Source of the DNA: an uncultured Fimbriimonadaceae bacterium | Lineage (GTDB): Bacteria > Armatimonadota > UBA10988 | NCBI GenBank assembly: GCA_964405335.1 | Contig: CAYONP010000009.1 | Coordinates: 12,074 to 76,073 of the forward strand | Length of the DNA: 64,000 nucleotides | Direction: 5' to 3' | Part shown: positions 1 to 64,000 of the stretch, piece by piece | How positions within the stretch are numbered: the stretch's first letter is position 1 | How the letters are laid out: the number at the start of each line of letters is the position of its first letter | The notes under the pieces: model-generated | The model's database searches: none | The model's input: only the letters and a program-made list of their open reading frames with translations | Told to the model about the DNA's origin: nothing | Position numbers and translations under genes: made by a program

Positions 1-410
1 CCAAGACGAGCGGCCAGACGGCCGACGTCGGGTTCGACGGCGGCGCCGGGCTGTTCAGCATCCTGCCGGGCTTCTCGCTCGGCTACGAGGGCTCGCAGAA
101 CGGCAGCACCAACGACACCAGCGACTTCCAAGTCTCGACCACCTTCACCGTGGTGGTCCGCGACGTGGCGCCGAACGGCAACCTGCTGGTCGAGGGCGAG
201 CAGGTGGTCAACCTCGACGGCCGGCCGCAGTGGGTCAAGCTCAGCGGCGAGGTCCGCCCGTACGATGTGACCCGCGACAACACCGTGCCGTCGACCAAGG
301 TGGCCAACGTCAACATCGAGTTCCAGGGTACCCGCAGCCGCGCCAACCGGCCGGGTTTCTTCGAGCGCGTGGCCCACGCGATCGAAGGCCTGTTCGGGAT
401 CTTCTTCTAG
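1..410 (+). CDS. flgH: Flagellar L-ring protein FlgH, 5'-truncated by window edge
   Basis: In-frame translation from base 3 (KTSGQTADVGFDGGAGLFSILPGFSLGYEG...TVVVRDVAPNGNLLVEGEQVVNLDGRPQWVKLSGEVRP) matches the FlgH C-terminal region; stop TAG at 408-410; directly upstream of flgI. Confidence 0.8.
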   Translation, partial: KTSGQTADVGFDGGAGLFSILPGFSLGYEGSQNGSTNDTSDFQVSTTFTVVVRDVAPNGNLLVEGEQVVNLDGRPQWVKLSGEVRPYDVTRDNTVPSTKVANVNIEFQGTRSRANRPGFFERVAHAIEGLFGIFF

Positions 411-419
411 GAGCCAGCG

Positions 420-1520
420 ATGCGCACCATCCTGATCATCCTGCTCACCGCCCTACCGGCGACGGCGCAGCTCGAGGTGCCGATCCGCGACCTGGTCCGG
501 GTCGACAACGGGCCGGCCAACCATATCTTCGGCTACGGGCTGGTGATCGGCCTGCAAGGCACCGGCGACAGCCGGCAGGCGCTCTTCTCGAGCCAGTCGG
601 TGGGCAGCATGTTGCGCCGGCTCGGAATCGAGATCGGCGACGCCAACCTGCAGGCCCGCAACGTGGCCGCGGTGATGTGTACCGCCACGCTCGATCCGTT
701 CACCCGCGCCGGCGACAGCCTCGACGTGACCGTTTCGGCCATCGGCGACGCGCGCAGCCTGCAGGGCGGAATCCTGCTACAGACCCCGCTGCAGGACGCC
801 GGCGGCGCGGTGCGCGGCATGGCCCAGGGCGCGGTCAGCATCGGCGGCTTCATCGTCACCGGCGGCGGCGGCAACGGCGCGCAGAAGAACCACCCCACCG
901 TCGGCCGCGTGCCGGCCGGCATGGTGCTGACCAGCAATACCGAGGGCGTGGTCGCGCCGGGAGGGATCGTCTCGCTGCGGCTGATGAACCCCGACTACAC
1001 CACCGCCGTCCGCATCGCCGACGCGATTCGCGCCGCCTTCAGGGGCGTGCCGGTGCAGGCGATGGATCCGGGCCGGGTGACCATCCGCGTGCCGGACGAG
1101 TATCTCGGCCGCGAGCCGCTGTTCATCGCGCAGATCGAGATCTTGCGGGTGCAGCCCGAGAGCCGCGCGCGGGTGGTGATCAACGAGCGCACCGGCACCG
1201 TCGTGGTCGGCGGCGCGGTACGCCTGCTGCCGGTGGCGATCACCCACGGCGCATTGAAGATCGACGTGCAGGCGATTCCGCTGGTCAGCCAGCCGGCGCC
1301 GTTCACCCGCACCGACGGCGCGCGCACGGTGGTGGTGCCCGACATCATCCTCAACGTCGAGGAAGAGCCGGTGCCGCTGGCGGTGCTCGACGCCGGCCAG
1401 TCGATCAACGACCTGGTCCGCGTGCTAAACGCGCTGGAGGTGACGCCGCGCGACCTGATCGCCATCTTCCAGGCGCTGTCGCAGCAGGGCGCGCTGCTGG
1501 CCGAGCTGGAGATCATGTGA
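420..1520 (+). CDS. flgI: Flagellar P-ring protein FlgI
   Basis: 366 aa, N-terminal signal peptide, conserved FlgI blocks (FGYGLVIGLQGTGDS, NVAAVMCTATL); ATG at 420. Confidence 0.9.
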   Translation: MRTILIILLTALPATAQLEVPIRDLVRVDNGPANHIFGYGLVIGLQGTGDSRQALFSSQSVGSMLRRLGIEIGDANLQARNVAAVMCTATLDPFTRAGDSLDVTVSAIGDARSLQGGILLQTPLQDAGGAVRGMAQGAVSIGGFIVTGGGGNGAQKNHPTVGRVPAGMVLTSNTEGVVAPGGIVSLRLMNPDYTTAVRIADAIRAAFRGVPVQAMDPGRVTIRVPDEYLGREPLFIAQIEILRVQPESRARVVINERTGTVVVGGAVRLLPVAITHGALKIDVQAIPLVSQPAPFTRTDGARTVVVPDIILNVEEEPVPLAVLDAGQSINDLVRVLNALEVTPRDLIAIFQALSQQGALLAELEIM

Positions 1521-1828
1521 TGGCAGTCGGCCGGGTAGCGGTGATTCAGCGGCCCGAGACGCCCGAGCAGCGCAAGCTGTGGGAGCAGTGCTGCGCGGTC
1601 GAGGGCATGTTTCTGCAGCAGATGCTGACCGCCATGCGGCGGACGGCGCCCGACCAGGACGGCCTGTTCGGCGGCGGCGTGGGCCTGAAGATGACCCGCG
1701 ACATGATGGATGAGCAGCTTGCCGAGGTGCTGGCCAAGCGCGGCTCGGCCGGCGTGGCGGGGTTGCTCTACCGCGGCCTGGTGCCGGGCGGGGCGGGCCC
1801 GCCGGCGGGAGACGGCGATGCGGATTGA
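1520..1828 (+). CDS. Rod-binding protein (FlgJ N-terminal domain only, no muramidase domain)
   Basis: ATG at 1520 overlaps the flgI stop (ATGA). 102 aa: MAVGRVAVIQRPETPEQRKLWEQCCAVEGMFLQQMLTAMRRTAPDQDGLFGGG..., typical Rod_binding/FlgJ N-domain. Lies inside the longer spurious ORF 230..1828 (same frame). Confidence 0.7.
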   Translation: MAVGRVAVIQRPETPEQRKLWEQCCAVEGMFLQQMLTAMRRTAPDQDGLFGGGVGLKMTRDMMDEQLAEVLAKRGSAGVAGLLYRGLVPGGAGPPAGDGDAD

Positions 1829-2252
1829 CCGCCTGTTCGGGCTGCCCACGGCTAAAGTTGGCCACTCCGCGGCCGATGAGACCCATGACGGTACACAGAC
1901 ACGCGGCACCGCCGAGTCTGGGGGTGACCGCGAGGAGGCTGGTGACATGCGTATCCCACCAGAGACGATCCGCAGCCTGGTGGGCCTGCACGCACATCGG
2001 GTGAGCAAGACGGGGGCGGTCGGCGCCAATGGCAAGGTGTCGGCCCCGCGGCGGCTGCTCTCGGCCGACGCGGTCAGCCTGTCCGACGAAGCTTCATTGC
2101 TCAACGCGCTCAAGCAGGGCGTGAAGGCAATGCCCGATGTCGACGAGCAAAAGGTCCAAGCGGTGCGCGACGAGCTGGCCGGCGGCCGGTTCGAGATCAA
2201 CCCGCGCCAGGTTGCCGCCAGCGCCGTGCTCGAGATCGTCGGAGAGTGGTGA
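1818..2252 (+). CDS. flgM: Anti-sigma-28 factor FlgM
   Basis: C-terminal VDEQKVQAVRDELAGGRFEINPRQVAASAVLEI matches the FlgM domain. ATG at 1818 is in frame with ORF 1710..2252; alternative start at about 1947 (MRIPPE) not excluded. Confidence 0.6.
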   Translation: MRIDRLFGLPTAKVGHSAADETHDGTQTRGTAESGGDREEAGDMRIPPETIRSLVGLHAHRVSKTGAVGANGKVSAPRRLLSADAVSLSDEASLLNALKQGVKAMPDVDEQKVQAVRDELAGGRFEINPRQVAASAVLEIVGEW

Positions 2253-2561
2253 GTGAACGGCGAGCGTGTCGAGGCTCTGACCATGTTGGTCGACCTGCTC
2301 GGGGAGCAGCGCCGGGCGATCCTGGCGCGTGACCCCGATGCGCTGGTCAACACCCTGCGGGGCGTGGCCGGCGCCAGCGCCAAGGTGACGCAGTGCCTCG
2401 ACACGCCGCCCTGCCCGCGTGAGCGCGCTCTGCTGGCGGTCATGCGGCGCCTCAACGAGGGCAACCGCCGGCTGCTCGAACTGACCGTGCAGCCGCTCCA
2501 CGAATTGGCCGACCTGGCCCACCGCCACGGCGTCGCCGCGGCGATTGACCAGGTCGCCTGA
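2253..2561 (+). CDS. flgN: Putative FlgN-like flagellar export chaperone
   Basis: 102-aa helical protein (GTG start) immediately between flgM and flgK, the canonical FlgN position; weak sequence resemblance (LLGEQRRAILARDPDAL). Confidence 0.45.
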   Translation: MNGERVEALTMLVDLLGEQRRAILARDPDALVNTLRGVAGASAKVTQCLDTPPCPRERALLAVMRRLNEGNRRLLELTVQPLHELADLAHRHGVAAAIDQVA

Positions 2562-2570
2562 GGTGAGCTG

Positions 2571-3917
2571 ATGCCCGCCGCGCTCGATATCGGCCTGTCC
2601 GGACTGCGCGCCGCGCAGGCCTCACTCGATGTCGCCGCGCACAACATCGCCAACGCCGGCGTCGAGGGCTACACGCGGCAGCGAGCCAAGCTGGTCGCCC
2701 GCGAGGCCCACGCCCGCTACGGCGCGCCGGCGCTGCTCGACGGCGGCGTGGTGGTCGAGGGCATCGAGCGGATCAGCGACCGCTGGATCGCCCGCCACCT
2801 GCGCACCCAGCTCAGCGATCAGGCTTACCAGCACCAACTGCTCGGCCGCCTCGGCTCGCTCGAAGCCGCGCTCAACGACACCGACGACGCCGGCATCGGC
2901 GCGGCGTTCAACACCTTCTTCGCCTCGCTGAGCGACCTCAGCGACAACCCCGAGAACTACGGCGTGCGGGTGACCGTGCTGTCGAGTGCCAAGATCCTGG
3001 CCAGCCGCATCCAGTCGGCCAACTCGCGCATCGAGGTGCTCCAAATCGAGAACCGCAAGGAACTCGAAGCCGCGGTCGATGGGCTCAACCGCGACCTGGG
3101 AAAGATCGGCGACCTCAACCAGCGGATCTCGTTCGGCATGGCCGCCGGCGACAACGTCAGCGACCTGCAGGACGAGCGCGACCGACTGCTCTCCAGCGTG
3201 GCCGAGCGGGTCGGCGGGCAGATCACCCTCACCGGCGACGAGAAGTTGGCCAGTATCACCGTCGGCGGGACGACCTTGCTGCTCGGCCGCGACCCGGTCG
3301 AGCTGGGGGTCAACGCCGGCGGGGTGTTTGTTCAGTCGACCGGCTCGCCGGTCAACATCCAGGCCGGCAGCGTCGCCGCGATGCTCGAGCTACGCGACAC
3401 CATCCTGCCGCAGTACTCCGCCGACCTCGACACGCTAGCGGCGGCGGTGATCACCGATTTCAACGCCGTCCACGCCGCCGGCTTCGGCACCAACGGGGCG
3501 ACCGGCCTGGACCTCTTCGGCGGCAGCGACGCGGGCGATATCGCCGTTTCGCTGACCAATCCGGCCGACCTGGCCGCCTCGGCCACCGGCGCGCCGGGCG
3601 ACCATGACAACGCCCGCGCCCTGCTCGGCCTGCGTGACAATCCGACGCTCGGCACGGGCGGCACACTGACCTTCGAGGAGTGGTACCAGGAGATCGTCGG
3701 CGGGCTGGCCGGCGAGGTCTCGGCCGCGCGCTCGCTGGCCAACGGGCTCGATATCCTGGTCGACAACCTGAAGAACAACCGCGAGGCGGTGCACGGCGTT
3801 TCGCTGGACGAGGAGATGACCGACCTGATCCGCTTCCAGCAGGCCTACAGCGCCGCGGCGCGGGTGATCCAGGTGGTCGATGAGTTGATGCAGTCGGTGC
3901 TCGCCATCGGGCGGTAG
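2571..3917 (+). CDS. flgK: Flagellar hook-associated protein 1 FlgK
   Basis: 448 aa; N-terminal SGLRAAQASLDVAAHNIANAGVEGYTRQRA and C-terminal LDEEMTDLIRFQQAYSAAARVIQVVDELM are FlgK/flagellin-superfamily blocks. Confidence 0.9.
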   Translation: MPAALDIGLSGLRAAQASLDVAAHNIANAGVEGYTRQRAKLVAREAHARYGAPALLDGGVVVEGIERISDRWIARHLRTQLSDQAYQHQLLGRLGSLEAALNDTDDAGIGAAFNTFFASLSDLSDNPENYGVRVTVLSSAKILASRIQSANSRIEVLQIENRKELEAAVDGLNRDLGKIGDLNQRISFGMAAGDNVSDLQDERDRLLSSVAERVGGQITLTGDEKLASITVGGTTLLLGRDPVELGVNAGGVFVQSTGSPVNIQAGSVAAMLELRDTILPQYSADLDTLAAAVITDFNAVHAAGFGTNGATGLDLFGGSDAGDIAVSLTNPADLAASATGAPGDHDNARALLGLRDNPTLGTGGTLTFEEWYQEIVGGLAGEVSAARSLANGLDILVDNLKNNREAVHGVSLDEEMTDLIRFQQAYSAAARVIQVVDELMQSVLAIGR

Positions 3918-3926
3918 GAGCCGGAT

Positions 3927-4823
3927 GTGCGGATCAACAACAACATGATGTTCCGCTCCTCGCTGGCGGATCTCAACCGCATCGCCGAGGAGACCGCGAC
4001 GCTGCTGCGCCAGTCCGGCACCGGCCGGCGGCTGCACCGCGCCTCGGACGATCCTGAGGCGGCGCTGCGCGCGATGCGGCTGCGGACCGACATCGCCGAG
4101 CAGGAGTCGCTGCGCCAGAGCATCGACCTCGGCCTGAGCGACCTGACCGCCACCGAGCTGGCTCTCGACGACGCCACCAGCGTGCTGCAGCGCGCCCGCG
4201 AGCTGGGCATCCAGAGCGCCACCGGCACGCTCTCGAACCAGGACCGGCAGGCCATCGGCGCCGAGCTCGACCAGCTCCTGCTCAATCTGGTCAGCATCGG
4301 CAATCGCAAGGTGCAGGACCGCTACCTGTTCGGCGGCACGCTGACCACCACGCAGCCGTTCACCACCACGGGCGACCCGCCGACGGCGGTGACTTACAAC
4401 GGTAACGACGGCACGCGGAACATCCACCCGGCGGCCGGCGTGCAGTTCGCGGTCAACATCCCCGGCGACGAGGCCTTTCAAACCGGCACCGACGTGTTTG
4501 ACGCGATGATTCAGCTCCGCGACGCGGTGCTCTCCGGCGACACCGCGGCGCTGGCCGGCGCCGTCGGCCAGTCGGTCGATGACGCACTGAGCAAGGTGGT
4601 CAACACGCGCACCGCCGTCGGCGCGATCCAGGCCGGGCTCGAGCAGGCCGCGGCCTCGCTCGACAGCATCAAGCTCCAGTCGCAGTCCGACCTGAGCGAA
4701 GCCGAGGATGCCGACCTGATCGACGTGCTGACCCAGCTCCAGAACCTCGAGACCCGCCGTACCGCGATGCTGCAGACCACGGCACGGGTCATTCAGCCGA
4801 CGCTGATGGACTACCTCGCCTAG
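3927..4823 (+). CDS. flgL: Flagellar hook-associated protein 3 FlgL
   Basis: 298 aa, GTG start; MRINNNMMFRSSLADLNR... and C-terminal flagellin-like helices; follows flgK. Confidence 0.85.
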   Translation: MRINNNMMFRSSLADLNRIAEETATLLRQSGTGRRLHRASDDPEAALRAMRLRTDIAEQESLRQSIDLGLSDLTATELALDDATSVLQRARELGIQSATGTLSNQDRQAIGAELDQLLLNLVSIGNRKVQDRYLFGGTLTTTQPFTTTGDPPTAVTYNGNDGTRNIHPAAGVQFAVNIPGDEAFQTGTDVFDAMIQLRDAVLSGDTAALAGAVGQSVDDALSKVVNTRTAVGAIQAGLEQAAASLDSIKLQSQSDLSEAEDADLIDVLTQLQNLETRRTAMLQTTARVIQPTLMDYLA

Positions 4824-4825
4824 CC

Positions 4826-5965
4826 ATGGGATGGGAGCCGTTGAAGCCATCGCCCTCCCCGCGCGAGCTGGCCGACCTGATCACCACCGAGCTGGGCCGC
4901 TGTCGCGAGCTGTTGCTCCGCGACGCGGCCGGCCGCCGGCAGCGCCTGTTCGGCCACCTGGTCGGCGCCGGGCGCGCCGTGCTCGAGACCACCGCCGCGC
5001 ACGGCGAGCCGGTCACCCTGACCGCCGCCTGGCTGGTGGTCCACGCCGTGGTCACCCACAACTCCGGCCGGGCCGACCTGGCCGCGCCGCTGGGCCGCCG
5101 GCTGCGCGAGCTGGTGCCCCTGCCCGACGAGCTGGCCGACTATCACCGCGATGAGGTGACCCGGACCTTTGCCGCCTGCCAGCTCGGCCGGGCCGCGATG
5201 ATCCTGCCCTCGCCGCTGGCCGCCGCCGACGGCACCTGGCTCAAGCTCCTGGCCGACCAGCTCAACAGCGCCCTGTGCGACCTGCCGCCAGACCTCTGGC
5301 GCGACCTGGCGCTGTCCGCCCTCCGCCCGCCCCGGCCGCACGGCGGGCTGCTCCTCGTCATCCCGCCCGACGGCGGCGAGCCGTGGGACCTGATGGCCGC
5401 CACGCCACCCGGCGCCGGCGTGATCGACGCCCGCGCCGAGCGACTCACCGAGGCCGAGCTGCTGGCCGAGGTCCACCGCCTGGCGCCTGAACAGGTGGCG
5501 ATCGACCTGCGCCGCGGCGGCGACAGCCTGGCCGACGCCATTGCCGCCCTCGTGCCGTCGGCACGGCTGATTGCCCTCGGCCGCGAGACAGCAGAGCCGC
5601 CGTTTGCCGCGGCGCTCGCCGGCCCGCCGTTCGGCGCCCTGGCCGGCTTGGCCCAACGCAGCGGCGCCGTCCCGCCACTGCCCTACCCCGCCCTGGGCGA
5701 CCTGCGCTCCTGGCCCTTGTCCTGCTATGACGGCGAGGTGATCGTCCCCGTCCGCGGGCGCGGCGGAGCGCAGCTCGCCTGTGACCTGCAAGCCGCCCAC
5801 GCCGCGGCGCCGCCGGCCCGGCTGCGTCTGGCCGCCGGCGCAAGCGATGAGCAGTTGGACGAGCTGGCCGCCGCGATGCCGCTCCCGGCGCCGGTGCAAT
5901 GGTCGACCGTCGACCCGCCGTCGGGCGACCGGGCCGCGCTGCGCCGCGCGGGGTGGAGCGCCTGA
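4826..5965 (+). CDS. Hypothetical protein (379 aa), last gene of the flgK-flgL transcription unit
   Basis: ATG 3 bp after the flgL stop, same strand; opposite-strand alternative (4820..5899) is Arg/Gly-rich frame noise. No recognisable domain. Confidence 0.4.
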   Translation: MGWEPLKPSPSPRELADLITTELGRCRELLLRDAAGRRQRLFGHLVGAGRAVLETTAAHGEPVTLTAAWLVVHAVVTHNSGRADLAAPLGRRLRELVPLPDELADYHRDEVTRTFAACQLGRAAMILPSPLAAADGTWLKLLADQLNSALCDLPPDLWRDLALSALRPPRPHGGLLLVIPPDGGEPWDLMAATPPGAGVIDARAERLTEAELLAEVHRLAPEQVAIDLRRGGDSLADAIAALVPSARLIALGRETAEPPFAAALAGPPFGALAGLAQRSGAVPPLPYPALGDLRSWPLSCYDGEVIVPVRGRGGAQLACDLQAAHAAAPPARLRLAAGASDEQLDELAAAMPLPAPVQWSTVDPPSGDRAALRRAGWSA

Positions 5966-5977
5966 CCCTCCCGCGCC

Positions 5978-5998
5978 GGCCGGCTCGGCGAGCCGGCC
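5978..5998. terminator. 21-bp perfect palindrome (GGCCGGCTCG-G-CGAGCCGGCC) between convergent genes
   Basis: Seen in sequence between the 4826..5965 ORF (+) and purB (-) stops; likely bidirectional terminator hairpin. Confidence 0.4.
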
Positions 5999-6034
5999 CT
6001 ACCCGGCGCGATCGACGTCTCTCCGGCGCGCGTC

Positions 6035-7330
6035 CTACAGGCCGAATCTGGCGTAGACCTCGTCGAGGTGCAGCAAGTGCCGCGATGGGTCGAAGCAGGC
6101 GTCGAGCTGCTCGGGTGTCAGCGTGGCCGAGACCGTCGGGTCGGCTTCCAGCAACGCACGATACGGCCGCCGCTCGTTCCAGGCCTGCAGCGCGTACTTC
6201 TGGGCCAGGTCGTAGGCCTGCTCATAGCCCAGCCCCGCCTCGGTCAGGGCCAGCCGAACCTGTTGCGAGTGGATCACGCCCTGGGTCAGGTCGAGGTTCC
6301 GCTGCATCGCCTCGGTGTTGACCACCATGCCGGCGACGATGCCCCGGAAGCGGTGGAGCATCCAGTCGACCAGCAGGAACGCATCGGGCAGAATGACCCG
6401 CTCGACACTCGAGTTGGCCAGGTCGCGTTCGTGCCAGGTGAGGATGTTCTCGAACGCTGGGACGAGCATGCCACGGACCACGCGGGCCAGGCCGCTGACC
6501 GTCTCACAGCGCCACGGATTGCGTTTGTGGGGCATCGCCGAGGAGCCCTTCTGCCCTGCCCGGAACGGCTCGGAGAGCTCGAAGATCTCGGTCCGGGCCA
6601 GGTTGCGCACCTCGGTCGCCATGCGCTCGAGCTGACCGGCAATCAGGGCCAGAAGCGAAACCACCTCGGCCTGCCGGTCACGGCTGACAATCTGAGTGGC
6701 GATGCGGGCCGGCTGAAGGCCGAGCCGCGCGCAGACGAGCTGCTCGACCCGTGGATCGACATTGGCATAGGTCCCCACGGCGCCGGAGATTTTGCCCACC
6801 GCCACCCGCGGCACGGCCTGGTCGATCCGCTCCAGGCTTCGGTCGAGGTCGTCGATCCAGACACACAGCTTCAGCGCCAGGGTGATCGGCTCGGCGTGGA
6901 TCCCGTGCGTGCGGCCCATCATCACGGTCGACTTGTGCTCGCCAGCCCGCGCGCGGATGGCCTCGCGAAGCTCGACGGTGCCCTCGCGAATCAGCTTCAG
7001 CGCGTCGCGCAGCCTCATGCCCAGAGCCGTGTCTTCGATGTCGTAGCTGGTCACCCCGAAGTGCACGTGCCGGCCCTCGTCACCAAGCTGCTCGGTGACC
7101 GACTGAACGAAGGCGATCAAGTCGTGGTCGACCGTCGCCTCAATCTCGCGGATCCGGTCGGGGTCGATCCTGATCGACTGCGCCTCAATCCGCGCCACCT
7201 CGTCGGCCGGCAGGACCCCCATCTCGGCCCAGGCGGCGGCCACTGCCAGCTCGACCTCGAGCCAGGCGGTGAACTTGGCATGCTCGTCCCACAGCGCTGT
7301 CATCTCGGGCCGGCAATAGCGTTCGATCAT
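6035..7330 (-). CDS. purB: Adenylosuccinate lyase PurB
   Basis: MIERYCRPEMTALWDEHAKF... through fumarate-lyase signature GSSAMPHKRNP; start ATG (complement of 7328-7330) overlaps the purE stop (ATGA). The track ORF 6035..7750 extends upstream as a frame artefact. Confidence 0.9.
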   Translation of the reverse strand: MIERYCRPEMTALWDEHAKFTAWLEVELAVAAAWAEMGVLPADEVARIEAQSIRIDPDRIREIEATVDHDLIAFVQSVTEQLGDEGRHVHFGVTSYDIEDTALGMRLRDALKLIREGTVELREAIRARAGEHKSTVMMGRTHGIHAEPITLALKLCVWIDDLDRSLERIDQAVPRVAVGKISGAVGTYANVDPRVEQLVCARLGLQPARIATQIVSRDRQAEVVSLLALIAGQLERMATEVRNLARTEIFELSEPFRAGQKGSSAMPHKRNPWRCETVSGLARVVRGMLVPAFENILTWHERDLANSSVERVILPDAFLLVDWMLHRFRGIVAGMVVNTEAMQRNLDLTQGVIHSQQVRLALTEAGLGYEQAYDLAQKYALQAWNERRPYRALLEADPTVSATLTPEQLDACFDPSRHLLHLDEVYARFGL

Positions 7331-7845
7331 CCTCCACCCTCCCGCAGCCGCGCCGCCGCCTCGGCCACGCGCCGGTCCTTGTCGGCGTTCTGCGCGCGCA
7401 GTTCGACTTTGTGGGCGGCCAGCCGCTCGGCCAGGTCGGCATCGGCCAGGGCCAGCATCTGCGCGGCCAGTAGGCCGGCGTTCTGCCCCGCATCGATGCC
7501 AACGGTGGCCACCGGCACGCCGGGCGGCATCTGCACAATCGAATAGAGCGAGTCGGCCCCGGCCAGCGCCCAACCGGTGCACGGCACGCCGATCACCGGC
7601 CGCGCGGTGAGCGACGCGACCACGCCGGGCAGGTGCGCCGCCCCGCCGGCGCCGCAGACAAACAGCCGCACGCCGCGCGCCTCGGCGTCGGCGACGTAGG
7701 CGTGCAGCCCGCCCGGGTCGCGGTGGGCCGAGATGCAGCGCATCTCCCACTCGACCCCAAGCGCCCCAAGCGCGCGCGCGGCCTTTTCCATCACACCAAG
7801 GTCGCTATCGCTACCCATGAGAATGGCGACGAGGGGTTCGGGCAT
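7327..7845 (-). CDS. purE: N5-carboxyaminoimidazole ribonucleotide mutase PurE
   Basis: 172 aa, VAILMGSDSDLGVMEKAARALGALGV... classic PurE. Confidence 0.9.
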   Translation of the reverse strand: MPEPLVAILMGSDSDLGVMEKAARALGALGVEWEMRCISAHRDPGGLHAYVADAEARGVRLFVCGAGGAAHLPGVVASLTARPVIGVPCTGWALAGADSLYSIVQMPPGVPVATVGIDAGQNAGLLAAQMLALADADLAERLAAHKVELRAQNADKDRRVAEAAARLREGGG

Positions 7846-7911
7846 GGCGGTGATCCTGACCAGCAGAGGATAGCCGACGATGGGCTTGGGGGGAAGCGGG
7901 CGGCGGCAAAC

Positions 7912-7948
7912 ACCACCGCCCCCGGCCCGTTGGACCGGGGGCGGTGGT
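7912..7948. terminator. GC hairpin (14-bp stem ACCACCGCCCCCGG / CCGGGGGCGGTGGT, 9-nt loop)
   Basis: Located just downstream of the 7974 lipoprotein stop (minus strand) and upstream of purE. Confidence 0.35.
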
Positions 7949-7973
7949 CCTGCGCCTCGCGACGAACATGGCG

Positions 7974-9287
7974 TTACGAGCCCGGCGTGAGGATGACCAG
8001 CTCGCTGGTGCCGTCGCCCGCGTATCCGGTGGCGACGATCCAGCCGGCCGAGTTGATGGAGCTAAGCCCGAGCGACGCCCACGCATCGCCGCCGCTCAAG
8101 ACGTCCTCAACGAACGTGATGCTGACGCTCTGAGGATCGCCCCAGTCCGTCGCCTCGGCGACGAAGTTGCCGTCCCACGCGCTCGTTCCGACGCCATACT
8201 TTCCGAGCATCTTGCCGTCGCTGCTCACCGACCAGACCAGCGACTGGCCGAGGGCGACGCCACGAGCGGCCTCGATCACGGCGTGAAGGTCCAGCGGCGT
8301 CTCGTCGTCGAGCCGATTGTCGCCGTCGCTGTCGCTCCACACCGCCGCGCGCGGTGGCACGAGGTAACCGTAGATCCGATAGACCTGACCGCCCGCGACC
8401 AGCGCGCCGCCACCAAGGACGTCGGTCAGGCCAGCCAACCGGACCTCGGTGCGGTCGCCGACTCCGGGGATGGTCTGAACCACTCCGGTGCCGGTGTTCG
8501 GCGTGTTCGGTACGAAGAGCGACGAACGATAGCACTGCATACCGTAGTCGTTGACCGGAACCACGTACGCACGAAACGCCTCGATCCCGGTGACCGACGC
8601 GGTGCTTCCGAGCCACAGCGCGGAGGATGCTCCAATGACCCCCGAGACCGTGCCGCTGGCGTTGATCCCCATGGCGGTGGAGTTGGTGGGCGACAGGTCG
8701 ACGCGGGAGCCCGACAACGGCCAGACCGTCGCGCGCTGCGTCGAGCTTGCGTGCGGCGCCGGGATCGTCGCCCACCCGACTGTCGTGCCGTCGGGTCGAA
8801 CGGCCGTGGCGACTGATCTGAAGGCCTGCTTCGGGACAGACAGGGCGACGAGCGTGCCAGGCCGGCCATCGATATCGTTGCCGCCCGTGTCGACGCGATC
8901 GAACGGCTCCCAGCGGCACGGCCGGCTATCGCTCGTGGAGGTCTCGAGATAGGCTGCGGCAAGGTAGCCGCCCGGCGCGCCACTCGCCGGATCGCTCAAG
9001 CAGTTCTGAGCTTCGCCGTGGTAGCCGCTGCCGTATGTCCGGTACCCGAGGTTGCCCAGGCCGGTCGCGGTGTAGCCCGAGCCGCTGGGCGGGATCCAGG
9101 CAACGGGCGTTCCACCACCGCCCCCGCCGCCGCCGCCGCCGCCGCCCGGCTTGGCGCGGTCGGCCGCCGCCGAGAGGTCGTCATCGACCAACTGGCCGCC
9201 GCCCCCGCCCCCGCAGCCGGCGACAACGAAGCAGAACGTCAGCACCAGGCCCGTCAGAGCGAGCCGGTTCAGGTCGTGTCGTCGCAT
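7974..9287 (-). CDS. HAF-repeat family lipoprotein (copy A)
   Basis: Start ATG at 9287 (in frame with track ORF 7974..9539); MRRHDLNRLALTGLVLTFCFVVAGC lipobox, poly-Gly linker, repeated A.GIN.SG.V.G HAF-type motifs (AMGINASGTVSGVIG, LSSINSAGWIVATGY). Confidence 0.75.
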   Translation of the reverse strand: MRRHDLNRLALTGLVLTFCFVVAGCGGGGGGQLVDDDLSAAADRAKPGGGGGGGGGGGGTPVAWIPPSGSGYTATGLGNLGYRTYGSGYHGEAQNCLSDPASGAPGGYLAAAYLETSTSDSRPCRWEPFDRVDTGGNDIDGRPGTLVALSVPKQAFRSVATAVRPDGTTVGWATIPAPHASSTQRATVWPLSGSRVDLSPTNSTAMGINASGTVSGVIGASSALWLGSTASVTGIEAFRAYVVPVNDYGMQCYRSSLFVPNTPNTGTGVVQTIPGVGDRTEVRLAGLTDVLGGGALVAGGQVYRIYGYLVPPRAAVWSDSDGDNRLDDETPLDLHAVIEAARGVALGQSLVWSVSSDGKMLGKYGVGTSAWDGNFVAEATDWGDPQSVSITFVEDVLSGGDAWASLGLSSINSAGWIVATGYAGDGTSELVILTPGS

Positions 9288-9390
9288 CGTCTTCTCCTTC
9301 GCCCACCGCGGCCACGTGGCCGCCGGCGCTAAATCGGATATGTAGCTCCGAACTCTGTGCGAAGTCTTTGCCGACGGTGCGAGGCAACGG
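9288..9390 (-). promoter_or_regulatory. Leader/promoter region of lipoprotein copy A; duplicated at 10789..10890
   Basis: About 100 bp about 90% identical to the region upstream of copy B. Contains a 14-bp perfect palindrome CGGCCACGTGGCCG (9309-9322), an AT-rich box (GGATATGTAG) unusual for this GC content and a GGGAGAAG Shine-Dalgarno-like motif before the ATG. Confidence 0.5.
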
Positions 9391-9505
9391 CGGCATCGCC
9401 ATGAGTCAGATGGCGCTTGTGGAAGCTCCGCATCAGCCTCGGCGTCGCCTCGTCCGAGACCTTCCACAGGCTCATCAACAGGCTCCTCACCCTCCCCCGG
9501 AGGCG

Positions 9506-9536
9506 CCCGCGACGGGTCGCTCCAACCCGTCGCGGG
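9506..9536. terminator. Hairpin (12-bp stem CCCGCGACGGGT / ACCCGTCGCGGG) downstream of lipoprotein copy B
   Basis: Directly 3' of the 9565 stop on the minus strand. Confidence 0.4.
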
Positions 9537-9564
9537 CACTGAGCGCCCCTGTCATGGGTGCTGG

Positions 9565-10788
9565 CTAGGCGCTCGGCTTCAGCAGGATGCTGACCTCCTG
9601 GCCGTCCTGGAGCGCCCAACACAGAATGGACCCATTGGCGTTGACCGCCACGGCGCGGGTCAGCGTGTAACTCGGGTCGTTGACCAGGTCTTGTAGCCGG
9701 CGCAGGCCGCTCGCCGCGTCCCACACGAAGGGGTCTCCCCACGGCGTGTTGTCCTCTACGAGGGAGCCGAGCGGCTTGGTGTCACCGACCACCACGTCCG
9801 TGCCCGCCACGACCGCGTAGCCGGTGGCGTCGCTGTGCCCTGCCCACGGGGTGGCGCCCTGATCCTCGTGCAGCGACTGGGTGGTCCAGACCAGGGTCGT
9901 CGGACCGTCCGCCCGCCACAGAGTGGCCCGGCCCGTGCCGCTGCCGGCGTCGATCAGCATTCCGGCCACGTCGCCCTGGTTGTTGATGGTGTGCCCGCCC
10001 TCGATGGTACCGTCGAGGACGGTCAGCTCGTGCCGCGTGTAGTCGGCGCCGGTGTAGGTCCGCGACGTCGTGCCGCTGTAGGTGGCGGCGAAGGTGCCCC
10101 AGCGCGAGCCGTTGCCCGCCAGGATCAGCCCGTTGGCCAGGTCCATGGGCCACAGGTTGTGGTCCCAGGACAGGTACTGGCCGTTGGCAAGGCGGACCCA
10201 GGAGCCATAGCGGGTGGTCTTGCCCGACTTGGCGTAGGCGCCGTCCCCGCTCATGTCGCCGTTGTCGTTGACGTGATAGAAGAAGTGGGTCCCGTTGAGG
10301 AGCTTCTCATCCCTCACGGGCTCCGCCACGAAGCCACGATCGCCTGCAGGCCAGAACACCGCCCGGTCCTGCCAGCCCGTCTTGGTCTTGGCCCACCCAA
10401 AGCCGGCCAGGTCACCCCGGCTGTTGACCGAGTGGGCGTAGGAGTCGCGCTGGATCCCGCTCACCGTACCCAGCGTCCGGGCGACACCGTTGGCGTCCCA
10501 GGCCACAGCCTGGGGCGTGTCGGTGGCATCGGACGACCACCCACACGGGAGATCGTCCCCGTTGCTCACCGCCAGGTCCATGCCTGCGTGGCGCGCTCCA
10601 GCCACCAGCGGCTGCAGCGGCACGACTTGATAGGCGCTCGCCGCCGCCCGGCTTGCCGCCGGGCCCAGCCCCAGCAGGTCGCCACCGGCAGCCAACGTGC
10701 CGCCCCCGCCCCCGCAGCCCGCGACAACGAGGCAGAACGTCAGCACCAGGCCCGTCAGGGCGAGCCTGCTGAGATCGAGTCGTCGCAT
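9565..10788 (-). CDS. HAF-repeat family lipoprotein (copy B, paralog of 7974..9287)
   Basis: Start ATG at 10788; MRRLDLSRLALTGLVLTFCLVVAGC lipobox nearly identical to copy A; HAF-like repeats (AHSVNSRGDLAGFGW, YHVNDNGDMSGDGAY, GHTINNQGDVAGML, AVAVNANGSILCWA). Confidence 0.75.
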   Translation of the reverse strand: MRRLDLSRLALTGLVLTFCLVVAGCGGGGGTLAAGGDLLGLGPAASRAAASAYQVVPLQPLVAGARHAGMDLAVSNGDDLPCGWSSDATDTPQAVAWDANGVARTLGTVSGIQRDSYAHSVNSRGDLAGFGWAKTKTGWQDRAVFWPAGDRGFVAEPVRDEKLLNGTHFFYHVNDNGDMSGDGAYAKSGKTTRYGSWVRLANGQYLSWDHNLWPMDLANGLILAGNGSRWGTFAATYSGTTSRTYTGADYTRHELTVLDGTIEGGHTINNQGDVAGMLIDAGSGTGRATLWRADGPTTLVWTTQSLHEDQGATPWAGHSDATGYAVVAGTDVVVGDTKPLGSLVEDNTPWGDPFVWDAASGLRRLQDLVNDPSYTLTRAVAVNANGSILCWALQDGQEVSILLKPSA

Positions 10789-10890
10789 CGTCTTCTCCCT
10801 CGCCCGCCGCGGCCGCGCGGCCGCCGGCGCTAAATCGGATATATAGGTCCGAACTCTGTGCGAAGTCTTTGCCGACGGTGCGAGGCGACG
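10789..10890 (-). promoter_or_regulatory. Leader/promoter region of lipoprotein copy B (duplicate of 9288..9390)
   Basis: Palindrome here is CGGCCGCGCGGCCG (10810-10823): a different sequence from copy A but again a perfect 14-bp palindrome (compensatory change). Same AT-rich box GGATATATAG. Confidence 0.5.
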
Positions 10891-10931
10891 GTCGAACCGA
10901 ACCGGATCGGCCGACCAGGTTGGAGTTAGGA

Positions 10932-13900
10932 TCAGCCTGCAAGCCCGCGGAGGAGGCAGAGTGCTCGCTCGCCGGCCTGGCGGATGGTCCACCCGCGACC
11001 CTGTTCGGACGCGGCTTCGAACGCCTGCTCACCGAGCGTCTCACGCCATTGCGACAACGGCCCGGTGAGCTGCACGTCATGGACCTCGAGGGCCGGCGCG
11101 ACATTGGCGATGCGGTAGGCAGCGGCCGCAGACACGAGCCGGACCGCGTCGGCGGATGCGAGTGCCGGTATCAGGCTGACCCCCTCGATCGTGGCCAGCA
11201 CTCCGAGCTCGAGGTCGTGGCCCAGGGCGCGTTCGAGCACCTTGGCGTAGGCATCCACCGCGGCTGCCGGCCGGCCGCGCTCGCGTTCCAGATGCGCCAG
11301 GGCGACGTCGAGATAGGCCACCTGAAGGGGCTCGCCGGCCAGGTCCATCGCATCTCGTGCCTGGCGGAAGTACCACTCGGCCGGGCCGTAGTCGCCACGG
11401 CGTTGAGCGATCGCCGCCAAGCCGGCTTGATCGCTCGCTATCCGGTATGGCTGCTGGAGGACCTCGGCCAGCGACAAGGCCTGCCGATAGCCCGCCTCGG
11501 CGGCCGGTAGGTCGCCCTGGTGGAAAGCGATGCAGGCGACCATGCGAACGACGTGCTCCTCGAGTACGGGATCGCCTTCGCGCCGTGTGGCCGGCACGGC
11601 CTGAGCGAAGATCCGGCTCGCGGCTTCGAGGTTCTGGCTGCGGCGCAGCCAGTGCGCGATCATCACCAGCGACCAGACCGACGACCGGTCGTCCGCGCTC
11701 CGGCCGAGCTGGTCGAGGGCCTCGGCCTCCAGGTCGTCGGCCTCGGCCAGGCGCCCCTCGAGGCGCGCCAGCGTGCTCAGGCCGAACAGGGCGGTGGCCG
11801 CGGCGTTGCGATCCCCGAGCTCGCGAGCCAGGCCCAGATTCTGTTGCAGCCGGTCGGCGTCGGGCAGGCCCGGCATGGGACCGCCCGGTTGGTGGTCGCG
11901 CGCGAGCTGCAAACCGGCCATGTGCGTCAGCGCCTTCATCTGCTCGTGCCGGTCGCCGGCTTCGGCCCACAGCAGCAGGCTCTGTTCGGCCAGTTGGTAC
12001 GCCTCCAGCAGACGACCCTCAATGGTCGCCGCCACGTAGAGTCGTCCCAGGAAGGCGGCCAGCCGCCGCCGGTCCAATACCTGCTCGGCCGACTTCTGCG
12101 CGAGATGCCAGTGCCGGGCCGCTTCGGCGGCATCCTGATCGGCCGGCGGCAACAGCACCAGCAGATAGTGGGCCATGGCCTCGGCGGCGTGGTCACCCGC
12201 AGCAGTCCCGGCCCGCAGGGCCTCGGCGGCCCAGGTGGCGGCCTGGTCGTGACGGCCCAGCCGAAAGGCCAGCAGGCCGGCCGCCAGGGCCGCGGTCGCC
12301 CGAGCGGCAGTCAGCGTCTGGGCGCCCGGTGCGGCGAGCACAGCCTCCAGTTGTTCCAGGCCCTGGCTCCATCTGGCCTGCTGGTTCCAAAGCGCTCCGA
12401 GGGTGGCGGCCAATCGCAGGCCGTCGTCGGCCTGCTCCGCCCGCGACAGCGCTTCATCCAGGGCCATCTGAAGGTTGGCCTGCTCCTCGGCCAGTCGGCT
12501 AAGCCACACCGCCTCGTCGATCGGCCTGCCCGGCGCACCGTCGCCCAGCGCGGCGGCGAAGCAGGCGACCATCCGCGCCGACGCTCTCGGTCGCTCGCCG
12601 CGCTCGACCAACCGCTCAGCCGCGAACTCGCGGATCGTCTCGAACATCCGGTACCGCGGCTCGTCGCCCGTCAGGTCGAGCTGGAGCAGCGACCAGCCGC
12701 GGAGTAGCTCGAGGTAGTCTCTGGCCGAGGGCTCCTCGCCCACCGCTTCGGCGGCCTCGGCGCCGAAACTGCCGGCGAAGACGGACAGCCGCGCGAGGAA
12801 GGCCTGGAACGGCTCCGACAGCAGTTGGTAGCTCCAGGCGATGGCGGCTTCGAGCGTGCGGTGGCGTTCGGGCCGCCGGTCCGATCGCGCGGCCCGCCAG
12901 TGCAGCCGTTCGTCGAGCCGCTCGGCGAGGCGATGGACGCTCATCGACGGCAGGCGCGCAACCGCCAGCTCGAGCGCCAAGGGGATCCCCTCGAGGCCGG
13001 TGCAGACCGCGACTACCGCCGCCGCATTGCGTTCGCTCAAGACGAAATCAGGCACGGTGGCGCGGGCCCGATCGACGAACAGTTGCACACTCGGAACGCC
13101 GGCCACGGCGGCGATGTCGGCGCGCTCGCTCGGCAGGTCCAGCGGCTCGACCGGCACGGGTCGTTCGCCGGACAGGCCCAGTCTGCGCCGCGAGGTGGCC
13201 AGGCAGAGCAGCGACGGGCAGTCCTCGAGCAGCTTGCCGATGACCAGACCGGCCTCGGGCGTGAACTGCTCGAGGTTGTCCAGGATCAGCAGGCCGGGAT
13301 GCTCGCCAAAGAACCAGCGAAGCTGCTGATCCACGTGGCTCTGGGGTTCCAGGCCGATCCGGCGCAGAATCTCAAAGGTGAGGTCGGCCGCCGTTCGCAG
13401 GTCGGAAGCCTGAACGAACCAGGCCAGAGTGCCGCAGGTCCGCGCCATGTGCCAGCCGACCTCGACCGCCAGCCGTGTCTTGCCGCTGCCGCCCGGGCCG
13501 GTGAGGGTCACCAGGCGCGTGTCGTCGAGCAGCAACTCGGTCACCGCCGCGATCGCCGCCTCACGGCCATACGTTCGGCCCAGCACCGCGGGCAGCGCGG
13601 CGGTCACCGGCCGCTCCAGCGCCAATGGCTGCCCCACCGCGGCGCTGTCGGTGGCGAAGATCCCACAAGCCGCCGCTCCAGACCGGAGCCGGTACTCGCC
13701 CAGGCTAACCAGGCTCAAGTGCCGGCGGGCGCCCTGGCGCAGCAAGGCGGCGGTGGCCTCGGTCACGAGCAGTTGCCCATCCACCGCGGCGCGACGCAGT
13801 TGCTCGACCGATTCGGCTGCGGGACCGTCGAGCCGGAGGCTGACGTCAGCGGTATGGACGGCCAGCGCGAACTCGTTGTCGCGGACCCGCTCAGCGAAGG

Positions 13901-14891
13901 CGAACGCGTCGCCGGCGCGAGCAAAGGCGACCACGATGCCGTCGTCGTCGCGACGCGCCGGCACGGCACCGAATCGTTCGGCCTCGTCGGCAAGGCAGGC
14001 TGGCGCCGCGACGAAGGTCACGGTGCCGGTCAGGTCCGGATCACCGGCGGGCCGAAGGTCGAGCACCGCCAGGTCTTGGCGGGCCTTGTCGGGCTCGCCC
14101 AGCAGGGCCAGCAGCTCGGTGTCGGGTTCCCAGTCGCCGGTTCGGCGGCGCCTGGCGACGAACCCGTCGAGATGCCGACGAGCCGCCGCGCGGTCGTCCA
14201 CGGCCAGCTCGAGCTGCACGAGTCGACGGAGCAGTGGTTCGCAATCCGGCTCGGCCGAGTTGCCCAGGCGGGCCACCCGCAGGGCCTCGCCCGGCCGGCC
14301 GGCGGCGACATGCCACTCCACCAGCGCTTCCACTGCTTCGACGAAGCACTGCCGCAGCCGCGCCTCCTCGCTCAGCACCCACCGTTCGTAGCAGCAGGGC
14401 AGCAGCGGACCGCCATAGACCGACACGACCTGCTCGAATCGCGCTTGGCGCAACTCGTCGGTCGCCCGACCTGCCGCCTGGTAAGCCGCATCGAGCTGCT
14501 GCACGTCGGTCTCGAGCAGCTCATCCCGAACCCAGACCGACCGCCGGTCGGCTAGGACAAGCGTCTCCTTAGCCTGCTCCGGAGGGCAGAGCTGGCGGCG
14601 CAGGACGGATAGAGTGTAGCTCAGTCTGCCGCGCCCGCTGTCGGCTCCGCAACCGGGCCAGAGCAGCTCGATCAGCTCGTCACGTTCGTGCCGGCGGTGC
14701 GGGTGGTAGGTCAGGTAGGCGAGCAGTGAGGCCGCCTTCTGCGTGCGGAAGCGACAGAGCGTGCCGCCGGCATGCCGAACCTCGAGGGAGCCGAGCAGCC
14801 GTACCTGGTAGCCAACCACCTGACCGACCTTCCCCGACGGCGGACCTGCTCGCCCTGCGGAACAGAAGCGATGTGTACACCAGTGTGTCAA
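10932..14891 (-). CDS. SARP/AfsR-like transcriptional regulator: OmpR-type winged-helix DBD + BTAD + cyclase-like segment + NB-ARC P-loop ATPase + TPR repeats
   Basis: N-terminal YQVRLLGSLEVRHAGG...LLAYLTYHPHRRHERDELIELLWPG (SARP DNA-binding), Walker A LTGPGGSGKTRLAVEV, long C-terminal TPR-like helical repeats. True start may be an internal GTG near VGQVVGYQV. Confidence 0.8.
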   Translation of the reverse strand: MTHWCTHRFCSAGRAGPPSGKVGQVVGYQVRLLGSLEVRHAGGTLCRFRTQKAASLLAYLTYHPHRRHERDELIELLWPGCGADSGRGRLSYTLSVLRRQLCPPEQAKETLVLADRRSVWVRDELLETDVQQLDAAYQAAGRATDELRQARFEQVVSVYGGPLLPCCYERWVLSEEARLRQCFVEAVEALVEWHVAAGRPGEALRVARLGNSAEPDCEPLLRRLVQLELAVDDRAAARRHLDGFVARRRRTGDWEPDTELLALLGEPDKARQDLAVLDLRPAGDPDLTGTVTFVAAPACLADEAERFGAVPARRDDDGIVVAFARAGDAFAFAERVRDNEFALAVHTADVSLRLDGPAAESVEQLRRAAVDGQLLVTEATAALLRQGARRHLSLVSLGEYRLRSGAAACGIFATDSAAVGQPLALERPVTAALPAVLGRTYGREAAIAAVTELLLDDTRLVTLTGPGGSGKTRLAVEVGWHMARTCGTLAWFVQASDLRTAADLTFEILRRIGLEPQSHVDQQLRWFFGEHPGLLILDNLEQFTPEAGLVIGKLLEDCPSLLCLATSRRRLGLSGERPVPVEPLDLPSERADIAAVAGVPSVQLFVDRARATVPDFVLSERNAAAVVAVCTGLEGIPLALELAVARLPSMSVHRLAERLDERLHWRAARSDRRPERHRTLEAAIAWSYQLLSEPFQAFLARLSVFAGSFGAEAAEAVGEEPSARDYLELLRGWSLLQLDLTGDEPRYRMFETIREFAAERLVERGERPRASARMVACFAAALGDGAPGRPIDEAVWLSRLAEEQANLQMALDEALSRAEQADDGLRLAATLGALWNQQARWSQGLEQLEAVLAAPGAQTLTAARATAALAAGLLAFRLGRHDQAATWAAEALRAGTAAGDHAAEAMAHYLLVLLPPADQDAAEAARHWHLAQKSAEQVLDRRRLAAFLGRLYVAATIEGRLLEAYQLAEQSLLLWAEAGDRHEQMKALTHMAGLQLARDHQPGGPMPGLPDADRLQQNLGLARELGDRNAAATALFGLSTLARLEGRLAEADDLEAEALDQLGRSADDRSSVWSLVMIAHWLRRSQNLEAASRIFAQAVPATRREGDPVLEEHVVRMVACIAFHQGDLPAAEAGYRQALSLAEVLQQPYRIASDQAGLAAIAQRRGDYGPAEWYFRQARDAMDLAGEPLQVAYLDVALAHLERERGRPAAAVDAYAKVLERALGHDLELGVLATIEGVSLIPALASADAVRLVSAAAAYRIANVAPALEVHDVQLTGPLSQWRETLGEQAFEAASEQGRGWTIRQAGERALCLLRGLAG

Positions 14892-14985
14892 TAACGGCGG
14901 CGCGAGTCAAGTGAACGCAATCCCACCAGAGATTGAATCCAGGCGATTGGGTGGCCAACCGCGCTCAGGTCGAACGGCACGCCCT

Positions 14986-16035
14986 TCAGCGCGCTGTTGC
15001 GGCGTCACCGCCGCGGCCTGAGGAGCGCGTCAGCCGCGCCAGGTCCGACCGCACCATCAGCTCGACCAGCTCGGCGAAACTGACCTTCGGCTGCCAACCA
15101 AGCTCGGTCCGGGCCTTGCTCGGATCGCTCAGCAGCAGGTGTACCTCGGCCGGGCGGAAAAACCGCTCGTCGAGCCGCACCACGGCGCGGCCGGTCTTGG
15201 AGCAGCGGCCCACCTCGTCGAGCCCTTCGCCCTCCCACGCCAGCTCAATCCCGGCGGCGCCGAAGGCCAGCTCGACGAAGTGCCGCACGGTGTGCGTCGC
15301 GCCCGTGCCGACCACGTAGTCGTCTGGCTCGTCGCGCTGGAGCATCCGCCACATCGCCTCGACGTAATCGCCGGCGAAGCCCCAGTCGCGCTTGGCGTCC
15401 AAGTTGCCAAGCCGTAGGGAGTCGCTCAGGCCGAGCCGGATCCGCGCGGCGCCGTCGCTGATCTTGCGGGTGACGAACTCGAGCCCGCGCCGTGGACTCT
15501 CGTGGTTGAACAGGATACCGCTGCAGGCGTACAGGTCATAGCTTTCGCGGAAGTTGACCGTGATATAATGGCCGTAGACCTTGGCCACGCCGTACGGGCT
15601 GCGGGGATGGAACGGCGTCGTCTCGCGCTGCGGGGTCTCGCGCACCTGGCCGAACATCTCGCTCGAGCTGGCCTGGTAGAACCGCGCGCCCGGCGCCGCG
15701 CGGCGCATCGCCTCGAGCATCCGCATCACGCCCAGGGCGGTGATCTCGCCGGTCAGCTCGGGCTGGTTCCAGCTCGTCGGGACGAAGCTCTGCGCGGCCA
15801 GATTGTAGACTTCGTCGGGCGACGCCTCGCGGATCGCCTCGGCCAGCGAATGCTGATCGAGCAGGTCACCCGGCAGCAGGCAGAGCTGCTCCTGGATGTG
15901 CTCGATGCGGTCGAAGTTGACGGTGCTGCTGCGGCGCACCAGGCCAAAGACCTGATAGCCGCGCTCGAGCAGCAGCTCGGCCAGGTAGCTGCCGTCCTGG
16001 CCGGTGATGCCGGTGATCAGCGCGCGTCGGCTCAT
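14986..16035 (-). CDS. gmd: GDP-mannose 4,6-dehydratase
   Basis: [37 protein letters not shown]... canonical Gmd; start ATG complement 16033-16035 is in frame with track ORF 14986..16656, whose upstream extension is artefact. Confidence 0.9.
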
Positions 16036-16185
16036 GCGCCGGTGCTCCGCGGCGATCATACCCGCGGCGAGGCCGGGGCTCAAGGGCCGTTTGACGTGGC
16101 GAGCAGCCGGCGCCGGACCGCCCCGCCGCGGGCCAGACGCCGCATGACACGGGTCGAAGTCGTGGACCGACATGGCAGCAGCGCA

Positions 16186-16420
16186 AGCCCCCACCCCCAA
16201 CCCCTCCCCCGCGCGGCGCGGGGGGAGAGGGGAGCCATCGCAACGACCGGACCGCCGGCGTCCTCGCCGGCCGGCGGACGTGCGCGTCGGCCAGGCGCCA
16301 ACACCTGGCCCCTCCCCCGCGCGGCGCGGGTGTGGTGGGTGGTGTCGTAGGTGACCGCCTATCTCCCTGACTCCCCTCTCCCTGGCGCCGCGCCAGGGGG
16401 AGGGGTCGGGGCGGGGGCCG
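16186..16420. repeat. Cluster of three C-tract/G-tract inverted repeats (CCCCTCCCCCGCGCGGCGCGGGG...) including a G-quadruplex-type run GGGGGAGGGGTCGGGGCGGGGG (16396-16417)
   Basis: Seen in sequence: 16201-16232, 16310-16330 and 16373-16404 share the CCCCTCCCC / GGGGAGGGG arms. Confidence 0.5.
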
Positions 16421-16460
16421 TTAGCGAGCGTGTCGCCGGCCCGGCCACGGCTGGCCAGCG

Positions 16461-16727
16461 GGCGGGCGGGGACGCCTGCGCGCCGAGGCTCGCGCCGCCG
16501 GCCCAAGGTAGCGCGCTCTCGCCGAGAGCGCTGCTCGCGTCGTCGCATCGCCAGTTGCCAACCGGCGCTACGGCGCTTCTGCCTCGACGCCGCCGGCCCA
16601 AGGTAGCGCGCTTTCGCCGAGAGCGCTGCTCGCGTCATCGCATCGCCGGTTACCAACCGGCGCTACGGCGCCTCCTCCTCGGCGCCGGCGGGCGGGGACG
16701 CCCGCGCTCCGGCGCTCGCGCCGCGGG
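16461..16727. repeat. Two 81-bp direct repeats (16496-16576 and 16591-16671, 5 mismatches) bracketed by two copies of a GGCGGGCGGGGACGCC(Y)GCGC element (16461, 16687)
   Basis: Each 81-bp unit contains an internal hairpin GCGCTCTCGCCGAGAGCGC. Not CRISPR-like (only 2 units, 14-bp gap). Confidence 0.6.
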
Positions 16728-16755
16728 CAGGCCGGCAGCGCCCATCGACCGCACC

Positions 16756-17517
16756 TCAGTCGACCGGCGACAGCGTCACAATCGCCCGCCGCGGCAGGCC
16801 CGGGGCCGCGTGCGGGGTATAGGTGGCGCGCACCCGCGTTTCGCCGCCGGCGGCGTTGGTCACCAGGTACTCGGCGTCGACCACCGGCTCCAGGTTGAGC
16901 AGCGAGCAGAGGCCCGGGCAGTCGCCCTTGGTCACCGTCGTGCCGTCGTCGTGGTGGCAGCCGAACAGCTCGCTGCACAGCGGGCCGTGCTGCATCTGCC
17001 GGCTGGTCAGCCCGATGAACTGCTCGGCCGAGGCGTTGCAGGCCAGCACGCGGCGCTGCTCGTCGATCAGAAAGACCGGCGCGGCGGCCTCGAGCAGGTG
17101 CTGCGGCAGCCGGCCCGGCGCCTGCTCACCCGAGAGCACCCGGCGATAGCCGTCAGCAGTCTCGAGCTGCGCCAGCTCGGCGGCATCGGCGAGGGCGATG
17201 CGGGCCAGCCAGCCGTCGCCGAGGGGATCTTCGTTGACCAGGCCCGGCCTCGCCCAGAGGTCCTCGTTGATGGCTGCCACCGCGCCCTGGACCGGCGGAA
17301 AGAGCTGGGTGAGACCGTAGCCCGCCGACTGCAGGCTGCCCAGCGGCAGGCCGAACGTCGCCGGCGCGCCGACGGCCGGCAGACCCACATGAAAGACGCG
17401 CCCGTGCCGCTCTTGACCGTGCTCGGTCAGGCCGACGGTGGCCGTCGTGCCGTCGCAGGCGACCCAGAGGTGGCTGGCGGTGTAACGCCACTCGTCGGGA
17501 AGCGTGTAGTTCGCCAC
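16756..17517 (-). CDS. GcvH-like (lipoyl-fold) domain fused to a Cys-rich PAS-like domain
   Basis: GTG start at 17517 (VANYTLPDEWRYTASHLWVACDGTTATVGLTEHGQ...GDGWLARIAL = glycine-cleavage H fold, but the lipoyl-Lys position reads LQSAGYG, i.e. no Lys), followed by LIDEQRRVLACNASAEQFIGLTSRQMQ...GCHHDDGTTVTKGDCPGLC. Confidence 0.55.
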   Translation of the reverse strand: MANYTLPDEWRYTASHLWVACDGTTATVGLTEHGQERHGRVFHVGLPAVGAPATFGLPLGSLQSAGYGLTQLFPPVQGAVAAINEDLWARPGLVNEDPLGDGWLARIALADAAELAQLETADGYRRVLSGEQAPGRLPQHLLEAAAPVFLIDEQRRVLACNASAEQFIGLTSRQMQHGPLCSELFGCHHDDGTTVTKGDCPGLCSLLNLEPVVDAEYLVTNAAGGETRVRATYTPHAAPGLPRRAIVTLSPVD

Positions 17518-17613
17518 AAAACCCTCCGCGGCCGGAGCAGTGGCGCTCGGCGCCCCGGCACGTCGCCTACCAGTATATGCAACAGACCTGCCCGGCGTCA
17601 CCAAATCGGTTTC

Positions 17614-17679
17614 GGGCGGGCGGCGACGCCCGCGCTCCGGGGCGGGCCGCCGGCGGGCGGCGACGCCCGCGCTCCGGGG
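17614..17679. repeat. Tandem duplicate of GGCGGGCGGCGACGCCCGCGCTCCGGGG (17614-17642, 17652-17679), same family as the 16461/16687 elements
   Basis: Seen in sequence between the flhB stop (17692) and the GcvH-PAS start (17517). Confidence 0.55.
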
Positions 17680-17691
17680 CGCGCGACTCGC

Positions 17692-18756
17692 TCACGACCG
17701 GGGCATGTGGCCGCGCAACCGATAGACGAAGGCCAGCACCTCGGCCACCGCGGCGTAGAGCTCGGGCGGCACCAGATCGCCGACGTCGCAGGCGGCGAAC
17801 AAAGCGCGGGCCAGCGGCGGGTTTTCGACGATGGGCACCTCAGCCGCCTCGGCCAGCTCGCGGATGTGGAGCGCGGTCAGCCGCTGGCCCCGGGCGACCA
17901 CCTGCGGTGCGTCCATCTGGTCGGCATCGTACTTCAGCGCGACGGCGTAGTGGGTCGGGTTGGTGACCACCACATCGGCGCCGCGCACGGCGCTGGCCAT
18001 CAGGCGGCGGGCCATCTCGCGCTGCCGGCGGCGGATGGCGCCGCGGACCTCGGGCGAGCCCTCCTGCTGCTTCAGCTCGTCGCGGATCTCCTCGCGGGTC
18101 ATCATCAACTGCTTCTCGTGTGAGTAGCGCTGCCAGGCGTAGTCGATGGCCGCAATCACCGCCAGCGCGGTGAGCGTGCGCAGCACCAGCGCCTTGACCA
18201 GCTCGCCCGAGCGGGTCAGGGCCGAGACCAGGTCCATCCAGCTCAGCTCGAGCATCGCGGGATAGCTGGCCTTCAGCCAGCTCCAGACCGCCCAGCCGAC
18301 GACCAGCAGCTTGGCGCTCGACTTGAGCAGCTCGACGATTGCCTGCGCCGAGACGAGCTTCTTGATCCCGGCAATCGGGTCGAGCTTCTTGGCGTCGAAC
18401 TTCAACCCCTCACCGGTCAGCATCGGCCCGGTCTGCAGCAGGTTGCCCGCCACGCCGGCGATGACCACCGCCAGCATCAGCGGCAGCAGCAGTAGGACCG
18501 CCGGCACGACCAGCCGGACCACGCCCTGCGCCAGCGCGTCGCGGCCGCGCAGGCCGAGCGCGGCGTCGAAGAAGTAGACCATGCTGGTCTGGAAGGTCTC
18601 CCACGCCGCCGGCCCCATGGCGCGCAGCGAGGCGAAGCCGGCGAGCAGCACGAGCACCGAGACAATCTCGCGGCTCTTGGCGACTTGACCCTTGCGGCGC
18701 GCGTCCTCGCGCCGCTTCTGAGTCGCGGGCTCGGTTTTCGAGTCGAACAGGCCCAT
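17692..18756 (-). CDS. flhB: Flagellar biosynthesis protein FlhB
   Basis: 354 aa, MGLFDSKTEPATQKRREDARRKGQVAKSREI..., NPTHYAVALKY autocleavage motif. Confidence 0.9.
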   Translation of the reverse strand: MGLFDSKTEPATQKRREDARRKGQVAKSREIVSVLVLLAGFASLRAMGPAAWETFQTSMVYFFDAALGLRGRDALAQGVVRLVVPAVLLLLPLMLAVVIAGVAGNLLQTGPMLTGEGLKFDAKKLDPIAGIKKLVSAQAIVELLKSSAKLLVVGWAVWSWLKASYPAMLELSWMDLVSALTRSGELVKALVLRTLTALAVIAAIDYAWQRYSHEKQLMMTREEIRDELKQQEGSPEVRGAIRRRQREMARRLMASAVRGADVVVTNPTHYAVALKYDADQMDAPQVVARGQRLTALHIRELAEAAEVPIVENPPLARALFAACDVGDLVPPELYAAVAEVLAFVYRLRGHMPRS

Positions 18757-19538
18757 CAGCGCACCATGCCCAGGATCTGCGGCACGTTGTGGCTGATCAC
18801 CGCCATCGCCTGCGCCAGCGCCGTCGACAGCGTCGGCAGCGTGAGATAGAGCGTCGCCAGGCCGACCATGACCTTGATCGGCATGGCCACCAGGAAGACG
18901 TTGAGCTGCGGCACGACGCGGCCGACGATGCCCATCGCGACGTCGATCAGGAGCAGCACCAGCACCGCCGGCAGGGCGAGCTGGATGGCAATCGCGGTGA
19001 GCAGGCCGAGCATCCCCGAGACCGGCCCGATGGCGGCCAGGTTGGGCATCGCCGTGCCGATCGGCGCGACTTCATAGGTGGCGGCCAGCGTGCGGAGCAT
19101 CAGGTGATGCCCGTCGGCTTGAAGAAAGAGCAGCAGCAGCAGCGAGTTGACGAAGTGCCCGAGGACCGAGAGATTGACCTGCGAGCCGGGATCGACCAAC
19201 TGCATGAAACCGAGACCGATCTGCACGTCGAGCGCGTTGATGGCGAACTGGAAGGCGCTGAACATCAGCCGGGCAAGGTAGCCGACGGCGATGCCGACCA
19301 TCGTCTCGCGGCAGAGCATCAAGCCCAGCGCGACCAGCGGCAGGTCGGCGGGGATCGCCCCAACCGGCACCCACATCAACAGCCAGGCGCAGAGCGCGGC
19401 CAGCCCGGCGCGGCAGGCGCCGGGGACGGTGCGCTCGCCGAACACCGGCAGCACGGCGAAGAAGCCGCCGAGCCGGGCGAAGACGAGCAGAAAGCGGATC
19501 AGCAGCGCGGCGGAGAGGTGGAGCGGATCGACCTCCAT
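18756..19538 (-). CDS. fliR: Flagellar biosynthesis protein FliR
   Basis: 260-aa polytopic membrane protein directly between fliQ and flhB; FliR-like. Confidence 0.85.
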   Translation of the reverse strand: MEVDPLHLSAALLIRFLLVFARLGGFFAVLPVFGERTVPGACRAGLAALCAWLLMWVPVGAIPADLPLVALGLMLCRETMVGIAVGYLARLMFSAFQFAINALDVQIGLGFMQLVDPGSQVNLSVLGHFVNSLLLLLFLQADGHHLMLRTLAATYEVAPIGTAMPNLAAIGPVSGMLGLLTAIAIQLALPAVLVLLLIDVAMGIVGRVVPQLNVFLVAMPIKVMVGLATLYLTLPTLSTALAQAMAVISHNVPQILGMVR

Positions 19539-19542
19539 CGGG

Positions 19543-19812
19543 TCACCGGACCAGGGCGGGGAAGCCGCCGAACAGCCGCGCGGAGAAGGTCAGCATGACG
19601 TTGGCCATCCACGGCGCGCAGACCAGGACGACGAGAAAGACGGCGATGATCTTGGGCACGAAGGCGAGGGTCATCTCCTGCACCTGCGTGGCCGCCTGAA
19701 TGACCGAAATGAGCAGACCGACCGCCAGCGCGATGCCGAGCGGTGGGAGCATCAGCAGCAGCATGGTCAGGATGCTGTCGCGACCGATGGTCATCACCGT
19801 GGCGGCGTCCAT
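19543..19812 (-). CDS. fliQ: Flagellar biosynthesis protein FliQ
   Basis: 89 aa, two TM helices, LMLPPLGIALAVGLLISVIQAATQVQEMTL. Confidence 0.9.
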   Translation of the reverse strand: MDAATVMTIGRDSILTMLLLMLPPLGIALAVGLLISVIQAATQVQEMTLAFVPKIIAVFLVVLVCAPWMANVMLTFSARLFGGFPALVR

Positions 19813-19820
19813 GGCGGCTC

Positions 19821-20573
19821 CTACCCGAAACTCGCGGCCAGGCCGCGGACGACCAGGTGCCAGCCGTCGACCAGCACGAACATGAGCAGCTTGAACGGCA
19901 GCGAGATGATCACCGGCGGGAGCATCATCATGCCCATCGACATGACCGTGCTGGCGACCACGATGTCGATCACCAGGAACGGGATGTAGAGCAGGAAGCC
20001 AATCTCGAAGGCGGTTTTGATCTCGCTCAGGCAGAACGAGGGGATGAGCACGTAGCTCGGCGTCTCGGCGCGGGTGGCCGGGCGCGGCTCCTTGGCCATG
20101 TCGAGGAACAGCGCCAGGTCGTTCGGCCGGGTATTGCGAAACATGAACTCGCGCAGCGGCTCCATCGCCGCGGCCAGCGCCTGCTTGCTGTCCAGCTCGT
20201 CGGCCAGGTAAGGCTCGACCGCGACGGTCTGGATCTGCCGGAACGTGGGTGCCATGATGAATAGCGTCATGAACAGCGCGAGGCCGATGATGACCTGGTT
20301 CGGCGGCACCTGATGCGTGCCCAGCGCCTGGCGCAAAAAGCCCAGCACGACGATGATGCGGGTGAAGCTGGTCAGCATCAGCAGCATCGTCGGGGCGAGG
20401 ACGATGACCGTCAGCAGGAACATCACCTGCAGCGACGAGTAGCTCTCGACCCGCGTTTCGGGCTGGGTCAGCTGCACGCTGATGCCGGGCAGCGGCAGCA
20501 CGTCGTCGCCCTGGGCCAGCGCCGCGCCGGCACAGAGGGCGAGGACGAGCAGCGGCAGCAGGCGACGGATCAT
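19821..20573 (-). CDS. fliP: Flagellar biosynthesis protein FliP
   Basis: 250 aa with signal peptide; SFTRIIVVLGFLRQALG and GLALFMTLFIMAPTF FliP blocks. Confidence 0.9.
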   Translation of the reverse strand: MIRRLLPLLVLALCAGAALAQGDDVLPLPGISVQLTQPETRVESYSSLQVMFLLTVIVLAPTMLLMLTSFTRIIVVLGFLRQALGTHQVPPNQVIIGLALFMTLFIMAPTFRQIQTVAVEPYLADELDSKQALAAAMEPLREFMFRNTRPNDLALFLDMAKEPRPATRAETPSYVLIPSFCLSEIKTAFEIGFLLYIPFLVIDIVVASTVMSMGMMMLPPVIISLPFKLLMFVLVDGWHLVVRGLAASFG

Positions 20574-21070
20574 CGGCCCACCGCCTCGAGGCGAACGGTC
20601 TGCAGCCGGGCGAGGAAGCTCTCGGGGCCCGGTTCGGCGGGATCGAAGCCGACCTCGCCGGCGGGCAGCTCGAGCAGGCAGCTCAGCCCCTCGCCGCTGC
20701 TGCCGAGCAAGATGGCCCGCTCGCCGAGGGCGACCAGGTGCAGCCCGCGGCCGCCGCCGAGCGGCAGCGTCTCGAGCAGGCGCAGGCGCTGCTTGAGCGG
20801 CGCCGCGGTGCGCGGCCCGAACCGCAGCCGGGCCAGCCAGGCAACGCCGATGACCATGCCGAGCACCAGCACCAGCGAGCCGAGCGTGCGCAGGATGAGC
20901 AGGGCGGGGTGCGGACCGAAGGCCGGGAGTGCCGGTGAAACGTACGGCTCGACCGTCTCCTGCGCCATGGCGCCGACGGTAAGGGAGGCGATGCTCGCCA
21001 GGCAGAGCCCGAGCCGTAGGCGTGCGGGCCCCGCATCACGCAGGTGCGGTGAGCCGATCGTTCCAGCCAC
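20570..21070 (-). CDS. fliO: Putative FliO (short single-TM protein upstream of fliP)
   Basis: Position and a TM segment (LILRTLGSLVLVLGMVIGVAWL); 4-bp overlap with fliP; start uncertain. Confidence 0.5.
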   Translation of the reverse strand: MAGTIGSPHLRDAGPARLRLGLCLASIASLTVGAMAQETVEPYVSPALPAFGPHPALLILRTLGSLVLVLGMVIGVAWLARLRFGPRTAAPLKQRLRLLETLPLGGGRGLHLVALGERAILLGSSGEGLSCLLELPAGEVGFDPAEPGPESFLARLQTVRLEAVGR

Positions 21071-21180
21071 TGGCGTCCCCGGGGTCGGGCCGCGGCTCGC
21101 CGTCAGTTAAGCGAGCTTAAGCCCCGCCCGTCGGAGGCCATTCTGCCGGTGGTCCGGCGCGGCGGCATAGCCAGCGCTGG

Positions 21181-21495
21181 CTATCTTTGCCCGGCGCGGC
21201 GCGGCCGGTTCGGCCGCCGGTCGGCTTTCTTCGCGTGCTGGCCGGCAATCTCGGTCACCCGCACGGCGAACGCGTCGTCCTGCACGACCACCTCGCCGAG
21301 GGCGATGATCCGCCCGCGGCAGCGCAGCTCGACCGGCTCGCCGGCGAGGCGGTCGAGGGTGACCACCGATCCGGGCCCAAGCCGCTCGACCTCGCGAAAG
21401 CGCATCGTCGTGCGGCCGAGTTCGACCTGCACGCTCAGGCGCACCCGCTCCAGTCGGCGCAGCTCGGTCAGCGGCTCTGCCGGCGCGGCGCTCAT
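21181..21495 (-). CDS. Second FliN-domain (SpoA) protein, 104 aa
   Basis: ATG complement 21493-21495 overlaps the upstream fliN stop (ATGA). VQVELGRTTMRFREVERLGPGSVVTLDRLAGEPVELRCRGRIIALGEVVVQDDAFAVRVTEI is a FliN/SpoA C-terminal domain. Confidence 0.6.
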   Translation of the reverse strand: MSAAPAEPLTELRRLERVRLSVQVELGRTTMRFREVERLGPGSVVTLDRLAGEPVELRCRGRIIALGEVVVQDDAFAVRVTEIAGQHAKKADRRPNRPRRAGQR

Positions 21496-22106
21496 GCCGT
21501 CGCTCCCAGGGCGGTGATGCGGATGCCGAAACTGTCGTCGACCACGACCACCTCGCCCCGCGCGATGCACTTGTCGTTGATGAACAACTCGACCGGCTCG
21601 CCGGCCAGCTTGTCCAGCTCGACCAGCGAGCCGGGGTGCATCTTGAGAATGTCCTCGATGGTCATCTCGGTGCGGCCGATTTCGGCCGAGACCTGCAGCA
21701 TCACGTCGGCCAGCAAGTCGTGATCGCCGACCCGGTCGTGCTCCTTGTGTGTCGCGCCGAAGGCGCCGCCGGCCGCCGCGGCGAGGCTGCCGGTCGCCTG
21801 GCCGGTGGTGTCGGTGTAGGTCTCGGCGGCATCGAGCGCGTCGGCCAGCAGCGCGCTGATGGCGTCCTGGCCGAGCAGCTCGCGGCCCTCGCCCGTGGCG
21901 GTCGGCGCGGCCGTGCCGATGGGCTCGGTGCTCAGCTCCTCGAGCGGCTCTTCGTTGGCCACCGGCTCGTCGGCCGGCTCGTCGGCCGGCTCGTCGGCCG
22001 GCTCCGGCTCGTCGCTGCCGGCGCCGGCCAGCAGCTCGGCCAGCTCGTCGGGGCTGACCTGCTCGTCGGCGGCCGGGCTGTCGGTCTGGTTCGTCTCATC
22101 GGACAT
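21492..22106 (-). CDS. fliN: Flagellar motor switch protein FliN (acidic low-complexity N-terminus + SpoA domain)
   Basis: MSDETNQ... (PADEPADEPADEP), then VMLQVSAEIGRTEMTIEDILKMHPGSLVELDKLAGEPVELFINDKCIARGEVVVVDDSFGIRITAL. Alternative GTG start at 22118. Confidence 0.75.
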   Translation of the reverse strand: MSDETNQTDSPAADEQVSPDELAELLAGAGSDEPEPADEPADEPADEPVANEEPLEELSTEPIGTAAPTATGEGRELLGQDAISALLADALDAAETYTDTTGQATGSLAAAAGGAFGATHKEHDRVGDHDLLADVMLQVSAEIGRTEMTIEDILKMHPGSLVELDKLAGEPVELFINDKCIARGEVVVVDDSFGIRITALGATA

Positions 22107-22118
22107 GGTTGCGCCCAC

Positions 22119-22757
22119 CTATTGCATCACAAACTCGCGCAGATAGATCGCGGTCATCGGTACCGGCGAGGTGCCACCGGCGGCATCGTCGACAATCGCG
22201 GCGAAGCGCTCGAGCAGCACCGTCTTGAGCCCCTCCTTGCCCGCGGCCGCCTGCAGCTCGGCAAACTCGCGCGAGCTGACCTCGAGCAGCAGCGAGTCCT
22301 GCATCCGCGTCTGGACATCGGCGCTGAGGAGCAGCCGGATGAGGGCCAGCACCGCCTCGCTCGGCCCCTCGCGCGGGGGCAGCTTGGCGTCGGCCGGCGG
22401 TGGATCCGGCTCCGGCGGCACGTCGGGGTCGATCTTGGCCATGGTCAACCGGAAGTGGTGCGCGTCGAGGGGATCGAGCTCGAACCCAATCGCCACCTGG
22501 CAGCGGATGTAGCGGTCGCCCTCGGCCAGGTTGACCGTCAGGGGAGCCAGCGGGTAGACCACCGTTTCGAGCACCGGATCGGCATCCCAGGCGGCCTGCG
22601 CGTCGGCCTGCTGCCGGGCCTTGTTCTGCTGCCAGAGAAAGCCCGCCGCGCCCAGCGCGGCCAGCGCGACGACTCCGAGCAGCAGGATCATGCCCTTGCC
22701 GCGCTTCCTCTTCGGCTCGGCGCCCTCGGTTCCCTGGGCGGCCTCTGCTTCGGCCAT
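22119..22757 (-). CDS. fliL: Flagellar basal-body-associated protein FliL
   Basis: 212 aa, single N-terminal TM, LAPLTVNLAEGDRYIRCQVAIGFE FliL block. Confidence 0.8.
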   Translation of the reverse strand: MAEAEAAQGTEGAEPKRKRGKGMILLLGVVALAALGAAGFLWQQNKARQQADAQAAWDADPVLETVVYPLAPLTVNLAEGDRYIRCQVAIGFELDPLDAHHFRLTMAKIDPDVPPEPDPPPADAKLPPREGPSEAVLALIRLLLSADVQTRMQDSLLLEVSSREFAELQAAAGKEGLKTVLLERFAAIVDDAAGGTSPVPMTAIYLREFVMQ

Positions 22758-22769
22758 GCGTCACTCTCC

Positions 22770-23531
22770 TCAGGCCGCGCGGGCCAGCAAGCCCATCGCC
22801 CGGTGGACCTGCAGCCGCTCGGCCACCAAGCGCGGGTGCAGGCGTTGCTGCAGCAGCACCAGGCCATCGATCCAAAGCTCCCGCTCGGCCGCGCGCAGGC
22901 GCAGCGCCCGCCGGCGGAGCAGCATCTGCGGCGCGCAGACCAACTGCGCCAGCGCCACGCCATAGCCGGTGGCCAGCAGCGCGCCGGCCAACGCCGGCGC
23001 CATCGCCTCGGGCGGGCCCAGCAGCGACTGCACCATGCCGGCCAGGGTCAGAATCACCCCGCCGTTGACCGCGCCCTCGGCCAGCCGCTGCCAGCCCTCG
23101 GTCGGCTGGCGGTCGAGCGCCTCGAGCTCGGCCGCGGCCTGGCGCAGCGCCGCCTCCAACGCCGTCGGCTCGACCTCGGCGCTGAGCAACCGAAGCGCCA
23201 GCCCTTCGAGTAGACCGCCCGCGGCACTGGACTGCTGGGCGAGCCAGCGCTCGCCGTGGCTCCGGTAGCCGCGCGACAACTCGATCAGGCGGGCCGCGGC
23301 GGCCTCGATATCGGCCTCGGCCGGGCGGTCGAAGATGCGCCGTACCGCTGACAGGGGCTGGCAGCAGAACAGGTATCCGACCGCCGACAGCACCACCGCC
23401 GCCAGCGCCACGGGATGCCACAGTCCGGCCGGCCGGCCGGCCAGTCCGGAGCCGACCGCGAGAGCCGCTACCGCGATGAGGTAACCCGCCGCGGTGAGCG
23501 ATCGCTGCAGAGCTCGCGTTGGTCTTGGCAT
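22770..23531 (-). CDS. motA: MotA/PomA-like stator proton-channel protein
   Basis: Start ATG at 23531 (in frame with track ORF 22770..23684). Four TM segments; TM3/TM4 region GGVILTLAGMVQSLLGPPEAMAPALAGALLATGYGVALAQLVCAP with the conserved prolines of the MotA/ExbB/TolQ family. Confidence 0.65.
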   Translation of the reverse strand: MPRPTRALQRSLTAAGYLIAVAALAVGSGLAGRPAGLWHPVALAAVVLSAVGYLFCCQPLSAVRRIFDRPAEADIEAAAARLIELSRGYRSHGERWLAQQSSAAGGLLEGLALRLLSAEVEPTALEAALRQAAAELEALDRQPTEGWQRLAEGAVNGGVILTLAGMVQSLLGPPEAMAPALAGALLATGYGVALAQLVCAPQMLLRRRALRLRAAERELWIDGLVLLQQRLHPRLVAERLQVHRAMGLLARAA

Positions 23532-23535
23532 CGAT

Positions 23536-24513
23536 CTAGATCTCGTCGCGTTCGGCCCGAAACTTAGCCCGGCAGAGCATGACCAGCAGGTAGCCGGCGA
23601 CCATCGCCTCGAGCGGCCGGCGCACCGGCAGCGCCGGCGGCCGGCCCGCGCCGCCGGGGGCGTCGGCCCGGATGAGCAGCCCACGCGGCCGCCACTCGCG
23701 CACGCCGCGCACCGCGTCGAGTCGTGGCTTCAGGCGGTCGGCCTCGCGCGCCAGGTGGTCGACCAGCCGCTCGAGCGACCGCGCCTGAGGTTCGCCGTCA
23801 TCGCCGCCGACCTCATACAGCAACGCCACCGCACGGTGCCGCGCGGCGAAGTAGCGGTGGCACAGGCTGGTCGCATAGCCGGCCGGGGTGCGGGTCAGGC
23901 GGATCGGCTGACCGACCCGCTGCTCGCCGGCGACGATGCCGCGGGCCAGCGACTCGGCCAGGCCGTCGAGCGCCCGGTCGCCGGTCGGGTACCACTCGAT
24001 CCAGTCCGCCTCGCGCGGGCCGGCGCGGCGCATGCCGAACTGGTGCAGGTCGATCACGAGGTGCGGCTGCCAGGCGTCGAAAACCCGCATCACCGCCCGG
24101 TTCTCGGCTTGATCGCGAAGCAGCCACGAGCGGTTGAGGTCGACTCCGCGGCTGTTGGCCCGCCGCCCACGCGCGGCGCCGTCAGGGTTGACCGTGGGCA
24201 TCAGCAGCACCGCGACGCGGTCGAACGGCGCGTTGCGGCCGGCGGCGCTCTCCATCCAGCGCACCGCGGCGCGTGCCGGCGCCGGCTCGTCACCATGCTG
24301 CTGGGCCAGGACCAGCACTCGGATCTGCTCCTCGGGCGCACCCGGCCGCATGGTCGCAATCAGCAGCGGGAGGTCACGTCCCTCGGTGCTGGTGCCCGCC
24401 GACTGCGCAAACAGGTGTGGCGCCGCGGCCGACCAACGCGCGACGGCGGCGGCCACGTCGGCCGGCGCGCCGGCGACGGGCAGGGACAGCAGGCCGGCAA
24501 GCAGCCACCTCAC
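23536..24513 (-). CDS. Secreted M14-family zinc carboxypeptidase-like protein (peptidoglycan peptidase type)
   Basis: Signal peptide MRWLLAGLLSLPVAGAPA; zinc-binding QHGDEPA (HxxE), VNPDGAARG, LNRSW, VIDLHQFG (second His). Sits between flbD and motA, where motB is normally found. Confidence 0.7.
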   Translation of the reverse strand: MRWLLAGLLSLPVAGAPADVAAAVARWSAAAPHLFAQSAGTSTEGRDLPLLIATMRPGAPEEQIRVLVLAQQHGDEPAPARAAVRWMESAAGRNAPFDRVAVLLMPTVNPDGAARGRRANSRGVDLNRSWLLRDQAENRAVMRVFDAWQPHLVIDLHQFGMRRAGPREADWIEWYPTGDRALDGLAESLARGIVAGEQRVGQPIRLTRTPAGYATSLCHRYFAARHRAVALLYEVGGDDGEPQARSLERLVDHLAREADRLKPRLDAVRGVREWRPRGLLIRADAPGGAGRPPALPVRRPLEAMVAGYLLVMLCRAKFRAERDEI

Positions 24514-24731
24514 CGCGCGGTCTCCGCCTCGACGATCGGCCGGAAGGCGACCCGGCGCTGGTACTCGACGACCTTGTCGACCACCGTCTCGACCGGGTCG
24601 TCGACCAGGTAGAGCTTGCCGGTGTGGAGCCGGATGACGGTGTCGGGCGTCGCCTCGATGGTCTCGATCAGGGCGGCGTTGAGCACGAAGCTCGAGCCGT
24701 CGAGCCGGCGCAGTCGGATCATGGCAGTCAC
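24510..24731 (-). CDS. flbD: Flagellar protein FlbD
   Basis: 73 aa: MIRLRRLDGSSFVLNAALIETIEATPDTVIRLHTGKLYLVDDPVETVVDKV, a close match to FlbD. Confidence 0.8.
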   Translation of the reverse strand: MTAMIRLRRLDGSSFVLNAALIETIEATPDTVIRLHTGKLYLVDDPVETVVDKVVEYQRRVAFRPIVEAETAR

Positions 24732-24772
24732 CTCGGCCCGGCCGGCTCAGGCCGGCCGGGCCGCGTTCAGGC

Positions 24773-26014
24773 TTACCGCTTCAGGTTCAGCGCTTCCTGC
24801 AGGATCTCGTCCGCGGTGGTGACCAGCCGCGCCGAGGCCTGATAGCCGCGCTGGAAGACGATCATCTGGGTCAGCTCGCTGGGCAGGTCGACGTTCGACC
24901 GCTCGAGCGACTGCGACTGGATCGTGCCCACCCCGGCGGTGCCGGGGGTCAGGAGCTGCGCCAGGCCGGTGTTGGCCGTCGGCTTGAACAGGTTGCCGAC
25001 GGTGCGCGCCAGGCCCTGCACGTTGGCGAAGTTGGCCAGGCTGAGCTGCGCCACGGGGCGGGTCAGACCATTGCTGAACATCGCCGTGATGTGGCCCTGG
25101 TCGTCGGTGCCGATGTCGATCAGAAAGCCCGGCTCGAAGCCGTCCTGGTTGGTCGCCTCGAGTTCCGAGCCGGCGCCGTACTGGGTCAGCCGCGCCATAT
25201 CGATGCTGATCGCCTGCGGGTCGGTGCCGCCGGCGGTCACCCCGCCGTTGGCCACCGTCACCGTCGCCGTGCCGGTGCCGCCGCTGGCCACGTCGCCCTC
25301 GGCGGTGAAGGTCAACGTGCCCGAACCGACGTTGTTGGCACCGACCTGCGCGACCCAGCTCCACTCGCGCGGATTGGCCGTCTTGGTGTAGGTCAGGTCC
25401 ATCTGGTGCGGCACGCCGAAGCTGTCGTAGTAACGGTACTGCATCTCGGCGATGTCGCCGGTCGCCGCCGCCGCGTCGAGGTTGCCCGCCATGGTCACCT
25501 CGCCGGTCGCCTTGGCGTTGAGCGTCAAGCCGGGCGGGATGACGATGTCCTCGGGCACCGCGCCGGCCGGCACGGTGCCGGTGCCGATGTCGAACAGCAG
25601 GCCCTGCACCTTCAGCCCGCTGGCGGCGTGGACCATGGTCCCGTCCGACTGCAGCGTGAACGCACCGTCGCGCGTGTAGGCCGCCTCGCCCATGCCGTCT
25701 TTGAGCTGGAAGAAGCCGTTGCCCATGATCGCCAGGTCGAGGTTCTGACCCGTGTAGGTCAGCGTGCCCTGCTGGAACTGCGTGGTGTTGGTGGCCAACT
25801 GCACGCCGGCGCCGGCCTGCACCGGGTTGAGGCCGGTGACGCCGTCCGACACACCCCGCGCGGCGCGCAGGGTTTGACTGAACAACGTCGCGAACCCGGG
25901 CCGGCTCGATTTGAAGCCGGACGTGTTCAGGTTCGCGATGTTGTTGCCCGTGATGTCGATTCCGCTGGCGTGCGCCGCCATGCCGGAAATCGCGGTACTG
26001 AGCAGACGACTCAT
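24773..26014 (-). CDS. flgE: Flagellar hook protein FlgE
   Basis: 413 aa; N-terminal LSTAISGMAAHASGIDITGNNIANLNTSGFK and C-terminal flagellar rod/hook consensus LSNVDLPSELTQMIVFQRGYQASARLV. Confidence 0.9.
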   Translation of the reverse strand: MSRLLSTAISGMAAHASGIDITGNNIANLNTSGFKSSRPGFATLFSQTLRAARGVSDGVTGLNPVQAGAGVQLATNTTQFQQGTLTYTGQNLDLAIMGNGFFQLKDGMGEAAYTRDGAFTLQSDGTMVHAASGLKVQGLLFDIGTGTVPAGAVPEDIVIPPGLTLNAKATGEVTMAGNLDAAAATGDIAEMQYRYYDSFGVPHQMDLTYTKTANPREWSWVAQVGANNVGSGTLTFTAEGDVASGGTGTATVTVANGGVTAGGTDPQAISIDMARLTQYGAGSELEATNQDGFEPGFLIDIGTDDQGHITAMFSNGLTRPVAQLSLANFANVQGLARTVGNLFKPTANTGLAQLLTPGTAGVGTIQSQSLERSNVDLPSELTQMIVFQRGYQASARLVTTADEILQEALNLKR

Positions 26015-26100
26015 CTGCGTTGTCCTCCATGCTGGCCGGCCGCAATCGGCGACCGGCGCGGGGCTTCCTGGTGAGGACCGGCCCCGGGCGGCTCGTCCGC

Positions 26101-26466
26101 CTAGACGATGACCATGCTGTCGATGTTGGTGAACACCCGCTCGCGCAGCGACTCCTGGTCGGCCACGGTGACCACCGTGCGGCTCGGCACGCCGACCACA
26201 AACGCGGTCTGGTCGGCCAGCACCAACGTCGTCTTCGAGCCCTTGCCGGCCGCCTTCGCGACGCCCTCGTCGAGCCGCCGGAGCAGCTCGTCGTCGAGCC
26301 GGATGCCGCGCTGCTCGAGCCGCTGCAACGCGTGCTTCGAGAACTCGAGCGCCGGCGTCGCGCCGGCCTGGCGCAGCGCCTCGGCAAAGCCCGTCGCACC
26401 GGTCTTCAGCCGCTCGGCGCGCGCCACCTCGGCGCGGGCTGCCTGGGCCGCGGGGTCAATGCGCAT
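26101..26466 (-). CDS. Flagellar operon protein (TIGR02530-like small protein found between flgD and flgE)
   Basis: 121 aa, FSKHALQRLEQRGIRLDDELLRRLDEGV... resembles the small protein encoded between flgD and flgE in Firmicutes/Thermotogae-type operons. Confidence 0.55.
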   Translation of the reverse strand: MRIDPAAQAARAEVARAERLKTGATGFAEALRQAGATPALEFSKHALQRLEQRGIRLDDELLRRLDEGVAKAAGKGSKTTLVLADQTAFVVGVPSRTVVTVADQESLRERVFTNIDSMVIV

Positions 26467-26482
26467 CGCGCGCCTCCTCGGC

Positions 26483-26884
26483 CTACTCGACCGCTTCGAG
26501 CGAGCTGAACAGCAAGCTCTGCTGACCCAACCGCAGCACCGCGCCCTGGTCGCTGGAGACCACCGAGTCGACCACCCCGCTGACCGCCGTGCCGTCGGGC
26601 GCCGTGCCCGAGACCGTGCGGCCGATCAGGCTGACCGCCTCGGTGAACTGGCTGCCGGTGACCAACTGTGCCAACTGCTGGTTGATCTCGACCTGCTGCT
26701 GCATGCTGCTCATCGAGGCGAGCTGGTTCATGAACGCCTGCTGGTCCATGCCACTGAGCGGATCCTGGAACCGCAACTGGGCCACCAGCAGGTTGAGGAA
26801 GGCCTCCGAATCGAGCGACTGCTTCGGCACGCGCGCCGCGCCGAGCGAGGGATCGTACGTCACTCCCGAAATGGCCGACGGCAT
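26483..26884 (-). CDS. flgD: Flagellar hook capping/assembly protein FlgD
   Basis: 133 aa, LDSEAFLNLLVAQLRFQDPLSGMDQQAFMNQLASMSSM. Confidence 0.85.
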   Translation of the reverse strand: MPSAISGVTYDPSLGAARVPKQSLDSEAFLNLLVAQLRFQDPLSGMDQQAFMNQLASMSSMQQQVEINQQLAQLVTGSQFTEAVSLIGRTVSGTAPDGTAVSGVVDSVVSSDQGAVLRLGQQSLLFSSLEAVE

Positions 26885-26897
26885 CGCATCCTCCTTT

Positions 26898-28517
26898 CTA
26901 CGCCCAGAGCAGCAAGCCGTCGTCGGGCGACGACCGCTGCATGGTCGGGCCGACCGGCTCGAGCGGCGTCGGCTCCGCCGGCGCCTCGCGCTGCGGCCGG
27001 CCGCCCGGCCAGCTATCCGGCCAGGGCGATTGCTGCCCGCCGCGAGCGCCGACGTCGAGGCTTTCCAGCGCCAGGCCGTGCCCGCCCAGCGCTTCGCGTA
27101 GCGCCGGCAACTGCTCCTGCAGCTCGCGCCGCAGGCCCTCGTGCTGCGTGCCGACCAGCACCTGCACCGTGTCGGCCGTGCGCACCACCCGCACCGCCAC
27201 CTCGCCCGCCTCGGGGTGCTGCAGCGAAACGGTGAAGCTGTCCTGGCCCGGCGAGCGGACCAGCCTCGCTCGGTCGACGATCAGCTCGCGCAGCGAGCCG
27301 ACGTCGTGCATCGCGATCGGCCGGGACGGCTCGCCGCCCTCGGTCGCCGCGGCGGTGCCCAGGCTGAACGTCGCCGGCGCCGCCTCGGGCCGCGGCTCGG
27401 CCGGCCGCACCGGTGCGGTCGGCGGCTCGTGCCGCTCGCCGCCCTGTTGCGCCGAACCCTCCGGCGTCGGCGCCTCGACCGGCCGGGCCGCCGGTGCGTC
27501 GGCCGGGGTGAGCACCTGCGCCGGCCGCTCGCGCGGCGCGGCCGGTTCGAGCGGTGGCGCGGCGCGCAGCGGATCGACCGCCTCGCGGCGCGAAACCGGC
27601 GGTGCCGGCTCGGCCGGCGGCTCGATCACCGTTTCGGCCGTCTCGCGCAGCGTCGTGGTCAGGGTCTCGACCAACGCGTCGGGATCGAGCGGCGGCAGTG
27701 GCCCGAGCGGCTCGACAGCCTGCGTGCCGCGCACGGTCACGCCGCCGTTGGCGGCCGCCTGGGCCGGTGAGATCGGCGGCGGCGGGCTGGGCTCGGGCAG
27801 CGGTGGAAGCTGGGGCTCCGTCACGTCCGGCTCGTGGCGCAGCGCGGCGGCGAACTGGGCCGCCCGCTCGGTCACCTTCGGCACATAGGCCTGGGTCTCG
27901 GCGAACGGCGGCACGCCGCCATGCTGCTCGACGGCGCCGGGCCCGGCGTTGTAGGCGGCGACCGCGCGGCGCACGTCGCCGCCGAAGCGGTCGAGCATCT
28001 GGCGCAGGTAACGCGTGCCGGCGTCGATGTTCTGCGCCGGGTCGAAGGCGTTGCTGACGCCCAGCTCGGCCGCCGTGCCGGGCATTAGCTGCATCAAGCC
28101 CTGCGCCCCGGCGGGCGAGACGGCCTGCGGGTTGAAGCTCGATTCGCTCTGCATCACCGCCAGGATGAGCGCCTCATCGACGCCGTGGCGGCGGCCGGCC
28201 TCGCGGACCAGGCGCTGGGTTTCGGCCGGCACGTCGGCCAGCGCGCCGGCGCCGGTGAGCACCGCTCGCGCCAGGTCGGCCGCGGGCCGGTTGGCGCCGC
28301 TCGAGTCCTCGGGCAGCAAGGCGCGCAGGTCGGGCAGCGCCAGCTCGGCGCCGGCGGTCAGTCCGCCGGTGGCCAGGCGGGCCTGCAGGATTTGGTTGAA
28401 CGCCTCGGCCGGTGTCGTCGGCGGGGCGGTGGGGGCCACTTCCGGGGTCAGTCGGTCCAGCAGCCCTTCGATCTGCCTCAGTCGGCCGACCAGGCCGCTG
28501 AGGTGCTCCAAGTTCAT
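26898..28517 (-). CDS. Fusion protein: lytic transglycosylase (SLT) domain + FliK hook-length control C-terminal domain
   Basis: 539 aa single ORF. SLT motifs [32 protein letters not shown]...AYNAGPGAV; Pro/Ala-rich linker; C-terminal Flg_hook-type domain [64 protein letters not shown]. Located at the fliK position (fliJ-X-flgD). Confidence 0.8.
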
Positions 28518-28894
28518 GGGTCACTCCCCTTTCGGGAGTAGCTGATCACAGCCCTTTCGTCGTTCTCGGCCTGTTCGTACCACTCCAGTCGGGCGAGGTG
28601 CTCGCGCCGGCGCTGCTCGCGCAACCGCTCGAGGCTCCGGCGATCGCGCCGCGCGGCCAAATAGTCGGCCTGCCGGCGCTCGACCTCACGTTCTGTTTCG
28701 GCCAGCTCGGCGGCCTGCTTTAGCTCGAGCAGCTCCAGCCGACGCAGCTCGCGCCAGGCGGCGGCGATCAGCTCGCTGTCGAGCTCGGCCAGCTCGCGCC
28801 GCAGGCGCTCCAGCTCGGCGCGCAGCCGCGCCTGGGTGGCGCGCAGGGCCGCCTCGGCCGCGTCGCGCAGCGCAATCGCCTCGGCCAAGGCCAA
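28514..28894 (-). CDS. fliJ: Flagellar export protein FliJ (N-terminus probably extends upstream to about 28999 via a non-canonical start)
   Basis: Coiled-coil protein; the in-frame upstream sequence ...[34 protein letters not shown] is FliJ-like but contains no ATG/GTG before the in-frame stop at 29003-29005; the track start is a TTG. Confidence 0.6.
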
Positions 28895-29058
28895 GCGCGC
28901 CTGCGATTCGGCAAAGCGACGCAGGCGGAGGACGCTCTCGAGCTCGAAGGTGAACTTGCGCAGCGCCGTCGCCAGGGCGTGTTGACCTTCGCGGTCGGGG
29001 ACTCAGACCGGCCCGGTTGCCGACGGGCACCCTTCCCAGAGCGGGTCTTCCCGCTGGC

Positions 29059-29079
29059 GGGCAGGTCTGAGACCTGCCC
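29059..29079. promoter_or_regulatory. Perfect hairpin GGGCAGGTC-TGA-GACCTGCCC (plus a smaller GCGGG-TCTTC-CCGC at 29041-29055) in the fliJ upstream / large-gene downstream region
   Basis: Seen in sequence; position fits a terminator for the 29281 gene and/or an operator of the flagellar operon. Confidence 0.35.
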
Positions 29080-29280
29080 CTACCTAGAACGCCAACATGG
29101 TCGCCGGAGGGAGGATAGGCGCGACCAGCCGCGCGGGCAGGACCCGTTTGGGCTATGCTGTGAACCCGGCGCCGGCTTGCGGCTTGTTATGACGACCGTA
29201 GCGGCGCATCGCAATGCGCCGACCGGCCCGCTGCCGCCGTCGGCCGGGTGCCCGCTGGTGCGCCGCGCGTTGGCGGCGCG

Positions 29281-32200
29281 TCAGTCGTCCTCGGCGCCGA
29301 GCTCGTCCTGCGCGCCGAGGGCGGCGTAGTGGGCCGGATAGGGCACGTCGTAGCCCTTGGCCCAGTGCCACAGGATGCGGTTGAGGGTGTCCTCGTCGGC
29401 CTCGTCGATCTCGTCGAGGTCCTCGGCCAGGCTGGCCAGCGCCCACTGCCGCGCCGGACCGCTCAGCGCCGTCGCCGCGGGGTTCATCTCGTCGAGCGGG
29501 ACCTCGTTCGGCACCGAGGCCCAGGGCCGCGGGTCGAACGCGCCGGTGAAGCACTCACGCATCGGCTCGGCCGCGGCGTCGAGTTGGTTCATCGGCGGCA
29601 GGCCGAGCAGCAGCTCGATGGTCTTGACCATGCCCACCTGGGTGTAGTTGCGCGAGATCACCCGCCCGTCGCGCGGCGTGTAGGGCGAGATGACGAACGC
29701 CGGTGAGCGGTGCCCGTCGACATGGTCGACGCCCGCCTGCGGGTCGTCCTGACAGACCATGATCGCCGTTTCGGGCCAGAATCGGCTGCGCGTGATCGCC
29801 TCGACCACGCGACCCAGCGCCAGGTCGTTGTCGGCCACCGCCGCGCGTGGCGTCGGCATGTCCGGTCGCGTGCCGGCGGTGTGGTCATTCGGCAGCAGCA
29901 TGATCACGAAGTTCGGGAAGTTGCCGTTGGCCTCGAACTCGGCCAGCTCGCGGATGAACTGATCGGCGCGGTAGACATCGGGCACATTGCTGGGGAAGCC
30001 CATCGTGGTCGGGCAGAGGTTGGCCTGCACCGCGGCGATGCGCGAGGTCGAGGAGACGCGGTAGTGGTCGAGCCGGCCGTTGTCCATGAAGTCGTCGTAG
30101 ATCTGCTTGAACACCGGCCGCCGTCCCTCGGTCAGCGCCTCGACGCGGCCCTGGACCATCTCGCCGTAGCTGCGGAAGGTCAGCCCGTGAGCCAGCACAT
30201 TGTCCCACAGGTAGCCGCCGGGGCTGGCCGCCAGCGCATCGTCGCCCTCGTAGGGATAGCTGCGGAAGAACCCGCCGAACATCTTCTCGAGGTAGCTGGT
30301 GACATACGCCTCGGCCACCCACTGGTGACCGTCGGCCGAGAGGATACCGCTGCAGTAGAAGTTGTCGAGCAGCACGAAGTCGTCGGCCAGCTTGTGCGAG
30401 TTGGGCGTCACTTCGCGGCCGAACTGCACCAGCTCGGGGTCGCCATTGCCCCGCGCGATGTCGCCCATGACCTGGTCATAGGTTCGGTTCTCGCGGATGA
30501 TGTAGACCACGTGCTTGATCAGCGACGGCTCGCCGTGCCGCTCGGGCAGCGCCCGCGGCGGGGCATCCTCGCGCGGCGGCAGCAGGCTGGCCAGGGCCGC
30601 GTTGAGGTGGTTGTTCTCGGCCGTCCGCGCGGTCAGCGCCGGCAGCTCCGCGTCGGCCGGCGTGTCGATCAGGCTGACGCTGCCCTGGTGATGGTGCGAG
30701 TTGTGCCGCTCGGCCTGCGCCAGTGAACCGACGCCCTTGGTGTTGGCGACGTAAAGCCGCCCGCCGTCGGGCGAGACGACCACCGCGCCGGGGTACCAGC
30801 CGGTGGGAACGAAGCCGAGCAGGCGACTCGCCGCCGGCCCGTCACCGCCGCGCGCGGTGCCGCTCAGCTCGACCACCGCCACGGCGTTGTTGGTGCCGTT
30901 GCAGACGTAAAGCCGCGCGCCGTCGGGGCTGAGCGCCAGCGCGTTGCTCGATGAACCGAACATCAGCCGCTCGTCGGGCCGCACGGCGATGGTCTCGACG
31001 ACCATGTCGGTCGCCGTGTCGATCACCGAGACGGTGTCGCTGTTGGCGTTCGCCACGTAGACCCGCGAGCCGCCCGCGTTGGCGGCCAGGCCGCTGGGCA
31101 GCAGGCCGACCTCGACCTCGCCGCGGACGGCCAGCGTCGCCTCATCGATCACGTGGAGCGACCCGCGCGTGGGCACCGTCCGCTCATCGACCGTCACCTG
31201 CGTGCCCGAGCTGGGCGAGGTGCGCTCGCCCGGCCCCGGCCGCGGGCCGCCCCAGTTGCTGACATACAGCTTGCCGGCCGCGCGCAGCACGGCGAACGGC
31301 GCCACGCCGACGTCGACCGAGCGCGGTTCGGCCGCGCCGGTCAGGTCGATGGCGACCAGTGTATTGCCCTTGCTGCCGGCGACGTAGAGCGTCTGCTCAT
31401 CGGCCGAGAGCGCCACGCCGGCCGAGACCCCACCCGGCACGGCGTAGACCTCGCCGCGCGCCAGCTCGCCCTCGGCGTCGCGCTCCCAGAGCTGCACGTG
31501 GCCTTTGACACTCGAGGTGTAGAGCCGCCGGCCGTCGCGGCTGACCGCGATGCCGTGCACGCTGTGCCCGCCGTCGCCGGCGACCGAGTGGGTCAGCTCG
31601 CCCGTCTCGGTGTCGATCAACCGCAGGTGCAGCCGGTCGACCACGGCCAGCGTGCGGCCGTCGGGCAGCAGCGCCAGGTCGATCGGCCGGCCGCCAAACT
31701 CGACCTGCCGGCCGGTCGGCAGGATGAGCTGCTCGGTCGGCACCATGACGGTGCCGTCGGCCTGCCGGCCGATCAGCATGTCGACCCGCTCGGGCACCGT
31801 CGCCGCCGGCGCCGGGGCGACCTGGCGCAGCGCCGCGGCATGAGCATAGGCGAGCAGATTGGCCAGGAACGCGGCGCTGTTCTCGCCGGTCAGGTCGACC
31901 CGGGCGGCGGCCGGGCCGAGGTCGGCGGCGACGACGATTGCGCGGCCCTGCCCCACCGCCTGTTCGAGCACCACCGGCGGCGAGGTCTCGCCGCCGAAGC
32001 GGGCGACGACGCCCCAGCCGGCGTAGCGTCCGAACGGCTGCCGCGCCGGTGCCGTATCGCCGCTGCGCCAGCCGCCGCGGCGCAGGGCGGTCAGCTCGTT
32101 GGGCGCCCCGAACAGCGGGTGACCGGCCACGGCCGGGACAATCAGCTCGCCCGGGAAGCCGCCCCGCGCCAGGCGCAGCTCGGCCGGCAGCCAGAGCGGC

Positions 32201-33216
32201 CGCTCGGCCAGGTTCTGGTGCAGCTCGACCACTGCGCTGCCTGCCCGGCAGGCAGCAAGCAGGGCGGCGAGCAGCGTTGGGCTCAGGTCCTCGGCCGCGC
32301 GCGCGTCGAGCACGATGATCGGCGGCGCCGGGAGGGGCAAGCCCGCCGGGCCGGCCGGCGAGAGCCAGCTCACCGTCGCGCCGGTGGTCATCGCGCGGAC
32401 CGCGTCGATCAGCCCGCCGGTCTCGGTTGCTTGCAGCACGCCGATGGTCACGCCGTCGAGCGGCGCCGGCCGCGGCGGCGGCAGCCGCGCGGTGGGGGTC
32501 AGCGCGACGCCCCGGCCGGCGACGAGCTGATCGACATAGGCCAGCAGGTTGTCGAACAGCGCCTTGGCCTTAGCCGGCGAGTCGCCTTCGCCCCAGCGGA
32601 CCATGGTGTCCGGACAGAGCGAGGTGATCAGGATCCGCCCGCGTCCGTGCGCCGCCTCAATCACCGCCGCACCGCGGCCGTTGTTGGTCGAGGCAATCAC
32701 CTCGAACCCGCTCCAGGCGGTCAGCGACTCCCATGAGATGCTCCACCCGCGGTAGCGCCAGCCGGTGGTCAGGGCGGCGTCGAGCCGGTGCGGCGTCAGG
32801 GCCAGCGGATGGTCGGCGCGCTCCCACGCGATGGTCGGGTGGTCGGGATCGGCGCGCGTGACATAGAGCCCGGGCGGCAGCCAGCCGACGCGCTCCTCGT
32901 GCTGGTCGGCCTGGCACAACTCGACGATCACGCCACCGGCGGCGAGCCAGTCGTGCAGCTCCTGCCGACGATCGCTCAGCGTCTGCCGCAGCGCCGCGTC
33001 GCCGGTCACGAAGGCGCCGAGAATGAGCACCTTGACGCCGGCCAGGGGCAGCTCGCCGCGGGCCAGGGCGGCGGTGACGTCGACCGGCTGGCGCCCCGCC
33101 TCGCGAAGCAGGCGGCCGAGCGTCTCGCCGCCGCCGATGTCGCTCTCGACCGCCGTGATGGCAATCTCCTGCGCGGCCAGTGGCAGGGCAAACAACAGGC
33201 AGATCAGGAGTCGCAT
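29281..33216 (-). CDS. 1311-aa secreted multidomain protein: ThuA-like/amidotransferase-like N-domains + YVTN-type beta-propeller + C-terminal phosphoesterase (AcpA/PLC family)
   Basis: Signal peptide MRLLICLLFALPLAAQ; propeller repeats (RLYVANANSDTVSVID, RLYVCNGTNNAVAVVE, RLYVANTKGVGS); C-terminal VVYIIRENRTYDQVMGD...FYCSGILSADGHQW typical of the phosphoesterase family. Confidence 0.8.
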   Translation of the reverse strand: MRLLICLLFALPLAAQEIAITAVESDIGGGETLGRLLREAGRQPVDVTAALARGELPLAGVKVLILGAFVTGDAALRQTLSDRRQELHDWLAAGGVIVELCQADQHEERVGWLPPGLYVTRADPDHPTIAWERADHPLALTPHRLDAALTTGWRYRGWSISWESLTAWSGFEVIASTNNGRGAAVIEAAHGRGRILITSLCPDTMVRWGEGDSPAKAKALFDNLLAYVDQLVAGRGVALTPTARLPPPRPAPLDGVTIGVLQATETGGLIDAVRAMTTGATVSWLSPAGPAGLPLPAPPIIVLDARAAEDLSPTLLAALLAACRAGSAVVELHQNLAERPLWLPAELRLARGGFPGELIVPAVAGHPLFGAPNELTALRRGGWRSGDTAPARQPFGRYAGWGVVARFGGETSPPVVLEQAVGQGRAIVVAADLGPAAARVDLTGENSAAFLANLLAYAHAAALRQVAPAPAATVPERVDMLIGRQADGTVMVPTEQLILPTGRQVEFGGRPIDLALLPDGRTLAVVDRLHLRLIDTETGELTHSVAGDGGHSVHGIAVSRDGRRLYTSSVKGHVQLWERDAEGELARGEVYAVPGGVSAGVALSADEQTLYVAGSKGNTLVAIDLTGAAEPRSVDVGVAPFAVLRAAGKLYVSNWGGPRPGPGERTSPSSGTQVTVDERTVPTRGSLHVIDEATLAVRGEVEVGLLPSGLAANAGGSRVYVANANSDTVSVIDTATDMVVETIAVRPDERLMFGSSSNALALSPDGARLYVCNGTNNAVAVVELSGTARGGDGPAASRLLGFVPTGWYPGAVVVSPDGGRLYVANTKGVGSLAQAERHNSHHHQGSVSLIDTPADAELPALTARTAENNHLNAALASLLPPREDAPPRALPERHGEPSLIKHVVYIIRENRTYDQVMGDIARGNGDPELVQFGREVTPNSHKLADDFVLLDNFYCSGILSADGHQWVAEAYVTSYLEKMFGGFFRSYPYEGDDALAASPGGYLWDNVLAHGLTFRSYGEMVQGRVEALTEGRRPVFKQIYDDFMDNGRLDHYRVSSTSRIAAVQANLCPTTMGFPSNVPDVYRADQFIRELAEFEANGNFPNFVIMLLPNDHTAGTRPDMPTPRAAVADNDLALGRVVEAITRSRFWPETAIMVCQDDPQAGVDHVDGHRSPAFVISPYTPRDGRVISRNYTQVGMVKTIELLLGLPPMNQLDAAAEPMRECFTGAFDPRPWASVPNEVPLDEMNPAATALSGPARQWALASLAEDLDEIDEADEDTLNRILWHWAKGYDVPYPAHYAALGAQDELGAEDD

Positions 33217-33226
33217 GTCGGCTCTC

Positions 33227-34225
33227 TCATGGTTGCAGCGCGAAATCAGCCAGTACCGGTAGGTGATCCGACGCCCGCTCGGCGCCTCCTGCCAGCGCCA
33301 CCGGATCGTCGAAGACCTTGACCGAACCGCGGATCACAGCGGTCTCAATGCCGGCGCTGACCAGGATCTGGTCGAACAGAATCGGCTGCGGCGTGCCCGA
33401 GGCGAACCGCTCGCGCTGGTTGCGCTCGCGACTGCCCGGCACCCGCGTGTCGACACGCCCGCCGTCGGTAGTCAGCTCGTTCAGGCCCCAGCTCACCCGA
33501 TCCTGCTCGACCAGCGGCTGGCAGAGGTTGACCAGCAGCGTGCCCTCGACCCCCGGCTCGGGCCCCGGCTGCGCCGCCCAGTTCCCTGTTTCGAGAATGT
33601 TCAGCGATTGGTCGTCCGGGTTGTCGTTGAAGTCGCCGAGCAGAATCACCTGCCGGCCGCCAAAGTCGCGCTGGAGCGCACCGACCAGTTGCGCCGCGGC
33701 GCCGCAGCGCTGCCAGTCGGTCAGGTGGCGGCCGCCGACCCGCGACTTGGCGTGATGCACCAGCACCCAAACGGTGCCGCCGGGCAGGCCGACCTCGACC
33801 GCCAGCACGTCGCGACCGTAGAGGAAGAACGGCTCGCAGATCGGGCCCTCGAACAGGAACTGCTCGTCGCCCGCGTCGTAGGGCGCGGGCAGGCTGACCA
33901 CCTGGTACGGTCGGCGCACGGCGACCGCCAGGTTGAGCCGGTCGCCCTGATCGTCGAGCACGATGGTCCACTCGTCGGGCGGCAGCAGGCGCGCCAACGT
34001 CGCCCGGTCACCGATCTCCTGCAGGCCGATGATGTCGGCCTCGAGGCGCTCGAGCACCGCGCGGAGATTGGCCAGCCGGCCGGCCGAGACGCCGGCCTCC
34101 AGGTCGCGGATGTTGTAGCTGGCCACGCGCAGTCGCTGCCGCGCCGGCGCCTGGCCGCGGCAGGCGGTGACGCCGAACCAGGTCACCAGGCCGGCGATGG
34201 TCAGGAGCGTCAGGGCTCGTCTCAT
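33227..34225 (-). CDS. Secreted endonuclease/exonuclease/phosphatase (EEP) family protein
   Basis: Start ATG at 34225 (in frame with track ORF 33227..34375); signal peptide MRRALTLLTIAGLVTWFGVTAC; EEP motifs LRVASYNIRDLE, IIGLQEI, LLGDFNDNP, SDHLPVLADF. Confidence 0.75.
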   Translation of the reverse strand: MRRALTLLTIAGLVTWFGVTACRGQAPARQRLRVASYNIRDLEAGVSAGRLANLRAVLERLEADIIGLQEIGDRATLARLLPPDEWTIVLDDQGDRLNLAVAVRRPYQVVSLPAPYDAGDEQFLFEGPICEPFFLYGRDVLAVEVGLPGGTVWVLVHHAKSRVGGRHLTDWQRCGAAAQLVGALQRDFGGRQVILLGDFNDNPDDQSLNILETGNWAAQPGPEPGVEGTLLVNLCQPLVEQDRVSWGLNELTTDGGRVDTRVPGSRERNQRERFASGTPQPILFDQILVSAGIETAVIRGSVKVFDDPVALAGGAERASDHLPVLADFALQP

Positions 34226-34274
34226 GGCTTCTCCAGGGCCAGGTTGACGCCGGCCGATGAGGATCGGGCGAGTG

Positions 34275-35138
34275 CTACCACTTGCCCGACTGGACCAGCG
34301 CCGCCTGGATGTCGGCCAGTACCTGCGGCAGGCAGAGCCGCGGCGTGCCGTCGTCGTCGTGACTGACCGGCACATGCAGCGCGGCGTGCGGAGCGACGTA
34401 GAACAGGCTGGGCTGAAGCGGGTGCGGCCAGCGCTCGTAGCCCCGTTCGGCCAGGTTGACCAGCGCCCGCAGGTGCTGGATGCCCTCGGCGCAGAACGGC
34501 GCGAAGCTCAGCACCTCACGGGCGGGCACACAGCAGAGCGCGCCGCACTCGGCCACCTGGGGCAGCAGTTCGTCGAGGATGAGCAGCCGCGAACTGTCGA
34601 GCCCGTCGCCGCAGTCGAGCACGTAATGCTCCTCGCTCAAGGTCTGCAGCACCTCGGGCCCGGTCACCGCGCGCAGGTTGCCGATGGCGCGGGTGATCGG
34701 CTCCTCGCCGTCGAGCTGCCAGTCGGCAAGGTGCGAGCGAAGCAGGTAGCGCCAGCCGCCCGGGCACGGCGCGGCGATGGTGATCAGCATCACCCCGGCG
34801 TAAGGATAGGCCAGCACCTCGGGCTGGCGCCGGGCCAACTCGGCACCGCCGGTCTTGCTGAACAGCACGGGCATCACCGCGCCGGCGAGATCGCTCCAGG
34901 TGCGCGCGTCGTGGCGGCCGGGGGCGATGCGGCGGAGCAGCAGCTCGGCGATGTCGTCGGCCCAGCCGGCGGCGTCGGTCCCGGCCAGCGCCTGCTGGAT
35001 CTCGAGCCAGTCGAGGCGGAGTTCGTACTCGCCCAAACCGACGGTGACGGCCTCGTCGCTGCCGGTCAGCGGCACCGCATCGACCGCGCGGAGGGCTGCC
35101 TCGAAGGCGTCGCGCAGCGGGTTGGCCTCGCCTTCCAC
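34275..35138 (-). CDS. Hypothetical protein (287 aa)
   Basis: GTG start 7 bp after the upstream ORF stop; plausible composition versus Ser/Arg-rich noise on the other strand; no recognised domain. Confidence 0.45.
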   Translation of the reverse strand: MEGEANPLRDAFEAALRAVDAVPLTGSDEAVTVGLGEYELRLDWLEIQQALAGTDAAGWADDIAELLLRRIAPGRHDARTWSDLAGAVMPVLFSKTGGAELARRQPEVLAYPYAGVMLITIAAPCPGGWRYLLRSHLADWQLDGEEPITRAIGNLRAVTGPEVLQTLSEEHYVLDCGDGLDSSRLLILDELLPQVAECGALCCVPAREVLSFAPFCAEGIQHLRALVNLAERGYERWPHPLQPSLFYVAPHAALHVPVSHDDDGTPRLCLPQVLADIQAALVQSGKW

Positions 35139-35144
35139 GGCGCC

Positions 35145-35684
35145 TCAACCGGTCTCGTCGCGGGTCACTGTCGGGTGCAGGTGCTCCTCGGCGCGGACCT
35201 TCTCGCGCAGCGGCTCGGGCAGCTTCTCGAGCGCCGCGGCAAAGTGTTCGGCAAAGACCTTCAGCCCGGTCCCCTGGCGCGCCGCGACGATCGCCGCGGT
35301 GGCATACTGGCGCAGCTCGTCGGAGTCGGCCGCGCCGGCGATGGCGTCGATCCAGACGGCATGTTCGACGGCGGTGGGCCAGTCTTCCAGCTCGCGGGCC
35401 GCGTCGGAGGCATAGGCGTGCGGACGGAGCCGCTCCTCGGCGTCGGCCGAGTCGCCGTACAGCGCGGCCTGGGCCGTCCAGACGTCGATCGCCCGGCGCC
35501 ACTGCTCCAGGTCACGGTGCGCCTCGGCCTGCTTGCCCAGCGCCTCAATCTGGGCCGGCAGATCGCCCGCCTCGGCCGCGGCCTGTGCTTCGGCGCGATG
35601 CTGTTCGATGCGCTTCTGCAGCAGGGCCCGCGGCAACTTGCGGCCCGGCGATGCGGCGGGCGTTTGCCCAGGTTGCCATCTCAC
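35145..35684 (-). CDS. Hypothetical helical protein (about 180 aa, GTG start)
   Basis: C-terminal part of track ORF 35145..37343. The portion upstream of 35684 overlaps the well-supported AAA ATPase gene on the other strand and is rejected. Start chosen as GTG (complement 35682-35684). Confidence 0.35.
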   Translation of the reverse strand: MRWQPGQTPAASPGRKLPRALLQKRIEQHRAEAQAAAEAGDLPAQIEALGKQAEAHRDLEQWRRAIDVWTAQAALYGDSADAEERLRPHAYASDAARELEDWPTAVEHAVWIDAIAGAADSDELRQYATAAIVAARQGTGLKVFAEHFAAALEKLPEPLREKVRAEEHLHPTVTRDETG

Positions 35685-35843
35685 AGCTCTCTCCCGCCGG
35701 GCTGTTCGCGCCGTCGGGCGGGCCTCCTCCGCTGCCGGACCGGCGGTCTCGCGCCACACTGTGGGAACCGACGGAGGTTGACCGGCACTCCATCGGTGTG
35801 GTACATCTGCTGGTTGGCAGCACCGCGGAAGGCTGACGCACGC

Positions 35844-37574
35844 ATGGACGATACCCAGCGCGAACTCGACGTGCTCATTCGAGCGCGATACCCGATCCTC
35901 TACCTGGTCTCGTGGGAAGAGCCGCGGGTCTTGCGTGCCCTCCGTCAGATCGCCAAACGGCATGACAAAGAGATCCTGTGCTGGTCGGTGACCGACGGCT
36001 GGACCACCGCCGACGGCCGCACGCCGGTCCACACGCCCGACCGCTCGGCGAGCTACAGCTCGACCCGCAGCTCGAGCCGGACCACGCCGCTGGCGGCGCC
36101 ACGGAAGGTCAAGAGCAGCTCGGTCGAGGTCGACCAGGCGCTCGACGCGCTCGACCTGATCGACAAGTGGGGCGCCGACGACCGCAACGCCCGCGGGGCG
36201 TTGTTCGTGCTCAAGGATTTCGACCCGTACATCAGCGCGCCGGCGGTCGAGCGCCGGATGCGCGACCTGGCCTTTGCCCTGCCTTACTCGAGCTACAAGA
36301 CGATCATCATCATCTCGCCGCTGCTGAAGGTCCCGCAGCACCTCGAGAAGGACCTCACGGTGGTCGACTTCGACCTGCCCGGCTACCGTGACCTGGAGAT
36401 CATCCTCGACCGGATCATCGACTCGGTCAGCCGCGACGATCCCGATGCGGTGCAGCTCGAGGGCGAGGCCAAAGAGGCGTTCGTCAAGGCGGCGCTCGGG
36501 CTGACCTCGGCCGAGGCGGAAAACGTCTTCGCCAAGGCGCTGGTGATGGACGGCAAGCTCGAGCGGCTCGACGTCGAGGTGGTGCTGTCGGAGAAGAAGC
36601 AGATCGTCCGCAAGTCGGGCACGCTCGAGTATTACGAGAGCGAGGCCAAGTTCGCCCACATCGGCGGGCTCTCGGCGCTGAAGGACTGGCTGCGCAAGCG
36701 CAAGTCGAGCTTCACCGAGAAGGCGCGCGAGTTCGGCCTGCCCGAGCCGCGCGGCGCGCTGCTGATCGGCGTCCAGGGCTGCGGCAAGTCGCTCGCGGCG
36801 AAGGCCGTCGGCGCGCTGTGGGAGGTGCCGCTGCTGCGCTTCGACGTCGGCGCGGTGTTCGGCCGCTACGTCGGCGAGTCCGAGAACAACATGCGCAAGG
36901 CGATCCAGACCGCCGAGGCGGTGGCGCCGTGCGTGCTCTGGATCGACGAGCTCGAGAAGGGCTTCAGCGGCATGACCGAGTCGGGCGACTCGGGCACCTC
37001 GGCACGCGTCCTGAGCTACTTCCTGACCTGGCTGCAGGAGAAGAAGAAGCCGGTGTTCGTGATTGCCACCGCCAACGACGTGCAGAAGCTGCCGCCCGAG
37101 CTGCTGCGCAAGGGCCGGCTCGACGAGATCTTCTTCATCGACCTGCCGAGCCGCAAGGAGCGGCGCGAAATCCTCGATATCCACCTGCGCATACGCGGCC
37201 GCGACGTGGCCAAGTACGACCTCGAACGCCTGATCACCGCCAGCGAGGGCTACAGCGGCTCGGAAATCGAGCAGGCCATCATCGCCTCGCTGTACGACGC
37301 CTATGACAACGGCCGCGACATCACCACCGAGGACATCGAGCACAACCTGTTCGTCAGCGTGCCCATCTCGCGGACCATGGACTACAAGATCCGCCAGCTC
37401 CGCGACTGGGCCGCCGATCGCGCGCGCGTTGCCTCGTTCCCCGAAGACCTCGACGAGGCGCCGCCGACGGCCACCGGCGGCGAGGTGGTGGTGACCAGCG
37501 TCGACGTCGATGAGACACCGCCGCCTCCGGCCGACGTGGACGTCGAGATCCAGACGCCGAGCAGCGGCGAGTGA
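35844..37574 (+). CDS. AAA+ family ATPase (single AAA domain, about 280-aa N-terminal domain of unknown function)
   Basis: ATG at 35844 in frame with track ORF 34257..37574; Walker [14 protein letters not shown], Walker [12 protein letters not shown], second region of homology [28 protein letters not shown]. Lower GC3 than neighbours. Confidence 0.85.
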
Positions 37575-38737
37575 CGGTCCTCGTCGTCAACTGCGGCAGC
37601 TCGTCGATCAAGTCGCAGGCGTTCGACATGCCGGCCGGCCGGCCCACCGCGCAGGCGCTGATCGAGCGCGTCGGCAGCGACAACGCCCGGCTCCGCTTCC
37701 GCCGCGACGGCGACGAACTCGTCGAGGACGGGCCCTGCCTCACGCACCTGGCCGGCATCGAGCGCATCCTGGCCATGATGGACGAGGGCGACGGCCGCGT
37801 CGACGCCGTCGGCCACCGGGTGGTCCACGCCGCCGAGGCGTTCCGCGGCTCGGTCGTCGCCAGCGACGAGGTGATCGCCGCGCTCGAGGCCTGCAGCCAC
37901 CTCGCCCCGCTGCACAACCCGCCGAACCTGGCCGGGCTGGCCGCCTGCCAGCAGGCGCTGCCCGGCGTGCCGAATGTCTGCTGCTTCGACACCGCGCTGC
38001 ACACCAGCCTGCCGCCGGAGGTCTTTCTCTACGGCTTGCCGCGCCGCTTCTACGACGAGCATCGCCTGCGGCGCTACGGCTTCCACGGCGTGGCGCTGCG
38101 GTCGATCATCGGCGCGGTCGAGCGGCTGCTCGACCGGCCGGCGACCGAGTTGCGCGTGGTCAGCCTGATGCTCGGCTCGGGCTGCACCGCCAATGCCCTC
38201 CGTTTCGGCGAGTCGGTTGCCGTGTCGACGGGCTTCACGCCGCTCGAGGGCTTGATCCAGAGCACCCGCTGCGGCGACCTCGATCCGGGCATCGTGCTCG
38301 CTCTGCTCCGAAGTGGAGTCGACCCGGCGACGTTGAACCATCGACTGAACCGCGAGAGCGGCCTGGCCGGTCTGTCGCAGATTGGCCCGGACCTGCGCGA
38401 CATCGAGGCGGCCGGCACGCCGGCGGCCCGTCTGGCGATGGCGGCGTTCGTGCACCGGACGCGCAAGTACGTCGGGGCTTATACTGCCGACATGGGTGGT
38501 CTCGACGTGCTCGCCTTTGGTGGGGGCATCGGCCAGAACGCGGCGGCGGTGCGCGCGGCGGTGTGCGAACCGCTGGCGCATCTCGGCGTCGAACTCGACG
38601 GTGACGCCAACGCGGCCTGTGTCGGTGGACGCGAAGGCGTCGTCTCGCTGCCGGGCGGTCGGGTGGCGGTGGTTGTCGCCGCCGTTGACGAGGAGAAGGT
38701 GATCGCCTCGGACACGTACGAGCTGGTGACAACGTAA
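37571..38737 (+). CDS. ackA: Acetate/propionate kinase family protein
   Basis: GTG start overlapping the AAA ATPase stop (GTGA); [18 protein letters not shown]..., 388 aa. Confidence 0.85.
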   Translation: MTVLVVNCGSSSIKSQAFDMPAGRPTAQALIERVGSDNARLRFRRDGDELVEDGPCLTHLAGIERILAMMDEGDGRVDAVGHRVVHAAEAFRGSVVASDEVIAALEACSHLAPLHNPPNLAGLAACQQALPGVPNVCCFDTALHTSLPPEVFLYGLPRRFYDEHRLRRYGFHGVALRSIIGAVERLLDRPATELRVVSLMLGSGCTANALRFGESVAVSTGFTPLEGLIQSTRCGDLDPGIVLALLRSGVDPATLNHRLNRESGLAGLSQIGPDLRDIEAAGTPAARLAMAAFVHRTRKYVGAYTADMGGLDVLAFGGGIGQNAAAVRAAVCEPLAHLGVELDGDANAACVGGREGVVSLPGGRVAVVVAAVDEEKVIASDTYELVTT

Positions 38738-38800
38738 GTCCCGGCCGCGTGTCTCAATCGCAGGCACACCCAACGGCGCCCAGCGCCGCGGAAGGAGCCT

Positions 38801-40132
38801 ATGCGCCGATTTGCATGTCTGTTGTTCGCCGGCTGGCTGGGCCTGGCGCCCACCGGCGCGGCCGTGCCGAAGCTCAGCTACAACCCGTCGCACGGCGAGA
38901 TGCTGCGCTTTCTGGTCGAAGCGAACCGCGAGACCCGCTTCGTCACCACCGTCGCCGCCGCCGGGCGGTCGGTCCGCGGGCGGCAGATTCCGGTGGTCAT
39001 CTGCCAGGACCCGACGGTCGACCCGCTGAACATGACCCGGCTGCTGATCATGGCGCGGCAGCACGGCAACGAGCCGGCGGGGACGATTGCCCTGCTCGAG
39101 CTGATCCGCGACCTGGCCGCCGGGCAGGCCGGACCGCTCGAAATGCAACTTCAGCGCGTCTGCCTGTTGCTGGTGCCGATGGTCAACCCCGACGGCGCCG
39201 ACGCCAACACGCGCCGGAACGCCAACAACATCGACCTGAACCGGGACTGGAACAGCCGCACGCAGCCCGAATCGCAGGCGATGGAGTACCTCCACAACCT
39301 GTGGACTCCGCACGCCGTGCTCGATCTGCACGAGCTCTGGTTCAACGACGCGCACGGGATCAACACCATCGAGGCGCCCGGCGGTGGAGCGCGGGTGCCG
39401 GCCGAGGTCGCCGCCGAATGCCGGCGACTGCAGCAGTACATCCTCACCCGCCTGCAGCAGGCCGGGTTCCCCGTCCGCCCGAGTTTCTGGGACGGCGGCA
39501 ACGATGGCTCGCTGGCGCACCGCCACTTCTCACGCGACCACGGCCGCATGGCGCTGCTGTTCGAGAGTGAGCGTCAGGGCTTCCGCACGCCGCTGCCGCG
39601 CCGGGCGCAGATGCACCGCATCGGCGTGCAGACGGTGATCGACTATTACTACAGCGGAGGCTTCGGCCCGCGCGACAGCGAGGCGGCTCTGGTGCCCTCG
39701 CCCGGCGGCGGTGAAGCGCTGCCGCCGCCGTCGCTCGACGGGTCGCCGACGCCGCCCGGCGGGGCGAATGCGGCCGCCGCGCCGGCGCGGCCGCTCGGAC
39801 CCGAGCCCGAACCCACGCCGACTCGGCCGCAGATCCGGTTCATCACGCCCGAGGTGACGCAGGAGGTGCATGGGACGGTGATGCTCGAGCTCGCGCTCAG
39901 CGGCATCGACGACCTCGAAACGCTGTCGGTCTTTGTCGACGGGCAGGGCCGGTACTTCAGCAATCGGCCGCCGTTCCGGTTCGCCTGGGACACCAGCGAC
40001 CTATCGCCCGGCCGGCACGTGGTCCTGGTCCGCGCGCGGCGGCGCAGCGGCGAGACGGTCGAACGCGAGCAGCTCTTCAGCGTCGCCCGCGGCCGGCCCG
40101 ATACGGTGACCGAGAGCGACGAGGAAGAGTGA
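38801..40132 (+). CDS. Secreted M14-family zinc carboxypeptidase-like protein with C-terminal Ig-like domain (paralog of 23536..24513)
   Basis: Signal peptide; MARQHGNEPAG (HxxE), VNPDGADANTRRNANNIDLNRDWN, LDLHELW; C-terminal beta-rich domain. Confidence 0.75.
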   Translation: MRRFACLLFAGWLGLAPTGAAVPKLSYNPSHGEMLRFLVEANRETRFVTTVAAAGRSVRGRQIPVVICQDPTVDPLNMTRLLIMARQHGNEPAGTIALLELIRDLAAGQAGPLEMQLQRVCLLLVPMVNPDGADANTRRNANNIDLNRDWNSRTQPESQAMEYLHNLWTPHAVLDLHELWFNDAHGINTIEAPGGGARVPAEVAAECRRLQQYILTRLQQAGFPVRPSFWDGGNDGSLAHRHFSRDHGRMALLFESERQGFRTPLPRRAQMHRIGVQTVIDYYYSGGFGPRDSEAALVPSPGGGEALPPPSLDGSPTPPGGANAAAAPARPLGPEPEPTPTRPQIRFITPEVTQEVHGTVMLELALSGIDDLETLSVFVDGQGRYFSNRPPFRFAWDTSDLSPGRHVVLVRARRRSGETVEREQLFSVARGRPDTVTESDEEE

Positions 40133-41202
40133 ACCTCTGGGTCGAGGTCGACCCCACCGCGCTCGAGGCCAACGCCCGCGCCGTGACCGAGCTGCTCGGC
40201 AGCACGTCGCTCTGCGCCGTGGTCAAGGCCAACGGCTACGGCCACGGCGCCGTCATCGCCGCCCGCGCCTTCCTCGCCGCCGGCGCCGAGCGGCTGGCGG
40301 TGAGCAGCGTCGACGAGGCGGTCGAACTCCGCGCCGCCGGCCTCGACGGAACCATCCTGCTGCTCGCCTCGCACGCGCCGGACGAGGCCGAGGCGGTCGT
40401 CGAACACCGGCTGACCGCCACGATCAGCGAGCTCGGCGCGGCCGAGCGGCTCTCCCGCGCAGCGGGCGATCAGACGGTGCCGATTCACCTGCTGGTCGAC
40501 TGCGGCATGGGCCGCGACGGCTGCCTGCCCAGCGAGTCGCCGGCCCTCGCCGAGGCCGCCGCGGCGCTGCCGGGCCTCACGATCGAGGGCGTCTACACCC
40601 ACTTCCCGACCGCGCTGGCGCGCGACAAGTCGGCCACGCGCCGGCAACTGGGGCTGTTCCTGGAAACCGTTACCCGGCTCCCCACCAGGCCACCGCTGGT
40701 CCATGCGGCCAACTCGGCGGCGGCGGTCGACCTGCCCGAGTCGCGGCTCGACCTCGCCCGCATCGGGACGCTGCTCTATGGCCAGTACCCGAGCCGCTGG
40801 GTGACCCGCGCCGTCGAGCTGCGCTCCGCCTGGCGGCTGTGCGCCCGGCTGGTCGAGGTGCGGACCCTGCCGGCCGGGGCGAGCATCGGCTACGGCAGCG
40901 AGCACCGCCTGCGCCGCGCGACGCGGGTCGGCACGCTGCCGGTCGGTTGGGCTCACGGTTTCACGTTGCAGCCGGCCAGCCTCCACCGCGGCCTGCGCGG
41001 CCTGGCCCACGCGCTACGGCCCGAGCCGGCGGCGGTGACGCTGCACGGTCGGCGCTGCCCGGTGCTCGGCCGCGTGGCGATGCAGAGCTGCGCGGTCGAC
41101 CTGACGGCCGCGCCGGAGGCGCAGGTGGGCGACGTCGCCGAGGTCCCGGCGCGGCGGGTGACGGTGCCGCCGAACGTGGCGCGGGTGGAGGTCAGGTCGT
41201 GA
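40129..41202 (+). CDS. alr: Alanine racemase
   Basis: PLP-lysine motif AVVKANGYGHGAV near the N-terminus, 357 aa; GTG start overlapping the upstream stop. Confidence 0.85.
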   Translation: MNLWVEVDPTALEANARAVTELLGSTSLCAVVKANGYGHGAVIAARAFLAAGAERLAVSSVDEAVELRAAGLDGTILLLASHAPDEAEAVVEHRLTATISELGAAERLSRAAGDQTVPIHLLVDCGMGRDGCLPSESPALAEAAAALPGLTIEGVYTHFPTALARDKSATRRQLGLFLETVTRLPTRPPLVHAANSAAAVDLPESRLDLARIGTLLYGQYPSRWVTRAVELRSAWRLCARLVEVRTLPAGASIGYGSEHRLRRATRVGTLPVGWAHGFTLQPASLHRGLRGLAHALRPEPAAVTLHGRRCPVLGRVAMQSCAVDLTAAPEAQVGDVAEVPARRVTVPPNVARVEVRS

Positions 41203-41944
41203 GGGATTCGGCGATTTGCCAGGCGCCGATGGCGGTGAGTCGGGATTGCAGCGCGGTAGCGATGGCCACGTCATCCCAGACCTTGGTGTAGAAGTCCTGA
41301 CAGCCGGCGCCGGCGGCCCATCCCGCCATGTAGGACCAGGCGTGGGCCTTGTGTTCAGGATTGCCACCGACGCGCTGATCGCTCAGCCACTGCTCGACAG
41401 CGGCCGCGCGGTCGGCGTAGGCCTCGGCCAGCGCGGCGCAGACCAGGCGTTCGAGGGATTGCTGGTCGGGCACGCCGGGGGTTGGCGGATCGGCGGTCTG
41501 CCAGACGATCGCCTGCAGTCGTGTGCCGCCGATCATCACGATCGCGCCATCGACCACCCCGGCGTCTGGGTCGAACTCGCGTGCCAGCTCGAGGTAGGCA
41601 CCAACGTTAGGCGGCACAACGGTGGGCGCCGGCCGGTCCGAGTCTGTCACGAGCACCAACTGATCGAGCTGCTTGCCGATGTCGCGCTCGCGGAGGAGTC
41701 GGCGCGCCAGAGCCGTTCGTTTGGCTACACCGTGCGCCGGGACGACGCGAACGAAAAGCCCACTCGGCGTCGTGAAACCGAACTGCCCGCGACTCACCTC
41801 CTCTCGCCACGGGTCGAGTACAATCTCGCGGTCTCCGATGGTCACCGTTGTGGGCTTGGCACAGCCGAGGTGCCGAAGCCACCCGGCCAAGAACGCCCGA
41901 TCGTCGATACCCTCGCAGATGACCACCGACTGCGCCGGCCTCAT
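41192..41944 (-). CDS. Toprim-like (DUF4276-like) protein, putative nuclease partner of the upstream ABC-type ATPase
   Basis: 250 aa; N-terminal VVICEGIDDRAFLAGWL (conserved Glu) and later LVLVTDSDRP (DxD) fit Toprim topology. Start overlaps the ATPase stop by 4 bp. Confidence 0.55.
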   Translation of the reverse strand: MRPAQSVVICEGIDDRAFLAGWLRHLGCAKPTTVTIGDREIVLDPWREEVSRGQFGFTTPSGLFVRVVPAHGVAKRTALARRLLRERDIGKQLDQLVLVTDSDRPAPTVVPPNVGAYLELAREFDPDAGVVDGAIVMIGGTRLQAIVWQTADPPTPGVPDQQSLERLVCAALAEAYADRAAAVEQWLSDQRVGGNPEHKAHAWSYMAGWAAGAGCQDFYTKVWDDVAIATALQSRLTAIGAWQIAESLTT

Positions 41945-42921
41945 CGCAGGTCCTGCTCGATCTGTCCGCGCGAGAAGGCCGCCTCCTCGCCGGTGAACCG
42001 GGCGTGTTTCAGCAGGCCGTCCTCCAGCACCAGCGAGTAGACCGCGAGCTGCTCCAGCTCGTCGCCGGCCTCGGCCAGCAGCGCATCAATCAACTCCAGG
42101 CTATGCGTCGAGATGATCACCTGCACCCCCCGCCGCACCGCCGCCCAGACGACCTTCGCCGCCTGCCAGATGGCCGCGGGGTGGAGGTGGGCCTCGGGCT
42201 CCTCTAGGAGGGCGAGGCCGTTGGCAATGACCGCCAGTTCCAGGCCAAGATGAACCAGACCGTAGACGCCGTCGCCAGAGACCGCGATCGGTACGGCATG
42301 CGTGCCGAAATCGGCGTAGACCACGGGTCGGCCGGCCTCGGTCAGGATGTCGCCGGTCACCACCTGCGGCAGCAACTCCCGCAGCGCAGCGTTCGCCTCG
42401 TCGCGCCGCCCATCGCGGCGCATCGTCGACCACAGCTCGTCGAGAGCTGGACGATCCGGGCGTCGCGGATCCACCAGATGCACGGCAGGAAGCCCGACCA
42501 TGGTGAGGCTCGTCTTGTCGTAGTGTCCGCGACCGCTCGGCTGGAGGTTGGCGTGCGTCGACAGTCGCTCACCGTTCAGCCGGACGGTCGCTTGCAGCAG
42601 TGTTTGGCTTCCTTCATGGGTCAGTGAGTCGATCGACGTGTGGCGCGTGCTGTCCTCTGCCGACGCCACCTCGACCACCGCCGGTAGCTCCGAACCTGCC
42701 CGCCAAAGCAACCACCTCCCCGGCAGCTGAGTCCCGGTGTGCCGCGCCGCCGCAATGCCAATCCCCTCACCCGGCACCGGATGCGCCCCAATCAACATCG
42801 CATCCAGCACCGTGCTCTTGCCGCACCCATTCGGCCCGGTGAGGATCACCAGCGGCGTCAGGTCGGTCAGCTCGCCCTCGCGAATCCCGCGTAGACGCTC
42901 GATCTTGATCGACGTGATCAT
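41941..42921 (-). CDS. AAA_21/ABC-type ATPase (OLD/AbiL/PARIS-AriA-like), 326 aa
   Basis: MITSIKIERLRGIREGELTDLTPLVILTGPNGCGKSTVLDAML (Walker A), LLEEPEAHLHPAAI (Walker B / D-loop signature of AAA_21), VIISTHSLELIDAL (H-loop). Confidence 0.75.
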   Translation of the reverse strand: MITSIKIERLRGIREGELTDLTPLVILTGPNGCGKSTVLDAMLIGAHPVPGEGIGIAAARHTGTQLPGRWLLWRAGSELPAVVEVASAEDSTRHTSIDSLTHEGSQTLLQATVRLNGERLSTHANLQPSGRGHYDKTSLTMVGLPAVHLVDPRRPDRPALDELWSTMRRDGRRDEANAALRELLPQVVTGDILTEAGRPVVYADFGTHAVPIAVSGDGVYGLVHLGLELAVIANGLALLEEPEAHLHPAAIWQAAKVVWAAVRRGVQVIISTHSLELIDALLAEAGDELEQLAVYSLVLEDGLLKHARFTGEEAAFSRGQIEQDLR

Positions 42922-42979
42922 CCACGTCTCCGAGCCGCTATCTTAGCACCTCGGAGGCGTCGACTGGGTGGGGTTGCGC

Positions 42980-44551
42980 TCAGCTCCGCGGCACCAGCAC
43001 CGCCAGCGTGCGCTTGATCTCAGGCCAGGCGGAGCGCAGGAAGTCCTCCGCCGCGGCGGTGGTCTCCTCGACCGTGCCGCGCCAGGCGACGCCGAAGTGG
43101 ACCTGCGTCCAGACCCGGTTGCGGTCCCGCACGCTGCTGCCGGTGTACTTGGTCCAGTCGGTGATGGTCACCTCGCCGTCGGTGTAGGTGTACATGGCGA
43201 GATGCACCGGCAGACCGTCGAGGCCGACCACGACGTGCTCGAACGGTAGCCGCTCGCCGTCGAGCTCGAACTCGACCTGCTTCTGGTCGAGTATCTGGTT
43301 GCCGCCGCCGCGGATGCAGGCCGTCGGCGGGTGCAGGCTGCGCCGGCCGCGGCCGCAGATGACGTGGATGTAAGCCCCGGCGCGGAGCCGCTCGTTGACG
43401 TACTGGCGGCTGATCACCGCGACGTTGCCCAGCTCCTCGAACACGCCCTGGTCGACCTCGCCCTCTTCGGGGCAGATCCAGTCGCCAAACCGGAGCGGGA
43501 TCTGGCTCAGGTCGACGTCAGGCACTTCGGTCACCGGCGGCGCGACCGCCAGCCCGGTGAAGTGCAGACCAACCAGCAGGGCCGCCATGGCCGCCAGCGG
43601 CGCGAAGTCGAGCCGGAAGCGCGGCCGACCGTCGCCGGCCGGCGGCGGCGCCGCGGCGATGTCGGCCGACGGGCCGACAATCAGCCGAGCGGCAAGCACC
43701 AACACGCCGATGGCCACGATGAGCAGGATGGGCCCACTGAGCTTGTCGTGAAAGAAGCCGACGGCAAAGTCGTGGCCCCAGATGCGGCCGACACAGAGAA
43801 TCGAGAACAGCCGGATCACGTTCGAGGCGACGGCGATCGGCACGGCCAAGGCCAGGATTGCCGCTTTGCGCGCCGGCGTGGTGTCGGTCAGGTAGGCGAC
43901 CAGCACGCCGACCATGGTCAGGCCCATGATGGCCTTGAACCCCGAGCAGGCCACGCCGACGACATAGTCCTCGCCGTCGAGGACCATCACCGCGCCGTTG
44001 GCGGTCACCTCGGCGCCGGTGACGATGTACATCAGCACCGTGCCCAGCTTGGCGCTGAGCATCTGCATCGGGAAGCTCATGTCGTAGAGCCAGAGCCAAC
44101 TGATCGGCACGGCGAAGAAGAAGAAGCTGAGTGCGAACCAGGTCAGGCGATAGACCTGCGGCCCGCCGACGGTGAGCACCAGGCCATGCCAGAGGACCAC
44201 GCCCGAACAGGCGATGAAGAAGTTGATGTCGCTCTGCTGGCCGCGCAGGTAGAGCAGCGCGGCGGCGCCGACGACGGCCAGGCCTGGCCACCAGAAGCGC
44301 CACTCGGCGGTGGCCAGCGCGGCCCGAGCGCGCCAGACGAGCCAGCCCGAGATCACCGGCACCAGGTAGCCGTGCGAGTAGTAAGGGTTCTCGTCCCAGC
44401 CGTCGACGACCCATTTGAGCTGGAAGTCATAGGCGAGGTAGAAGGCGTAGACCAGGGCCGCCAGGCCGACCAGGGCCAACGGCTCGGGCGGTCGCACGGC
44501 CTGGCGTTCGTCGCCCGGCGGGTCGGCCGGGGTGTCGACCAGGTCACTCAT
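42980..44551 (-). CDS. Exosortase (EpsH/Xrt family) fused to a C-terminal EpsI-like domain
   Basis: Polytopic membrane N-region with exosortase motif ENPYYSHGYLVP, Arg in LYLRGQ and the conserved Cys region; C-terminal 180-aa soluble domain after the last TM. Confidence 0.8.
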   Translation of the reverse strand: MSDLVDTPADPPGDERQAVRPPEPLALVGLAALVYAFYLAYDFQLKWVVDGWDENPYYSHGYLVPVISGWLVWRARAALATAEWRFWWPGLAVVGAAALLYLRGQQSDINFFIACSGVVLWHGLVLTVGGPQVYRLTWFALSFFFFAVPISWLWLYDMSFPMQMLSAKLGTVLMYIVTGAEVTANGAVMVLDGEDYVVGVACSGFKAIMGLTMVGVLVAYLTDTTPARKAAILALAVPIAVASNVIRLFSILCVGRIWGHDFAVGFFHDKLSGPILLIVAIGVLVLAARLIVGPSADIAAAPPPAGDGRPRFRLDFAPLAAMAALLVGLHFTGLAVAPPVTEVPDVDLSQIPLRFGDWICPEEGEVDQGVFEELGNVAVISRQYVNERLRAGAYIHVICGRGRRSLHPPTACIRGGGNQILDQKQVEFELDGERLPFEHVVVGLDGLPVHLAMYTYTDGEVTITDWTKYTGSSVRDRNRVWTQVHFGVAWRGTVEETTAAAEDFLRSAWPEIKRTLAVLVPRS

Positions 44552-46233
44552 TGACCGGCCCCCAGTCCGCCACGCCAGGCGGTCGCGCGGGCCAGCTCCT
44601 TGGCCTTCAACAGGCCGTCGAACTGCTCCTTCGACTGCACCGCAATCTGGGCCAGCCGGGCGGCATTCTCACGGTCGCCGCGGGCCTCGGCCACCAGCGC
44701 CAAGTGGAAGTGGATCTCGCCGCTCTTGGGCAGGCTCTCGAGCGCCTCGCGGAACAGCGCTTCGGCGCCGGCCAGGTCATCGCGCTTGAGCAGCACGTAG
44801 CCCATGGTGTCGAGCAGGTTCGGGTTGCGACCGCTGAGCTGCAACGCGCGCTGGATGCAAGTCAGCGCGACGTTCATCTTAGAGCTGTCCGCCGACGAGT
44901 AGCGCGCCAGGTGCCAGGCCAGGTTGTTCAACGCCAGGATGTCGTTGGCGTTCTCTTGCAGCAGGGCGATGTACTGCCGCTCAATCGCCTCGATCAGCGG
45001 CGCCGCCGGCTCCTGCTCCGACCGCGCGGCGACCTGCTGCAGAAAGACCGTCATGTGCCGCAACGCCTCGCTGCGCCGTGAGGCATCGTTCTGCAGCACG
45101 TCGTTGTACAGCTCGAGCGTGTACTGCGTGTCGGCGTTGAACTCGGCCAGCGTGTTGGCCAGCCGGAGCAACATGCCCATGTTGCCCTTGGTCAGCTCGC
45201 GCACGCGCCGGATGTGGGTGATGGCGACATCGGCCCGGCCGTCGGCGAACAGCGCCTGGGCATAGACCAGCCGCACCTCGGCCTCGATCTCCGGCTCGAC
45301 CGCCGGCTCGCCGCGGTCGGCCACCGTTTCGATGGTCTCGAGCAGCTTGCCGGCCATGCGCCGCGCCTCCTGCGCCCGGCCGGCGGTGCGCAGCACGCCC
45401 GCCATCTGGGTCTGGGGCAGGATGTAGCCCTCGCGGCGCGTCTTCTTCCACTCTTCCAGCGCCTCCGGCTCGGTCGGCGGCTTCGGCGCCAGGGGATGGT
45501 CGTCCATCCACTTCTGAATCACCGCCTCGCAGTCGGCGAACCGCCCGCTGTTGAGCAGGAACGACGCCAACTCGTCGCGGTACTGCGCGACCGGGTGGTC
45601 GGCCAGCCGCTCGCGCAGCAGCCGCTCGACCGTCGCGCCGTCGAACTCAGCGCCGGCGATCGCCAGCCGCAGCTCGCGCACCTGCTCCGAGCCGGGCAGC
45701 CTGGCCGCCAGCACCTGGTAGTGCCGCTTGGCCGTGGCGATGTCCTGACCGCCCAGCGCCGCCTGGACCAAGCGGTAGCGGGCGACATGGTTGTCGGCGT
45801 TCAGGTCGATCGCCCGGCCCCAGCTCCCGATCGCCAGGTCCCGCGCGCCGAGCGCCAGGTAGAGGTCGCCCACGGCGGCCTGCACCTCTGAGCTGTCGCG
45901 GTTCTCTTCGTCGAGCTGCTCGACCATCTTGGCGGCGGTGGCGCGGTCGCCCGAGGAGAGCTTCAGCGAGGCCAGACCGGCGGTCGCCTCGGCGTTGTTT
46001 GGTTCCATCTCAAGCGCGCGGGTGAACGCCTGCTCGGCCTTCAGCCAGGCCTTGCGCTGAACCTCGAGCGAGCCGATGCGGACCAGTGCCTCGGCCGTCG
46101 GCTGGCCCGCGATCTGGTCATACAGCGCCTGCAACTCCGCCGGCAGCTCGAGCGAAAAGACCCGCGCCTCGCGGCCGCAGCCGCCCAGCGCCAGGCCGGC
46201 CAGCAGCACCAGCATCCATCCACTGCGTCGCAT
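44548..46233 (-). CDS. TPR-repeat lipoprotein (PEP-CTERM system PrsT-like)
   Basis: Start ATG at 46233 (in frame with track ORF 44548..46743); MRRSGWMLVLLAGLALGGCG lipobox then repeated TPR helices; 4-bp overlap with the exosortase. Confidence 0.7.
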   Translation of the reverse strand: MRRSGWMLVLLAGLALGGCGREARVFSLELPAELQALYDQIAGQPTAEALVRIGSLEVQRKAWLKAEQAFTRALEMEPNNAEATAGLASLKLSSGDRATAAKMVEQLDEENRDSSEVQAAVGDLYLALGARDLAIGSWGRAIDLNADNHVARYRLVQAALGGQDIATAKRHYQVLAARLPGSEQVRELRLAIAGAEFDGATVERLLRERLADHPVAQYRDELASFLLNSGRFADCEAVIQKWMDDHPLAPKPPTEPEALEEWKKTRREGYILPQTQMAGVLRTAGRAQEARRMAGKLLETIETVADRGEPAVEPEIEAEVRLVYAQALFADGRADVAITHIRRVRELTKGNMGMLLRLANTLAEFNADTQYTLELYNDVLQNDASRRSEALRHMTVFLQQVAARSEQEPAAPLIEAIERQYIALLQENANDILALNNLAWHLARYSSADSSKMNVALTCIQRALQLSGRNPNLLDTMGYVLLKRDDLAGAEALFREALESLPKSGEIHFHLALVAEARGDRENAARLAQIAVQSKEQFDGLLKAKELARATAWRGGLGAGQ

Positions 46234-46390
46234 CGCTGCCTCCCTCGCCGCCGCCCAGGTCTCCGCATTGACGGTAGTATCGCCGGACGAGCCGCCTTCT
46301 TGACCCCGCCACTCACCTACATTATGCCGTGCCGCGGCGGACGCGTCGCGTAACGGGCGTCGATCACCCGGCTGCAAATCAGGTGCCGCC

Positions 46391-47497
46391 TCACCCGGCC
46401 AGCGCGGTGCGATAGGCCTGCAAGTGCCGCTCGGCCGACCGCCGCCAGGTGAAGAGCGCCGCGCGCTCACGCGCCAGACCGGCCCGCCGCGCGCGCTCGC
46501 CGTCGTCGGCCAGCAGCCGGACCAGCGTCGCCGCCCATTCCTCGGCGGCATCGGGCGGCAGGTGCGGCACCGCCTCGCCGGTGACCTCGACCAGCGCCGG
46601 CGTGTCGCTGACCAGCGGCAGCGTGCCGCAGGCGGCCGACTCGAGCGGCGGCAGGCCGAAGCCCTCGTAGTAGGACGGATAGCAGAATAGCGTGGCGCCG
46701 GTGTAGAGCGCTGGCAGGTCGCCGTCGGGCACGTAGCCGGCAAAGCGGATGCGATCGCTCAGGCCGAGCCGCTCAATCGCCGCCAGCACCGGCGCCTGGC
46801 CCCAGCCGACCCGGCCGACGATGACCAGCGGCGTCTCGTCGCCGAGCCGGCGCAACTCGGCCATCGTCCACACCAGGCCGAGCAGGTTCTTGCGCGGCTG
46901 CAGCAGCCCGACGCTGAGCAGATAGCGCTCGGGCAACGCGTACTTCTCCCGCACCACCGCGACGGCATCGGCGCCGGCCGGCGCGAACTCCGCGCCGATC
47001 CCGTTCGGCACGGCGAAGACACGGTCGGGCGGCAGGCGATAGAGCCGCAGCAGGTCACGCCGCGTCGTCTCGCTCACCCCAACCACGGCCCCGGCGCGGC
47101 GGCAGGCGCGGGGCACCGACCAGCGGAGCAGCAGTCGGTCGCGCCAACGAAAGGTCCGCGGCAGCAGCTCGTAAGAGCAGTCGTGGACGGTGGTGACGAA
47201 CGGGCAGGGCAGCCACGGCGGGGCGCTGTATTGCAGGTGGACCAGGTCGACCCCGAGCCGGGCGGCCAGCCGCGGCAGGGCAACCAGCGTCCACAGCCGG
47301 CCGCCCGGTTGAGCGACGACCTCGATGCGGAGGTTGGCACGCCGCGGCAGCAGGCCGGCCTCGGGCCGCTGGTCGACCGCGGCGATGAACTGCCATTCCG
47401 GCGCGGCAGCCGGCAGTTCGCGCAGCAGGCCGAGCCAGTAGGTGCGGTCGCCGGTCTTGCGGCCGATGATCGGCCGCGCGTCGAGCAGGACCTTCAT
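46391..47497 (-). CDS. Glycosyltransferase family 4 (GT1 fold)
   Basis: Start ATG at 47497; C-terminal PSYYEGFGLPPLESAACGTLPLVSD motif (EX7E). Confidence 0.8.
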   Translation of the reverse strand: MKVLLDARPIIGRKTGDRTYWLGLLRELPAAAPEWQFIAAVDQRPEAGLLPRRANLRIEVVAQPGGRLWTLVALPRLAARLGVDLVHLQYSAPPWLPCPFVTTVHDCSYELLPRTFRWRDRLLLRWSVPRACRRAGAVVGVSETTRRDLLRLYRLPPDRVFAVPNGIGAEFAPAGADAVAVVREKYALPERYLLSVGLLQPRKNLLGLVWTMAELRRLGDETPLVIVGRVGWGQAPVLAAIERLGLSDRIRFAGYVPDGDLPALYTGATLFCYPSYYEGFGLPPLESAACGTLPLVSDTPALVEVTGEAVPHLPPDAAEEWAATLVRLLADDGERARRAGLARERAALFTWRRSAERHLQAYRTALAG

Positions 47498-47605
47498 GCG
47501 GCGATGATGCCCGCCGGCACGGCGGCGGTCAAGCGGGCGGTCCGCGGGATCGACGACCGCGACAGCTAGAGCGTGCAAGCGCACGCCGACCAGCCCAAAT
47601 GGTAG

Positions 47606-48556
47606 ACAAACCGGGCAGTCGTCGCTTACCACTCGGTCGCCAGCCAGGGCAACGTCACCGCCACGCCGCTCTATGACGCCTGGGGCACCGAGCGCACGCA
47701 GGCGACCCCCGACCCCATCGGCTACAAGGGCCAGACCGGCTACTACCAAGATGTCGAGACCTGTCTTGTGCTATGTACGTATCGCTACTACGACCCCACC
47801 CGCGGCCGCTGGCTGACCCGCGACCCGATTGGTTATGGTGGCGGGCTCAACTTGTATGGGTACTGTGGGGCGGATCCGGTGGGCGGGGTGGATCCGCTTG
47901 GTCTGCAGGCAACCGAGCTCATCCCGGAGGCGCCAGAGGTCCTCCTCCGGGAACTTGCCGAAGAGACCACGGAGAACGTGTCGCGTCGCACCTCGCAGAA
48001 CGTAGCCGGACGGGCGGCGCGCAGCGTCGGCACACGGGCGGCCACCTCAACCGGTGCGTCGCTCGGTTGGGCTGGCACATTCTGCCGCGTAACGGGCTGG
48101 GGCATGGTTGCCGCGTCGATCGTGCAGGGCTACGCGCTGTACGAGGACATTCGGGGCGCGCGGGTCGCAGCGTGGGCCGCCGAACCGGCGCCAGGATACT
48201 ACGAGAGGCGACAGAGGCGCAAGCAGCAACCGGATGAGCATTCCTACATACGCGTGGTGGGCTCATCGGCCGAATGGGCGGCCGTCCGCCAAGCAGGCGG
48301 GCTCGTACCCAGCACGGATCCCAGACTTGGTGCAGGGAACACACGAATCGCGGACCCCAGCTGGTACCCCTACCTGAGGGACCTCCATCCAGACGCGCCC
48401 GGCATGGTGATCGTCACGTTCTCGCAGTCCGTCGTCGAAATGGGCCCGGATGTGTACCGTCGTGGCGATGCTCCCCTCGCATTTGTCGTCCGCGCGGCTG
48501 CGGCCAACCGCCGCGCAGTTCGCCTGGAACTTCGCGATCTCAGCCCCATCTACTGA
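47606..48556 (+). CDS. Orphan rhs C-terminal module 1: RHS repeat-associated core tail (YRYYDPTRGRWLTRDPIGYGGGLNLYGYCGADPVGGVDPLGL) + about 200-aa variable toxin tip; no RHS body or canonical start
   Basis: Open frame begins right after an in-frame TAG at 47603; first in-frame start-like codon is GTG 47768. The YDAWG...GYKGQTGYYQDVET segment is the end of the last YD repeat. Confidence 0.6.
   Translation, partial: TNRAVVAYHSVASQGNVTATPLYDAWGTERTQATPDPIGYKGQTGYYQDVETCLVLCTYRYYDPTRGRWLTRDPIGYGGGLNLYGYCGADPVGGVDPLGLQATELIPEAPEVLLRELAEETTENVSRRTSQNVAGRAARSVGTRAATSTGASLGWAGTFCRVTGWGMVAASIVQGYALYEDIRGARVAAWAAEPAPGYYERRQRRKQQPDEHSYIRVVGSSAEWAAVRQAGGLVPSTDPRLGAGNTRIADPSWYPYLRDLHPDAPGMVIVTFSQSVVEMGPDVYRRGDAPLAFVVRAAAANRRAVRLELRDLSPIY
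47710..47893 (+). repeat. 184-bp direct repeat (RHS core-tail coding sequence), second copy at 49720..49903, about 95% identical
   Basis: Aligned by eye; identity ends exactly at the codon after DPxGGVD, where the toxin tips diverge. Confidence 0.7.
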
Positions 48557-48557
48557 C

Positions 48558-48983
48558 TTGGAGAGCGCCTTGCTGAAGGTGTTGGTCGCCTCGTCGCGAA
48601 CAGTCTTGACCGAGCTCTACCGGCGTCGGCTGCCGCGACCGCTGGCGGAGGGCGTGGAACAGGTCAGTCCGTGGAGGGTCCCCGAAGCGATCTTGCTCCG
48701 CGAGCCCTGCTTCGTCGTGATTGACACTCAGCGCGACGTCGCCAGAGCGGTTCAGCTAGTGAACGATATTCACCATGCATTGTCCTCGTACCCAGGGCAC
48801 TTTCCAGACTTGGTGCTGTTCATTCCAGACCGTAGTTTCACCGATAATATGTCCGTCGGGGCCTGGATGATTGATGGAGTCGCTGCTGTATCGCAAGTCG
48901 TTGCTTACACTGATGGAAGAGAGGCTGCTGCCGTTGAGGACACGGTTGCACTGCTGCTATCCCGTGCCCATCCTACGAACTGA
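48558..48983 (+). CDS. Putative immunity protein for rhs tip 1 (low-GC ORF; start uncertain: TTG 48558, or ATG 48450/48468 overlapping the toxin)
   Basis: Immediately 3' of toxin tip 1; GC content visibly lower (about 55%) than the flanks; no known domain. Confidence 0.4.
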   Translation: MESALLKVLVASSRTVLTELYRRRLPRPLAEGVEQVSPWRVPEAILLREPCFVVIDTQRDVARAVQLVNDIHHALSSYPGHFPDLVLFIPDRSFTDNMSVGAWMIDGVAAVSQVVAYTDGREAAAVEDTVALLLSRAHPTN

Positions 48984-49105
48984 CCCGGCCGCACCACCGC
49001 CGGCATCCTGCCCAACGGCGCGCGCACCGGCTACACTTACGGTCCCGGCAGCGTCCTGGCCGTGCTGGAGGTGCTTCGGCAGGTGCTGGAATCGGGAGAC
49101 ACGCC

Positions 49106-49702
49106 ATGGCATTGATGGTCTGGGAACTGCGGCCGTCCGGCGGCTTCGTGCCGTTGGTCGACCTGAGCGATGAGGCCGCCGGCGAGAACATGGCTGCCAA
49201 TGGCTGGGGCCCGGGCGTGGGTTGGGGCTTCAACGGTCGGGTGTATGGCGAGGCGTTCGTGCCGCCTCGGCTCACGCCGCTGTTCGATCGCCAGCATCGC
49301 GGCATGGTGGTCAGCGACTGCCCCATGTGGGGCGACACCAGCGCTCCGTTGCTGAGCCGGCGGGCGGTGGAGGCGCTACGCGACATGCTGGAGCCGAACG
49401 GTGAGCTGTTGCCGGTGATCTGCGACTACGAGGAGTTCTGGATCTTCAACACCACTCGGCTGCTCGATGCACTGGACGAAGCGGAGTCAGAACTTCGCCG
49501 CTTCCCGAGCAGCGGCCGCATCATGAAGATTGAGCGCTATGAGCTTCTGGCGGATCAGCTCGGTGAGTGCCCTATCTTCAAGCTCACGTTGGATGCTCAC
49601 GGACGCGCCCTGGTCACCAAGGAGTTCATCGACCGCGTGAACCAATCGGCGTTGGTTGGGTTCAGCTTCTGTCCAATCTGGACTTCAGCACGACAGTCAT
49701 AG
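49106..49702 (+). CDS. Hypothetical protein (198 aa) within the rhs tip array, possibly an orphan immunity protein
   Basis: ATG start; stop TAG 49700-49702 is in the same frame as, and directly abuts, the next RHS core tail. Confidence 0.45.
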   Translation: MALMVWELRPSGGFVPLVDLSDEAAGENMAANGWGPGVGWGFNGRVYGEAFVPPRLTPLFDRQHRGMVVSDCPMWGDTSAPLLSRRAVEALRDMLEPNGELLPVICDYEEFWIFNTTRLLDALDEAESELRRFPSSGRIMKIERYELLADQLGECPIFKLTLDAHGRALVTKEFIDRVNQSALVGFSFCPIWTSARQS

Positions 49703-51022
49703 CGCACCCAGACCGCACCCGACCCCATCGGCTACAAGGGCCAGACCGGCTACTACCAAGATGTCGAGACCGGCCTGGTGCTTTGTACGTATCGCTACTA
49801 CGACCCCACCCGCGGCCGCTGGCTGACCCGCGACCCGATTGGTTATGGTGGTGGGCTCAACTTGTATGGGTACTGCGGGGCGGATCCGGTGGGCGGGGTG
49901 GATGCGACTGGAGAGTTCGTACAGATCCTAGTCGGTGCAGGCATCGGCTTGGCCTTCGACGCCGCCGTGCAGTTGGCGACAACCGGCCATTGGGACTGGC
50001 GGAGGGGCGCCGCGGCCGCGGCGGCGGGCGCGGCAACCGCATTGCTCGGGCCAGCCGCCGGAATGCTGGCCCGCGGGCTTGGCGGTGGGCTGCTTGGTGC
50101 TGCCGGCGCCGGTGCGGCGATGGGTGCGGCCGGCGCCGCCGTCGGCACCGGCGTCGGCAATGCACTCAACGGGCAGCCGCTGACCAAACGGATGCTCGGC
50201 AACATGGCGGCGGGCGCGGTCGGCGGCGCTATCATGGGTGGCGCCGGCTACGCGATGCGGCAGATGCTCGGCCGTGCCCGCGGCAATCCTACCGCGCGGC
50301 AGACGGGCGGTTGCTTCGTTGCCGGCACGCCCGTTCAGATGGCTGATGGTACGAGCAGACCGATCGAGGAGGTCAAAGCCGGCGACCGGGTCCTCGCCCG
50401 AGATGAGGTCACCGGCGCAACCGGCGCGCAGACCGTCGAAGAGGCCTTCGCCCACGTCGCGGCGTCCAGCGTGGTGCTGCACCTCGACTCCGGCGAGACG
50501 GTCGAGACCACCGACGAGCATCCGTTCTACGTGGCTGCCACGGGCTTCGTGCCGGCCGGCCGGCTGGCGGTGGGCAACGCGATCGTCACCCGCGCCGGCC
50601 CGCCGGCGGTCGTGGTGGCGATCGAGCACCGCCGGCGTCCGCTGGAGGTTCACAACCTGCGCGTGGAGGGTGCTCACACCTACTTCGTGGGCTTGTCGGG
50701 CGGCGGGGTTTGGGTGCACAATCAGGCGTGCCCGCCGGCGAGTGGTGGGCGTCCGGCAGGCTATGGGCGGAAGGCCCCAGAGACCGTCCACCCGCCGATG
50801 CGGACCAACGATGGCTTGGAGGCCGCACAGCGCTTCCTGGGCCCAGGCTATCGCGAAGTCTCGCCGGGCAGGTATGTCTCTGCCGACGGCACCCGGCAAG
50901 TACGGCTTGGCACCCACGAGGTGATACCTGGGCAGGAGCACATTCACTTCGAGACACTGCAACCGAACTCTGTCGACGGCACGTTCACAGTGAGGCATAC
51001 CGACACCTACCCGCTGAGATAG
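49703..51022 (+). CDS. Orphan rhs C-terminal module 2: RHS core tail + pretoxin Hint domain + about 95-aa toxin tip
   Basis: RTQTAPDPIGYKGQTGYYQDVETGLVLCTYRYYDPTRGRWLTRDP...; Gly/Ala-rich linker; Hint blocks CFVAGTPVQMADGTSRPIEEVKAGDRVLARDE ... EVHNLRVEGAHTYFVG ... VWVHNQAC; then distinct tip (GRPAGYGRKAPETVHPPM...HIHFETLQPNSVDG...). First start-like codon is GTG 49778. Confidence 0.6.
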   Translation, partial: RTQTAPDPIGYKGQTGYYQDVETGLVLCTYRYYDPTRGRWLTRDPIGYGGGLNLYGYCGADPVGGVDATGEFVQILVGAGIGLAFDAAVQLATTGHWDWRRGAAAAAAGAATALLGPAAGMLARGLGGGLLGAAGAGAAMGAAGAAVGTGVGNALNGQPLTKRMLGNMAAGAVGGAIMGGAGYAMRQMLGRARGNPTARQTGGCFVAGTPVQMADGTSRPIEEVKAGDRVLARDEVTGATGAQTVEEAFAHVAASSVVLHLDSGETVETTDEHPFYVAATGFVPAGRLAVGNAIVTRAGPPAVVVAIEHRRRPLEVHNLRVEGAHTYFVGLSGGGVWVHNQACPPASGGRPAGYGRKAPETVHPPMRTNDGLEAAQRFLGPGYREVSPGRYVSADGTRQVRLGTHEVIPGQEHIHFETLQPNSVDGTFTVRHTDTYPLR

Positions 51023-51024
51023 CT

Positions 51025-51285
51025 ATGGAATACTACGTAGTTATGTACGAGGCCGACGTTCCGGTAGCAGGCATCCACCCTGACTTGGCTCACACCCAGC
51101 GTGCCCAGATGCCGCGGCCGGCTCACCTTCAGTTGATTCTCTGTGACAAGGGAGAGGTGAACATCTTGCTGCTGGATGCAGATGGCGACGAGTATTACGA
51201 TTTTGGATACAGCACAGCCGACGAGGCGTTCCATGACGCCCTGCTCTGGTATGGCGTGCCGCGCGAGAGTTGGCGCGAAGTGTGA
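51025..51285 (+). CDS. Putative immunity protein for rhs tip 2 (86 aa, low GC)
   Basis: ATG 3 bp after the toxin stop; MEYYVVMYEADVPVAGIHPDLAHTQRAQ...; AT-richer codon usage. Confidence 0.45.
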   Translation: MEYYVVMYEADVPVAGIHPDLAHTQRAQMPRPAHLQLILCDKGEVNILLLDADGDEYYDFGYSTADEAFHDALLWYGVPRESWREV

Positions 51286-51304
51286 TTGGCCCTCGCGTCA
51301 ATGA

Positions 51305-51883
51305 GCGACCGACCAGACGGGCGCGCAGACGGTCGAGGAGGCCTTCGCCCACGTCGCTGCGGCGACGCTGGTACTGCACCTGAACACCGGCGAGACGATC
51401 GAGACCACCGACGAGCATCCGCTCTACGTGGCGGGCGAGGGCTTCGTGCCGGCCGGTCGGCTGGCGGTGGGCAACGCGGTCGTCACCCGCGCCGGCCCGC
51501 CGGCGGTCGTGGTCGCGATCGAGCACCGTCGCCTTCCGCTGGTCGTGCACAACCTGCGCGTGGAGGGTGCACACACCTACTTCGTGGGCTTGTCGGGCGG
51601 CGGGGTTTGGGTGCACAATCAGGCGTGTCCGGTGCCGAGCTTCCCCTTTGAGCGGGCGGCTCGTATCTTCCGGAACGCGAGTGGGCACGTGAACCCCTCG
51701 ACCGCAGCATCCATGCAGCGACGGATCCGTATGTTCCAGCAAGTGGCAAGCAACCCGGTTAACCTACGGCCCGGTGCGTCTCCGGCGCCGGGCGTGGACG
51801 TGTATACGCAGAGATTCCAGAATGGCGAGGTGTGGGTGCATGTCTGTGGCGGCGTCATCTCAAACGCGGGAGTGAACCCCTGA
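51305..51883 (+). pseudogene. Orphan rhs tip 3: 5'-truncated Hint domain fragment + third distinct toxin tip (no start codon; begins right after the in-frame TGA at 51302-51304)
   Basis: 306 bp (51326-51631) about 88% identical to 50429-50734 of module 2; divergent C-terminus VPSFPFERAARIFRNASGHVNPSTAASMQRRIRMFQQ...VWVHVCGGVISNAGVNP. Confidence 0.5.
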
Positions 51884-52416
51884 TGGGTCACTCTGGGCAT
51901 GTCCAGCAAGGCGCCGATTGGCTGGCACGCGGTAGGCGTCACGATGCTGCGGGCCAACTGGTCGAGGCAGCCTTGTGCTACGAGTGTGCGTGCGTCTGCA
52001 CCGGTCTTCAAGCCAGCGAGATGACGACTCTGCTCACGCTGTGTGTGGAGGTGTCCGATCATGGGGTAGCCCACTCGATGGGGCTTACAGTGTGGGATGA
52101 GCGGCGGTTCCGACTGCGCGCAGCAGACCTAATCACCATCGGCCGGCGCTGCCTGCCGGCGGATAGCGAATTCCATTTCTGGGCGCGTTACACCCACAGC
52201 ATCTGGGGTGATGAACCGTACCTCAGCTATGAGGAATGTCGCGTCATGGCCGAGGGCCTCGACGGACTGGCGCCCTATGCGTTTCTCTATCAGCACGATC
52301 AGCACCACCGGGACGTTGACTCGCTCGACTATCGCGACCAGATCGACGATCTGCGGGCCTCCATCGAGGGTGTCAACGATGCCCGGGCGCGGGAAATTCG
52401 GCACCTGCTGCGGTAG
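51883..52416 (+). CDS. Putative immunity protein for rhs tip 3 (177 aa)
   Basis: ATG overlaps the tip-3 stop (TGATG); contains lower-GC stretches. Confidence 0.4.
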   Translation: MGHSGHVQQGADWLARGRRHDAAGQLVEAALCYECACVCTGLQASEMTTLLTLCVEVSDHGVAHSMGLTVWDERRFRLRAADLITIGRRCLPADSEFHFWARYTHSIWGDEPYLSYEECRVMAEGLDGLAPYAFLYQHDQHHRDVDSLDYRDQIDDLRASIEGVNDARAREIRHLLR

Positions 52417-52523
52417 TCAGATGCGACAGTCCATCGGTCTGCAGCAGGCGAGGCCACGCCACACCGACGGCCGTGCCAAGCGTCCGCGTCACACCCCACC
52501 AGCGGTGTGGGGTCGTACTCCGG

Positions 52524-53963
<1,440 letters not shown>

Positions 53964-54377
53964 GGCGCGGTTCCGGGAGCGATGATACACGATGGGCGGC
54001 GATCCTGCGCGGCCGATTCCGGGCTCGCCCGGCCGGCTTGGCTCAGCGGCTTTCGAAACGTCGTGGATGGAACGCGGCGGTAGGCAGGCTCGATGGACCG
54101 CTTGGCTGTCGGAGTTTCTTGAGAATCAGATAGAACAGGTATGGCGCGGCGTATAGCGTTGTGGTTTGTGGTAATGGGGTTCGATTCGCCGGGACTTGGT
54201 CAGCGTCGAGGCACGAGTGGCCCGCTGCCGTGCACGGCGATGGTCTACGGCTTCGAACGGTACCGCCGATGCCCGGTAGCGCGGACGGCCGGACCGCGAG
54301 TACACTTGTATCTGTTCAGCGGCTGCTGGCGGTCGATCCGGTCCATCGGGATTCGGCGCGGTTGCAGGAAGTTCGTG

Positions 54378-55409
54378 ATGGGGTTGCCGAGGTTCGGTGG
54401 TGGTGGAGTGGCGCGGAGATCCGGGTCGTGTCTCGGGTGGGCGCTGGTGCTGGCGGCCGCGTGTGTGACGATCACGGCGTCGACCGTTGCGGCCGAGCCG
54501 CCGGTGGCGGCTCAGTGCCGGTCCTGGTTGCTCCCGTACGACAGCACCCCGAGAGCGTGCGTTGTCGTCAACGGCGAGTTGTGGGTCGGCTTTGCCGGCT
54601 ACGACGGAGCCTACACGGGCATCGCGGCCTATCGAGGCGACGGCGAGTTGTTGGCCGCAATCCCAACGACTTCCCGCGTCGCGGGCTTGGTTTACAGCGA
54701 GGCCGCCGATGCCTTGCTGGCGTCCTTGGAGAGTGGCAGCGTCCTGCGCATCGACGCGGCAACCCGGCAGCCGTCGGGTAGCTGCGAGACCGGCAGAGTC
54801 CTGTCGGGCATGTGCAGCGTCGGCGGGAGAGTCTACGGATGCGCTTGGGAGCGGTCCGAGCTCTCTCAGGTGGATGCCGTCGAGCTGAAGATCGGGAACG
54901 CCGTGCCGCTCAGCGCCCATGGAATGCGAGCCCTGGCGGTTGCCGACCGGCTGTACGTCGCGGTCGGGGGTGAGGACGGAGCGGCTGGGCTGGACATCCT
55001 CGATCTCGTCGAAGGGCATCGGCTGGCAACGGTACCTGTCCCGGGTATGCTCGCGCGGGCGTTGGACTGGGATGGTGAGCAGTTCATCTACATCGCGGCT
55101 GATTCGGATGCAATCCTCGTTCGCTACGACCTGCAACGACATGCGCTCGACCCCGGTTTCAACGTCCGCGTTGACCAGGCCACCGATTTGGTCGTCGACC
55201 CTGGCCGAGGCCGTGTGTACGTTGCCGCCGCCACCATGCAGTCGCTCATGGTCATCTCGACCGGCGATGGGGAGGTGCTGGCGCGGTACGGCGCGGTAGG
55301 AGGCTACCTGGCGCCTGAGCGGCGGGCAGACCGGTCGGTAACCAATCTGTGGGCAACCAACTGGGCCATCGACAGCCTCATCTGTCTCAATCCGGCCCAA
55401 CTCCCGTGA
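54378..55409 (+). CDS. Secreted YVTN/YncE-like beta-propeller protein
   Basis: ATG at 54378 in frame with track ORF 54141..55409; signal peptide MGLPRFGGGGVARRSGSCLGWALVLAAACVTITA; repeats RLYVAVGGEDG, RVYVAAATMQSLMVIS. The opposite-strand ORF 54126..55541 is Arg-rich noise. Confidence 0.55.
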   Translation: MGLPRFGGGGVARRSGSCLGWALVLAAACVTITASTVAAEPPVAAQCRSWLLPYDSTPRACVVVNGELWVGFAGYDGAYTGIAAYRGDGELLAAIPTTSRVAGLVYSEAADALLASLESGSVLRIDAATRQPSGSCETGRVLSGMCSVGGRVYGCAWERSELSQVDAVELKIGNAVPLSAHGMRALAVADRLYVAVGGEDGAAGLDILDLVEGHRLATVPVPGMLARALDWDGEQFIYIAADSDAILVRYDLQRHALDPGFNVRVDQATDLVVDPGRGRVYVAAATMQSLMVISTGDGEVLARYGAVGGYLAPERRADRSVTNLWATNWAIDSLICLNPAQLP

Positions 55410-55553
55410 TGGCGGGTCGCGGTGGCGTTCGTCGCCGGACGGGCCGCCGCGCGTGCGGCCGGCTATCGGCGCCCGGTGGGTGGGCCCAGGTGCGGGCGGC
55501 CGGCACGCGGGTCCGCCGGATGGGCCGGACATTGCCGCCACCCGCTCGCGGCG

Positions 55554-56756
55554 CTAACCACCGGCTGGCATGCCCTGGGGCCTCGGTTCGGCCGCAAGCC
55601 CGTCAATCTCCCAGATCAGCGACTTCGCCAACTCGATGTCAAGGCGGCCCAGCGGCGTGAACGCCAACGAGACAAACGGTGCCGGGTCATTCAGGTGCTC
55701 GGCCAGTTCGCGTTCAGGCCGGCGTGCCAGGTCGAGCACGGCTTCGAAGGCGGTCCGGTTGCAGACGCCATAGAAGAGCAGCGGCAATGCTCGTTGCTTG
55801 GCCCGCAGCAGGGACTCGTCGCTCTGTGGGATTGGTGCCGACAGGTCGGCGAGGTGCTGGTAGGGCGTGTACAAGACCTCAAGGCATAGGTGCTGAGCGG
55901 TTGCTATGTCGCTGATCGCCACCGCGTAGGCGGCGCACGCCACGGCCACTTCCGGGCCGAGTCGCATGGGATCCTCGGCCACCAACTCGGTGTACCAAGT
56001 CAACGTGGGCAGATCGAGGACGGGCTCCCGGCTGCCCGTCGTGGTATTGCGCTGGAACAGCAGATCCTCCGCCATCCAACCCTCGTGCCGGGCGCGGACG
56101 CAGGCGAGCATGGCCGCCCCGAGCCAAGGCGGCGCCGCGCCCCGGCGGCGCAGAATCTGCGCCGAGACCCACCAAAGTCCCGACTGGGGTTCCGCGCCGT
56201 CGAGCGTGTCGGTAACCAGCGGGAGCCACGGCTCCGCCAGATGCTCAGCGCCGGCCGCGAGCAGGCCAATCAGCGGCGCAAGATCGAAGTGGCGCCGCCG
56301 GTGCAGCTCGCGGAACGCCAGGGCGACCTCGCGCGACATCGGGTTGACGATCTGATTCTCGGGCACCTCCCCATCGAAGGTCAGGGCCGAGTCTTGCAGC
56401 GACTCAGTGATTCGCTCGGCGCCACCGTCCACGTCCTGCCTCGCTGCCTGTTCGCGCCACGACTGCACCTGACCCAGGTAGACGCGAGCATCCTGCTCAC
56501 GGATTCGTTTGCCGAGTTCGCGCCCGCGTTCAAGGTAGAGGAGCAGCCGCGCGGTATCCGCGAGGTCCATGCCAGGCATCGGCTGCTGCGGTGTCGGGCG
56601 CTCGGTCGGCTCGGGGCGGTCCTCAGGGCCTTGATGCGGTCGGGTCTCGAGGGCCGCCAGTGCGGTCAGGCGCGCCAACACGACCGCGACCGACCAAAGG
56701 AGCCCGACGCGCAGACCAGGCTTGCATATCCGCTCCGTTCGAGCTATGCGCACCAT
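55554..56756 (-). CDS. Hypothetical membrane-anchored protein (about 400 aa)
   Basis: Start ATG at 56756 (in frame with the track ORF); N-terminal [22 protein letters not shown]; no recognised domain. Confidence 0.4.
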
Positions 56757-56879
56757 GATTCCAGCTCCCCAACCGGCCCACCGCGATCGAAGCGCAGCTT
56801 GGGGCAGGCCGTCGACGCTCGTTCGTTCGTGTCCGGCTCGACCACGACAGTGGTAGACGCGATTCGCGTTCCTTGCCAC

Positions 56880-57989
<1,110 letters not shown>

Positions 57990-58143
57990 GTTGGTTCCTG
58001 GGCGGTCAGTTGGCAGAACGGGGCGGCACTCCTCGTGGCGTGGCGGTGGCAGGCGCCAAACCCGGGCGTTGGCCGGGCCGGACCGGCGCGATACGACCGC
58101 GCCGGCCCGCCCCGACCAACGCTCCCCGATGGCGGCCCGCCGT

Positions 58144-58686
58144 TCAGAGCGCCTCCGGCGTATCGACGTCGGCAAAGCAGCGCGGCACGATGGCTGCCTC
58201 GTCCAACGTGAGAACGCCGACACGCTCGGCGACGCGGCGCAGCGCCCGTTCGCCGGCTGCCTGGGCGGCAGTGAAGGCGGCGGCGCAGTCCGCGGTCCAG
58301 AACGAGGCGAGGTACTGGCGCCGGCCGTCGAGCACGACCAGCCGGGCGTGCGGTCCGGCGGGCAGGGGCGCGATGAGGGGCGCGAGGGCGACGGGCGTGA
58401 GGTAGGGCAGGTCGCAGGCGAGCAGCAGCCAGTCGCGGCCTGACAGGTGGGCGAGAGCGGCGACGACGGCTTGGACGGGCCCGCCGCCGGGTTCGCGGTC
58501 GGCGATGCGCCGGGCGGGCGGCGGGCAGGGGCCGGCGCCGCCGACGACCAGGATTGGGTCGGTCAGGGGCGCCGCGGCGGTGACCACGTGCTCGAGCATG
58601 GTTCGGCCGGCGACTAGGGCCTGGGCCTTGTCGCTGCCGAAGCGGCTGGAACGCCCGCCGGCGAGGATAACGGCGGCGGGCTTCAT
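58144..58686 (-). CDS. mobA: Molybdenum cofactor guanylyltransferase MobA
   Basis: [21 protein letters not shown]..., 180 aa; start overlaps the moeA-mobB stop by 4 bp. Confidence 0.8.
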
Positions 58687-60431
58687 GGCCGGCCGACGGC
58701 GATCAGCGCCGCGGTGAGGGTGTCGAGCAGGTCGGCGGGATAGAGCGACTCGAAGGCTGCCTCGGCCGGTCGGACGAGGAGCCACGAGTCAGGGTCGTCG
58801 GGTTCGGCGGCGAGCCTGAACTCGGCGTCCTGGCGGGGTTCGAGGCGGATGTGGCGGAGCGGGGTCTGCTTGAACCCTTCGACCAGGACGAGGTCGACCT
58901 CGCCGGCGAAGGACTCGAGCCAGGGCCAGAGGTGGGGCTGGTCGGTCTGGTGACAGAACAGGGCGGCGTGGTCGGGTCCGAGCAGCAGCACCCGCTCGGC
59001 GCCGGCGGCCGCGTGGCGGTGGGAGTCGGTCGCGGGCGTGTCGAGGCTCGGCTGGTGGTGGGTGTGCTTGACCGTGCCGATTCGCAGACCGGCCGCCCGC
59101 AGGCGCGGGATGAGCAGCTCGAGCAGCCGGGTCTTGCCCGATTTGGACGGCCCCCAGACCGCGACGACCGGGGGCAGGGGCGCGGTGAGGCGGAGGGTCC
59201 GGCCGGCCAGGGCGTCCGGGTCGACGGCAGCCTCGACTAGGTGGCCGGCGGGGTGCGGGCGCGGGCCGCGGAGTTCGGCGACCAGCGGTTGGCCGGCGGC
59301 CTCGCGCAGGATGGCGCTGCCCTGGCGGGGCGAGACGGTGAGCGCCGGTCGGCCAACGGCGGCGCCGAGGCCGGCGCGGAGGAAGTAGACCGGCATGTGG
59401 CCCGGGCGCCAGTCGGCGGCGAGGGGCAGGCGCAACCGCATGGGCGGCCGCCACCGCCCGCCGGCGGCGACGGCGAGGGCCGGGGCGACGAGCTGCTCGC
59501 AGGCGGTCAGCGCGGCGAGCGGGTTGCCCGGCAGGCTGAAGACCAGGGCGCGGCCGCGGCTGCCGAAGCGGACCGGCTTGCCGGGCTTCATGGCGACGCG
59601 GTAGAAGAGGGTCTGCAGGCCGGCCAGCCGCCACGCCTCGGCGATCACGTCACGGTCGCCGACCGAGGCGCCGCCTGCGGTGAGGACGAGGTCGGCGGCG
59701 TCGAGCGCTTGGCGCAGCCACGCGGCCACCGCGGCGGCGTCGTCGGGCAGGCGGTCGGCGCGGACCAGCTCGGCGCCCTGGCCGCGCAGCCAGGCGGTGA
59801 GCATCGGCTGGTTGACGTCGACGATCCGCGGATCGCCGGGCGCGAGGCTGCCCGCCTCGATCAGCTCTTCGCCGCAGGTCAGCAGCGCGACCCGGGGCCG
59901 GCGATGGACCAGCACCTCGGCCCGGCCGGCCGAGGCGAGCAGGCCGATTGCCGGCGGGTTGAGCCGCGTGCCGGCGGGCAGCAGTCCGTCGCCCGCGTGG
60001 TACTCCTCGCCGGCGCGGCGGAGGTTGGCGCCGGGCCGGGTCGGCGCGGTGAATCGAACCGCGCCGTCGCCCGGCGCGTCGACCTGCTCCTGGATGACCA
60101 CCGCGTCAGCGCCGGCGGGGATGAGACCGCCGGTGAAGATGCGCACCGTCTCACCCGGCGCGCACGGCGTGCCGCTGGGATGGCCGGCCTCGCTGGTGCC
60201 GACCAGCCGCAGCGCGACGGGCGCCTCGGCGGCGGCGGCGAGGTCGTCGCTGCGCACGGCGTAGCCGTCCATGGCCGAATTGTCGGCCGGCGGGTGATCG
60301 TGCGGGGCGACGATCTCCTCGGCCAGGTGCAGGCCGCCGGCGTCGGCCACCGCACAGCGGACGGCCGGCGTGGCCACGGCGTGGGCCAGGACGATTTCGC
60401 GGGCCAGGTCGAGGTCGAGCGGGTCAGCCAT
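58683..60431 (-). CDS. moeA: Molybdopterin molybdotransferase MoeA fused to C-terminal MobB (P-loop GTPase) domain
   Basis: MoeA blocks (HPPADNSAMDGYAV, ALVFSLPGNP) for about 400 aa, then VVAVWGPSKSGKTRLLELLIPRLRAAGLRIGTVKHTHH (MobB). Confidence 0.85.
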   Translation of the reverse strand: MADPLDLDLAREIVLAHAVATPAVRCAVADAGGLHLAEEIVAPHDHPPADNSAMDGYAVRSDDLAAAAEAPVALRLVGTSEAGHPSGTPCAPGETVRIFTGGLIPAGADAVVIQEQVDAPGDGAVRFTAPTRPGANLRRAGEEYHAGDGLLPAGTRLNPPAIGLLASAGRAEVLVHRRPRVALLTCGEELIEAGSLAPGDPRIVDVNQPMLTAWLRGQGAELVRADRLPDDAAAVAAWLRQALDAADLVLTAGGASVGDRDVIAEAWRLAGLQTLFYRVAMKPGKPVRFGSRGRALVFSLPGNPLAALTACEQLVAPALAVAAGGRWRPPMRLRLPLAADWRPGHMPVYFLRAGLGAAVGRPALTVSPRQGSAILREAAGQPLVAELRGPRPHPAGHLVEAAVDPDALAGRTLRLTAPLPPVVAVWGPSKSGKTRLLELLIPRLRAAGLRIGTVKHTHHQPSLDTPATDSHRHAAAGAERVLLLGPDHAALFCHQTDQPHLWPWLESFAGEVDLVLVEGFKQTPLRHIRLEPRQDAEFRLAAEPDDPDSWLLVRPAEAAFESLYPADLLDTLTAALIAVGRP

Positions 60432-60516
60432 GCCGGCGGGTTGACCGGCGAGGGTGAGTCACCTGCCGAGGAGGGCGGCACGGCGGGCGGGCGAACTCCG
60501 GGCTCGGCGATCGCGG

Positions 60517-63186
60517 ATGTCCCCCACAGTGTTGCTCGGTTCGCTCCTGCTGCTCGCCGCGCCGCCGGAGCCGGCGCCGCTGCCGATCGGGCTCGACGCC
60601 TATCGCCACTGGGAGCGCTGGCCGCAGCAGCGGATCGGGGTGCGGGCCTACATGCGCTCGACCTATGACCGGCGCGGCGGCAACGAGGCGGCCGACGCGA
60701 GCCACTTCCTCTATCAGGAGGCCGACGACTTCAGCGTCTCGCTCGACACCGTCGGACCCGGCCTGCTCTATTTCGTGCGCACCAACCACTGGCACGGCAG
60801 CCCGTGGCACTATGAGGTCGACGGCGTCGATCACCTCATCGCCGAGACCGCCACGGCCGATCCGGTCACCGCCCGAGCGCGGCTGACCGAGACCCTCTTC
60901 CTGCCCACCGAGCCGCTCCCCAACCCGCTGACCTGGACCTGGTCGACGACCAAGGGCGCCGACCTGAACTGGGTGCCGATCGGGTTCATACGCTCACTCC
61001 GCCTGGCCTACTCGCGCACCCACTACGGTACCGGTTACTACATCTACCACCTGCTCGACCGCAGCGCGCCGACGACGCAGCCGCTGCGCGCCTGGGACGG
61101 TCGCTCGCCACCCGACGCCGACGTGCTCGAGCTGCTCCGCCGGTCTGGCACCGAGCTGCTGCCCGGCGGCCTGGCCGCGCACGCGGGCGAGGCCGAGCTG
61201 CCGGCCGGCGCGGCGATCACGCTGGCCGAGCTGGCCGGCCCGGCGACGCTGCGGGCGATCGAGCTGAGCGTGCCGCGGGCGCAGGCGGTCGACTTCGGGC
61301 GGGCGCGCCTGCGGGTGACCTGGGACGGCCGCGCCGCGCCATCGATCGATGCGCCGGTGGCCCTCTTCTTCGGTGCGGGGACGCTCTACAACCGCGATGA
61401 TCGCGAGTACCTGGTGCGCTCGCTGCCGATCACCATCCGCTACGACGCGGAGCGGGTACACCTGGCCTGCGTCTTCCCGATGCCCTATTTCGGCTCGGCG
61501 CGAGTCGAGCTGGTCGGCGGCGAGTCGACGGCGACCGTGCGCTGGCGCCTGCGCACCGCGCCGCTCGACGAGCATCCCAGCCGGCTCGGTTACTTCCACG
61601 CCAGCTATGCCGATCACCCCGAGCCGGTGCCCGGCGAGGATCTGCTGCTGCTCGACACCCGCGGCGCCGAAGGCGCCGACGACTGGTCGGGCAGCTTCGT
61701 CGGCGCCTCGTGGATCTTCTCGCACCGCGGCGTGCTGAACACGCTGGAGGGTGACCCGCGGTTCTTCTTCGACGACGCCCGCACGCCGCAGGCCTACGGC
61801 ACCGGCACCGAGGAGTGGGGCGGCGGCGGCGACTACTGGGGCGGGCGAAACATGACCCTGCCGCTGGCCGGACATCCCTGCGGCGCCCCAAGCCCTGCGG
61901 CGGCGCGCGACCCGGAGGAGCTGATCCAGTCGGCCTACCGCTTCCTGCTCGCCGACCTGATGCCGTTCGGCCGCCGGGCGGTTATTCGCCTCGAGCACGG
62001 CGGCACCAACCAATCGACGGAGCACTACGAGACGGTCAGCTACTGGTACGGCGCGCCGGCGGCCACGCTGGTGCCCACCGACTCGCTCGACCTCGGCGAC
62101 CAGGACGACGAGCGGGCGCACGGCTACCTGTCGCCCGACGCCTCGGCGCCGTACCACCTGACCTCGCGGTTCGAGTGGGGGCCCGACACGATCCGTCTCG
62201 CCACCGGCGCGGCCGACGCGGCGCCGCTGGCCGAGCCCGAGGATCGGGCCGAGTTCGACTTCGCGGCCGCCGCCGGCACCTACCATCTCTGGCTGCTCGG
62301 CGCGAATCTCGACGGCAGCCTCACGTCCGACGCGGTCTGGCTGCAGTTCGACCAGGAGATCGGCACCACCCGCCTCGGCGCCGGGCACGATCACGCCAAG
62401 GGGTTCGGCAACTGGGGCGATGCGCACCCGTCCGGCGCCGACGCCTGGTCGAGCGCCCTGCCCGGCCAGCCGCCGCAGACGGTGACCTTCACCCGTGGCG
62501 GCGGGCACCGGCTGCGGCTGCAGCCACGCCACCCGGGCCATCGCGTCGAGCAGATCCTGCTCAGCCCATGGCGCGATGTGCCGCCGGACCAGCCGACCCA
62601 AGTCACGCCGGCAGCCGGCGAGATCGCCCTCACGGCCGACGACGCGACGGCGCTGCGTGGCCGGATCGAGCGCGGCGAAGTAGACGGCCGGCCGGTCCTG
62701 CTGGTCGGCGTCGGAGCGCGCGAGCAGGTGGTCTACCCACCGCACGAGGAGGTTGGACGGGTGACCACCGGCGCGTCGGAGTTCACCCTTGCGCTGGAGC
62801 CCGACAACTACGGCGTGGTGCTGCGGCGCACGCTCGACTACGCCTATCCCAACCAGCGCGCCGAGGTCTACGTCGCCGACGCCGGCGGCGAGGCGGCCGG
62901 CCCCTTGACCCACGCGGGCACCTGGTACCTGGCCGGCTCAAACACCTGCGTCTACTCGAACCCACGCGGAGAACTCGGCGCGACGGAGCATCACGCACAG
63001 ACCTCGAACCGCCGCTTCCGCGACGACGAGTTCATTGTCCCCCGCGCGCTGACCCGCGGGCTCGAGCGGATGCGTGTGCGGCTCGAGTTCGTGCCCGTCG
63101 CCCGCCCGCTCTACCCCGGCCATCCCCTGCCCGATCTGGCCTGGAGCGAGATCCGCTACGATGCCTACTGCTGGCGCAACCGATAG
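60517..63186 (+). CDS. Secreted DUF2961/GH172-like protein (889 aa)
   Basis: ATG at 60517 in frame with the track ORF; signal-like MSPTVLLGSLLLLAAP; block LEGDPRFFFDDARTPQAYGTGTEEWGGGGDYWGG resembles the DUF2961 (glycoside hydrolase 172) core. Confidence 0.55.
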   Translation: MSPTVLLGSLLLLAAPPEPAPLPIGLDAYRHWERWPQQRIGVRAYMRSTYDRRGGNEAADASHFLYQEADDFSVSLDTVGPGLLYFVRTNHWHGSPWHYEVDGVDHLIAETATADPVTARARLTETLFLPTEPLPNPLTWTWSTTKGADLNWVPIGFIRSLRLAYSRTHYGTGYYIYHLLDRSAPTTQPLRAWDGRSPPDADVLELLRRSGTELLPGGLAAHAGEAELPAGAAITLAELAGPATLRAIELSVPRAQAVDFGRARLRVTWDGRAAPSIDAPVALFFGAGTLYNRDDREYLVRSLPITIRYDAERVHLACVFPMPYFGSARVELVGGESTATVRWRLRTAPLDEHPSRLGYFHASYADHPEPVPGEDLLLLDTRGAEGADDWSGSFVGASWIFSHRGVLNTLEGDPRFFFDDARTPQAYGTGTEEWGGGGDYWGGRNMTLPLAGHPCGAPSPAAARDPEELIQSAYRFLLADLMPFGRRAVIRLEHGGTNQSTEHYETVSYWYGAPAATLVPTDSLDLGDQDDERAHGYLSPDASAPYHLTSRFEWGPDTIRLATGAADAAPLAEPEDRAEFDFAAAAGTYHLWLLGANLDGSLTSDAVWLQFDQEIGTTRLGAGHDHAKGFGNWGDAHPSGADAWSSALPGQPPQTVTFTRGGGHRLRLQPRHPGHRVEQILLSPWRDVPPDQPTQVTPAAGEIALTADDATALRGRIERGEVDGRPVLLVGVGAREQVVYPPHEEVGRVTTGASEFTLALEPDNYGVVLRRTLDYAYPNQRAEVYVADAGGEAAGPLTHAGTWYLAGSNTCVYSNPRGELGATEHHAQTSNRRFRDDEFIVPRALTRGLERMRVRLEFVPVARPLYPGHPLPDLAWSEIRYDAYCWRNR

Positions 63187-63252
63187 ACCAGCGACGCCAC
63201 TCAGCTTGTCAACGTATTTGCCAAATCAGGGCAGCGTCCCCATTTCTCGGCG

Positions 63253-63281
63253 TTGACAGGTGCGCGGCTTGCTGTTACGTT
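63253..63281 (+). promoter_or_regulatory. Sigma-70-like promoter for miaB: TTGACA - 17 bp - TACGTT
   Basis: -35 at 63253-63258 and -10 at 63276-63281, about 40 bp upstream of the miaB ATG. Confidence 0.35.
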
Positions 63282-63319
63282 GGAACCGCTCCCCGCGCGG
63301 CGCGGCGGCCTTCTGAACC

Positions 63320-64000
63320 ATGTCCCGCAAGCTCTACATCGAGACCTATGGCTGCCAGATGAACGTGGCCGACTCGCAACTGCTCGCCGGCCAGCTCGAG
63401 CCGCTCGGCTATCGCCGCACCGACACGCCGGCCGATGCCGACGTGATCCTGGTCAACACCTGCGCCATCCGCGATCACGCCGAGCAGCGGGTGTGGGGTC
63501 GCATGGCCCAGTTGGCCGGGCAGAAGCAGCAGCGGCCGTGGGTCACGCTGGGCCTCGTCGGCTGCATGGCACAGCACCTGCGCGAGCAGATTGCCGAGCG
63601 CGCGCCCTATGTCGACTTGGTCGTCGGCCCCGACGCCTACCGCCGGATCGGCGACATCCTGCTCACCGAGCGCGACGAACCGTTCGTCGACGTGCGGCTC
63701 GACAAGCGCGAGAACTACGAGGGGCTCGACCCGGCGAGCGACAACGGCGTGACCGCCTTCGTGACCATCATGCGCGGCTGCGACAAGTTCTGCACCTTCT
63801 GTATCGTACCGTTCGTTCGCGGCCGCGAGCGCAGCCTGCCGCGCGATGAGATCGTCCGCTCGGCGCGGCATCTGGCCGCACAGGGGATTCGCGAGGTCAC
63901 CCTGCTCGGCCAGACGGTCAACGCCTGGCGCGATGGCGACGAGACCTTCGCCGACCTGCTCCGCGCCGTCAATGCGGTCGACGGGCTCGAGCGCATCCGC
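63320..64000 (+). CDS. miaB: tRNA-i6A37 methylthiotransferase MiaB, 3'-truncated by window edge
   Basis: MSRKLYIETYGCQMNVADSQLLAGQLEPLGY...ADVILVNTCAIRDHAEQRV (MTTase N-domain) and radical-SAM CxxxCxxC (CDKFCTFC); runs off the window so absent from the ORF track. Confidence 0.85.
   Translation, partial: MSRKLYIETYGCQMNVADSQLLAGQLEPLGYRRTDTPADADVILVNTCAIRDHAEQRVWGRMAQLAGQKQQRPWVTLGLVGCMAQHLREQIAERAPYVDLVVGPDAYRRIGDILLTERDEPFVDVRLDKRENYEGLDPASDNGVTAFVTIMRGCDKFCTFCIVPFVRGRERSLPRDEIVRSARHLAAQGIREVTLLGQTVNAWRDGDETFADLLRAVNAVDGLERIR

Follow-up and report, generated by a model that had tools for sequence, protein, structure and literature searches.

A flagellar gene cluster that ends at flhB and a resident GcvH-PAS gene beside it in an uncultured Fimbriimonadaceae bacterium

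We conclude that the flhB/flhA junction of the flagellar gene clusters is a recurrent break point in the Armatimonadota clade represented by this 64,000-nucleotide stretch of DNA (the window, meaning the whole stretch that was analyzed), and that the gene now following flhB, which encodes a GcvH-like domain fused to a PAS domain (GcvH-PAS), is a resident, family-conserved gene. The arrangement probably arose because the flagellar genes of the clade were split at flhB and a species-specific rearrangement later moved the resident GcvH-PAS gene beside flhB, rather than by an insertion that replaced flhA.

Flagellar cluster 1 of the window (fliJ...fliO-fliP-fliQ-fliR-flhB, positions ~17692-29002, minus strand, upstream genes identified by Pfam) has flhB as its last gene (17692-18756, minus strand; Pfam Bac_export_2, E value of 6e-124), with fliR, fliQ, fliP, and fliO upstream. 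The flhB stop codon at 17692 is followed by two tandem hairpin repeats and then, 174 nt downstream, by the GcvH-PAS gene of 253 codons (16756-17517, minus strand), which has a GTG start codon and a GGAGGG Shine-Dalgarno sequence; the coordinates of this arrangement agree with those in a preliminary description of the locus. The next gene is gmd (GDP-mannose 4,6-dehydratase; 14986-16035, minus strand; Pfam E value of 7e-140), and all genes around the flhB junction lie on the minus strand. The tail of a second flagellar cluster, comprising a flgH fragment, flgI, a rod-binding/flgJ-like gene, flgM, flgK, and flgL (3-4823, plus strand; identified by Pfam and by the gene calls of contig L126), runs convergent with cluster 1 and is syntenic with L122 and L127; tblastn identities are 58 to 69%. 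A look-up of the window FlgI led to a single 3-kb contig, L126. No FlhA homologue was found in the 64-kb window by tblastn or Pfam scans, and none of the FlhA homologues listed lies on the contig bearing the FlhB identical to that of the window. One FlhA homologue, P0291, was considered as the flhA product of the window's species and rejected, as it belongs to another species.

The preliminary description took the absence of flhA behind flhB to mean that flhA had been replaced by the GcvH-PAS gene. In the fla/che-type supercluster of Firmicutes, spirochaetes, and Thermotogae, the gene order is ...fliP-fliQ-fliR-flhB-flhA-flhF-flhG..., and the window shares this order from fliJ to flhB, as relatives also do from flhA to flgL. 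In contrast to the supercluster, most lineages of the clade are cut between flhB and flhA, and the position of motA/motB is occupied by an M14 peptidase gene and a weakly MotA-like gene. Five lineages, the window counted, have a readable region downstream of flhB; in four of them the cluster ends at flhB, and the gene after flhB differs in each of the four. Where the window has the GcvH-PAS gene, L121 has a convergent polysaccharide deacetylase-like gene (a weak Pfam match), L124 a convergent glycosyltransferase gene, and L125 a gene for an ECF sigma factor; the GcvH-PAS gene is not found at that spot in any of these three. Only in L122 does flhA follow flhB directly, after a gap of 183 nt, and continue as flhA-flhF-...-flgI. 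In a sixth lineage (L127/L128), flhA is preceded by a BNR gene and begins an flhA...flgK cluster of its own; in relatives, flhA heads cluster 2, ~9.5 kb upstream of flgI. The proposed replacement of flhA is thus not borne out: the window cluster stops at flhB because a division of the flagellar genes at that point is an old feature of the family. Across most lineages of the clade the ancestral supercluster has been broken and rearranged at this junction, which marks an operon boundary, and a cluster that stops at flhB is, in this clade, no sign of the loss or replacement of flhA, which calls for caution in flagellar genomics. Outside the phylum, the closest FlhB sequences are those of Firmicutes (~45% identity).

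The GcvH-PAS gene has its own history. Its homologues form 17 clusters, all full length and with 57 to 66% identity, from Armatimonadota and Fimbriimonadaceae metagenome-assembled genomes, and, at 50% identity, the family amounts to three clusters in a set of 1.84 billion representatives; Armatimonadota are the source of every member with a taxonomic label. The gene is single-copy in the family. In L001, L002, L005, and L009 it is divergently oriented beside an L-rhamnose isomerase-like gene (rhaI) and a DUF218 gene, neither of which has a homologue in the window (tblastn). The order GcvH-PAS to gmd is common to the window and L005, and the Gmd proteins are 76% identical; the spacer between the two genes is 720 nt long and filled with repeats in the window, versus 132 nt in L005. 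The GcvH-PAS gene is therefore resident, because it is present at a conserved position in relatives and shares gmd with L005, and because its downstream neighbor is the same in L005, it did not move alone.

These observations bear directly on the idea that GcvH-PAS is a repeat-bounded cassette inserted behind flhB, displacing or replacing flhA, an explanation that synteny largely refutes and that we regard as highly improbable. It draws on one hairpin family that flanks the gene on either side and has no other copies in the 64 kb, and on the adjacency of flhB and GcvH-PAS, which is limited to the window's species (L008, L118, and L120). However, the four repeat copies all point in the same direction, Pfam scans of the open reading frames revealed no integrase, transposase, or recombinase near the gene, gmd follows it in L005 as in the window, four other lineages have a single copy of the gene in syntenic position, and flhB and flhA are also split where GcvH-PAS lies elsewhere. 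The reading of the gene as an inserted element in the preliminary description accordingly finds no support, given the conserved rhaI-like and DUF218 neighbors in relatives. Of the insertion or rearrangement hotspot suggested there, the synteny break is real and the repeats are unstable (one or two copies), but the insertion of GcvH-PAS is not supported. Relatives in which flhB and GcvH-PAS adjoin without the repeats, the arrangement that the same description had set against its own proposal, were not seen.

We favor instead a rearrangement in the window's species, deduced from synteny with relatives rather than reconstructed. Such an event would have exchanged the rhamnose isomerase side of the GcvH-PAS gene for the end of the flagellar cluster, with a break point that would lie in the spacer now holding the hairpin repeats, and the GcvH-PAS gene would have kept its own predicted promoter. 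A candidate for the latter is a promoter-like site (GTGACG-18-TATACT; 17572-17601, minus strand; a consensus match only) in the stretch from the hairpins to the start codon of GcvH-PAS. It is one of two sites found by a promoter scan of positions 15900-17800, where 0.0 were expected from shuffled sequences; the other, also a consensus match, precedes gmd (16055-16083). A single inversion exchanging flhB/flhA with rhaI/GcvH-PAS was considered as a necessary explanation and rejected, because the split between flhB and flhA predates the window's species.

The new position could also be read functionally, with GcvH-PAS recruited to the flagellar operon, cotranscribed with flhB, and acting as a redox or oxygen regulator of flagellar assembly or motility. 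PAS sensors are a common input to motility control, and the gene lies 174 nt downstream of flhB on the same strand, with no canonical U-tract terminator between them. We nevertheless consider recruitment very unlikely, as relatives that have both GcvH-PAS and flagellar clusters keep them unlinked on different contigs (L001/L121, L002/L125 for flhB, and L006/L128) and the promoter-like site precedes the gene. In addition, divergence of the window protein from its unlinked orthologues (57 to 66% identity) is no greater than the species distance, and it keeps 72 family-invariant positions, including Q63, G68, and Cys181, Cys187, Cys200, and Cys204. Returning to the rearrangement, the resident gene would simply have acquired a new upstream neighbor.

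The spacers on either side of the GcvH-PAS gene hold GC-rich hairpin repeats. Copies 1 and 2 of the hairpin are the 28-mer GGCGGGCGGCGACGCCCGCGCTCCGGGG, which had no matches in 100 shuffled sequences. Copy 1, proximal to GcvH-PAS, has the stem GCGGGCG/CGCCCGC and the loop GCGA (17615-17642, plus strand; an exact 26-mer match; repeat family D1), and copy 2, an exact match directly after the flhB stop codon, follows with a 37-nt period (17652-17679, plus strand). Further copies beyond the GcvH-PAS gene had been announced in the preliminary description and were recovered: copy 3 (16687-16712, plus strand), with one mismatch and the loop GGGA, lies 44 nt past the stop codon of GcvH-PAS, and copy 4, a diverged copy also with the loop GGGA (16458-16502, plus strand; the D1 reference copy), lies on the far side of a tandem duplication. 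The family thus has four copies in the 64 kb, all within 1.2 kb. The tandem duplication, reported earlier as an 81-bp repeat, is actually 2.1 copies of 95 bp (16489-16691; the two full units span 16493-16682), with units 92 to 95% identical that each contain two short palindromes. No further copies of the 95-bp unit occur in the window, and in JGI metagenomes its only match was one unrelated 29-nt hairpin, so that it is not a dispersed element there.

Strains with 100% identical FlhB have either one or two hairpin copies behind flhB: in L118 and L120 a 37-bp deletion has taken out exactly one hairpin unit (copy 2), whereas copy 1 is kept in all strains. The spacers are unstable, because hairpin copy number varies between near-identical strains. 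Both the hairpin units and the 95-bp duplication would come from local slippage or unequal recombination, a process supported by the finding that strains differ by precisely one 37-nt unit, gained or lost. The two GC-rich hairpins behind flhB, which lack a U tract, would serve as an operon terminator or a 3'-end stabilizer. Folding tests were made on the transcribed strand, and one also on the other strand; the hairpin pair, the single hairpins, and both 95-nt units folded no more stably than dinucleotide-shuffled sequences (z scores of -0.8 to +1.2), so that a terminator or RNA role finds no specific support there. An Rfam scan of positions 15500-18200 at permissive thresholds returned only a chance microRNA match (E value of 0.42).

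The protein itself combines two folds, and the preliminary description was correct in both respects. The AlphaFold model of all 253 residues is of high confidence (pLDDT of 89.4, pTM of 0.83) and has a GcvH fold packed rigidly against a PAS fold. The GcvH-like domain (residues 11-128, nt 17134-17487, minus strand; Pfam GCV_H, E value of 1.1e-24) superimposes on solved H-proteins, including 1onl, with a TM score of 0.95 and an rmsd of 1.3 Å (Foldseek), and the N-terminal 130 residues share 34% identity with the Thermus H-protein as well as the general sequence motifs of the GcvH family (PF01597, TIGR00527). It differs from GcvH at the lipoyl-lysine: when profiles are aligned to solved H-proteins, Gly66 of the motif YLQSAGYG takes the place of this residue, in agreement with the lysine-less fold described earlier. 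Neither the 17 family clusters nor two distant relatives have a lysine at or next to the lipoyl position. Judged from these alignments, the H-domain cannot accept lipoate at the canonical lysine position. Its hairpin carries a one-residue insertion relative to GcvH, and the scores fall short of the equivalog cutoffs of TIGR00527 (93.4 versus 115.85 bits) and NF002270 (96 versus 117). GcvH-PAS differs further in its PAS fusion and its genomic setting: a search of the window and of the gene tables of L001, L002, L005, L009, and L008 yielded neither gcvT/gcvP nor lipoylation genes. The segment corresponding to the lysine-bearing hairpin of H-proteins is the most conserved of the whole protein.

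An H-fold outside glycine cleavage has precedents in GcvH-L of Streptococcus (5a35) and in the H-protein paralogues TIGR03077 ("not_gcvH") and NF045810. GcvH-L has retained a lysine that can be modified and functions together with a macrodomain/sirtuin operon. Matches of GcvH-PAS to these proteins are weak (Foldseek E value of 1e-6 to 5a35; E value of 1e-10 to TIGR03077); in contrast to members of the paralogue families, it scores far below their cutoffs, and none of those families has a PAS domain.

The C-terminal half, described beforehand as Cys-rich and PAS-like, has a PAS fold and conserved cysteines (residues ~140-251, nt 16765-17100, minus strand; Pfam, AlphaFold, and Foldseek). Pfam matches over residues 144-191 are borderline (PAS_8, 22.0 against a cutoff of 21.8; PAS, 22.3 against 22.6). 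Modelled alone, the domain has an AlphaFold pLDDT of 86.7, and Foldseek aligns it to many PAS structures with TM scores of 0.69 to 0.78. Cys181, Cys187, and Cys200 are invariant even in relatives with 29 to 40% identity, and Cys204 is invariant in the core family. GCV_H and PAS are the only domains in the 253 residues, with no kinase, GGDEF/EAL, HTH, or MCP output domain, and the loci read revealed no conserved gene that might be a functional partner. A full-text literature search found no report of a GcvH-PAS fusion. Searched as a profile against PDB sequences, the PAS half retrieved only weak matches to the PAS domains of DosP and no solved Fe-S PAS domain. The PAS domain of NreB was outside the top 50 fold matches; its structure is presumably newer than the fold library searched. 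In NreB of Staphylococcus carnosus the PAS domain binds a [4Fe-4S] cluster through C-x2-C-x11-C-x2-C, and in NreB of Bacillus licheniformis it binds a [2Fe-2S] cluster through three cysteines (PMC13478379). GcvH-PAS resembles these domains in having three to four conserved cysteines, two of them close together, then a gap of 11 to 14 residues and one or two more, all ~40 to 65 residues into the PAS domain. It differs in spacing (C-x5-C-x12-14-C-x3-C, versus C-x2-C-x11-C[-x2-C] in NreB), has neither detectable sequence similarity to NreB nor a histidine kinase output, and its cofactor is only predicted.

The most likely role of GcvH-PAS is that of a stand-alone sensor of redox state or metal, or of an adaptor. 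As first proposed in the preliminary description, a sensor-type role is more plausible than that of a metabolic H-protein, because a Cys-rich PAS domain makes up the C-terminal half, here joined to an H-domain without its lysine. The protein probably has no part in glycine cleavage, and no role in flagellar export is demonstrable. The cysteines would lie on the helices lining the usual PAS cofactor pocket and would ligate an Fe-S cluster or, alternatively, a metal ion, or would act as redox-active thiols, and the protein would then sense redox state, oxygen, sulfide, or metal. The conserved lysine-less hairpin of the H-domain, YLQSAGYGLTQLFPPVQG, would be a contact surface for a partner protein. 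Taken to its full extent, this would make GcvH-PAS an undescribed family of stand-alone sensors in which an Fe-S or thiol site of three or four cysteines in the PAS pocket, sensing redox, oxygen, or sulfide state, is coupled to a lipoyl-less H-protein mimic docking on glycine cleavage or lipoyl-handling enzymes, a proposal that we put forward tentatively and consider unlikely in this complete form. If true, the H-protein fold would be newly used as a signalling output; if an Fe-S cluster is bound, the domain would be a third independent type of Cys-ligated Fe-S PAS beside the two of NreB, and the fusion a noncatalytic use of the H-protein fold. In any case the architecture is rare, with the lysine lost, the hairpin invariant, and a PAS domain with a conserved triad or tetrad of cysteines.

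A quite unlikely alternative is that the cysteines have a structural role, in zinc binding or in disulfides, and that the protein is a scaffold or decoy for GcvP, GcvT, LplA, LipB, or LipA and not a sensor. The closeness of the H-domain to true H-proteins (the rmsd given above), the high conservation of its lysine-hairpin segment, and the missing output domain all fit such a role, but neither gcv nor lipoylation genes are adjacent in any locus read. The conservation of three cysteines down to 29% identity on the PAS pocket helices also fits a cofactor site better, although this is a weak argument. The sensor or adaptor interpretation remains the one we prefer.

The hairpin sequence was also traced beyond this locus. 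It is absent from ~190 kb of DNA of relatives, gave chance-level matches only in the plasmid collection searched, and has no report that we could find in the literature. In genome contigs, the 21-mer of the hairpin matched at least 105 stretches from many phyla, with no Armatimonadota among the matches listed. The window hairpins resemble REP/REPIN sequences in being short, GC-rich, intergenic, arranged in tandem or pairs, and strain-variable in copy number; within the 64 kb, they number only four, at one locus. No RAYT (Y1 transposase) domain was detected by Pfam among the 35 large window open reading frames scanned. Whereas REPs are typically species-specific, the 24- to 29-nt element of this hairpin family, GGCGGGCGGGGACGCCCGCGC-T(C/A)C, is found letter for letter in the intergenic DNA of 10 or more bacterial phyla, an unexplained distribution for which a cheap follow-up is possible.

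We conclude that the flagellar part of this locus is ordinary for its clade, and that flhA in the source genome simply lies elsewhere. The preliminary description held that flhA had been replaced, after flhB, by a repeat-flanked, possibly inserted GcvH-PAS gene. The same break occurs in three relatives, where flhB is followed by a convergent polysaccharide deacetylase-like gene (L121, weak Pfam match), a convergent glycosyltransferase (L124), or an ECF sigma factor (L125). Only in L122 does flhA-flhF-...-flgH-flgI follow, across a 183-nt gap in a region whose neighboring genes abut or overlap. In the flhA locus L127/L128, flhA comes after a BNR-repeat gene and heads a cluster of its own (flhA-flhF-(flhG)-pilZ-fliA-...-flgH-flgI-flgJ-flgM-x-flgK). 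The tail of a cluster of this kind (flgH fragment, flgI, rod-binding protein, flgM, flgK, and flgL) takes up the window's first 4.8 kb and is convergent with the flhB cluster; judged from synteny, flhA probably lies about 9.5 kb outside the window, past its start. In two MAGs, GcvH-PAS and flhB occupy separate contigs (GCA_020850355.1, L001 and L121; GCA_964531735.1, L002 and L125). Given the relatives' flhB contexts, the separate flhA cluster, and these unlinked genes, the separation of flhB from flhA is an old one and common across the clade. The two convergent flagellar clusters are separated by 10 kb (4826-14891) that look like a variable island, with three ORFs of 379 to 525 aa that match nothing in Pfam, together with a 1319-aa STAND-type NTPase (NACHT/AAA_16 plus TPR).

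The minus-strand cluster (about 17.7-29.0 kb of a window with 70.6% G+C) comprises fliJ, an SLT-FliK fusion (26898-28520; Flg_hook domain of the hook-length control protein FliK with an N-terminal SLT lytic transglycosylase domain), flgE, a small ORF (24510-24746) at the position of flbD in relatives, an M14 peptidase gene and a weakly MotA-like gene (weak MotA_ExbB match, E 5e-6), fliL, a FliMN_C-domain gene (joined there by a second, small FliN-type gene in the gene calls of relatives), fliO, fliP, fliQ, and fliR, and lastly flhB (17692-18756). The SLT-FliK fusion is common to relatives (L121 1-1362; L122 1-1253), with proteins of 826 to 914 aa. In fla/che-type clusters, motA-motB usually lie between flbD and fliL; in this clade, an M14 zinc carboxypeptidase gene and a 236- to 249-aa gene take their place (window 22770-24513). 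The pair is kept in three relatives (L121 3883-5606; L122 3775-5595; L125 3503-5283), in which the second gene has no Pfam match on record.

The GcvH-PAS gene itself is not an insertion in place of flhA. In four independent relatives (L001, L002/L003, L005/L006, and L009/L010), it is divergent from a DUF218 gene and a 410-aa TIM-barrel gene whose score for L-rhamnose isomerase, TIGR02635, reaches the cut-off or falls just short of it. On L005, gmd comes after GcvH-PAS, and its product is 76% identical to the window's Gmd (gene at 14986-16035), so this adjacency is common to L005 and the window. Among the loci compared, flhB lies upstream of GcvH-PAS only on same-species contigs (GcvH-PAS 99% identical on L008; FlhB 100% identical on L118 and L120). 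We infer that GcvH-PAS was resident before the flagellar cluster's end became attached to it. The divergent rhaI-like/GcvH-PAS spacer keeps a block, AGTCTAGCACCGCCCG ... CGTCAACGC, in all four relatives (L001 9852-10000; L002 9857-10000; L005 9851-10000; L009 5827-5963) that the window's spacer lacks, perhaps an operator or promoter element that the rearrangement removed.

The synteny break falls at repeat-bearing spacers, whose first description was accurate as to the repeats and the 253-codon ORF. Behind the flhB stop codon stand two hairpin copies, GGCGGGCGGCGACGCCCGCGCTCCGGGG (17615-17642 and 17652-17679), with a period of 37 nt, followed by a promoter-like site, GTGACG-18-TATACT (17601-17572; none in shuffles of the region), and the ORF (16756-17517; GTG start, GGAGGG Shine-Dalgarno). 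Downstream lie a third copy (16687-16712), a tandem duplication of 2 x 95 bp (16493-16682; the period had been given as 81 bp), a diverged fourth copy at about 16461, and further palindromes, then gmd. All four hairpin copies of the 64-kb window are within 1.2 kb around the GcvH-PAS gene, the hairpin is absent from about 190 kb of related Armatimonadota loci, and the 26-mer core had no match in 100 shuffles. The GcvH-PAS-to-gmd spacer measures 720 nt, versus 132 nt in L005. One hairpin copy follows flhB in L118 and L120 and two do so in the window and L008, a difference of exactly one 37-nt unit between strains with 100% identical FlhB; the short-read contigs L118 and L120 break off within the first 95-bp unit. 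It follows that the spacers are unstable; the proposed rearrangement hotspot survives in a weaker form, as unstable spacers coinciding with a synteny break. The repeats folded as RNA no better than shuffled controls, and Rfam had no match at this locus; a reasonable guess is that the hairpins are a U-less terminator or 3' stabilizer of the flagellar transcript. By overlapping the Shine-Dalgarno and GTG start, a small hairpin (CTCCG-GCCG-CGGAG, then GGTTTTGTGG; 17524-17537), flagged by the terminator pattern scan only, could block the ribosome-binding site. Toward gmd, the 720-nt spacer also contains an exact 22-nt direct repeat (16201-16222 and 16309-16330) and C-rich/G-rich palindromes, CCCCTCTCCCTGGCGC and GCGCCAGGGGGAGGGG (16304-16410).

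The GGGA-loop hairpin (16461-16486 and 16687-16712) belongs to a sequence, GGCGGGCGGGGACGCCCGCGC, identical copies of which occur between genes in at least 10 phyla among the matches listed (L015-L117), with hosts including Verrucomicrobiota, Acidobacteriota, Kiritimatiellia, Bacteroidota, Chloroflexota, Desulfobacterota, Sumerlaeota, Hydrogenedentes, and Paramagnetospirillum isolates. A literature search found no paper containing it. Among the matches listed, T(C/A)C, which is outside the search pattern, follows 49 of 64 copies, and 13 copies have a second family hairpin, tandem or inverted, at most 60 nt away. No extension is conserved among the 40 GCGA-loop matches listed, which look like random hits to high-GC coding sequence.

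The GcvH-PAS protein is built from known domains in a new combination; a full-text literature search found no paper describing the fusion. In Pfam, residues 11-128 match GCV_H (E 1.1e-24) and residues 144-191 match PAS at borderline scores. A confident AlphaFold model from 17 family sequences (pLDDT 89.4, pTM 0.83) superimposes its N-terminal half on solved H-proteins (for 1onl, TM 0.95 and rmsd 1.3 A) and its C-terminal half on many PAS domains (TM about 0.7-0.8). Profile alignment with solved H-proteins puts one extra residue in the hairpin of the H-domain and Gly66 of YLQSAGYG at the lipoyl-lysine position; no family member has lysine there, which bears out the earlier view of a nonlipoylatable domain. 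This hairpin segment, YLQSAGYGLTQLFPPVQG, is the best-conserved stretch of the protein. Cys181, Cys187, Cys200, and Cys204 of the PAS half are invariant across the core family; the first three also occur in a pair of distant relatives, full length and 40% and 29% identical, both of which have another cysteine nearby in place of the fourth. In the predicted secondary structure, the four lie on or between two short helices preceding long strands, which is where other PAS domains carry their cofactors.

A role as a metabolic H-protein is excluded, because there is no lysine, there are no gcv neighbors, and the score is below the NCBIfam GcvH cut-offs; a flagellar role is unsupported, because linkage to flhB is limited to one species. 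The best-supported reading agrees with the sensor-like, nonmetabolic protein first proposed: a putative stand-alone PAS sensor or adaptor, in which the conserved cysteine triad or tetrad might ligate an Fe-S cluster or a metal ion or act as a thiol switch, and the lysine-less H-domain might serve as an interaction surface. NreB PAS domains bind [4Fe-4S] via C-x2-C-x11-C-x2-C, or [2Fe-2S] via the three-cysteine C-x2-C-x11-C (PMC13478379). The cysteine layout of GcvH-PAS (C-x5-C-x12-14-C-x3-C) is similar, but the spacing differs and homology is not detectable; we therefore suggest that it works like NreB, without claiming membership.

For the family, a word-indexed search recovered no more than 17 clusters, each full length, at 57-66% identity; those with taxonomic labels are Armatimonadota or Fimbriimonadaceae MAGs. 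When 1.84 billion representatives were searched exhaustively with a profile, three full-length clusters at the 50% level came first, followed by ordinary H-proteins and a few multi-H-domain proteins. In the representative library, P0140 (1391 aa) has three tandem GcvH-like domains with hairpin motifs LLSIQPT, LFSVQPM, and LLSIQSM, in which, from an unaligned reading by eye, lysine is apparently missing at the hairpin position. Fused to them are a GlcD-type FAD oxidase, a 4Fe-4S dicluster domain, and two CCG (HdrD/GlpC-like) domains, an arrangement that looks like a further noncanonical role for the H-protein fold, here within a redox enzyme.

Follow-up and report, generated by a model that had tools for sequence, protein, structure and literature searches.

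The locus described here raises two questions: what an M14 zinc carboxypeptidase does in a flagellar operon, where its gene directly precedes the stator gene motA, and which gene, if any, provides a MotB partner for this MotA. Within the 64-kb stretch of DNA that was analysed (the window), the peptidase gene (23536..24513, minus strand; 325 aa) lies in the local order flbD-M14-motA-fliL. It is preceded by flbD of the SwrD family (24510..24731, minus strand; Pfam FlbD, E 5.4e-25) and followed by a divergent motA for the stator A subunit (22770..23531, minus strand), which no motB adjoins, and by fliL (22119..22757, minus strand; Pfam FliL, E 3.7e-11). Upstream in the same operon and also on the minus strand, an ORF (24773..26014) corresponds to the hook gene flgE; the orthologous loci are annotated Flg_bb_rod/FlgE_D2. 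The initial annotation had placed the peptidase gene in the motB slot. The canonical position of motB, for example in C. difficile, is between motA and fliL (PMC10889297). The M14 gene is found between flbD and motA, i.e. upstream of motA, and thus does not literally occupy the motB slot; on this point the annotation needs correction.

The stop codon of flbD overlaps the GTG start codon of the peptidase gene by 4 bp (GTGA), which confirms the translational coupling of these two genes that had been claimed before. The peptidase gene ends with TAG, and after a gap of 4 nt the ATG of motA follows at 23531; the peptidase gene does lie immediately upstream of the motA-like gene. In other lineages the two genes overlap at this junction by 4 bp or 13 bp. 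No terminator-like site was found between flbD, M14 and motA. Taken together, the overlaps, the 4-nt gap, the lack of a terminator-like site and the conserved gene order suggest that the peptidase gene is co-expressed with flbD and motA.

An M14 gene followed by motA was found in 10 separate lineages (window/L002, L001, L003, L004, L058, L143, L144, L145, L141/L142 and L146), and flbD-M14 was seen on the short contig L138, an eleventh lineage. Every lineage with the M14-motA pair that could be named belongs to uncultured Armatimonadota. M14 stands directly before motA in each of the 10 lineages and motB never adjoins that motA; in L141/L142 the pairing is kept despite the absence of flbD and fliL. 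The recurrence in 10 lineages shows that the arrangement is not due to chance. Close orthologs of the peptidase are 43-52% identical to one another, the most distant ortholog less so. Full-length matches to the flagellar M14 protein were limited to 8 cluster representatives among 1.84e9 proteins (E < 1e-70), and of about 125 loci with more distant M14 genes none had a flagellar gene. In a small clade of Armatimonadota, the M14 peptidase is a fixed member of a stator sub-module flbD-M14-motA-fliL. A search of the literature found no paper that connects M14 enzymes with stators or flagellar operons.

It could be argued that a housekeeping peptidase of wall recycling was inserted into the ancestral operon and is carried along there without any flagellar role. 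Indeed the same genome encodes a non-flagellar paralog (38801..40132, plus strand; 36% identity over 205 aa), which consists of a signal peptide and of M14 and Big_7 domains identified by Pfam and has no membrane tail, and relatives with the architecture of the flagellar enzyme occur in non-flagellar contexts. A mere passenger, however, would hardly have kept its position before motA in 10 lineages, even where flbD and fliL were lost, or its translational coupling on both sides, or the clade-specific motif KPRLD..RG..W, which is invariant in 6 close orthologs. Moreover, the housekeeping copy is kept separately beside alr. Thus an insertion without flagellar function is very improbable.

The assignment of the protein to the M14 carboxypeptidases, which had been made from the motifs QHGDEPA, NPDG and DLHQFG in the 325-aa ORF, was borne out. 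The protein passed the threshold of Peptidase_M14 (Pfam PF00246) with 43.9 bits versus a cut-off of 21.6 (E 2.9e-11), and its L004 ortholog scored 38.8 bits. The AF2 model (pLDDT 87) has the M14 carboxypeptidase alpha/beta fold in a single globular domain; the alignment behind it was deepened by a homolog search with a mixed profile, which was dominated by M14 proteins of the Gemmatimonadota type (~530 aa) and was used for this purpose only. With Foldseek the model matched 4b6z and 4a37 at E ~1e-14 (4b6z 8.5e-15) with a TM score of about 0.6, and also carboxypeptidases T, A and B. Relatives of the flagellar protein carry the NCBI name 'DUF2817 domain-containing protein'.

Seven residues (H73, E76, R118, N127, R128, H157 and E234) are invariant in all ten orthologs, and H73, E76, N127, R128, H157 and E234 are also invariant across 45 diverse M14 sequences. 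The zinc ligands are present as H73-G-D-E76 (HxxE) and the distal H157 (DLHQF). Present as well are the carboxylate-binding pair N127-R128 (DLNR), an Arg127-type R118 and a general-base E234 (YEVG, strand 229-235), the match to the numbering of carboxypeptidase A (Arg127, Glu270) being drawn from position and invariance and not from residue-level superposition. Judged by these residues, the active site is intact and the flagellar M14 protein is to be regarded as a catalytically competent enzyme.

The enzyme domain is flanked by predicted elements for export and anchoring. A Sec-type signal peptide (24466..24513, minus strand; about aa 1-16, MRWLLAGLLSLPVAGA) can be read from the sequence, in support of the earlier view that the enzyme is secreted. 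In all orthologs, A-x-A / APEP comes after a hydrophobic N-terminus, and the signal peptide is presumably cleaved. The catalytic domain (aa 20-270; 23704..24456, minus strand) has block means of pLDDT mostly between 92 and 98 with dips to 72 and 83 and ends in a clade-specific helix (LKPRLDxxRGxxxW). It is followed by a proline-rich disordered stalk (aa 271-299; 23617..23703, minus strand) without secondary structure and with low pLDDT (block mean 54-56 over aa 281-300, below 50 only at 286-288), which is also rich in proline in the orthologs and there has a length of roughly 25-45 aa. At the C-terminus, AF2 predicted a helix at aa 300-319; this hydrophobic helix together with a basic (RAKFR) and an acidic (ERDEI) tail (23539..23616, minus strand) forms a putative type-I anchor, and the succession of hydrophobic helix, basic and acidic segment is common to all ten orthologs. 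Most probably the flagellar M14 protein is thus a type-I tethered periplasmic enzyme with its N-terminus outside and its C-terminus inside, a topology opposite to that of MotB.

In the close orthologs the helix comprises only 12-16 apolar residues with a recurrent pattern of small (Gly/Ala) and aromatic positions. This is short for a lipid-exposed transmembrane helix, and instead of merely anchoring the enzyme the helix could pack against other proteins in a complex, for instance the MotA ring. In the more distant relatives P0133-P0135, the transmembrane segments are clear and about 20-24 aa long. A PEP-CTERM-like sorting signal was considered for the tail and rejected: when 6 tails were compared with the NCBIfam sorting-domain models (E up to 10), there was no sorting-domain match among the flagellar-clade tails, and the tail runs 5-10 residues past the basic cluster. 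Four flagellar-clade tails matched nothing, P0132 gave a chance match to a TspB C-terminal model (E 0.057), and the tail of the non-flagellar P0133 gave a chance-level MYXO-CTERM match (E 1.7). An exosortase gene is located in the window at 42980..44668.

The motA gene next to the peptidase encodes a protein of 253 aa (identical to P0010), which matched MotA_ExbB with 26.8 bits versus a cut-off of 22.9. Profile matches to the solved MotA/PomA proteins (6ysf, 8ucs, 9lu9 and PomA) extended from about position 5 to 235 (E 7e-19). With homology over its full length and four transmembrane segments, the protein is an A subunit of the MotA/PomA type, as proposed before, albeit below the NCBIfam equivalog cut-offs (best 52.8 versus 237). 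A word-based search for MotA homologs returned near-identical sequences only. Most of the MotA orthologs keep the residues RxxG..LE, which we take to be the cytoplasmic R/E motif contacting FliG; the copy in the window has Ala at the Glu position. The close orthologs lack equivalents of Pro173 (TM3) and Pro222 (TM4) of E. coli MotA: at the 'AP' position of PomA/MotA they have V, L or F, and the proline in TM4 is not conserved. This loss is a hint of an unusual partner. The distant MotA of L142 keeps both canonical prolines and an RREG..LE motif. None of the MotA transmembrane segments contains a conserved acidic residue, so none compensates for the Asp of MotB.

The absence of motB from the operon, as originally annotated, was confirmed and extends further. 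No OmpA or MotB was detected by Pfam among about 45 ORFs covering the window, and a six-frame search by regular expressions for the OmpA-like core (N..LS..RA..V) or a MotB-type transmembrane motif found none in the window and nine orthologous loci. Around three other loci (Pfam of the L004 flanks; precomputed Pfam for L001 and L144), no OmpA/MotB was present in about 20 kb. A motB hidden among the small proteins of the operon (FlbD, Flagellar_put, FliL and FliO) was also considered; the sequences were read and contain no MotB-type transmembrane helix with Asp. We assume that the motB belonging to the M14-linked motA most likely lies at another place in the genome. Separate motA and motB genes were reportedly described for S. 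meliloti by Platzer in 1997. In the functional fla1 cluster of Phaeobacter (Rhodobacterales), motA and motB are located in separate operons (PMC12363192).

A different interpretation is that there is no MotB in this stator. The orphan MotA would then have the M14 protein as its partner in the periplasm, with the tail helix of M14 in or on the MotA pentamer, and the M14 domain would grip stem peptides and thereby replace the OmpA-like domain of MotB as the anchor. Several of the observations fit: in 10 of 10 lineages the motA without adjacent motB has M14 directly upstream, often overlapping; a wall-binding globule, a long stalk, a single helix and a short cytoplasmic tail amount to MotB in reverse; the helix is short, with its recurrent Gly/Ala and aromatic positions; the close MotA orthologs have lost the Pro173/Pro222-type residues lining the MotB channel; and OmpA/MotB is missing from the window and the flanks of the three other loci. 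The topology of M14 (signal peptide plus C-terminal anchor), however, is the wrong way round for MotB. No path for ions can be seen, since there is neither Asp nor another conserved protonatable residue in the M14 helix and none is conserved in the transmembrane segments of MotA. A protein that served only as an anchor could do without catalytic residues, yet the full set is retained. The tethered build also occurs in non-flagellar relatives, so the tail did not originate with the stator. The motA of the most distant flagellar ortholog, with its canonical prolines and RREG..LE, argues for an ordinary MotB partner there, and unlinked motA and motB genes are documented elsewhere. Hence a single machine made up of the orphan MotA and the tethered M14 protein seems quite unlikely to us, be it with M14 as the wall anchor or with M14 as a client that is positioned or energised by the motor, in the manner of TonB or TolA on ExbB or TolQ. 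If it were true, this would be a 5:2-type motor with an active peptidase as its periplasmic arm.

As to the substrate, the gene neighbourhoods of the non-flagellar relatives are informative. The stop codon of the paralog overlaps the GTG start codon of the alanine racemase gene alr (40129..41202, plus strand; Pfam Ala_racemase_N and Ala_racemase_C) by 4 bp, so the linkage of the two genes had been seen correctly, and the same-architecture relative P0135 directly follows FemAB and alr. This linkage indicates cell-wall peptides containing D-amino acids as the substrate. The nearest solved relatives of the flagellar enzyme are MpaA and bacterial CCP-like M14 enzymes (4a37, 4b6z and 3k2k), the latter being the best matches in sequence and structure and of unknown function. 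The match to the MpaA equivalog model NF007897 lies far below the cut-off (38.7 versus 157 bits) and covers residues 57-144 only. The comparison with Csd4/Pgp1 made in the initial annotation holds at the level of the M14 clan. Beyond the clan no sequence similarity was detectable (the ortholog profile matched Csd4 4wcm at E 0.91), CCP-like enzymes and MpaA being nearer, and the flagellar protein has one domain, not three; membership in the Csd4/Pgp1 group was therefore rejected.

CCPs are carboxypeptidases that act on the C-termini of proteins. The closeness to CCP-like enzymes could thus mean that the flagellar peptidase does not act on the cell wall and instead shortens a flagellar protein of the periplasm at its C-terminus, be it MotB, FliL, FlgI, an exported rod/hook protein or another, for maturation or turnover. 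M14 enzymes are carboxypeptidases that generally cut proteins or peptides, and the predicted co-expression with flagellar structural genes would suit such a role. Against this, the relatives are repeatedly linked to alr and FemAB, which points to D-amino-acid wall peptides, and there is the similarity to MpaA. Furthermore, the flagellar enzyme lacks the N-terminal beta-sandwich of CCPs, the PDB matches covering the catalytic part only, and we noticed no protein whose C-terminus has a conserved extension and which could be a substrate. Protein processing is accordingly unlikely, if not negligibly so, and peptidoglycan is the probable substrate.

The operon already contains a cell-wall enzyme, an SLT lytic transglycosylase fused to FliK (26898..28517, minus strand), in which Pfam identified SLT at aa 103-201 (E 2.2e-33) and Flg_hook at aa 421-497 (E 8.6e-12). 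The fusion is also present in L001 and L144. FlgJ of the operon consists of the rod-binding domain only, and with SLT on FliK the wall-cutting function is thus already provided in the operon.

The best explanation, which we consider about evenly balanced between right and wrong, is that the M14 protein is a flagellum-dedicated peptidoglycan peptidase tethered at the stator, with motB probably encoded elsewhere. The local peptidoglycan remodelling around stator or basal body that had been suggested for this locus is thus the preferred reading, on the grounds of synteny, the tethered periplasmic build and the alr/FemAB-linked relatives. The signal peptide would export the enzyme to the periplasm, and the short C-terminal helix would hold it on the inner membrane, N-terminus outside and C-terminus inside the cell. 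The proline-rich stalk of 25-45 residues could bring the enzyme domain to the peptidoglycan layer. Synthesis of the enzyme would go hand in hand with that of MotA, and the enzyme would most likely remove C-terminal residues of peptidoglycan stem peptides around the motor. This trimming would complement the glycan-cutting SLT domain on FliK, and both activities could create or maintain a wall niche for rod and P ring and, above all, for the units of the stator. That the peptidase acts at the stator is suggested by its neighbours: loss of FlbD/SwrD impairs torque generation, and FliL is treated as a protein of motor/stator function; hence both are stator-related. In B. subtilis, swarming needs CwlQ, which flagellar assembly does not. 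In H. pylori, MotB-dependent rotation reportedly requires peptidoglycan maturation enzymes (work cited in PMC3961634). Several points count against this explanation: the best neighbours in sequence and structure are CCP-like enzymes, the MpaA score is low, the hydrophobic helix is short, the close MotA orthologs lack the two prolines, and coupling as tight as that of M14 and motA across lineages is a linkage usual for subunits of one complex.

Flagellar motors must cross and hold the cell wall, and anchoring of the stator to peptidoglycan allows torque. The wall enzymes known to be dedicated to the flagellum act, to our knowledge, on glycan strands. With a metallopeptidase that trims peptides and is firmly tied to motA, the wall niche of the stator would be prepared in a new way, and altered stem peptides at the motor are predicted. 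In addition, the clade is a natural case in which to see how far motA and motB can be separated; if there were no motB in complete genomes, the stator described here would be the first whose periplasmic arm is of a non-OmpA type and carries an enzyme. The more ordinary explanation, too, places a number of 'DUF2817' proteins in a functional context and points to a family of tethered wall peptidases of the M14 type that is linked to alr.

Among known systems, the muramidase domain of FlgJ, SltF, PleA and CwlQ of B. subtilis resemble the M14 peptidase in being wall-cutting enzymes that are encoded or regulated with flagellar genes and act locally, CwlQ affecting motor performance rather than assembly. 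The target of these enzymes is the glycan strand, and for some of them the export route is the flagellar type III channel; the M14 protein, in contrast, is a Sec-exported, probably membrane-tethered metallo-carboxypeptidase linked specifically to motA, which would act on peptide stems. With MpaA and gamma-D-Glu-mDAP peptidase I (M14 subfamily C) and with the CCP-like 4a37, 4b6z and 3k2k it shares fold and catalytic residues, but it differs from them by its periplasmic location, its C-terminal helix tether, its flagellar gene context and the lack of the CCP N-terminal domain. Csd4 (H. pylori) and Pgp1 (C. jejuni) are DL-carboxypeptidases that act on peptidoglycan and, like the flagellar enzyme, belong to the M14 clan, Csd4 with a three-domain build versus the single domain found here. 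They are cell-shape enzymes and are not known to be encoded in flagellar operons. Their loss lowers motility (PMC3961634).

MotB/PomB share with the M14 protein the coupling of the gene to motA and a build of one helix, a long linker and a periplasmic globule able to reach the wall. Order and topology are reversed, however: the M14 gene comes before motA, the N-terminus of the protein is a signal peptide, its C-terminal helix has no conserved acidic residue, and neither a transmembrane Asp nor a plug nor an OmpA-like domain is present, no OmpA match having been obtained with the flagellar M14 protein. Finally, MotX/MotY, MotC/MotE/MotK/MotF, PflA/PflB and FliL are likewise clade-restricted stator-supporting proteins of the periplasm or membrane that are encoded with stator genes. 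Those described in the literature found are presented as structural or regulatory proteins, whereas the M14 protein keeps a complete active site.

The peptidase gene lies in a flagellar operon on the minus strand of the window (G+C about 70%). In operon order, the genes are fliJ (28514..28894), a gene (26898..28517) that joins an SLT lytic transglycosylase domain at aa 103-201 to a FliK C-terminal domain at aa 421-497, flgD, a 'Flagellar_put' gene, flgE (24773..26014), flbD (24510..24731), the M14 peptidase (23536..24513), a motA-like gene (22770..23531), fliL (22119..22757), two FliN-domain genes (21492..22118 and about 21181..21495), fliO, fliP, fliQ, fliR and flhB. ORF coordinates and Pfam thus bear out the order flgE-flbD-M14-motA-like-fliL proposed in the initial annotation. 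The proposed translational coupling to flbD by a 4-bp overlap was likewise found, the GTG start of the peptidase and the TGA stop of flbD being shared as GTGA. The motA ATG lies 4 nt beyond the TAG stop of the peptidase, and no terminator-like site was found between flbD, the peptidase and motA.

The window's left end carries flgH, flgI, flgJ, flgM, flgK and flgL; from this gene set it follows that the cell has an outer membrane and that its flagellum has L and P rings. Right behind flgL, closing this cluster, is a 379-aa ORF (4826..5965, +) with no Pfam match, possibly an unrecognised flagellar gene. The slot after fliL, usual for fliM, is taken by a 208-aa protein (21492..22118, -) with only a FliN (FliMN_C) domain, whose N-terminus is acidic, of low complexity and contains EIDAL-like motifs; a second, small FliN comes next, and a FliM middle domain was not found in the window or in the homologous loci L001 and L144. 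Directly behind flhB an unusual glycine-cleavage H-protein domain is fused to a PAS domain (16756..17691, -), and a 1324-aa STAND-type NTPase (AAA/NACHT plus TPR; 10932..14906, -) is encoded near the operon.

Close homologs of the peptidase are few. A word-indexed search returned only four. When 1.84 billion representative proteins were searched exhaustively with HMMER, no more than eight clusters matched the profile in full at E < 1e-70, after which the matches fell off sharply. For every full-profile match with a readable neighbourhood, the gene is part of a flagellar operon and a motA-like gene follows it directly. Besides the window and L002, the M14-motA pair is present in L001 (an ENA 'Armatimonadota UBA10988' MAG), in L003 and L004 (two groundwater MAGs, 'Armatimonadetes bacterium'), in L058, in L143, L144 (a 209-kb contig, 'Fimbriimonadaceae bacterium') and L145 and, more distantly, in L141/L142 and L146; in L138 the contig ends after flbD-M14. 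The 4-bp flbD/M14 overlap recurs in L001, L144 and L145, and the M14/motA overlap measures 4 bp in L143 and 13 bp in L144. L141/L142 have neither flbD nor fliL, yet keep the order flgE-M14-motA-fliN; therefore the stable unit is the M14-motA pair. Among about 125 loci of more distant M14 genes, none has flagellar genes. The position of M14 next to motA is not due to chance. That the peptidase is a mere passenger of the operon is highly improbable, as the synteny is kept across 10 lineages and the housekeeping copy is still present beside the alanine racemase gene alr. In L142, the M14-motA spacer (1351..1470) is itself a long near-perfect palindrome built of GGGATGA repeats, possibly a terminator between the two genes or a repeat element that folds into a hairpin.

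In the 325-aa product QHGDEPA, NPDG and DLHQFG are all present, and its Pfam M14 match is above threshold (E 2.9e-11), so that its identity as an M14 enzyme stands. An AF2 model (45-sequence alignment, mean pLDDT 87) predicts a single globular domain (residues 20-270), then a disordered segment rich in proline (271-299) and finally a helix (300-319). In Foldseek the model has the M14 carboxypeptidase fold, with bacterial CCP-like 4b6z and 4a37 as best matches (E about 1e-14, TM about 0.6), ahead of carboxypeptidases T, A and B. Profile comparison ranked 4a37, 3k2k and 4b6z at the top (best E 3.5e-13), then the murein-peptide amidase MpaA (1.6e-9); the score was far below the cut-off of the NCBIfam MpaA equivalog. 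The suggested likeness to Csd4/Pgp1 shrinks to clan-level kinship, H. pylori Csd4 giving no significant match (E 0.91). Ten orthologs all retain the zinc ligands H73, E76 and H157, the residues R118 and N127-R128 that bind the substrate, and E234, presumed to be the general base; except for R118, which is invariant in smaller alignments, the same holds for 45 diverse M14 sequences. It follows from this invariance that selection maintains the enzyme's activity.

The orthologs are all built alike: a signal peptide, the M14 domain, closed by an invariant motif specific to the clade (KPRLD..RG..W), a proline-rich stalk of roughly 25-45 residues, an apolar run of 12-16 residues, a basic patch (R/K-x-K/R) and a short acidic end. 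The tail matched none of the known sorting-signal models. In the more distant relatives P0133-P0135, clear C-terminal transmembrane segments of about 20-24 residues are present. Most simply read, the protein would be a periplasmic enzyme tethered in type-I orientation (N-out, C-in); its stalk, if extended, could bridge the inner membrane and the wall.

The initial annotation placed the peptidase in the motB slot. Indeed there is no motB in the operon: about 45 ORFs scanned across the window gave no match to OmpA or MotB, and a six-frame motif search of the window for an OmpA-like core or MotB-type transmembrane segment was empty. However, the peptidase precedes motA, whereas the canonical motB follows it, as in the C. 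difficile order fliJ-fliK-flgD-flgE-flbD-motA-motB-fliL (PMC10889297). Nor is the peptidase itself a MotB: its topology is reversed, it has no OmpA-like domain and no plug, and its hydrophobic helix has no conserved acidic residue.

The 253-aa motA-like product, called identically elsewhere (P0010), can be aligned from end to end with solved structures of MotA and PomA (profile E 7e-19). Most orthologs retain the cytoplasmic RxxG..LE motif, which in the studied motors contacts FliG; its Glu is replaced by Ala in the window MotA and present in the 89%-identical P0011 and other orthologs. The close orthologs share only 31-37% identity and have no equivalents of E. coli MotA Pro173 and Pro222, both kept in the distant L142 MotA, and no conserved acidic residue in their transmembrane segments. 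The copies also vary in structure: that of L003 (4041..4619) is missing about 50 residues of the cytoplasmic domain, and that of L142 (1489..2190) begins at the second transmembrane segment and so has three, as do ExbB/TolQ.

A stator without MotB would suit the strict pairing with motA and the short C-terminal helix with its Gly/aromatic pattern; this would be one in which the M14 enzyme serves as wall anchor or motor-driven client. We consider this quite unlikely in view of the protein's topology, the retained catalytic site, the missing ion-carrying residue and the tethered build already found in non-flagellar relatives. Since neither MotA nor the M14 helix offers a protonatable residue, the economical expectation is an Asp-bearing B subunit encoded elsewhere in the genome. 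A working flagellar system with motA and motB apart is on record: in the fla1 cluster of Phaeobacter inhibens motB is the first gene of a motB-flgE-K-L-I operon and motA lies a dozen genes off, and both are required for motility (PMC12363192). MotA and MotB have both been reported from other MAGs of Armatimonadota (PMC10290634).

The likely substrate of the peptidase is peptidoglycan because of an alr-coupled paralog, an alr-linked relative, the kinship to MpaA and a wall-cutting function already in the operon. The paralog in the window (38801..40132, +; signal peptide, M14, Big_7), 36% identical to the flagellar copy and already placed next to alr in the initial annotation, overlaps alr by 4 bp with its stop. 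P0135, a relative of the same architecture from another lineage, is encoded directly behind FemAB and alr. Tethered or secreted M14 genes of this subfamily adjoin alr repeatedly, in the window (38801..41202) and in L140 (3549..7128; JGI Ga0137716_10000274), where FemAB is a neighbour too; this suggests an uncharacterised, alr-linked family of wall-peptide carboxypeptidases. The SLT-FliK fusion is conserved across the clade (L001, 4579..7317; L144, 5000..7480), and FlgJ (about 1517..1828, +) consists of the rod-binding domain only; the wall-cutting role that FlgJ plays in enteric bacteria has apparently passed to the type-III-exported ruler FliK. A peptide-trimming partner for this glycan cutter makes sense. 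That the enzyme is instead a protein-trimming carboxypeptidase appears unlikely.

Farther right (42980..47749, -), the gene of an exosortase (EpsH fused to DUF3485) is grouped with those of a large TPR protein and a GT4 glycosyltransferase in what looks like a PEP-CTERM/exopolysaccharide sorting cluster. The region of about 48000..56000, with a PT-HINT (pretoxin Hint) protein (49778..51022, +) and several ORFs without Pfam match, has a G+C of 0.64-0.68 against about 0.70-0.72 as typical of the window (0.68-0.77 overall) and may be a horizontally acquired polymorphic-toxin island.

In the mechanism that we favour, the peptidase would be produced together with MotA, exported by the Sec pathway and anchored in the inner membrane through its C-terminal helix. 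The proline-rich stalk would carry the enzyme domain to the wall, where C-terminal residues (mDAP or D-Ala) would be removed from stem peptides around the motor. This trimming would make an opening in the wall, or condition it, at the sites of the stator units and perhaps also of the rod and P ring. As a whole, we regard this proposal as evenly balanced between right and wrong.

In the literature we found no M14 enzyme tied to a stator or flagellar operon, and the only name that these proteins have in NCBI is 'DUF2817 domain-containing protein'. With FlbD/SwrD, MotA and FliL as neighbours, the peptidase belongs to the stator sub-module and not to the rod genes; on loss of FlbD/SwrD torque falls, and MotA is its predicted interactor. 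Wall enzymes that affect rotation but not assembly include CwlQ of B. subtilis and, according to Roure 2012 as cited in PMC3961634, the wall-maturation enzymes MltD and AmiA of H. pylori. The M14 peptidase fits with flagellum-dedicated wall enzymes or lineage-specific stator accessories, both of which are already known.

Follow-up and report, generated by a model that had tools for sequence, protein, structure and literature searches.

Introduction

To our knowledge, passage of the flagellar rod across the cell wall has a settled explanation only for bacteria in which FlgJ itself includes a hydrolase. Where FlgJ is single-domain, as in many bacteria, and in thick-walled Actinomycetota, we know of only a few species for which the enzyme and its targeting have been established. 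SltF of Rhodobacter, PleA of Caulobacter, and BB0259 of Borrelia are GH23/SLT enzymes for rod passage where FlgJ is single-domain, and SltF is exported by Sec and recruited by FlgJ. All three are stand-alone proteins. The two-domain FlgJ of Salmonella is both a rod cap and a glucosaminidase, so that the hydrolase rides to the growing rod on an early type-III-exported protein; the hydrolase activity is described as aiding flagellum assembly and as not strictly required (PMC13584718). In Actinosynnema pretiosum, the flagellar operon contains 'nlpC' followed by a separate fliK (PMC9019756).

Here we analyzed a window of 64,000 nucleotides from an uncultured Fimbriimonadaceae bacterium (Armatimonadota), in which an SLT lytic transglycosylase domain and the C-terminal domain of the hook-length ruler FliK are encoded by one gene of a flagellar operon.

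Results

One gene encodes an SLT domain and a FliK C-terminal domain

The SLT-FliK fusion gene (26898..28517, minus strand) is a single open reading frame (ORF) of 539 codons plus a stop codon, which starts with ATG and contains zero internal stops. The encoded protein contains, in order, a leader, an SLT domain, a disordered Pro/Ala-rich linker, a Flg_hook/T3S4 domain, and a tail. In the AF2 model, there are two confidently folded domains with disorder between them. The in-frame GC3 of the ORF is 0.88-0.96 in each 50-codon block, and this uniformity indicates that there is no frame change from the SLT part to the FliK part. Pfam profiles were searched against the translated ORF: SLT (PF01464) matches residues 103-201 (E=2.2e-33, 114.7 bits, cut-off 21.3), and Flg_hook (PF02120) matches residues 421-497 (E=9e-12, 45.2 bits, cut-off 29.8). 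The uninterrupted frame and the scores above both cut-offs bear out the initial annotation, which had described one 539-residue ORF with an N-terminal SLT domain, a Pro/Ala-rich linker, and a FliK C-terminal domain.

A missed stop codon or a frameshift in sequencing or assembly could also merge two genes, and the SLT and FliK parts are separate ORFs in one related assembly, L004. However, the split in L004 consists of two compensating frameshifts within the linker, and flgE is broken there too; we rejected this locus (protein P0122) as an unfused relative because of these frameshifts, the error-prone assembly, and the split flgE. The intact fusion is encoded by dozens of independent contigs from different projects, and the in-frame GC3 of the window ORF is uniform. 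An artefact is hardly credible against these observations, and the fusion is genuine.

The SLT domain keeps the motifs of the catalytic site

The SLT domain, assigned as a GH23 family-1 lytic transglycosylase domain from Pfam, AF2, and Foldseek, covers residues 96-231 (27825..28232, minus strand). It is modeled with pLDDT >95 and belongs to family 1 both by profile and by its goose-lysozyme-like fold. Its structural matches in Foldseek are Slt70, Pseudomonas aeruginosa Slt, and MltC. Sequence matches in the PDB include MltC and a phage tape-measure protein, and the best match is the gp41 tape-measure protein (entry 9b45, E=5e-18). In an alignment of 15 diverged sequences, residues E125, S126, Q143, Y189, N190, A191, and G192 are invariant, and the E-S, GLMQ, and AYNAG motifs are all invariant as well. 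Glu125 (codon 28143..28145, minus strand), which belongs to the E-S motif (QSESSFNP), is the predicted catalytic acid, judging from its invariance and from homology to Slt70-type enzymes. With all three motifs kept, the domain is predicted to be enzyme-competent.

The best NCBIfam match of the fusion protein is BB0259_flg_lyt (NF047373), which scores under its curated cut-off (93.6 vs 234 bits) and is matched only in its SLT part (profile positions 550-685 of 705). In Pfam, neither an NlpC/P60 domain (PF00877) nor a Rod-binding domain (PF10135) was found in the fusion protein, and no further SLT or Flg_hook domain was found among the ~45 window ORFs scanned.

The linker and C-terminal region resemble those of FliK

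The linker, residues 232-400 (27318..27824, minus strand), was delimited by composition and pLDDT and is the presumed ruler segment. It is rich in proline (23%), alanine (17%), and glutamate (11%), and its pLDDT is mostly <50, with a single short helix at residues 279-294. Its length differs widely among homologues, whose whole proteins range from 493 to 1030 residues.

The Flg_hook/T3S4 substrate-switching domain, residues 401-495 (27033..27317, minus strand), is supported by Pfam, BLASTP, and AF2. BLASTP aligns it with residues 255-315 of Escherichia coli FliK (E=3e-5). Since Foldseek with the full-length model returned SLT matches only, we modeled the C-domain separately (pLDDT 84). The best matches, which extend over the whole domain, are the PscP switch domain (5cuk, TM 0.61) and FliK-C (2rrl, TM 0.63); Foldseek gives them marginal E-values of 2e-3 and 1e-2. 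The structural case consists of the full-domain TM of ~0.6 taken together with the Pfam match. The remaining residues, 496-539, form a disordered tail (pLDDT <50; 26898..27032 including the stop codon, minus strand) that ends in LLLWA. The terminal [W/F]-A is kept in Armatimonadota homologues (LTVWA, LAVWA, MTFWA, and LAEWA), and the C-terminal end of E. coli FliK is VDIFA. A recognizable FliK N-domain is absent from the fused proteins.

The leader contains a putative type III export signal

The N-terminal leader, residues 1-95 (28233..28517, minus strand), was defined by alignment and hydropathy. Aligned with actinobacterial flagellar SLT-NlpC/P60 proteins, it is homologous to their leader, which indicates that it derives from the SLT gene and not from FliK. 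Its AF2 confidence is low except for helices 3-23 and 36-49, and too low for interpreting where these helices lie with respect to the SLT groove. Kyte-Doolittle analysis found no Sec-type hydrophobic stretch in the first 70 residues, and the maximum 12-residue value of the leader is 0.94, compared with 2.6-2.9 in the Sec-bearing SLT proteins P0006 and P0010. The Sec or lipoprotein signal typical of housekeeping Slt/Mlt enzymes is therefore not seen in the fusion protein. We considered and rejected a Sec signal, a lipoprotein signal, and a downstream alternative start codon, given that the leader shows conservation from residue 1 onward and that no hydrophobic stretch occurs in it.

For early flagellar subunits, FliK among them, two export signals have been reported: a hydrophobic start and, at least 30 residues into the protein, an FxxxΦ motif for gate recognition (PMC8983047). 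The leader contains small hydrophobic residues near the beginning of the protein and, downstream of them, an FxxxΦ motif identified by conservation, FNQIL, at residues 40-44 (28386..28400, minus strand). F40 is invariant in the 15-sequence alignment, and the motif is present in all fused homologues and all actinobacterial homologues; FLALL occurs around residue 29 of E. coli FliK. The hydrophobic start and FNQIL fit both signals of early substrates (PMC8983047) and make up a putative export signal, although the FxxxΦ match spans five residues and draws its significance solely from conservation. The absence of a Sec signal and the conserved FxxxΦ motif suggest that the protein may be delivered by the flagellar type III apparatus when the rod meets the wall.

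The fusion gene lies at the fliK position of a flagellar operon

Upstream of the fusion gene is fliJ (28514..28894, minus strand; Pfam FliJ, E=4e-7). The two genes overlap by 4 bp (ATGA) and are translationally coupled through this overlap, which is identical in the Armatimonadota loci L002 and L003 and between fliJ and fliK of E. coli. Directly downstream is the hook cap gene flgD (26483..26884, minus strand; Pfam FlgD and FlgD_tudor, NCBIfam FlgD), followed by a TIGR02530 'flg_new' gene, flgE, and flbD. The gene thus sits between fliJ and flgD, at the fliK position that had been proposed for it, with the neighbors as proposed.

The same operon encodes a Peptidase_M14 protein (23536..24513, minus strand; Pfam M14, E=3e-11; partial NCBIfam match to MpaA) that resembles MpaA and Csd4, with an N-terminus like a signal peptide and the zinc motif HGDE. 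Its gene is found at the equivalent place in L002, L003, and L004, and the M14 peptidase is a possible partner of the fusion protein in cell wall cleavage.

The host is a diderm, as FlgH and FlgI are encoded in the window. They belong to a flgH-flgI-flgJ-flgM-flgK-flgL cluster in which FlgJ (1520..1828, plus strand; Pfam Rod-binding, E=7e-13) is 102 residues long. Rod-binding is the only Pfam domain of this FlgJ, and no hydrolase domain was found in it with Pfam, in agreement with the initial annotation, which had called it a bare rod-binding protein.

The fusion recurs in several clades

Both Pfam domains occur together in about 35 sequence clusters (90% identity) from Armatimonadota, marine Acidimicrobiales, and a third clade, and full-length homologues contain the same two domains. 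The fusion thus recurs in at least two bacterial phyla. The proteins have generic names in databases, and we found no description of the SLT-FliK architecture in the literature searched for it. The initial suggestion that the architecture is undescribed holds in this respect; the architecture is, however, not unique to this window. Within the Armatimonadota clade, identity is only 40-50%.

An SLT-FliK protein is encoded between fliJ and flgD in L002 and L003, in the Acidimicrobiales-type loci L005, L006, and L009, and in L010 from the third clade. The flagellar gene sets in L009 and L010 are nearly complete, and no other Flg_hook gene was found in either, which suggests that the fusion protein is the FliK of the organisms carrying it. 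Only three short fragments were recovered when the FliK-C profile was run in a word-indexed search, and an exhaustive search of representatives was used instead; among the best 150 FliK-C representatives (of 1.84 billion proteins), the SLT domain is found only in the SLT-FliK clade. In one relative, P0133, most of the SLT domain has been lost and the leader and FliK C-domain remain, which suggests that at least one lineage can do without the enzyme part. Several other matches were set aside. SLT proteins with a Peptidase_M23 domain are conjugation (type IV secretion) enzymes and not flagellar, and P0125, P0127, and P0131 (1638-5484 residues, with many matched stretches) look low-complexity or wrong-frame and were ignored.

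Other Actinomycetota have separate genes at this place, so the comparison of orthologous loci proposed earlier shows the two parts fused in Armatimonadota, the Acidimicrobiales type, and the third clade, and unfused in these other Actinomycetota. The gene order in locus L007 (Actinomycetota) is fliJ-like, SLT-NlpC/P60, fliK, flgD, Flagellar_put, flgE, and flbD. The fusion protein has a leader and an SLT domain homologous to those of the actinobacterial SLT-NlpC/P60 proteins, and its gene likewise directly follows a fliJ-like gene, but it lacks their NlpC/P60 C-terminus. SLT domain identity between the two groups is 57-69%. As the equivalent slot in Actinomycetota holds adjacent SLT-NlpC/P60 and fliK genes, we infer that the fusion arose by joining two such genes. 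The FliK C-domains of the three fused clades are less alike than those of Armatimonadota and unfused FliKs, and this dissimilarity suggests that fusion was repeated and easy.

Discussion

The fusion protein shares the Flg_hook/T3S4 C-domain, in profile and in fold, with FliK of E. coli and Salmonella and with the injectisome rulers YscP and PscP. It is also like FliK in its disordered linker, its N-terminal FxxxΦ motif, its aromatic-Ala end, and the ATGA overlap of its gene with fliJ, whereas the usual N-terminal region of FliK is replaced by a complete lytic transglycosylase domain. The actinobacterial SLT-NlpC/P60 and fliK genes resemble the fusion locus in leader, SLT domain, and operon order; they are two genes, with an NlpC/P60 endopeptidase on the enzyme, whereas the fusion is one gene with an M14 peptidase in its operon instead. 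Two-domain FlgJ and FlgJ-SLT fusions likewise join a wall hydrolase to an early type III substrate, and proteins with Rod-binding and SLT domains were among our homologue matches (P0017, P0046, and P0062). Their carrier is the rod cap; the carrier in SLT-FliK is the ruler, which has no Rod-binding domain and is encoded alongside a separate FlgJ. Unlike SltF, PleA, and BB0259, the SLT-FliK enzyme is fused to the ruler. It has no Sec signal, in contrast to the Sec-exported SltF. Phage tail tape-measure proteins are also rulers with an embedded SLT domain that pass through a tube and breach peptidoglycan. We regard this likeness as an analogy of design and not as shared ruler ancestry, as the fusion has no phage context and its ruler module is a FliK T3S4 domain.

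The reading we prefer, with a probability of about 0.62, is that this is a bifunctional protein, both wall cutter and hook ruler, which leaves the cell via the type III apparatus and was formed from two joined genes of a flagellar operon. Gene order and ATGA coupling, which are observed, suggest that it would be produced from a single operon along with FliJ, FlgD, and FlgE. Having no Sec signal, the leader would dock at FlhB through its FxxxΦ motif, and the protein would pass out of the cell by way of the flagellar type III channel, N-terminus leading, as a substrate of the early (rod/hook) class. The SLT domain would emerge at the rod tip while the rod is still within the wall, refold, and cut glycan strands locally. 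Such local cutting would let the rod pass the peptidoglycan, supplying the hydrolase that is missing from the single-domain FlgJ. The linker and the T3S4 domain, by homology to ordinary FliK, would then gauge hook length and switch FlhB over to late substrates, and this switch would also end the supply of enzyme. A point against this reading is that, in a diderm, FliK exported once the rod is through the outer membrane would carry the enzyme into the medium, so that action on the wall would be limited to molecules exported at the rod stage. The loss of most of the SLT domain from P0133 also counts against it, as does FlgJ hydrolase activity in Salmonella, which is helpful to assembly and not strictly required. 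Further lytic transglycosylases may be encoded in this organism beyond the 64 kb in view. In a further version, which we consider improbable, the ruler would tether the enzyme to the export gate during transit, so that the linker sets the cutting radius around the rod tip and the same molecule then reports completion to FlhB. If true, wall breaching would be mechanically coupled to the specificity switch, a built-in checkpoint in a tape-measure-like design.

The join could instead be a near-neutral fusion of co-transcribed neighbors. The halves, both type-III-exported, would then keep their old independent jobs or be separated later by proteolysis, with no new coupling of wall cutting with hook measuring. 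The unfused SLT-NlpC/P60 and fliK genes of other Actinomycetota, whose SLT gene already has a type-III-like leader, would be the expected starting point, and both the apparently repeated fusion in three clades with dissimilar FliK C-domains and the loss of the SLT domain from P0133, which kept the rest, are consistent with such a history. Nevertheless, the fusion is stable across deeply diverged members (40-50% identity, 493 to 1030 residues) and is the sole FliK in the near-complete clusters L009 and L010. This stability suggests that the fused state is under selection or is at least free of cost, and we consider the near-neutral account a tentative one with a smaller share of the probability.

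Two other accounts dispense with one of the two functions that the bifunctional reading assigns to the protein. The SLT domain might not be an enzyme and might serve as a folded head of the ruler that replaces the FliK N-domain, for example as an anchor that binds peptidoglycan or the cap and slows ruler exit. It is indeed the only folded module before the linker, and no FliK N-domain is recognizable; but invariance of the catalytic-site motifs, Glu125 included, in 15 diverged sequences is unexpected for a purely structural role, and we regard a non-enzymatic head as very unlikely. Conversely, the protein might not be the ruler, if its T3S4 domain just targets the transglycosylase to FlhB and hook length is measured by a separate FliK encoded elsewhere. 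The 64 kb in view leave room for this, with the fliF-fliI and flgB-flgG genes outside the window. Against it, the gene lies exactly at the fliK place for such operons, the protein has kept the long disordered linker along with a C-terminal tail like that of FliK, and the nearly whole flagellar sets of L009 and L010 contain no second Flg_hook gene. This last account is, if anything, fainter still.

With a hydrolase in its secreted ruler, the flagellum would have a third way of getting the rod through the wall, besides FlgJ fusions and free enzymes that FlgJ recruits, and one in which the enzyme supply would switch itself off at hook completion. The family may also be regarded as a natural experiment on FliK, with the N-terminal region swapped for an unrelated folded enzyme and a linker length that varies about threefold; both features bear on how the ruler measures. 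The domains of the fusion family are small and soluble-looking, and the predicted catalytic residue is obvious. Export assays for early substrates exist in Salmonella.

A single reading frame joins a lytic transglycosylase to FliK

The fusion gene occupies positions 26898..28517 on the minus strand, precisely where the initial annotation had placed it, and its single frame runs from an ATG start to one terminal stop, encoding 539 amino acids. Accidental long ORFs are common in the window because its G+C content is ~70%. The GC3 of the fusion frame is 0.88-0.96 for all 50-codon blocks from start to end, and these blocks give no sign of a frame change between the SLT and FliK halves anywhere in the ORF. 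Pfam profile searches, which the initial annotation had suggested, place an SLT domain (PF01464) at residues 103-201 (E=2.2e-33, 114.7 bits, cut-off 21.3) and a Flg_hook domain (PF02120) at residues 421-497 (E=8.6e-12, 45.2 bits, cut-off 29.8). Pro and Ala make up 23% and 17%, respectively, of the linker (residues 232-400). The architecture read from the sequence, an SLT domain, a Pro/Ala linker and a FliK C-terminal domain, is thus borne out.

The catalytic-site motifs E125-S126, GLMQ and AYNAG are invariant in a 15-sequence alignment. In the AlphaFold2 model, for which a 15-sequence alignment was the input, the SLT module spans residues ~90-230 with pLDDT above 95, the C-domain spans residues ~400-492 with pLDDT 75-90 in the full-length model, and the rest of the protein is predicted to be disordered. 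Foldseek comparisons show that the SLT module resembles Slt70, Pseudomonas aeruginosa Slt and MltC. When modelled alone, the C-domain reaches a pLDDT of 84, and its best full-domain matches are the substrate-switching domain of the injectisome ruler PscP (5cuk, TM 0.61) and the C-domain of FliK (2rrl, TM 0.63), with marginal E-values (2e-3 and 1e-2 for the pair). Residues 255-315 of Escherichia coli FliK also align with the fusion protein by BLASTP (E=3e-5).

The fused architecture is conserved in at least two phyla

Besides the window protein, at least nine of the top matches in a search of 5.8 billion proteins combine the two Pfam domains; one of them, MCC7491359.1, comes from a Fimbriimonadaceae MAG. 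Searched exhaustively by HMMER with the C-domain profile, 1.84 billion representatives yielded 2844 FliK-like proteins. Of the 150 best, judged by a purpose-built SLT HMM, those with an SLT domain all belong to the top clade (P0001-4, P0007, P0008, P0011 and P0130, the last of 1030 aa). A search seeded with P0106, a more distant fused protein, added 26 clusters with both domains, one of them named as originating from an Acidimicrobiales MAG. The loci found with P0106-type proteins (L005, L006, L009 and L010) share the order flgB-flgC-fliE-fliF-fliG-fliH-fliI-fliJ-[SLT-FliK]-flgD-flgE-flbD-motA-motB-fliL, and no second Flg_hook gene was found in these four loci. SLT-FliK is therefore a conserved architecture in at least two phyla, and is neither a singleton nor an artefact.

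The comparison of orthologous loci, also proposed in the initial annotation, gives fused genes in L002, L003, L005, L006, L009 and L010, and split ones only in L004 (GCA_029980365.1). At L004 2480-5524, SLT and Flg_hook are annotated in separate ORFs owing to two compensating frameshifts in the linker; on the same contig, flgE is split and fliP is missing. We do not regard this as a true unfused version, since the linker frameshifts and broken flgE point to an assembly error or a decaying locus. A different derivative is P0133, a 330-aa protein found among the representatives, in which the leader (MIPEGLNRVLGRIVEIEAK...) and FliK C-domain are retained and the SLT domain is reduced to a remnant (AFNAGPNGVQMHGSVPFYPKTQ). 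P0133 is a fused gene after later loss of the enzyme.

No description of an SLT-FliK protein was found in the full-text literature searched for FliK/lytic transglycosylase architecture. Database names of the fused proteins are generic: MCC7491359.1 is a "transglycosylase SLT domain-containing protein", others are listed as "hypothetical protein", and P0267 and a fragment, P0279, as "FliK". The initial annotation's view of an undescribed architecture holds for the literature searched, where this joining of two known kinds of protein, FliK rulers and flagellar wall hydrolases, is unreported.

The fusion appears to derive from two adjacent genes

SLT-NlpC/P60 proteins make up much of the match list of the window protein in the search of 5.8 billion proteins. 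At the actinobacterial locus L007, the order is FliJ-like, a 342-aa SLT+NlpC/P60 protein, a 426-aa FliK, FlgD, Flagellar_put, FlgE, FlbD, MotA, MotB and FliL. The first ~40 residues of the SLT-NlpC/P60 proteins can be aligned to the fused proteins' leader, with a common pattern of M..L..R[IV]..I[EQ]..., a Pro-rich stretch and F...L. By this alignment, the fusion united an SLT gene, its own leader included, with the adjoining fliK, which contributed the linker and C-domain, and the fusion protein is, as judged from sequence, derived from two adjacent genes. The NlpC/P60 module is absent from the fusion protein. The fused proteins form three clades by C-terminal domain similarity, and the Armatimonadota C-domain resembles unfused FliKs more than it does the fused proteins of Acidimicrobiales, which is suggestive, though not proof, of more than one fusion event.

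Putative export signals and a possible role in rod passage

No Sec-type hydrophobic segment was found in the leaders of the fused or actinobacterial proteins, whose maximum 12-residue hydropathy is at most 1.6, compared with 2.6-2.9 for the Sec-bearing SLTs P0006 and P0010. Bryant et al. (PMC8983047) showed that small hydrophobic residues are present at the extreme N-terminus of early flagellar substrates, including FliK. The leader of the window protein has L3, L6, L9 and V10 near its start and FNQIL at residues 40-44, and all 15 aligned sequences, which represent three clades, share F40. In E. coli FliK, FLALL occurs at ~residue 29 and the protein ends in ...VDIFA; the Armatimonadota fused proteins end in ...[LTF][VFL]WA.

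The flagellar genes lie in two clusters. On the minus strand, the order is fliJ, fusion gene, flgD, TIGR02530 "flg_new", flgE, flbD, Peptidase_M14, a weak MotA-like gene, fliL, fliN, fliP ... flhB. The fliJ gene (28514..28894, minus strand) and the fusion gene share an ATGA overlap, and the latter is preceded by a Shine-Dalgarno-like AAGGGGAG. The plus-strand cluster contains flgH, flgI, flgJ, flgM, flgK and flgL. FlgJ is a 102-aa protein with the Rod-binding domain only, in agreement with the hydrolase-less FlgJ noted initially, and no further SLT or Flg_hook domain was found among the other window ORFs scanned. The presence of flgH and flgI, and hence of L and P rings, indicates a diderm, in which the wall would be within reach only of molecules that are exported while the rod has yet to cross the outer membrane.

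The type III delivery for rod passage put forward in the initial annotation is plausible and has indirect support. As an early substrate, the fusion protein would exit by the flagellar type III channel, its SLT domain would refold at the growing rod tip and open the peptidoglycan, and the rest would serve as FliK. As FliK export ends at the specificity switch, the enzyme supply would be self-limiting. Two-domain FlgJ is similar in that a wall hydrolase is carried by a type-III-exported early flagellar protein, but in the window the ruler takes the place of the carrier, and a separate protein bears the Rod-binding domain. The other solution known for rod passage is a free enzyme (such as SltF, PleA or BB0259); the NCBIfam model of BB0259 is the best named match of the fusion protein, with a score far below cut-off and over the SLT region only. 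In the PDB, the SLT domain has its best sequence match in the phage tape-measure protein 9b45 (E=5e-18), likewise a ruler taking a lytic transglycosylase through a tube, by analogy rather than common ancestry.

Other features of the flagellar loci

High-scoring SLT+Peptidase_M23 proteins (L008 6001-6972) were found in conjugative type IV secretion clusters with T4SS pilin, TrbL, TraC/TraG and relaxase, so this SLT subtype has been recruited by several envelope-spanning machines.

The Peptidase_M14 gene (23536..24513, minus strand; MpaA/Csd4-like) encodes an HGDE zinc motif and a signal-peptide-like N-terminus. In each of the four Armatimonadota-type loci (the window, L002 15002-16027, L003 15267-16313 and L004 8194-9009), it is flanked by flbD and the MotA-like gene, and the gene order of the window, this gene included, recurs identically on the two long contigs of L002 (Fimbriimonadaceae MAG) and L003 (Armatimonadota UBA10988 bin). 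The window itself probably belongs to Armatimonadota as well. It is missing from actinomycete operons, where the SLT protein has NlpC/P60 instead, and may be the source of peptide-cutting activity for wall passage.

The MotA-like protein (22770..23684, minus strand) has only a weak MotA_ExbB match, and its relatives (L002 16015-16725, L003 16344-17087) have no recorded Pfam match. No MotB (MotB_plug/OmpA) gene follows it in the window, L002 or L003, and the stator of Armatimonadota flagella is not evident from the operon.

Two plus-strand ORFs of the flgM-flgK-flgL cluster have no Pfam match: 2253..2561 (102 aa), at the usual flgN position, and 4826..5965 (379 aa), 3' of flgL. Adjoining the flagellar region is a 1319-aa STAND-type NTPase with AAA_16/NACHT and TPR repeats (10932..14891, minus strand), beside ORFs 7974..9539 and 9565..10992 (475-521 aa), also without Pfam match. 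Directly upstream of alanine racemase (40129..41202) is another Peptidase_M14 paralogue (38801..40132, plus strand), which carries a bacterial Ig domain and probably has a role in cell-wall peptide turnover.

Follow-up and report, generated by a model that had tools for sequence, protein, structure and literature searches.

What is the role of a small ATPase gene which lies on the minus strand between alr (40129-41202, plus strand) and an exosortase EpsH/EpsI gene (42980-44551, minus strand, with TPR and GT4 genes coming next), and which is continued by the gene of a putative nuclease? A major theme of bacterial immunity is the module made of an ABC ATPase and a nuclease (OLD, Gabija, PARIS, Septu, Menshen); to our knowledge, the recognition of infection by the ATPase is understood for PARIS only. 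In the window, i.e. the whole stretch of 64,000 nucleotides analysed here, the first-pass annotation had read the two genes as a split OLD-like module of an ATPase and a Toprim protein, and this central reading is supported by the results below. With a probability of roughly 60%, the pair is a nuclease module of two components, gated by ATP and of the OLD/PARIS type; anti-phage defence or abortive infection is its most likely function.

Gene A (41941..42921) codes for a 326-aa ABC-type ATPase (AAA_15/AAA_21, OLD-ABC-like) and gene B (41192..41944) for a 250-aa protein with a Toprim domain and a C-terminal helical domain, DUF3226-like and OLD-nuclease-like, which is the putative nuclease effector. 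All coordinates within the pair refer to the minus strand. Both genes start with ATG in the ORF listing, which reproduced the coordinates, the lengths and the 4-bp overlap first proposed, and all the motifs quoted at that time (GPNGCGKST, LALLEEPEAHLHP and STHS in A, CEGIDDR and VTDSD in B) were verified by translation. The overlap is the ATGA tetranucleotide at 41941-41944 (sequence GCGATGAGGC). Together with the C-terminal DLR of A (D324, L325 and R326, invariant in the family alignment A2), this stop/start overlap occupies 41941..41952 and is compatible with translational coupling. The A-B pair is an obligate operon: A and B were adjacent at 51 of 51 loci, always as two separate ORFs, and among 39 loci the stop and start codons overlapped by 4 nt in 33 and by 1 nt in 5, a gap being found in one. 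No conserved third gene accompanies them, as in the 122 flanking clusters each family is present at most two times. A and B are not chance ORFs, since A passes the Pfam thresholds and, for both proteins, the AlphaFold models are of high confidence (pLDDT 91.7 and 92.2, respectively) and the homologue families are large (more than 458 clusters for A, 603 representatives for B).

The assignment of A to the AAA_21-type ATPases was borne out by profile search, A scoring 51.3 bits against Pfam AAA_21 (PF13304; gathering threshold 27) and 55.5 bits against AAA_15 (gathering threshold 32.1). The conservation of its motifs was scored over the 29 homologues of alignment A2. In the Walker A/P-loop GPNGCGKST (residues 29-37, 42811..42837), G29, N31, G34, K35 and S36 are invariant; in the Walker B and D-loop region LALLEEPEAHLHP (residues 236-248, 42178..42216), L238, E240, E241, P242, E243, H245, H247 and P248 are invariant; in the H-loop STHS (residues 271-274, 42100..42111), T272 and H273 are invariant and S274 is conserved in at least 90%. 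The fold of A is that of an ABC head. Its insert is beta-rich in the model (strands 81-134) and is followed by two short helices (160-183), without coiled coil.

For B, the structure prediction gave a Toprim domain followed by a helical domain (helices 164-249, the first one spanning residues 164-175 and the C-terminal one, which is variable, residues 244-249). In the fold search the best solved match was PH0156 and the next ones were C-terminal regions of OLD nucleases, in agreement with the Toprim fold initially proposed. The glutamate and the DxD pointed out at the same time are essentially invariant in 211 homologues. The glutamate motif CEGIDDR (41897..41917) contains E11 (203/203 homologues) and D15 (200/203), whereas the VTDSD motif (41636-41650) contains the Toprim DxD, D101-S-D103 (41636..41644; D101 in 207/211, D103 in 208/211). 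In the helical domain, S163-L-E165 (41450..41458) lies at the start of the first helix and provides putative metal-B ligands (T, S or C in 201/211, L in 210/211, E in 209/211), and a lysine, K199 (41348..41350; 204/211), is conserved at the start of the helix 197-209. In BpOLD, the corresponding elements are E400/E404, T506-x-E508 and the catalytic K562 (PMC6755086). The spacing of E11 and D15, a glutamate with an acidic residue at +4, is that of E400/E404, and S/T163-L-E165 and K199 come in the same order as T506/E508/K562. On that analogy D101/D103 may be the counterparts of D455/D457, S163/E165 those of T506/E508, and K199 that of the catalytic K562. A full two-metal site of the OLD type seems to be kept in this family.

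The label DUF4276 given to B in the first pass was rejected, as no match at E<=1 was obtained for B or for 32 homologues. The DUF4435 model and the generic Toprim models of Pfam, including Toprim_N, likewise gave no match at E<=1 for these proteins; OLD-like_TOPRIM was matched by two scanned homologues, weakly (E 0.28 and 0.01). DUF3226 (PF11536) was matched by 11 of the 32 B-family members, one of them above threshold, and the B protein of the window scores 11.6 bits, below the gathering threshold of 27. PH0156 of Pyrococcus horikoshii (PDB 2p62) is presumably a DUF3226 member. PDB sequence searches with the B-family profile and with the member P0015 gave noise only and did not find 2p62, so that the link of B to PH0156 and to OLD is structural only. 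No literature on DUF3226 was found, and neither DUF3226 nor PH0156 has a described function; B suggests one for this structurally solved, unannotated fold.

Among the PADLOC models, the best match of A was PDC-M38 (4.3e-22, over a partial stretch), a candidate system which has likewise a two-gene A+B design and on which no publication was found. PDC-M38B was the only PADLOC family matched by B-family members (7/32, best 0.0015), and the B protein of the window matched it with an E-value of 0.047 over 20 residues. Judged by these profile matches, B is a divergent relative of DUF3226 and of PDC-M38B. The scores are far below those of a genuine PADLOC pair, such as the PDC-M25 pair of locus L004 (2e-149 and 1.7e-94), and the pair was not assigned to PDC-M38. 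The 239-aa protein of this second ATPase pair in L004, considered as a possible paralogue of B, gave an hhalign probability of 0.4% and is PDC-M25B. The PADLOC models would not call a system at the window locus. Current defence-finder models do not detect the pair, which therefore enlarges the portion of the pan-immune system still to be catalogued.

Taken broadly, the pair has what OLD/PARIS-like systems have in common: an ATPase whose Walker A, Walker B and H-loop are intact, a conserved Toprim glutamate and DxD, and coupling of the two proteins, here in one operon. The split arrangement itself is less general than first written. An AAA_21-type ATPase does stand in operon with a Toprim protein here, but Old and GajA are fusions, and only PARIS and AbiL, a further ABC-ATPase-plus-effector defence system, are split. 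In Class 1 (P2 Old, TsOLD, VcOLD) and Class 2 (GajA, BpOLD), both modules belong to one chain of ~520-630 aa (the range of the solved chains and of the PADLOC models), whereas the top 150 homologues of B measure 178-285 aa and therefore include no fused member. Class 2 has moreover a UvrD-like partner and Class 3 a retron. Neither was found adjoining the pair: no helicase or reverse transcriptase neighbour was present among the loci examined, and no retron RNA was detected with Rfam. PARIS, or Class 4 OLD, associates the ABC ATPase AriA with AriB, a Toprim nuclease of the DUF4435 family (PF14491) to which B does not belong, so that the pair is not PARIS sensu stricto. AriA is a protein of about 55 kDa with helical and coiled-coil insertions forming a hexameric propeller (PMC11464382); A differs from it by its 326 aa, its beta-rich insert with two short helices and its lack of coiled coil. 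B also differs from the effectors of Septu PtuAB (HNH) and Menshen (inPIN), and the NsnA required by Menshen NsnB-NsnC and the methylation genes required by MADS (MAD3) are absent here. The pair is thus, as first noted, smaller than the characterised systems and itself uncharacterised. With a size about a third below that of PARIS, no coiled-coil arms, a confident fold and an apparent two-metal site, the family would lend itself well to structural and mechanistic work as a minimal model.

From these elements we infer the following scheme. B would be the effector, its Toprim and helical domains forming an OLD-type two-metal active site in which E11 and D101/D103 would hold metal A, D15 and S163/E165 metal B, and K199 would stabilise the transition state. 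A, which consists of a compact ABC ATPase head and lacks coiled-coil arms, would be produced together with B by translational coupling, bind it and hold it in an inactive state. Recognition of an infection cue would fall to the surface formed by the hypervariable beta-rich insert of A (residues about 76-150). Binding of the cue, with ATP binding or hydrolysis at an A dimer, would release or activate B, which would then cleave nucleic acid, either DNA, like OLD and Gabija, or tRNA, like AriB, and so stop phage production.

The insert belongs to a larger exchangeable central cassette, residues 61-232 of A (42226..42741), which comprises the beta-rich insert (residues 76-150, 42472-42696), the two helices and a signature-like SGDG (42268-42279). 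Between the window and L054, a near-identical strain, these residues are 47% identical, against 99-100% on either side, and dS is about 1.0 in the cassette versus 0.015-0.05 in the flanks. Family-wide, pairwise identity falls to 0.10-0.20 for residues 76-150 versus 0.52 for the core. An assembly chimera was ruled out, since two independent runs yielded each allele, with the same flanks both times. Positive selection on point mutations was also ruled out: as dS too is raised about 50-fold, the divergent segment is explained by recombination. Different middle sections in near-identical strains are as expected for an immune sensor. In B, dN/dS is elevated (omega about 1). Further alleles, or a site empty of the pair, were sought in JGI metagenomes with an exact 29-mer from the leader of the pair, with 0 matches. 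We tentatively propose, as a possibility on which we would not yet rely, that the pair is a minimal PARIS-like immune module in which the beta-rich insert sets the trigger specificity and is swapped as a cassette by homologous recombination, the conserved sequences coding for the ATPase head serving as anchors. A single natural population would maintain alternative alleles, and the nuclease would adapt along with its partner. In that case the specificity swap has already taken place in nature, each of the two alleles would recognise phage cues of its own, and a direct handle would be available on how ABC-ATPase defence sensors read their trigger. A two-allele cassette in otherwise identical strains is a ready-made test of where specificity resides.

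The same operon could be thought to be a selfish, toxin-antitoxin-like addiction module, B being the nuclease toxin and A the neutralising ATPase, and to persist by post-segregational killing or genomic stabilisation. The tight, translationally coupled arrangement, the description of AAA_21 by Pfam as 'putative AbiEii toxin, Type IV TA system' and the long-lasting, stable presence of the pair at fixed sites of the chromosome, surrounded by housekeeping genes, are all compatible with it, as is the lack of viral or plasmid copies: no relative of B was found in IMG/VR, GenBank phages or PLSDB plasmids. However, cassette exchange in a non-catalytic insert of A and the raised dN/dS of B better fit a fast-evolving external partner than neutralisation, and PARIS AriB alone is only mildly toxic, AriA being required for its activation (PMC11464382). 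We consider this explanation unlikely; it is not truly exclusive of defence, as toxin-antitoxin and abortive-infection functions overlap.

The surroundings of the pair had been described as an accessory, conflict-rich neighbourhood into which it was inserted. The neighbours alr and the exosortase locus are as described, and two orphan Rhs C-terminal tips are present nearby (at about 47.8 and 49.8 kb), but insertion was not demonstrated: the GC content of the pair is only slightly lower than that of the window (67.5% vs 70.6%). The window contains no tRNA, Rfam match or credible boundary repeat, and no integrase or transposase family was present among the genes searched; a mobile-element origin, for which viral and plasmid relatives of B were also sought, received no support. 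Other clades have the pair in a stable position among housekeeping genes. Outside the window's own strain group its neighbours are PEPCK, 2-oxoacid dehydrogenase E2, TonB receptors, radical SAM enzymes and prophage genes, among others. The distribution of the pair is patchy, and across a phylum it is not a core element and has no common gene order. In about 8 planctomycete species, it is found in synteny and has diverged about as fast as its flanks. GT4 glycosyltransferase genes also flank it in a separate planctomycete clade, and Hpt-GT4 and LptD-KdsC are conserved flanks in Planctomycetota. Planctomycetota, Armatimonadota and Myxococcota, from which the family comes, are phyla almost absent from experimental defence work.

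Such residence would also suit a housekeeping enzyme, a Toprim nuclease regulated by ATP that serves DNA repair or recombination, with a logic like that of RecF/RecR or SbcCD, or else the maturation of RNA, in the manner of RNase M5. The overwhelmingly metabolic or housekeeping neighbours, the planctomycete synteny with its flank-like divergence, the position 58 bp after the exosortase gene, that strand showing no terminator-like site, and the structural matches of A, whose best ones are SMC and Rad50 heads and to which a weak match to the RecF N-terminal model is added, point in this direction. We hold this role to be rather improbable, somewhat less credible than addiction. A function as accessory factor of the exosortase/PEP-CTERM envelope locus, as part of the TPR-exosortase operon upstream, is very improbable and largely refuted by the absence of co-occurrence with exosortase elsewhere, the exosortase being a neighbour only in the window's own strain group and no role in protein sorting being obvious for a Toprim nuclease paired with a cytoplasmic ABC head, in spite of the common strand, the 58-bp gap, the lack of a terminator-like site on that strand, the identical arrangement in L054 and L055 and the planctomycete GT4 genes.

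Co-transcription of the ATPase-nuclease pair with the exosortase operon is possible, since no terminator-like site was detected on the minus strand in 40900-43300, the sole one being on the plus strand. The 58-nt leader between the exosortase stop codon and the ATG of A (42922..42979, minus strand) is identical in L054. A leader hairpin was rejected as a conserved feature of the family (median z of 0.42, with 2 of 39 loci below -2); in the window it is stable, with an MFE of -31.8 kcal/mol (z -2.96), and its 3' arm pairs with the GGAG Shine-Dalgarno sequence.

Translation of the two ORFs placed gene A (41941-42921, minus strand, ATG start), coding for a 326-aa ABC-type ATPase, and gene B (41192-41944, minus strand, ATG start), coding for a 250-aa putative nuclease, exactly where the first-pass annotation had put them, with 4 nt (ATGA) common to both. 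All the motifs it had listed were found: A carries GPNGCGKST, LALLEEPEAHLHP and STHS, and B carries CEGIDDR and VTDSD. The 3' end of B overlaps by 11 bp the convergent alanine racemase gene alr (40129-41202, plus strand), and the exosortase EpsH/EpsI gene (42980-44551, minus strand), itself downstream of TPR and GT4 glycosyltransferase genes, stops 58 bp ahead of the A start. At 67.5%, the GC content of the two genes is slightly lower than the window mean (70.6%).

The pairing was analyzed in 53 loci, drawn from metagenomes and from 46 species genomes. In 51/51 loci with sequence at that place, the gene immediately upstream of B, in the same orientation, is an A homologue, and the A stop overlaps the B start in 38 of the 39 scorable loci (NTGA in 33, TGATG in 5). 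The A-B pair is thus an obligate operon. Homologues of B amount to 603 representatives (50% clusters) among 1.84 billion proteins; the best 150 of these are 178-285 aa long and therefore none is a fusion. A homologues form >458 clusters.

In BpOLD, a Class 2 OLD nuclease, the catalytic set comprises the Toprim glutamate E400, which binds metal A, E404 four residues on, the DxD motif D455xD457, T506-x-E508, which binds metal B where the first helix of the helical domain begins, and K562 of the same domain (PMC6755086). The counterparts in B are, in the same order, E11, D15, D101xD103, S163-L-E165 and K199. The predicted structural elements match as well as the order, S163-L-E165 beginning a predicted helix (164-175) and K199 another (197-209), and we infer from both a one-to-one equivalence of the residues. 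The Toprim glutamate and DxD proposed from the window alone hold across the homologues: E11 is kept in 203/203, D101 in 207/211 and D103 in 208/211 unique sequences. D15 is found in 200/203, T, S or C at position 163 in 201/211, E165 in 209/211 and K199 in 204/211. The conservation of these seven positions is strong evidence, at the sequence level, in favour of an active two-metal nuclease.

The earlier description of a small OLD-like ATPase-Toprim pair stands as far as a minimal, OLD-like variant is concerned; the split arrangement itself is not that of Class 1-3 OLD nucleases, to which A-B does not belong because those are fusions whereas A-B is divided into two genes. A-B is not a member of PARIS either: B is not a DUF4435 protein, and the insertions and size of AriA, the PARIS ATPase, are not found in A; a likeness in working logic to PARIS or OLD is proposed. 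By score, the pair falls short of membership in both DUF3226 and the PADLOC candidate PDC-M38. The most fitting description is that of a new variant within the OLD-family ATPase-Toprim kind, minimal and split, which forms a sister group to the DUF3226/PH0156 fold, itself uncharacterised. The ATPase-Toprim architecture is already a known theme; the value of A-B resides in its small size, apparently complete active site and unusual host phyla, and current defence-finder models leave it unrecognised. Its chief added value is a natural two-allele cassette in A.

This cassette was revealed by comparison with L054, the same locus in a near-identical strain (TPR 99.6%, exosortase 100%, B 97.2%, leader identical), in which A is only 70.8% identical to that of the window. 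All divergence is confined to residues 61-232 (47% identical); residues 1-60 are identical and 233-326 carry one difference. Synonymous divergence is about 1.0 in this segment and 0.015-0.05 in the parts of A around it; the segment was therefore acquired by recombination, not by point mutation. Each allele was found twice, between the same flanks both times, in independent sequencing runs (window/L055, 99.95% identical; L054/L056, 98.5%), and an assembly chimera is therefore excluded. The two alleles are mutual closest sampled relatives, the next best being about 36% identical. The cassette coincides with the hypervariable, indel-rich part of A in the whole family, where pairwise identity is 0.10-0.20 (residues 76-150) versus 0.52 in the core. 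Between window and L054, B shows 7.5 nonsynonymous versus 2.5 synonymous changes (omega about 1.0), with 3 of its 7 substitutions within the last seven residues; for the two flanking genes combined, the counts are 2 versus 14. In a second case, L039 versus L041, the flanks are 87-93% identical, the A core 67%, the A middle 22% and B 43%; at the DNA level, alignment is limited to the stretches around Walker A and Walker B and to the final third of B. Fast, localised turnover of a non-catalytic A surface with frozen catalytic motifs is what one expects of an arms-race sensor.

In PARIS, an ABC ATPase assembly holds the Toprim nuclease, which is freed upon ATP-dependent recognition of a phage protein and then cleaves tRNA (PMC11464382); regulation of a nuclease by an ATPase has also been proposed for Gabija, Septu and Menshen (PMC12065111). 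With PARIS as the best template, the most likely mechanism (probability about 0.6) would be as follows: A would dimerize via its ABC head and bind B, its variable insert would sense an infection cue, and an ATP-coupled rearrangement would release or activate B, whose OLD-type two-metal site would cut nucleic acid; the substrate could be DNA, the target of OLD and Gabija, or tRNA, the target of AriB.

The main points against a defence role are that no experimental work on the A-B family, DUF3226 or PDC-M38 was found in the literature, the absence from mobile elements and the mostly housekeeping neighbourhoods. No relatives were found in IMG/VR, GenBank phages or PLSDB plasmids, and among 122 distinct flanking-protein clusters, the majority metabolic or housekeeping, no neighbour family recurs more than twice. 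The accessory, conflict-rich setting first suggested is not established, and the pair does not usually sit in a classic defence island. A minority of flanking clusters match defence models (PDC-M25, SspH, Type II MTase, PDC-S05, PDC-S09, MADS components), and in L004/L005 the pair has a clear PDC-M25 system on one side and prophage terminase, portal and capsid genes on the other. The obligate operon could be read as a TA-like addiction module, which leads the alternatives and is nevertheless unlikely. Next comes a housekeeping repair or RNA-processing enzyme, likewise an unlikely reading. The pair is present in 46/185,579 species genomes, mostly Planctomycetota, with Armatimonadota, Myxococcota (Sorangium cellulosum So ceGT47, Paraliomyxa miuraensis) and Acidobacteriota, all with ≤49% identity to the window's B. 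Synteny exists within clades: about eight planctomycete species carry it between GT4/phosphoribosyltransferase and LptD-like/HAD genes, with a divergence similar to that of the flanks, and in four Phycisphaerae it follows PEPCK. The family is thus rare, patchy and core to no phylum, yet the pair, once acquired, can remain in place for long. A role as accessory of the exosortase locus, adjacent in the window, is very improbable.

In L004, a prophage is bordered by a small defence cluster: A-B comes directly after a PDC-M25 A/B pair (2940-4824 and 4895-6829) and a 644-aa gene that is unannotated and shared with L009, and the prophage genes (8880-14138) follow just downstream. GT4 glycosyltransferases flank the pair in the window (46391-47500, minus strand) and in an unrelated planctomycete clade (L010, 2972-4165; L025, 2273-3745); their weak matches to Pfam 'GT4-conflict' (27-33 bits, GA 26) are probably a generic GT4 signal. 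Fragmentary or partial A or B detected by tblastn in L033 (about 4950-5970), L036 (about 4145-5479), L050 (about 6001-6745) and L053 (about 6001-6692) suggests frameshifted or decaying modules in some Chthonomonadaceae, Gemmataceae and Phycisphaerales genomes. In the Chthonomonas locus L041, a second A-like fragment (168-725), which matches A residues 145-326 at 40% identity, is located some 4.3 kb upstream of the complete pair and may represent another copy or a remnant.

Elsewhere in the window, two orphan Rhs C-terminal tips (47768-48556 and about 49793-51000, plus strand) share an identical core ending and differ in their C-terminal domains; a Pfam search of two ORFs of this region (47768-48553, 49567-50343) gave no match, and the region resembles an rhs orphan-toxin array whose toxin and immunity candidates are unannotated. 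A classical AAA+ gene (PF00004 plus AAA_lid_3; 35700-37574, plus strand), whose long N-terminal region matched no family, lies upstream of acetate kinase. The pair is flanked by a 16-nt perfect inverted repeat, CTGCGCTCCGCCTGGC / GCCAGGCGGAGCGCAG (40819-40834 and 43024-43039), with both arms inside coding sequence (alr and exosortase) and a chance expectation in 3 kb that we roughly estimate at about 0.01. The leader of A (42922-42979, minus strand) folds into a stable hairpin (-31.8 kcal/mol, z -2.96), and the GGAG Shine-Dalgarno is sequestered by its 3' arm. This hairpin, of the same sequence in L054 and without conservation across the A-B family, might control translation locally or terminate the exosortase operon.
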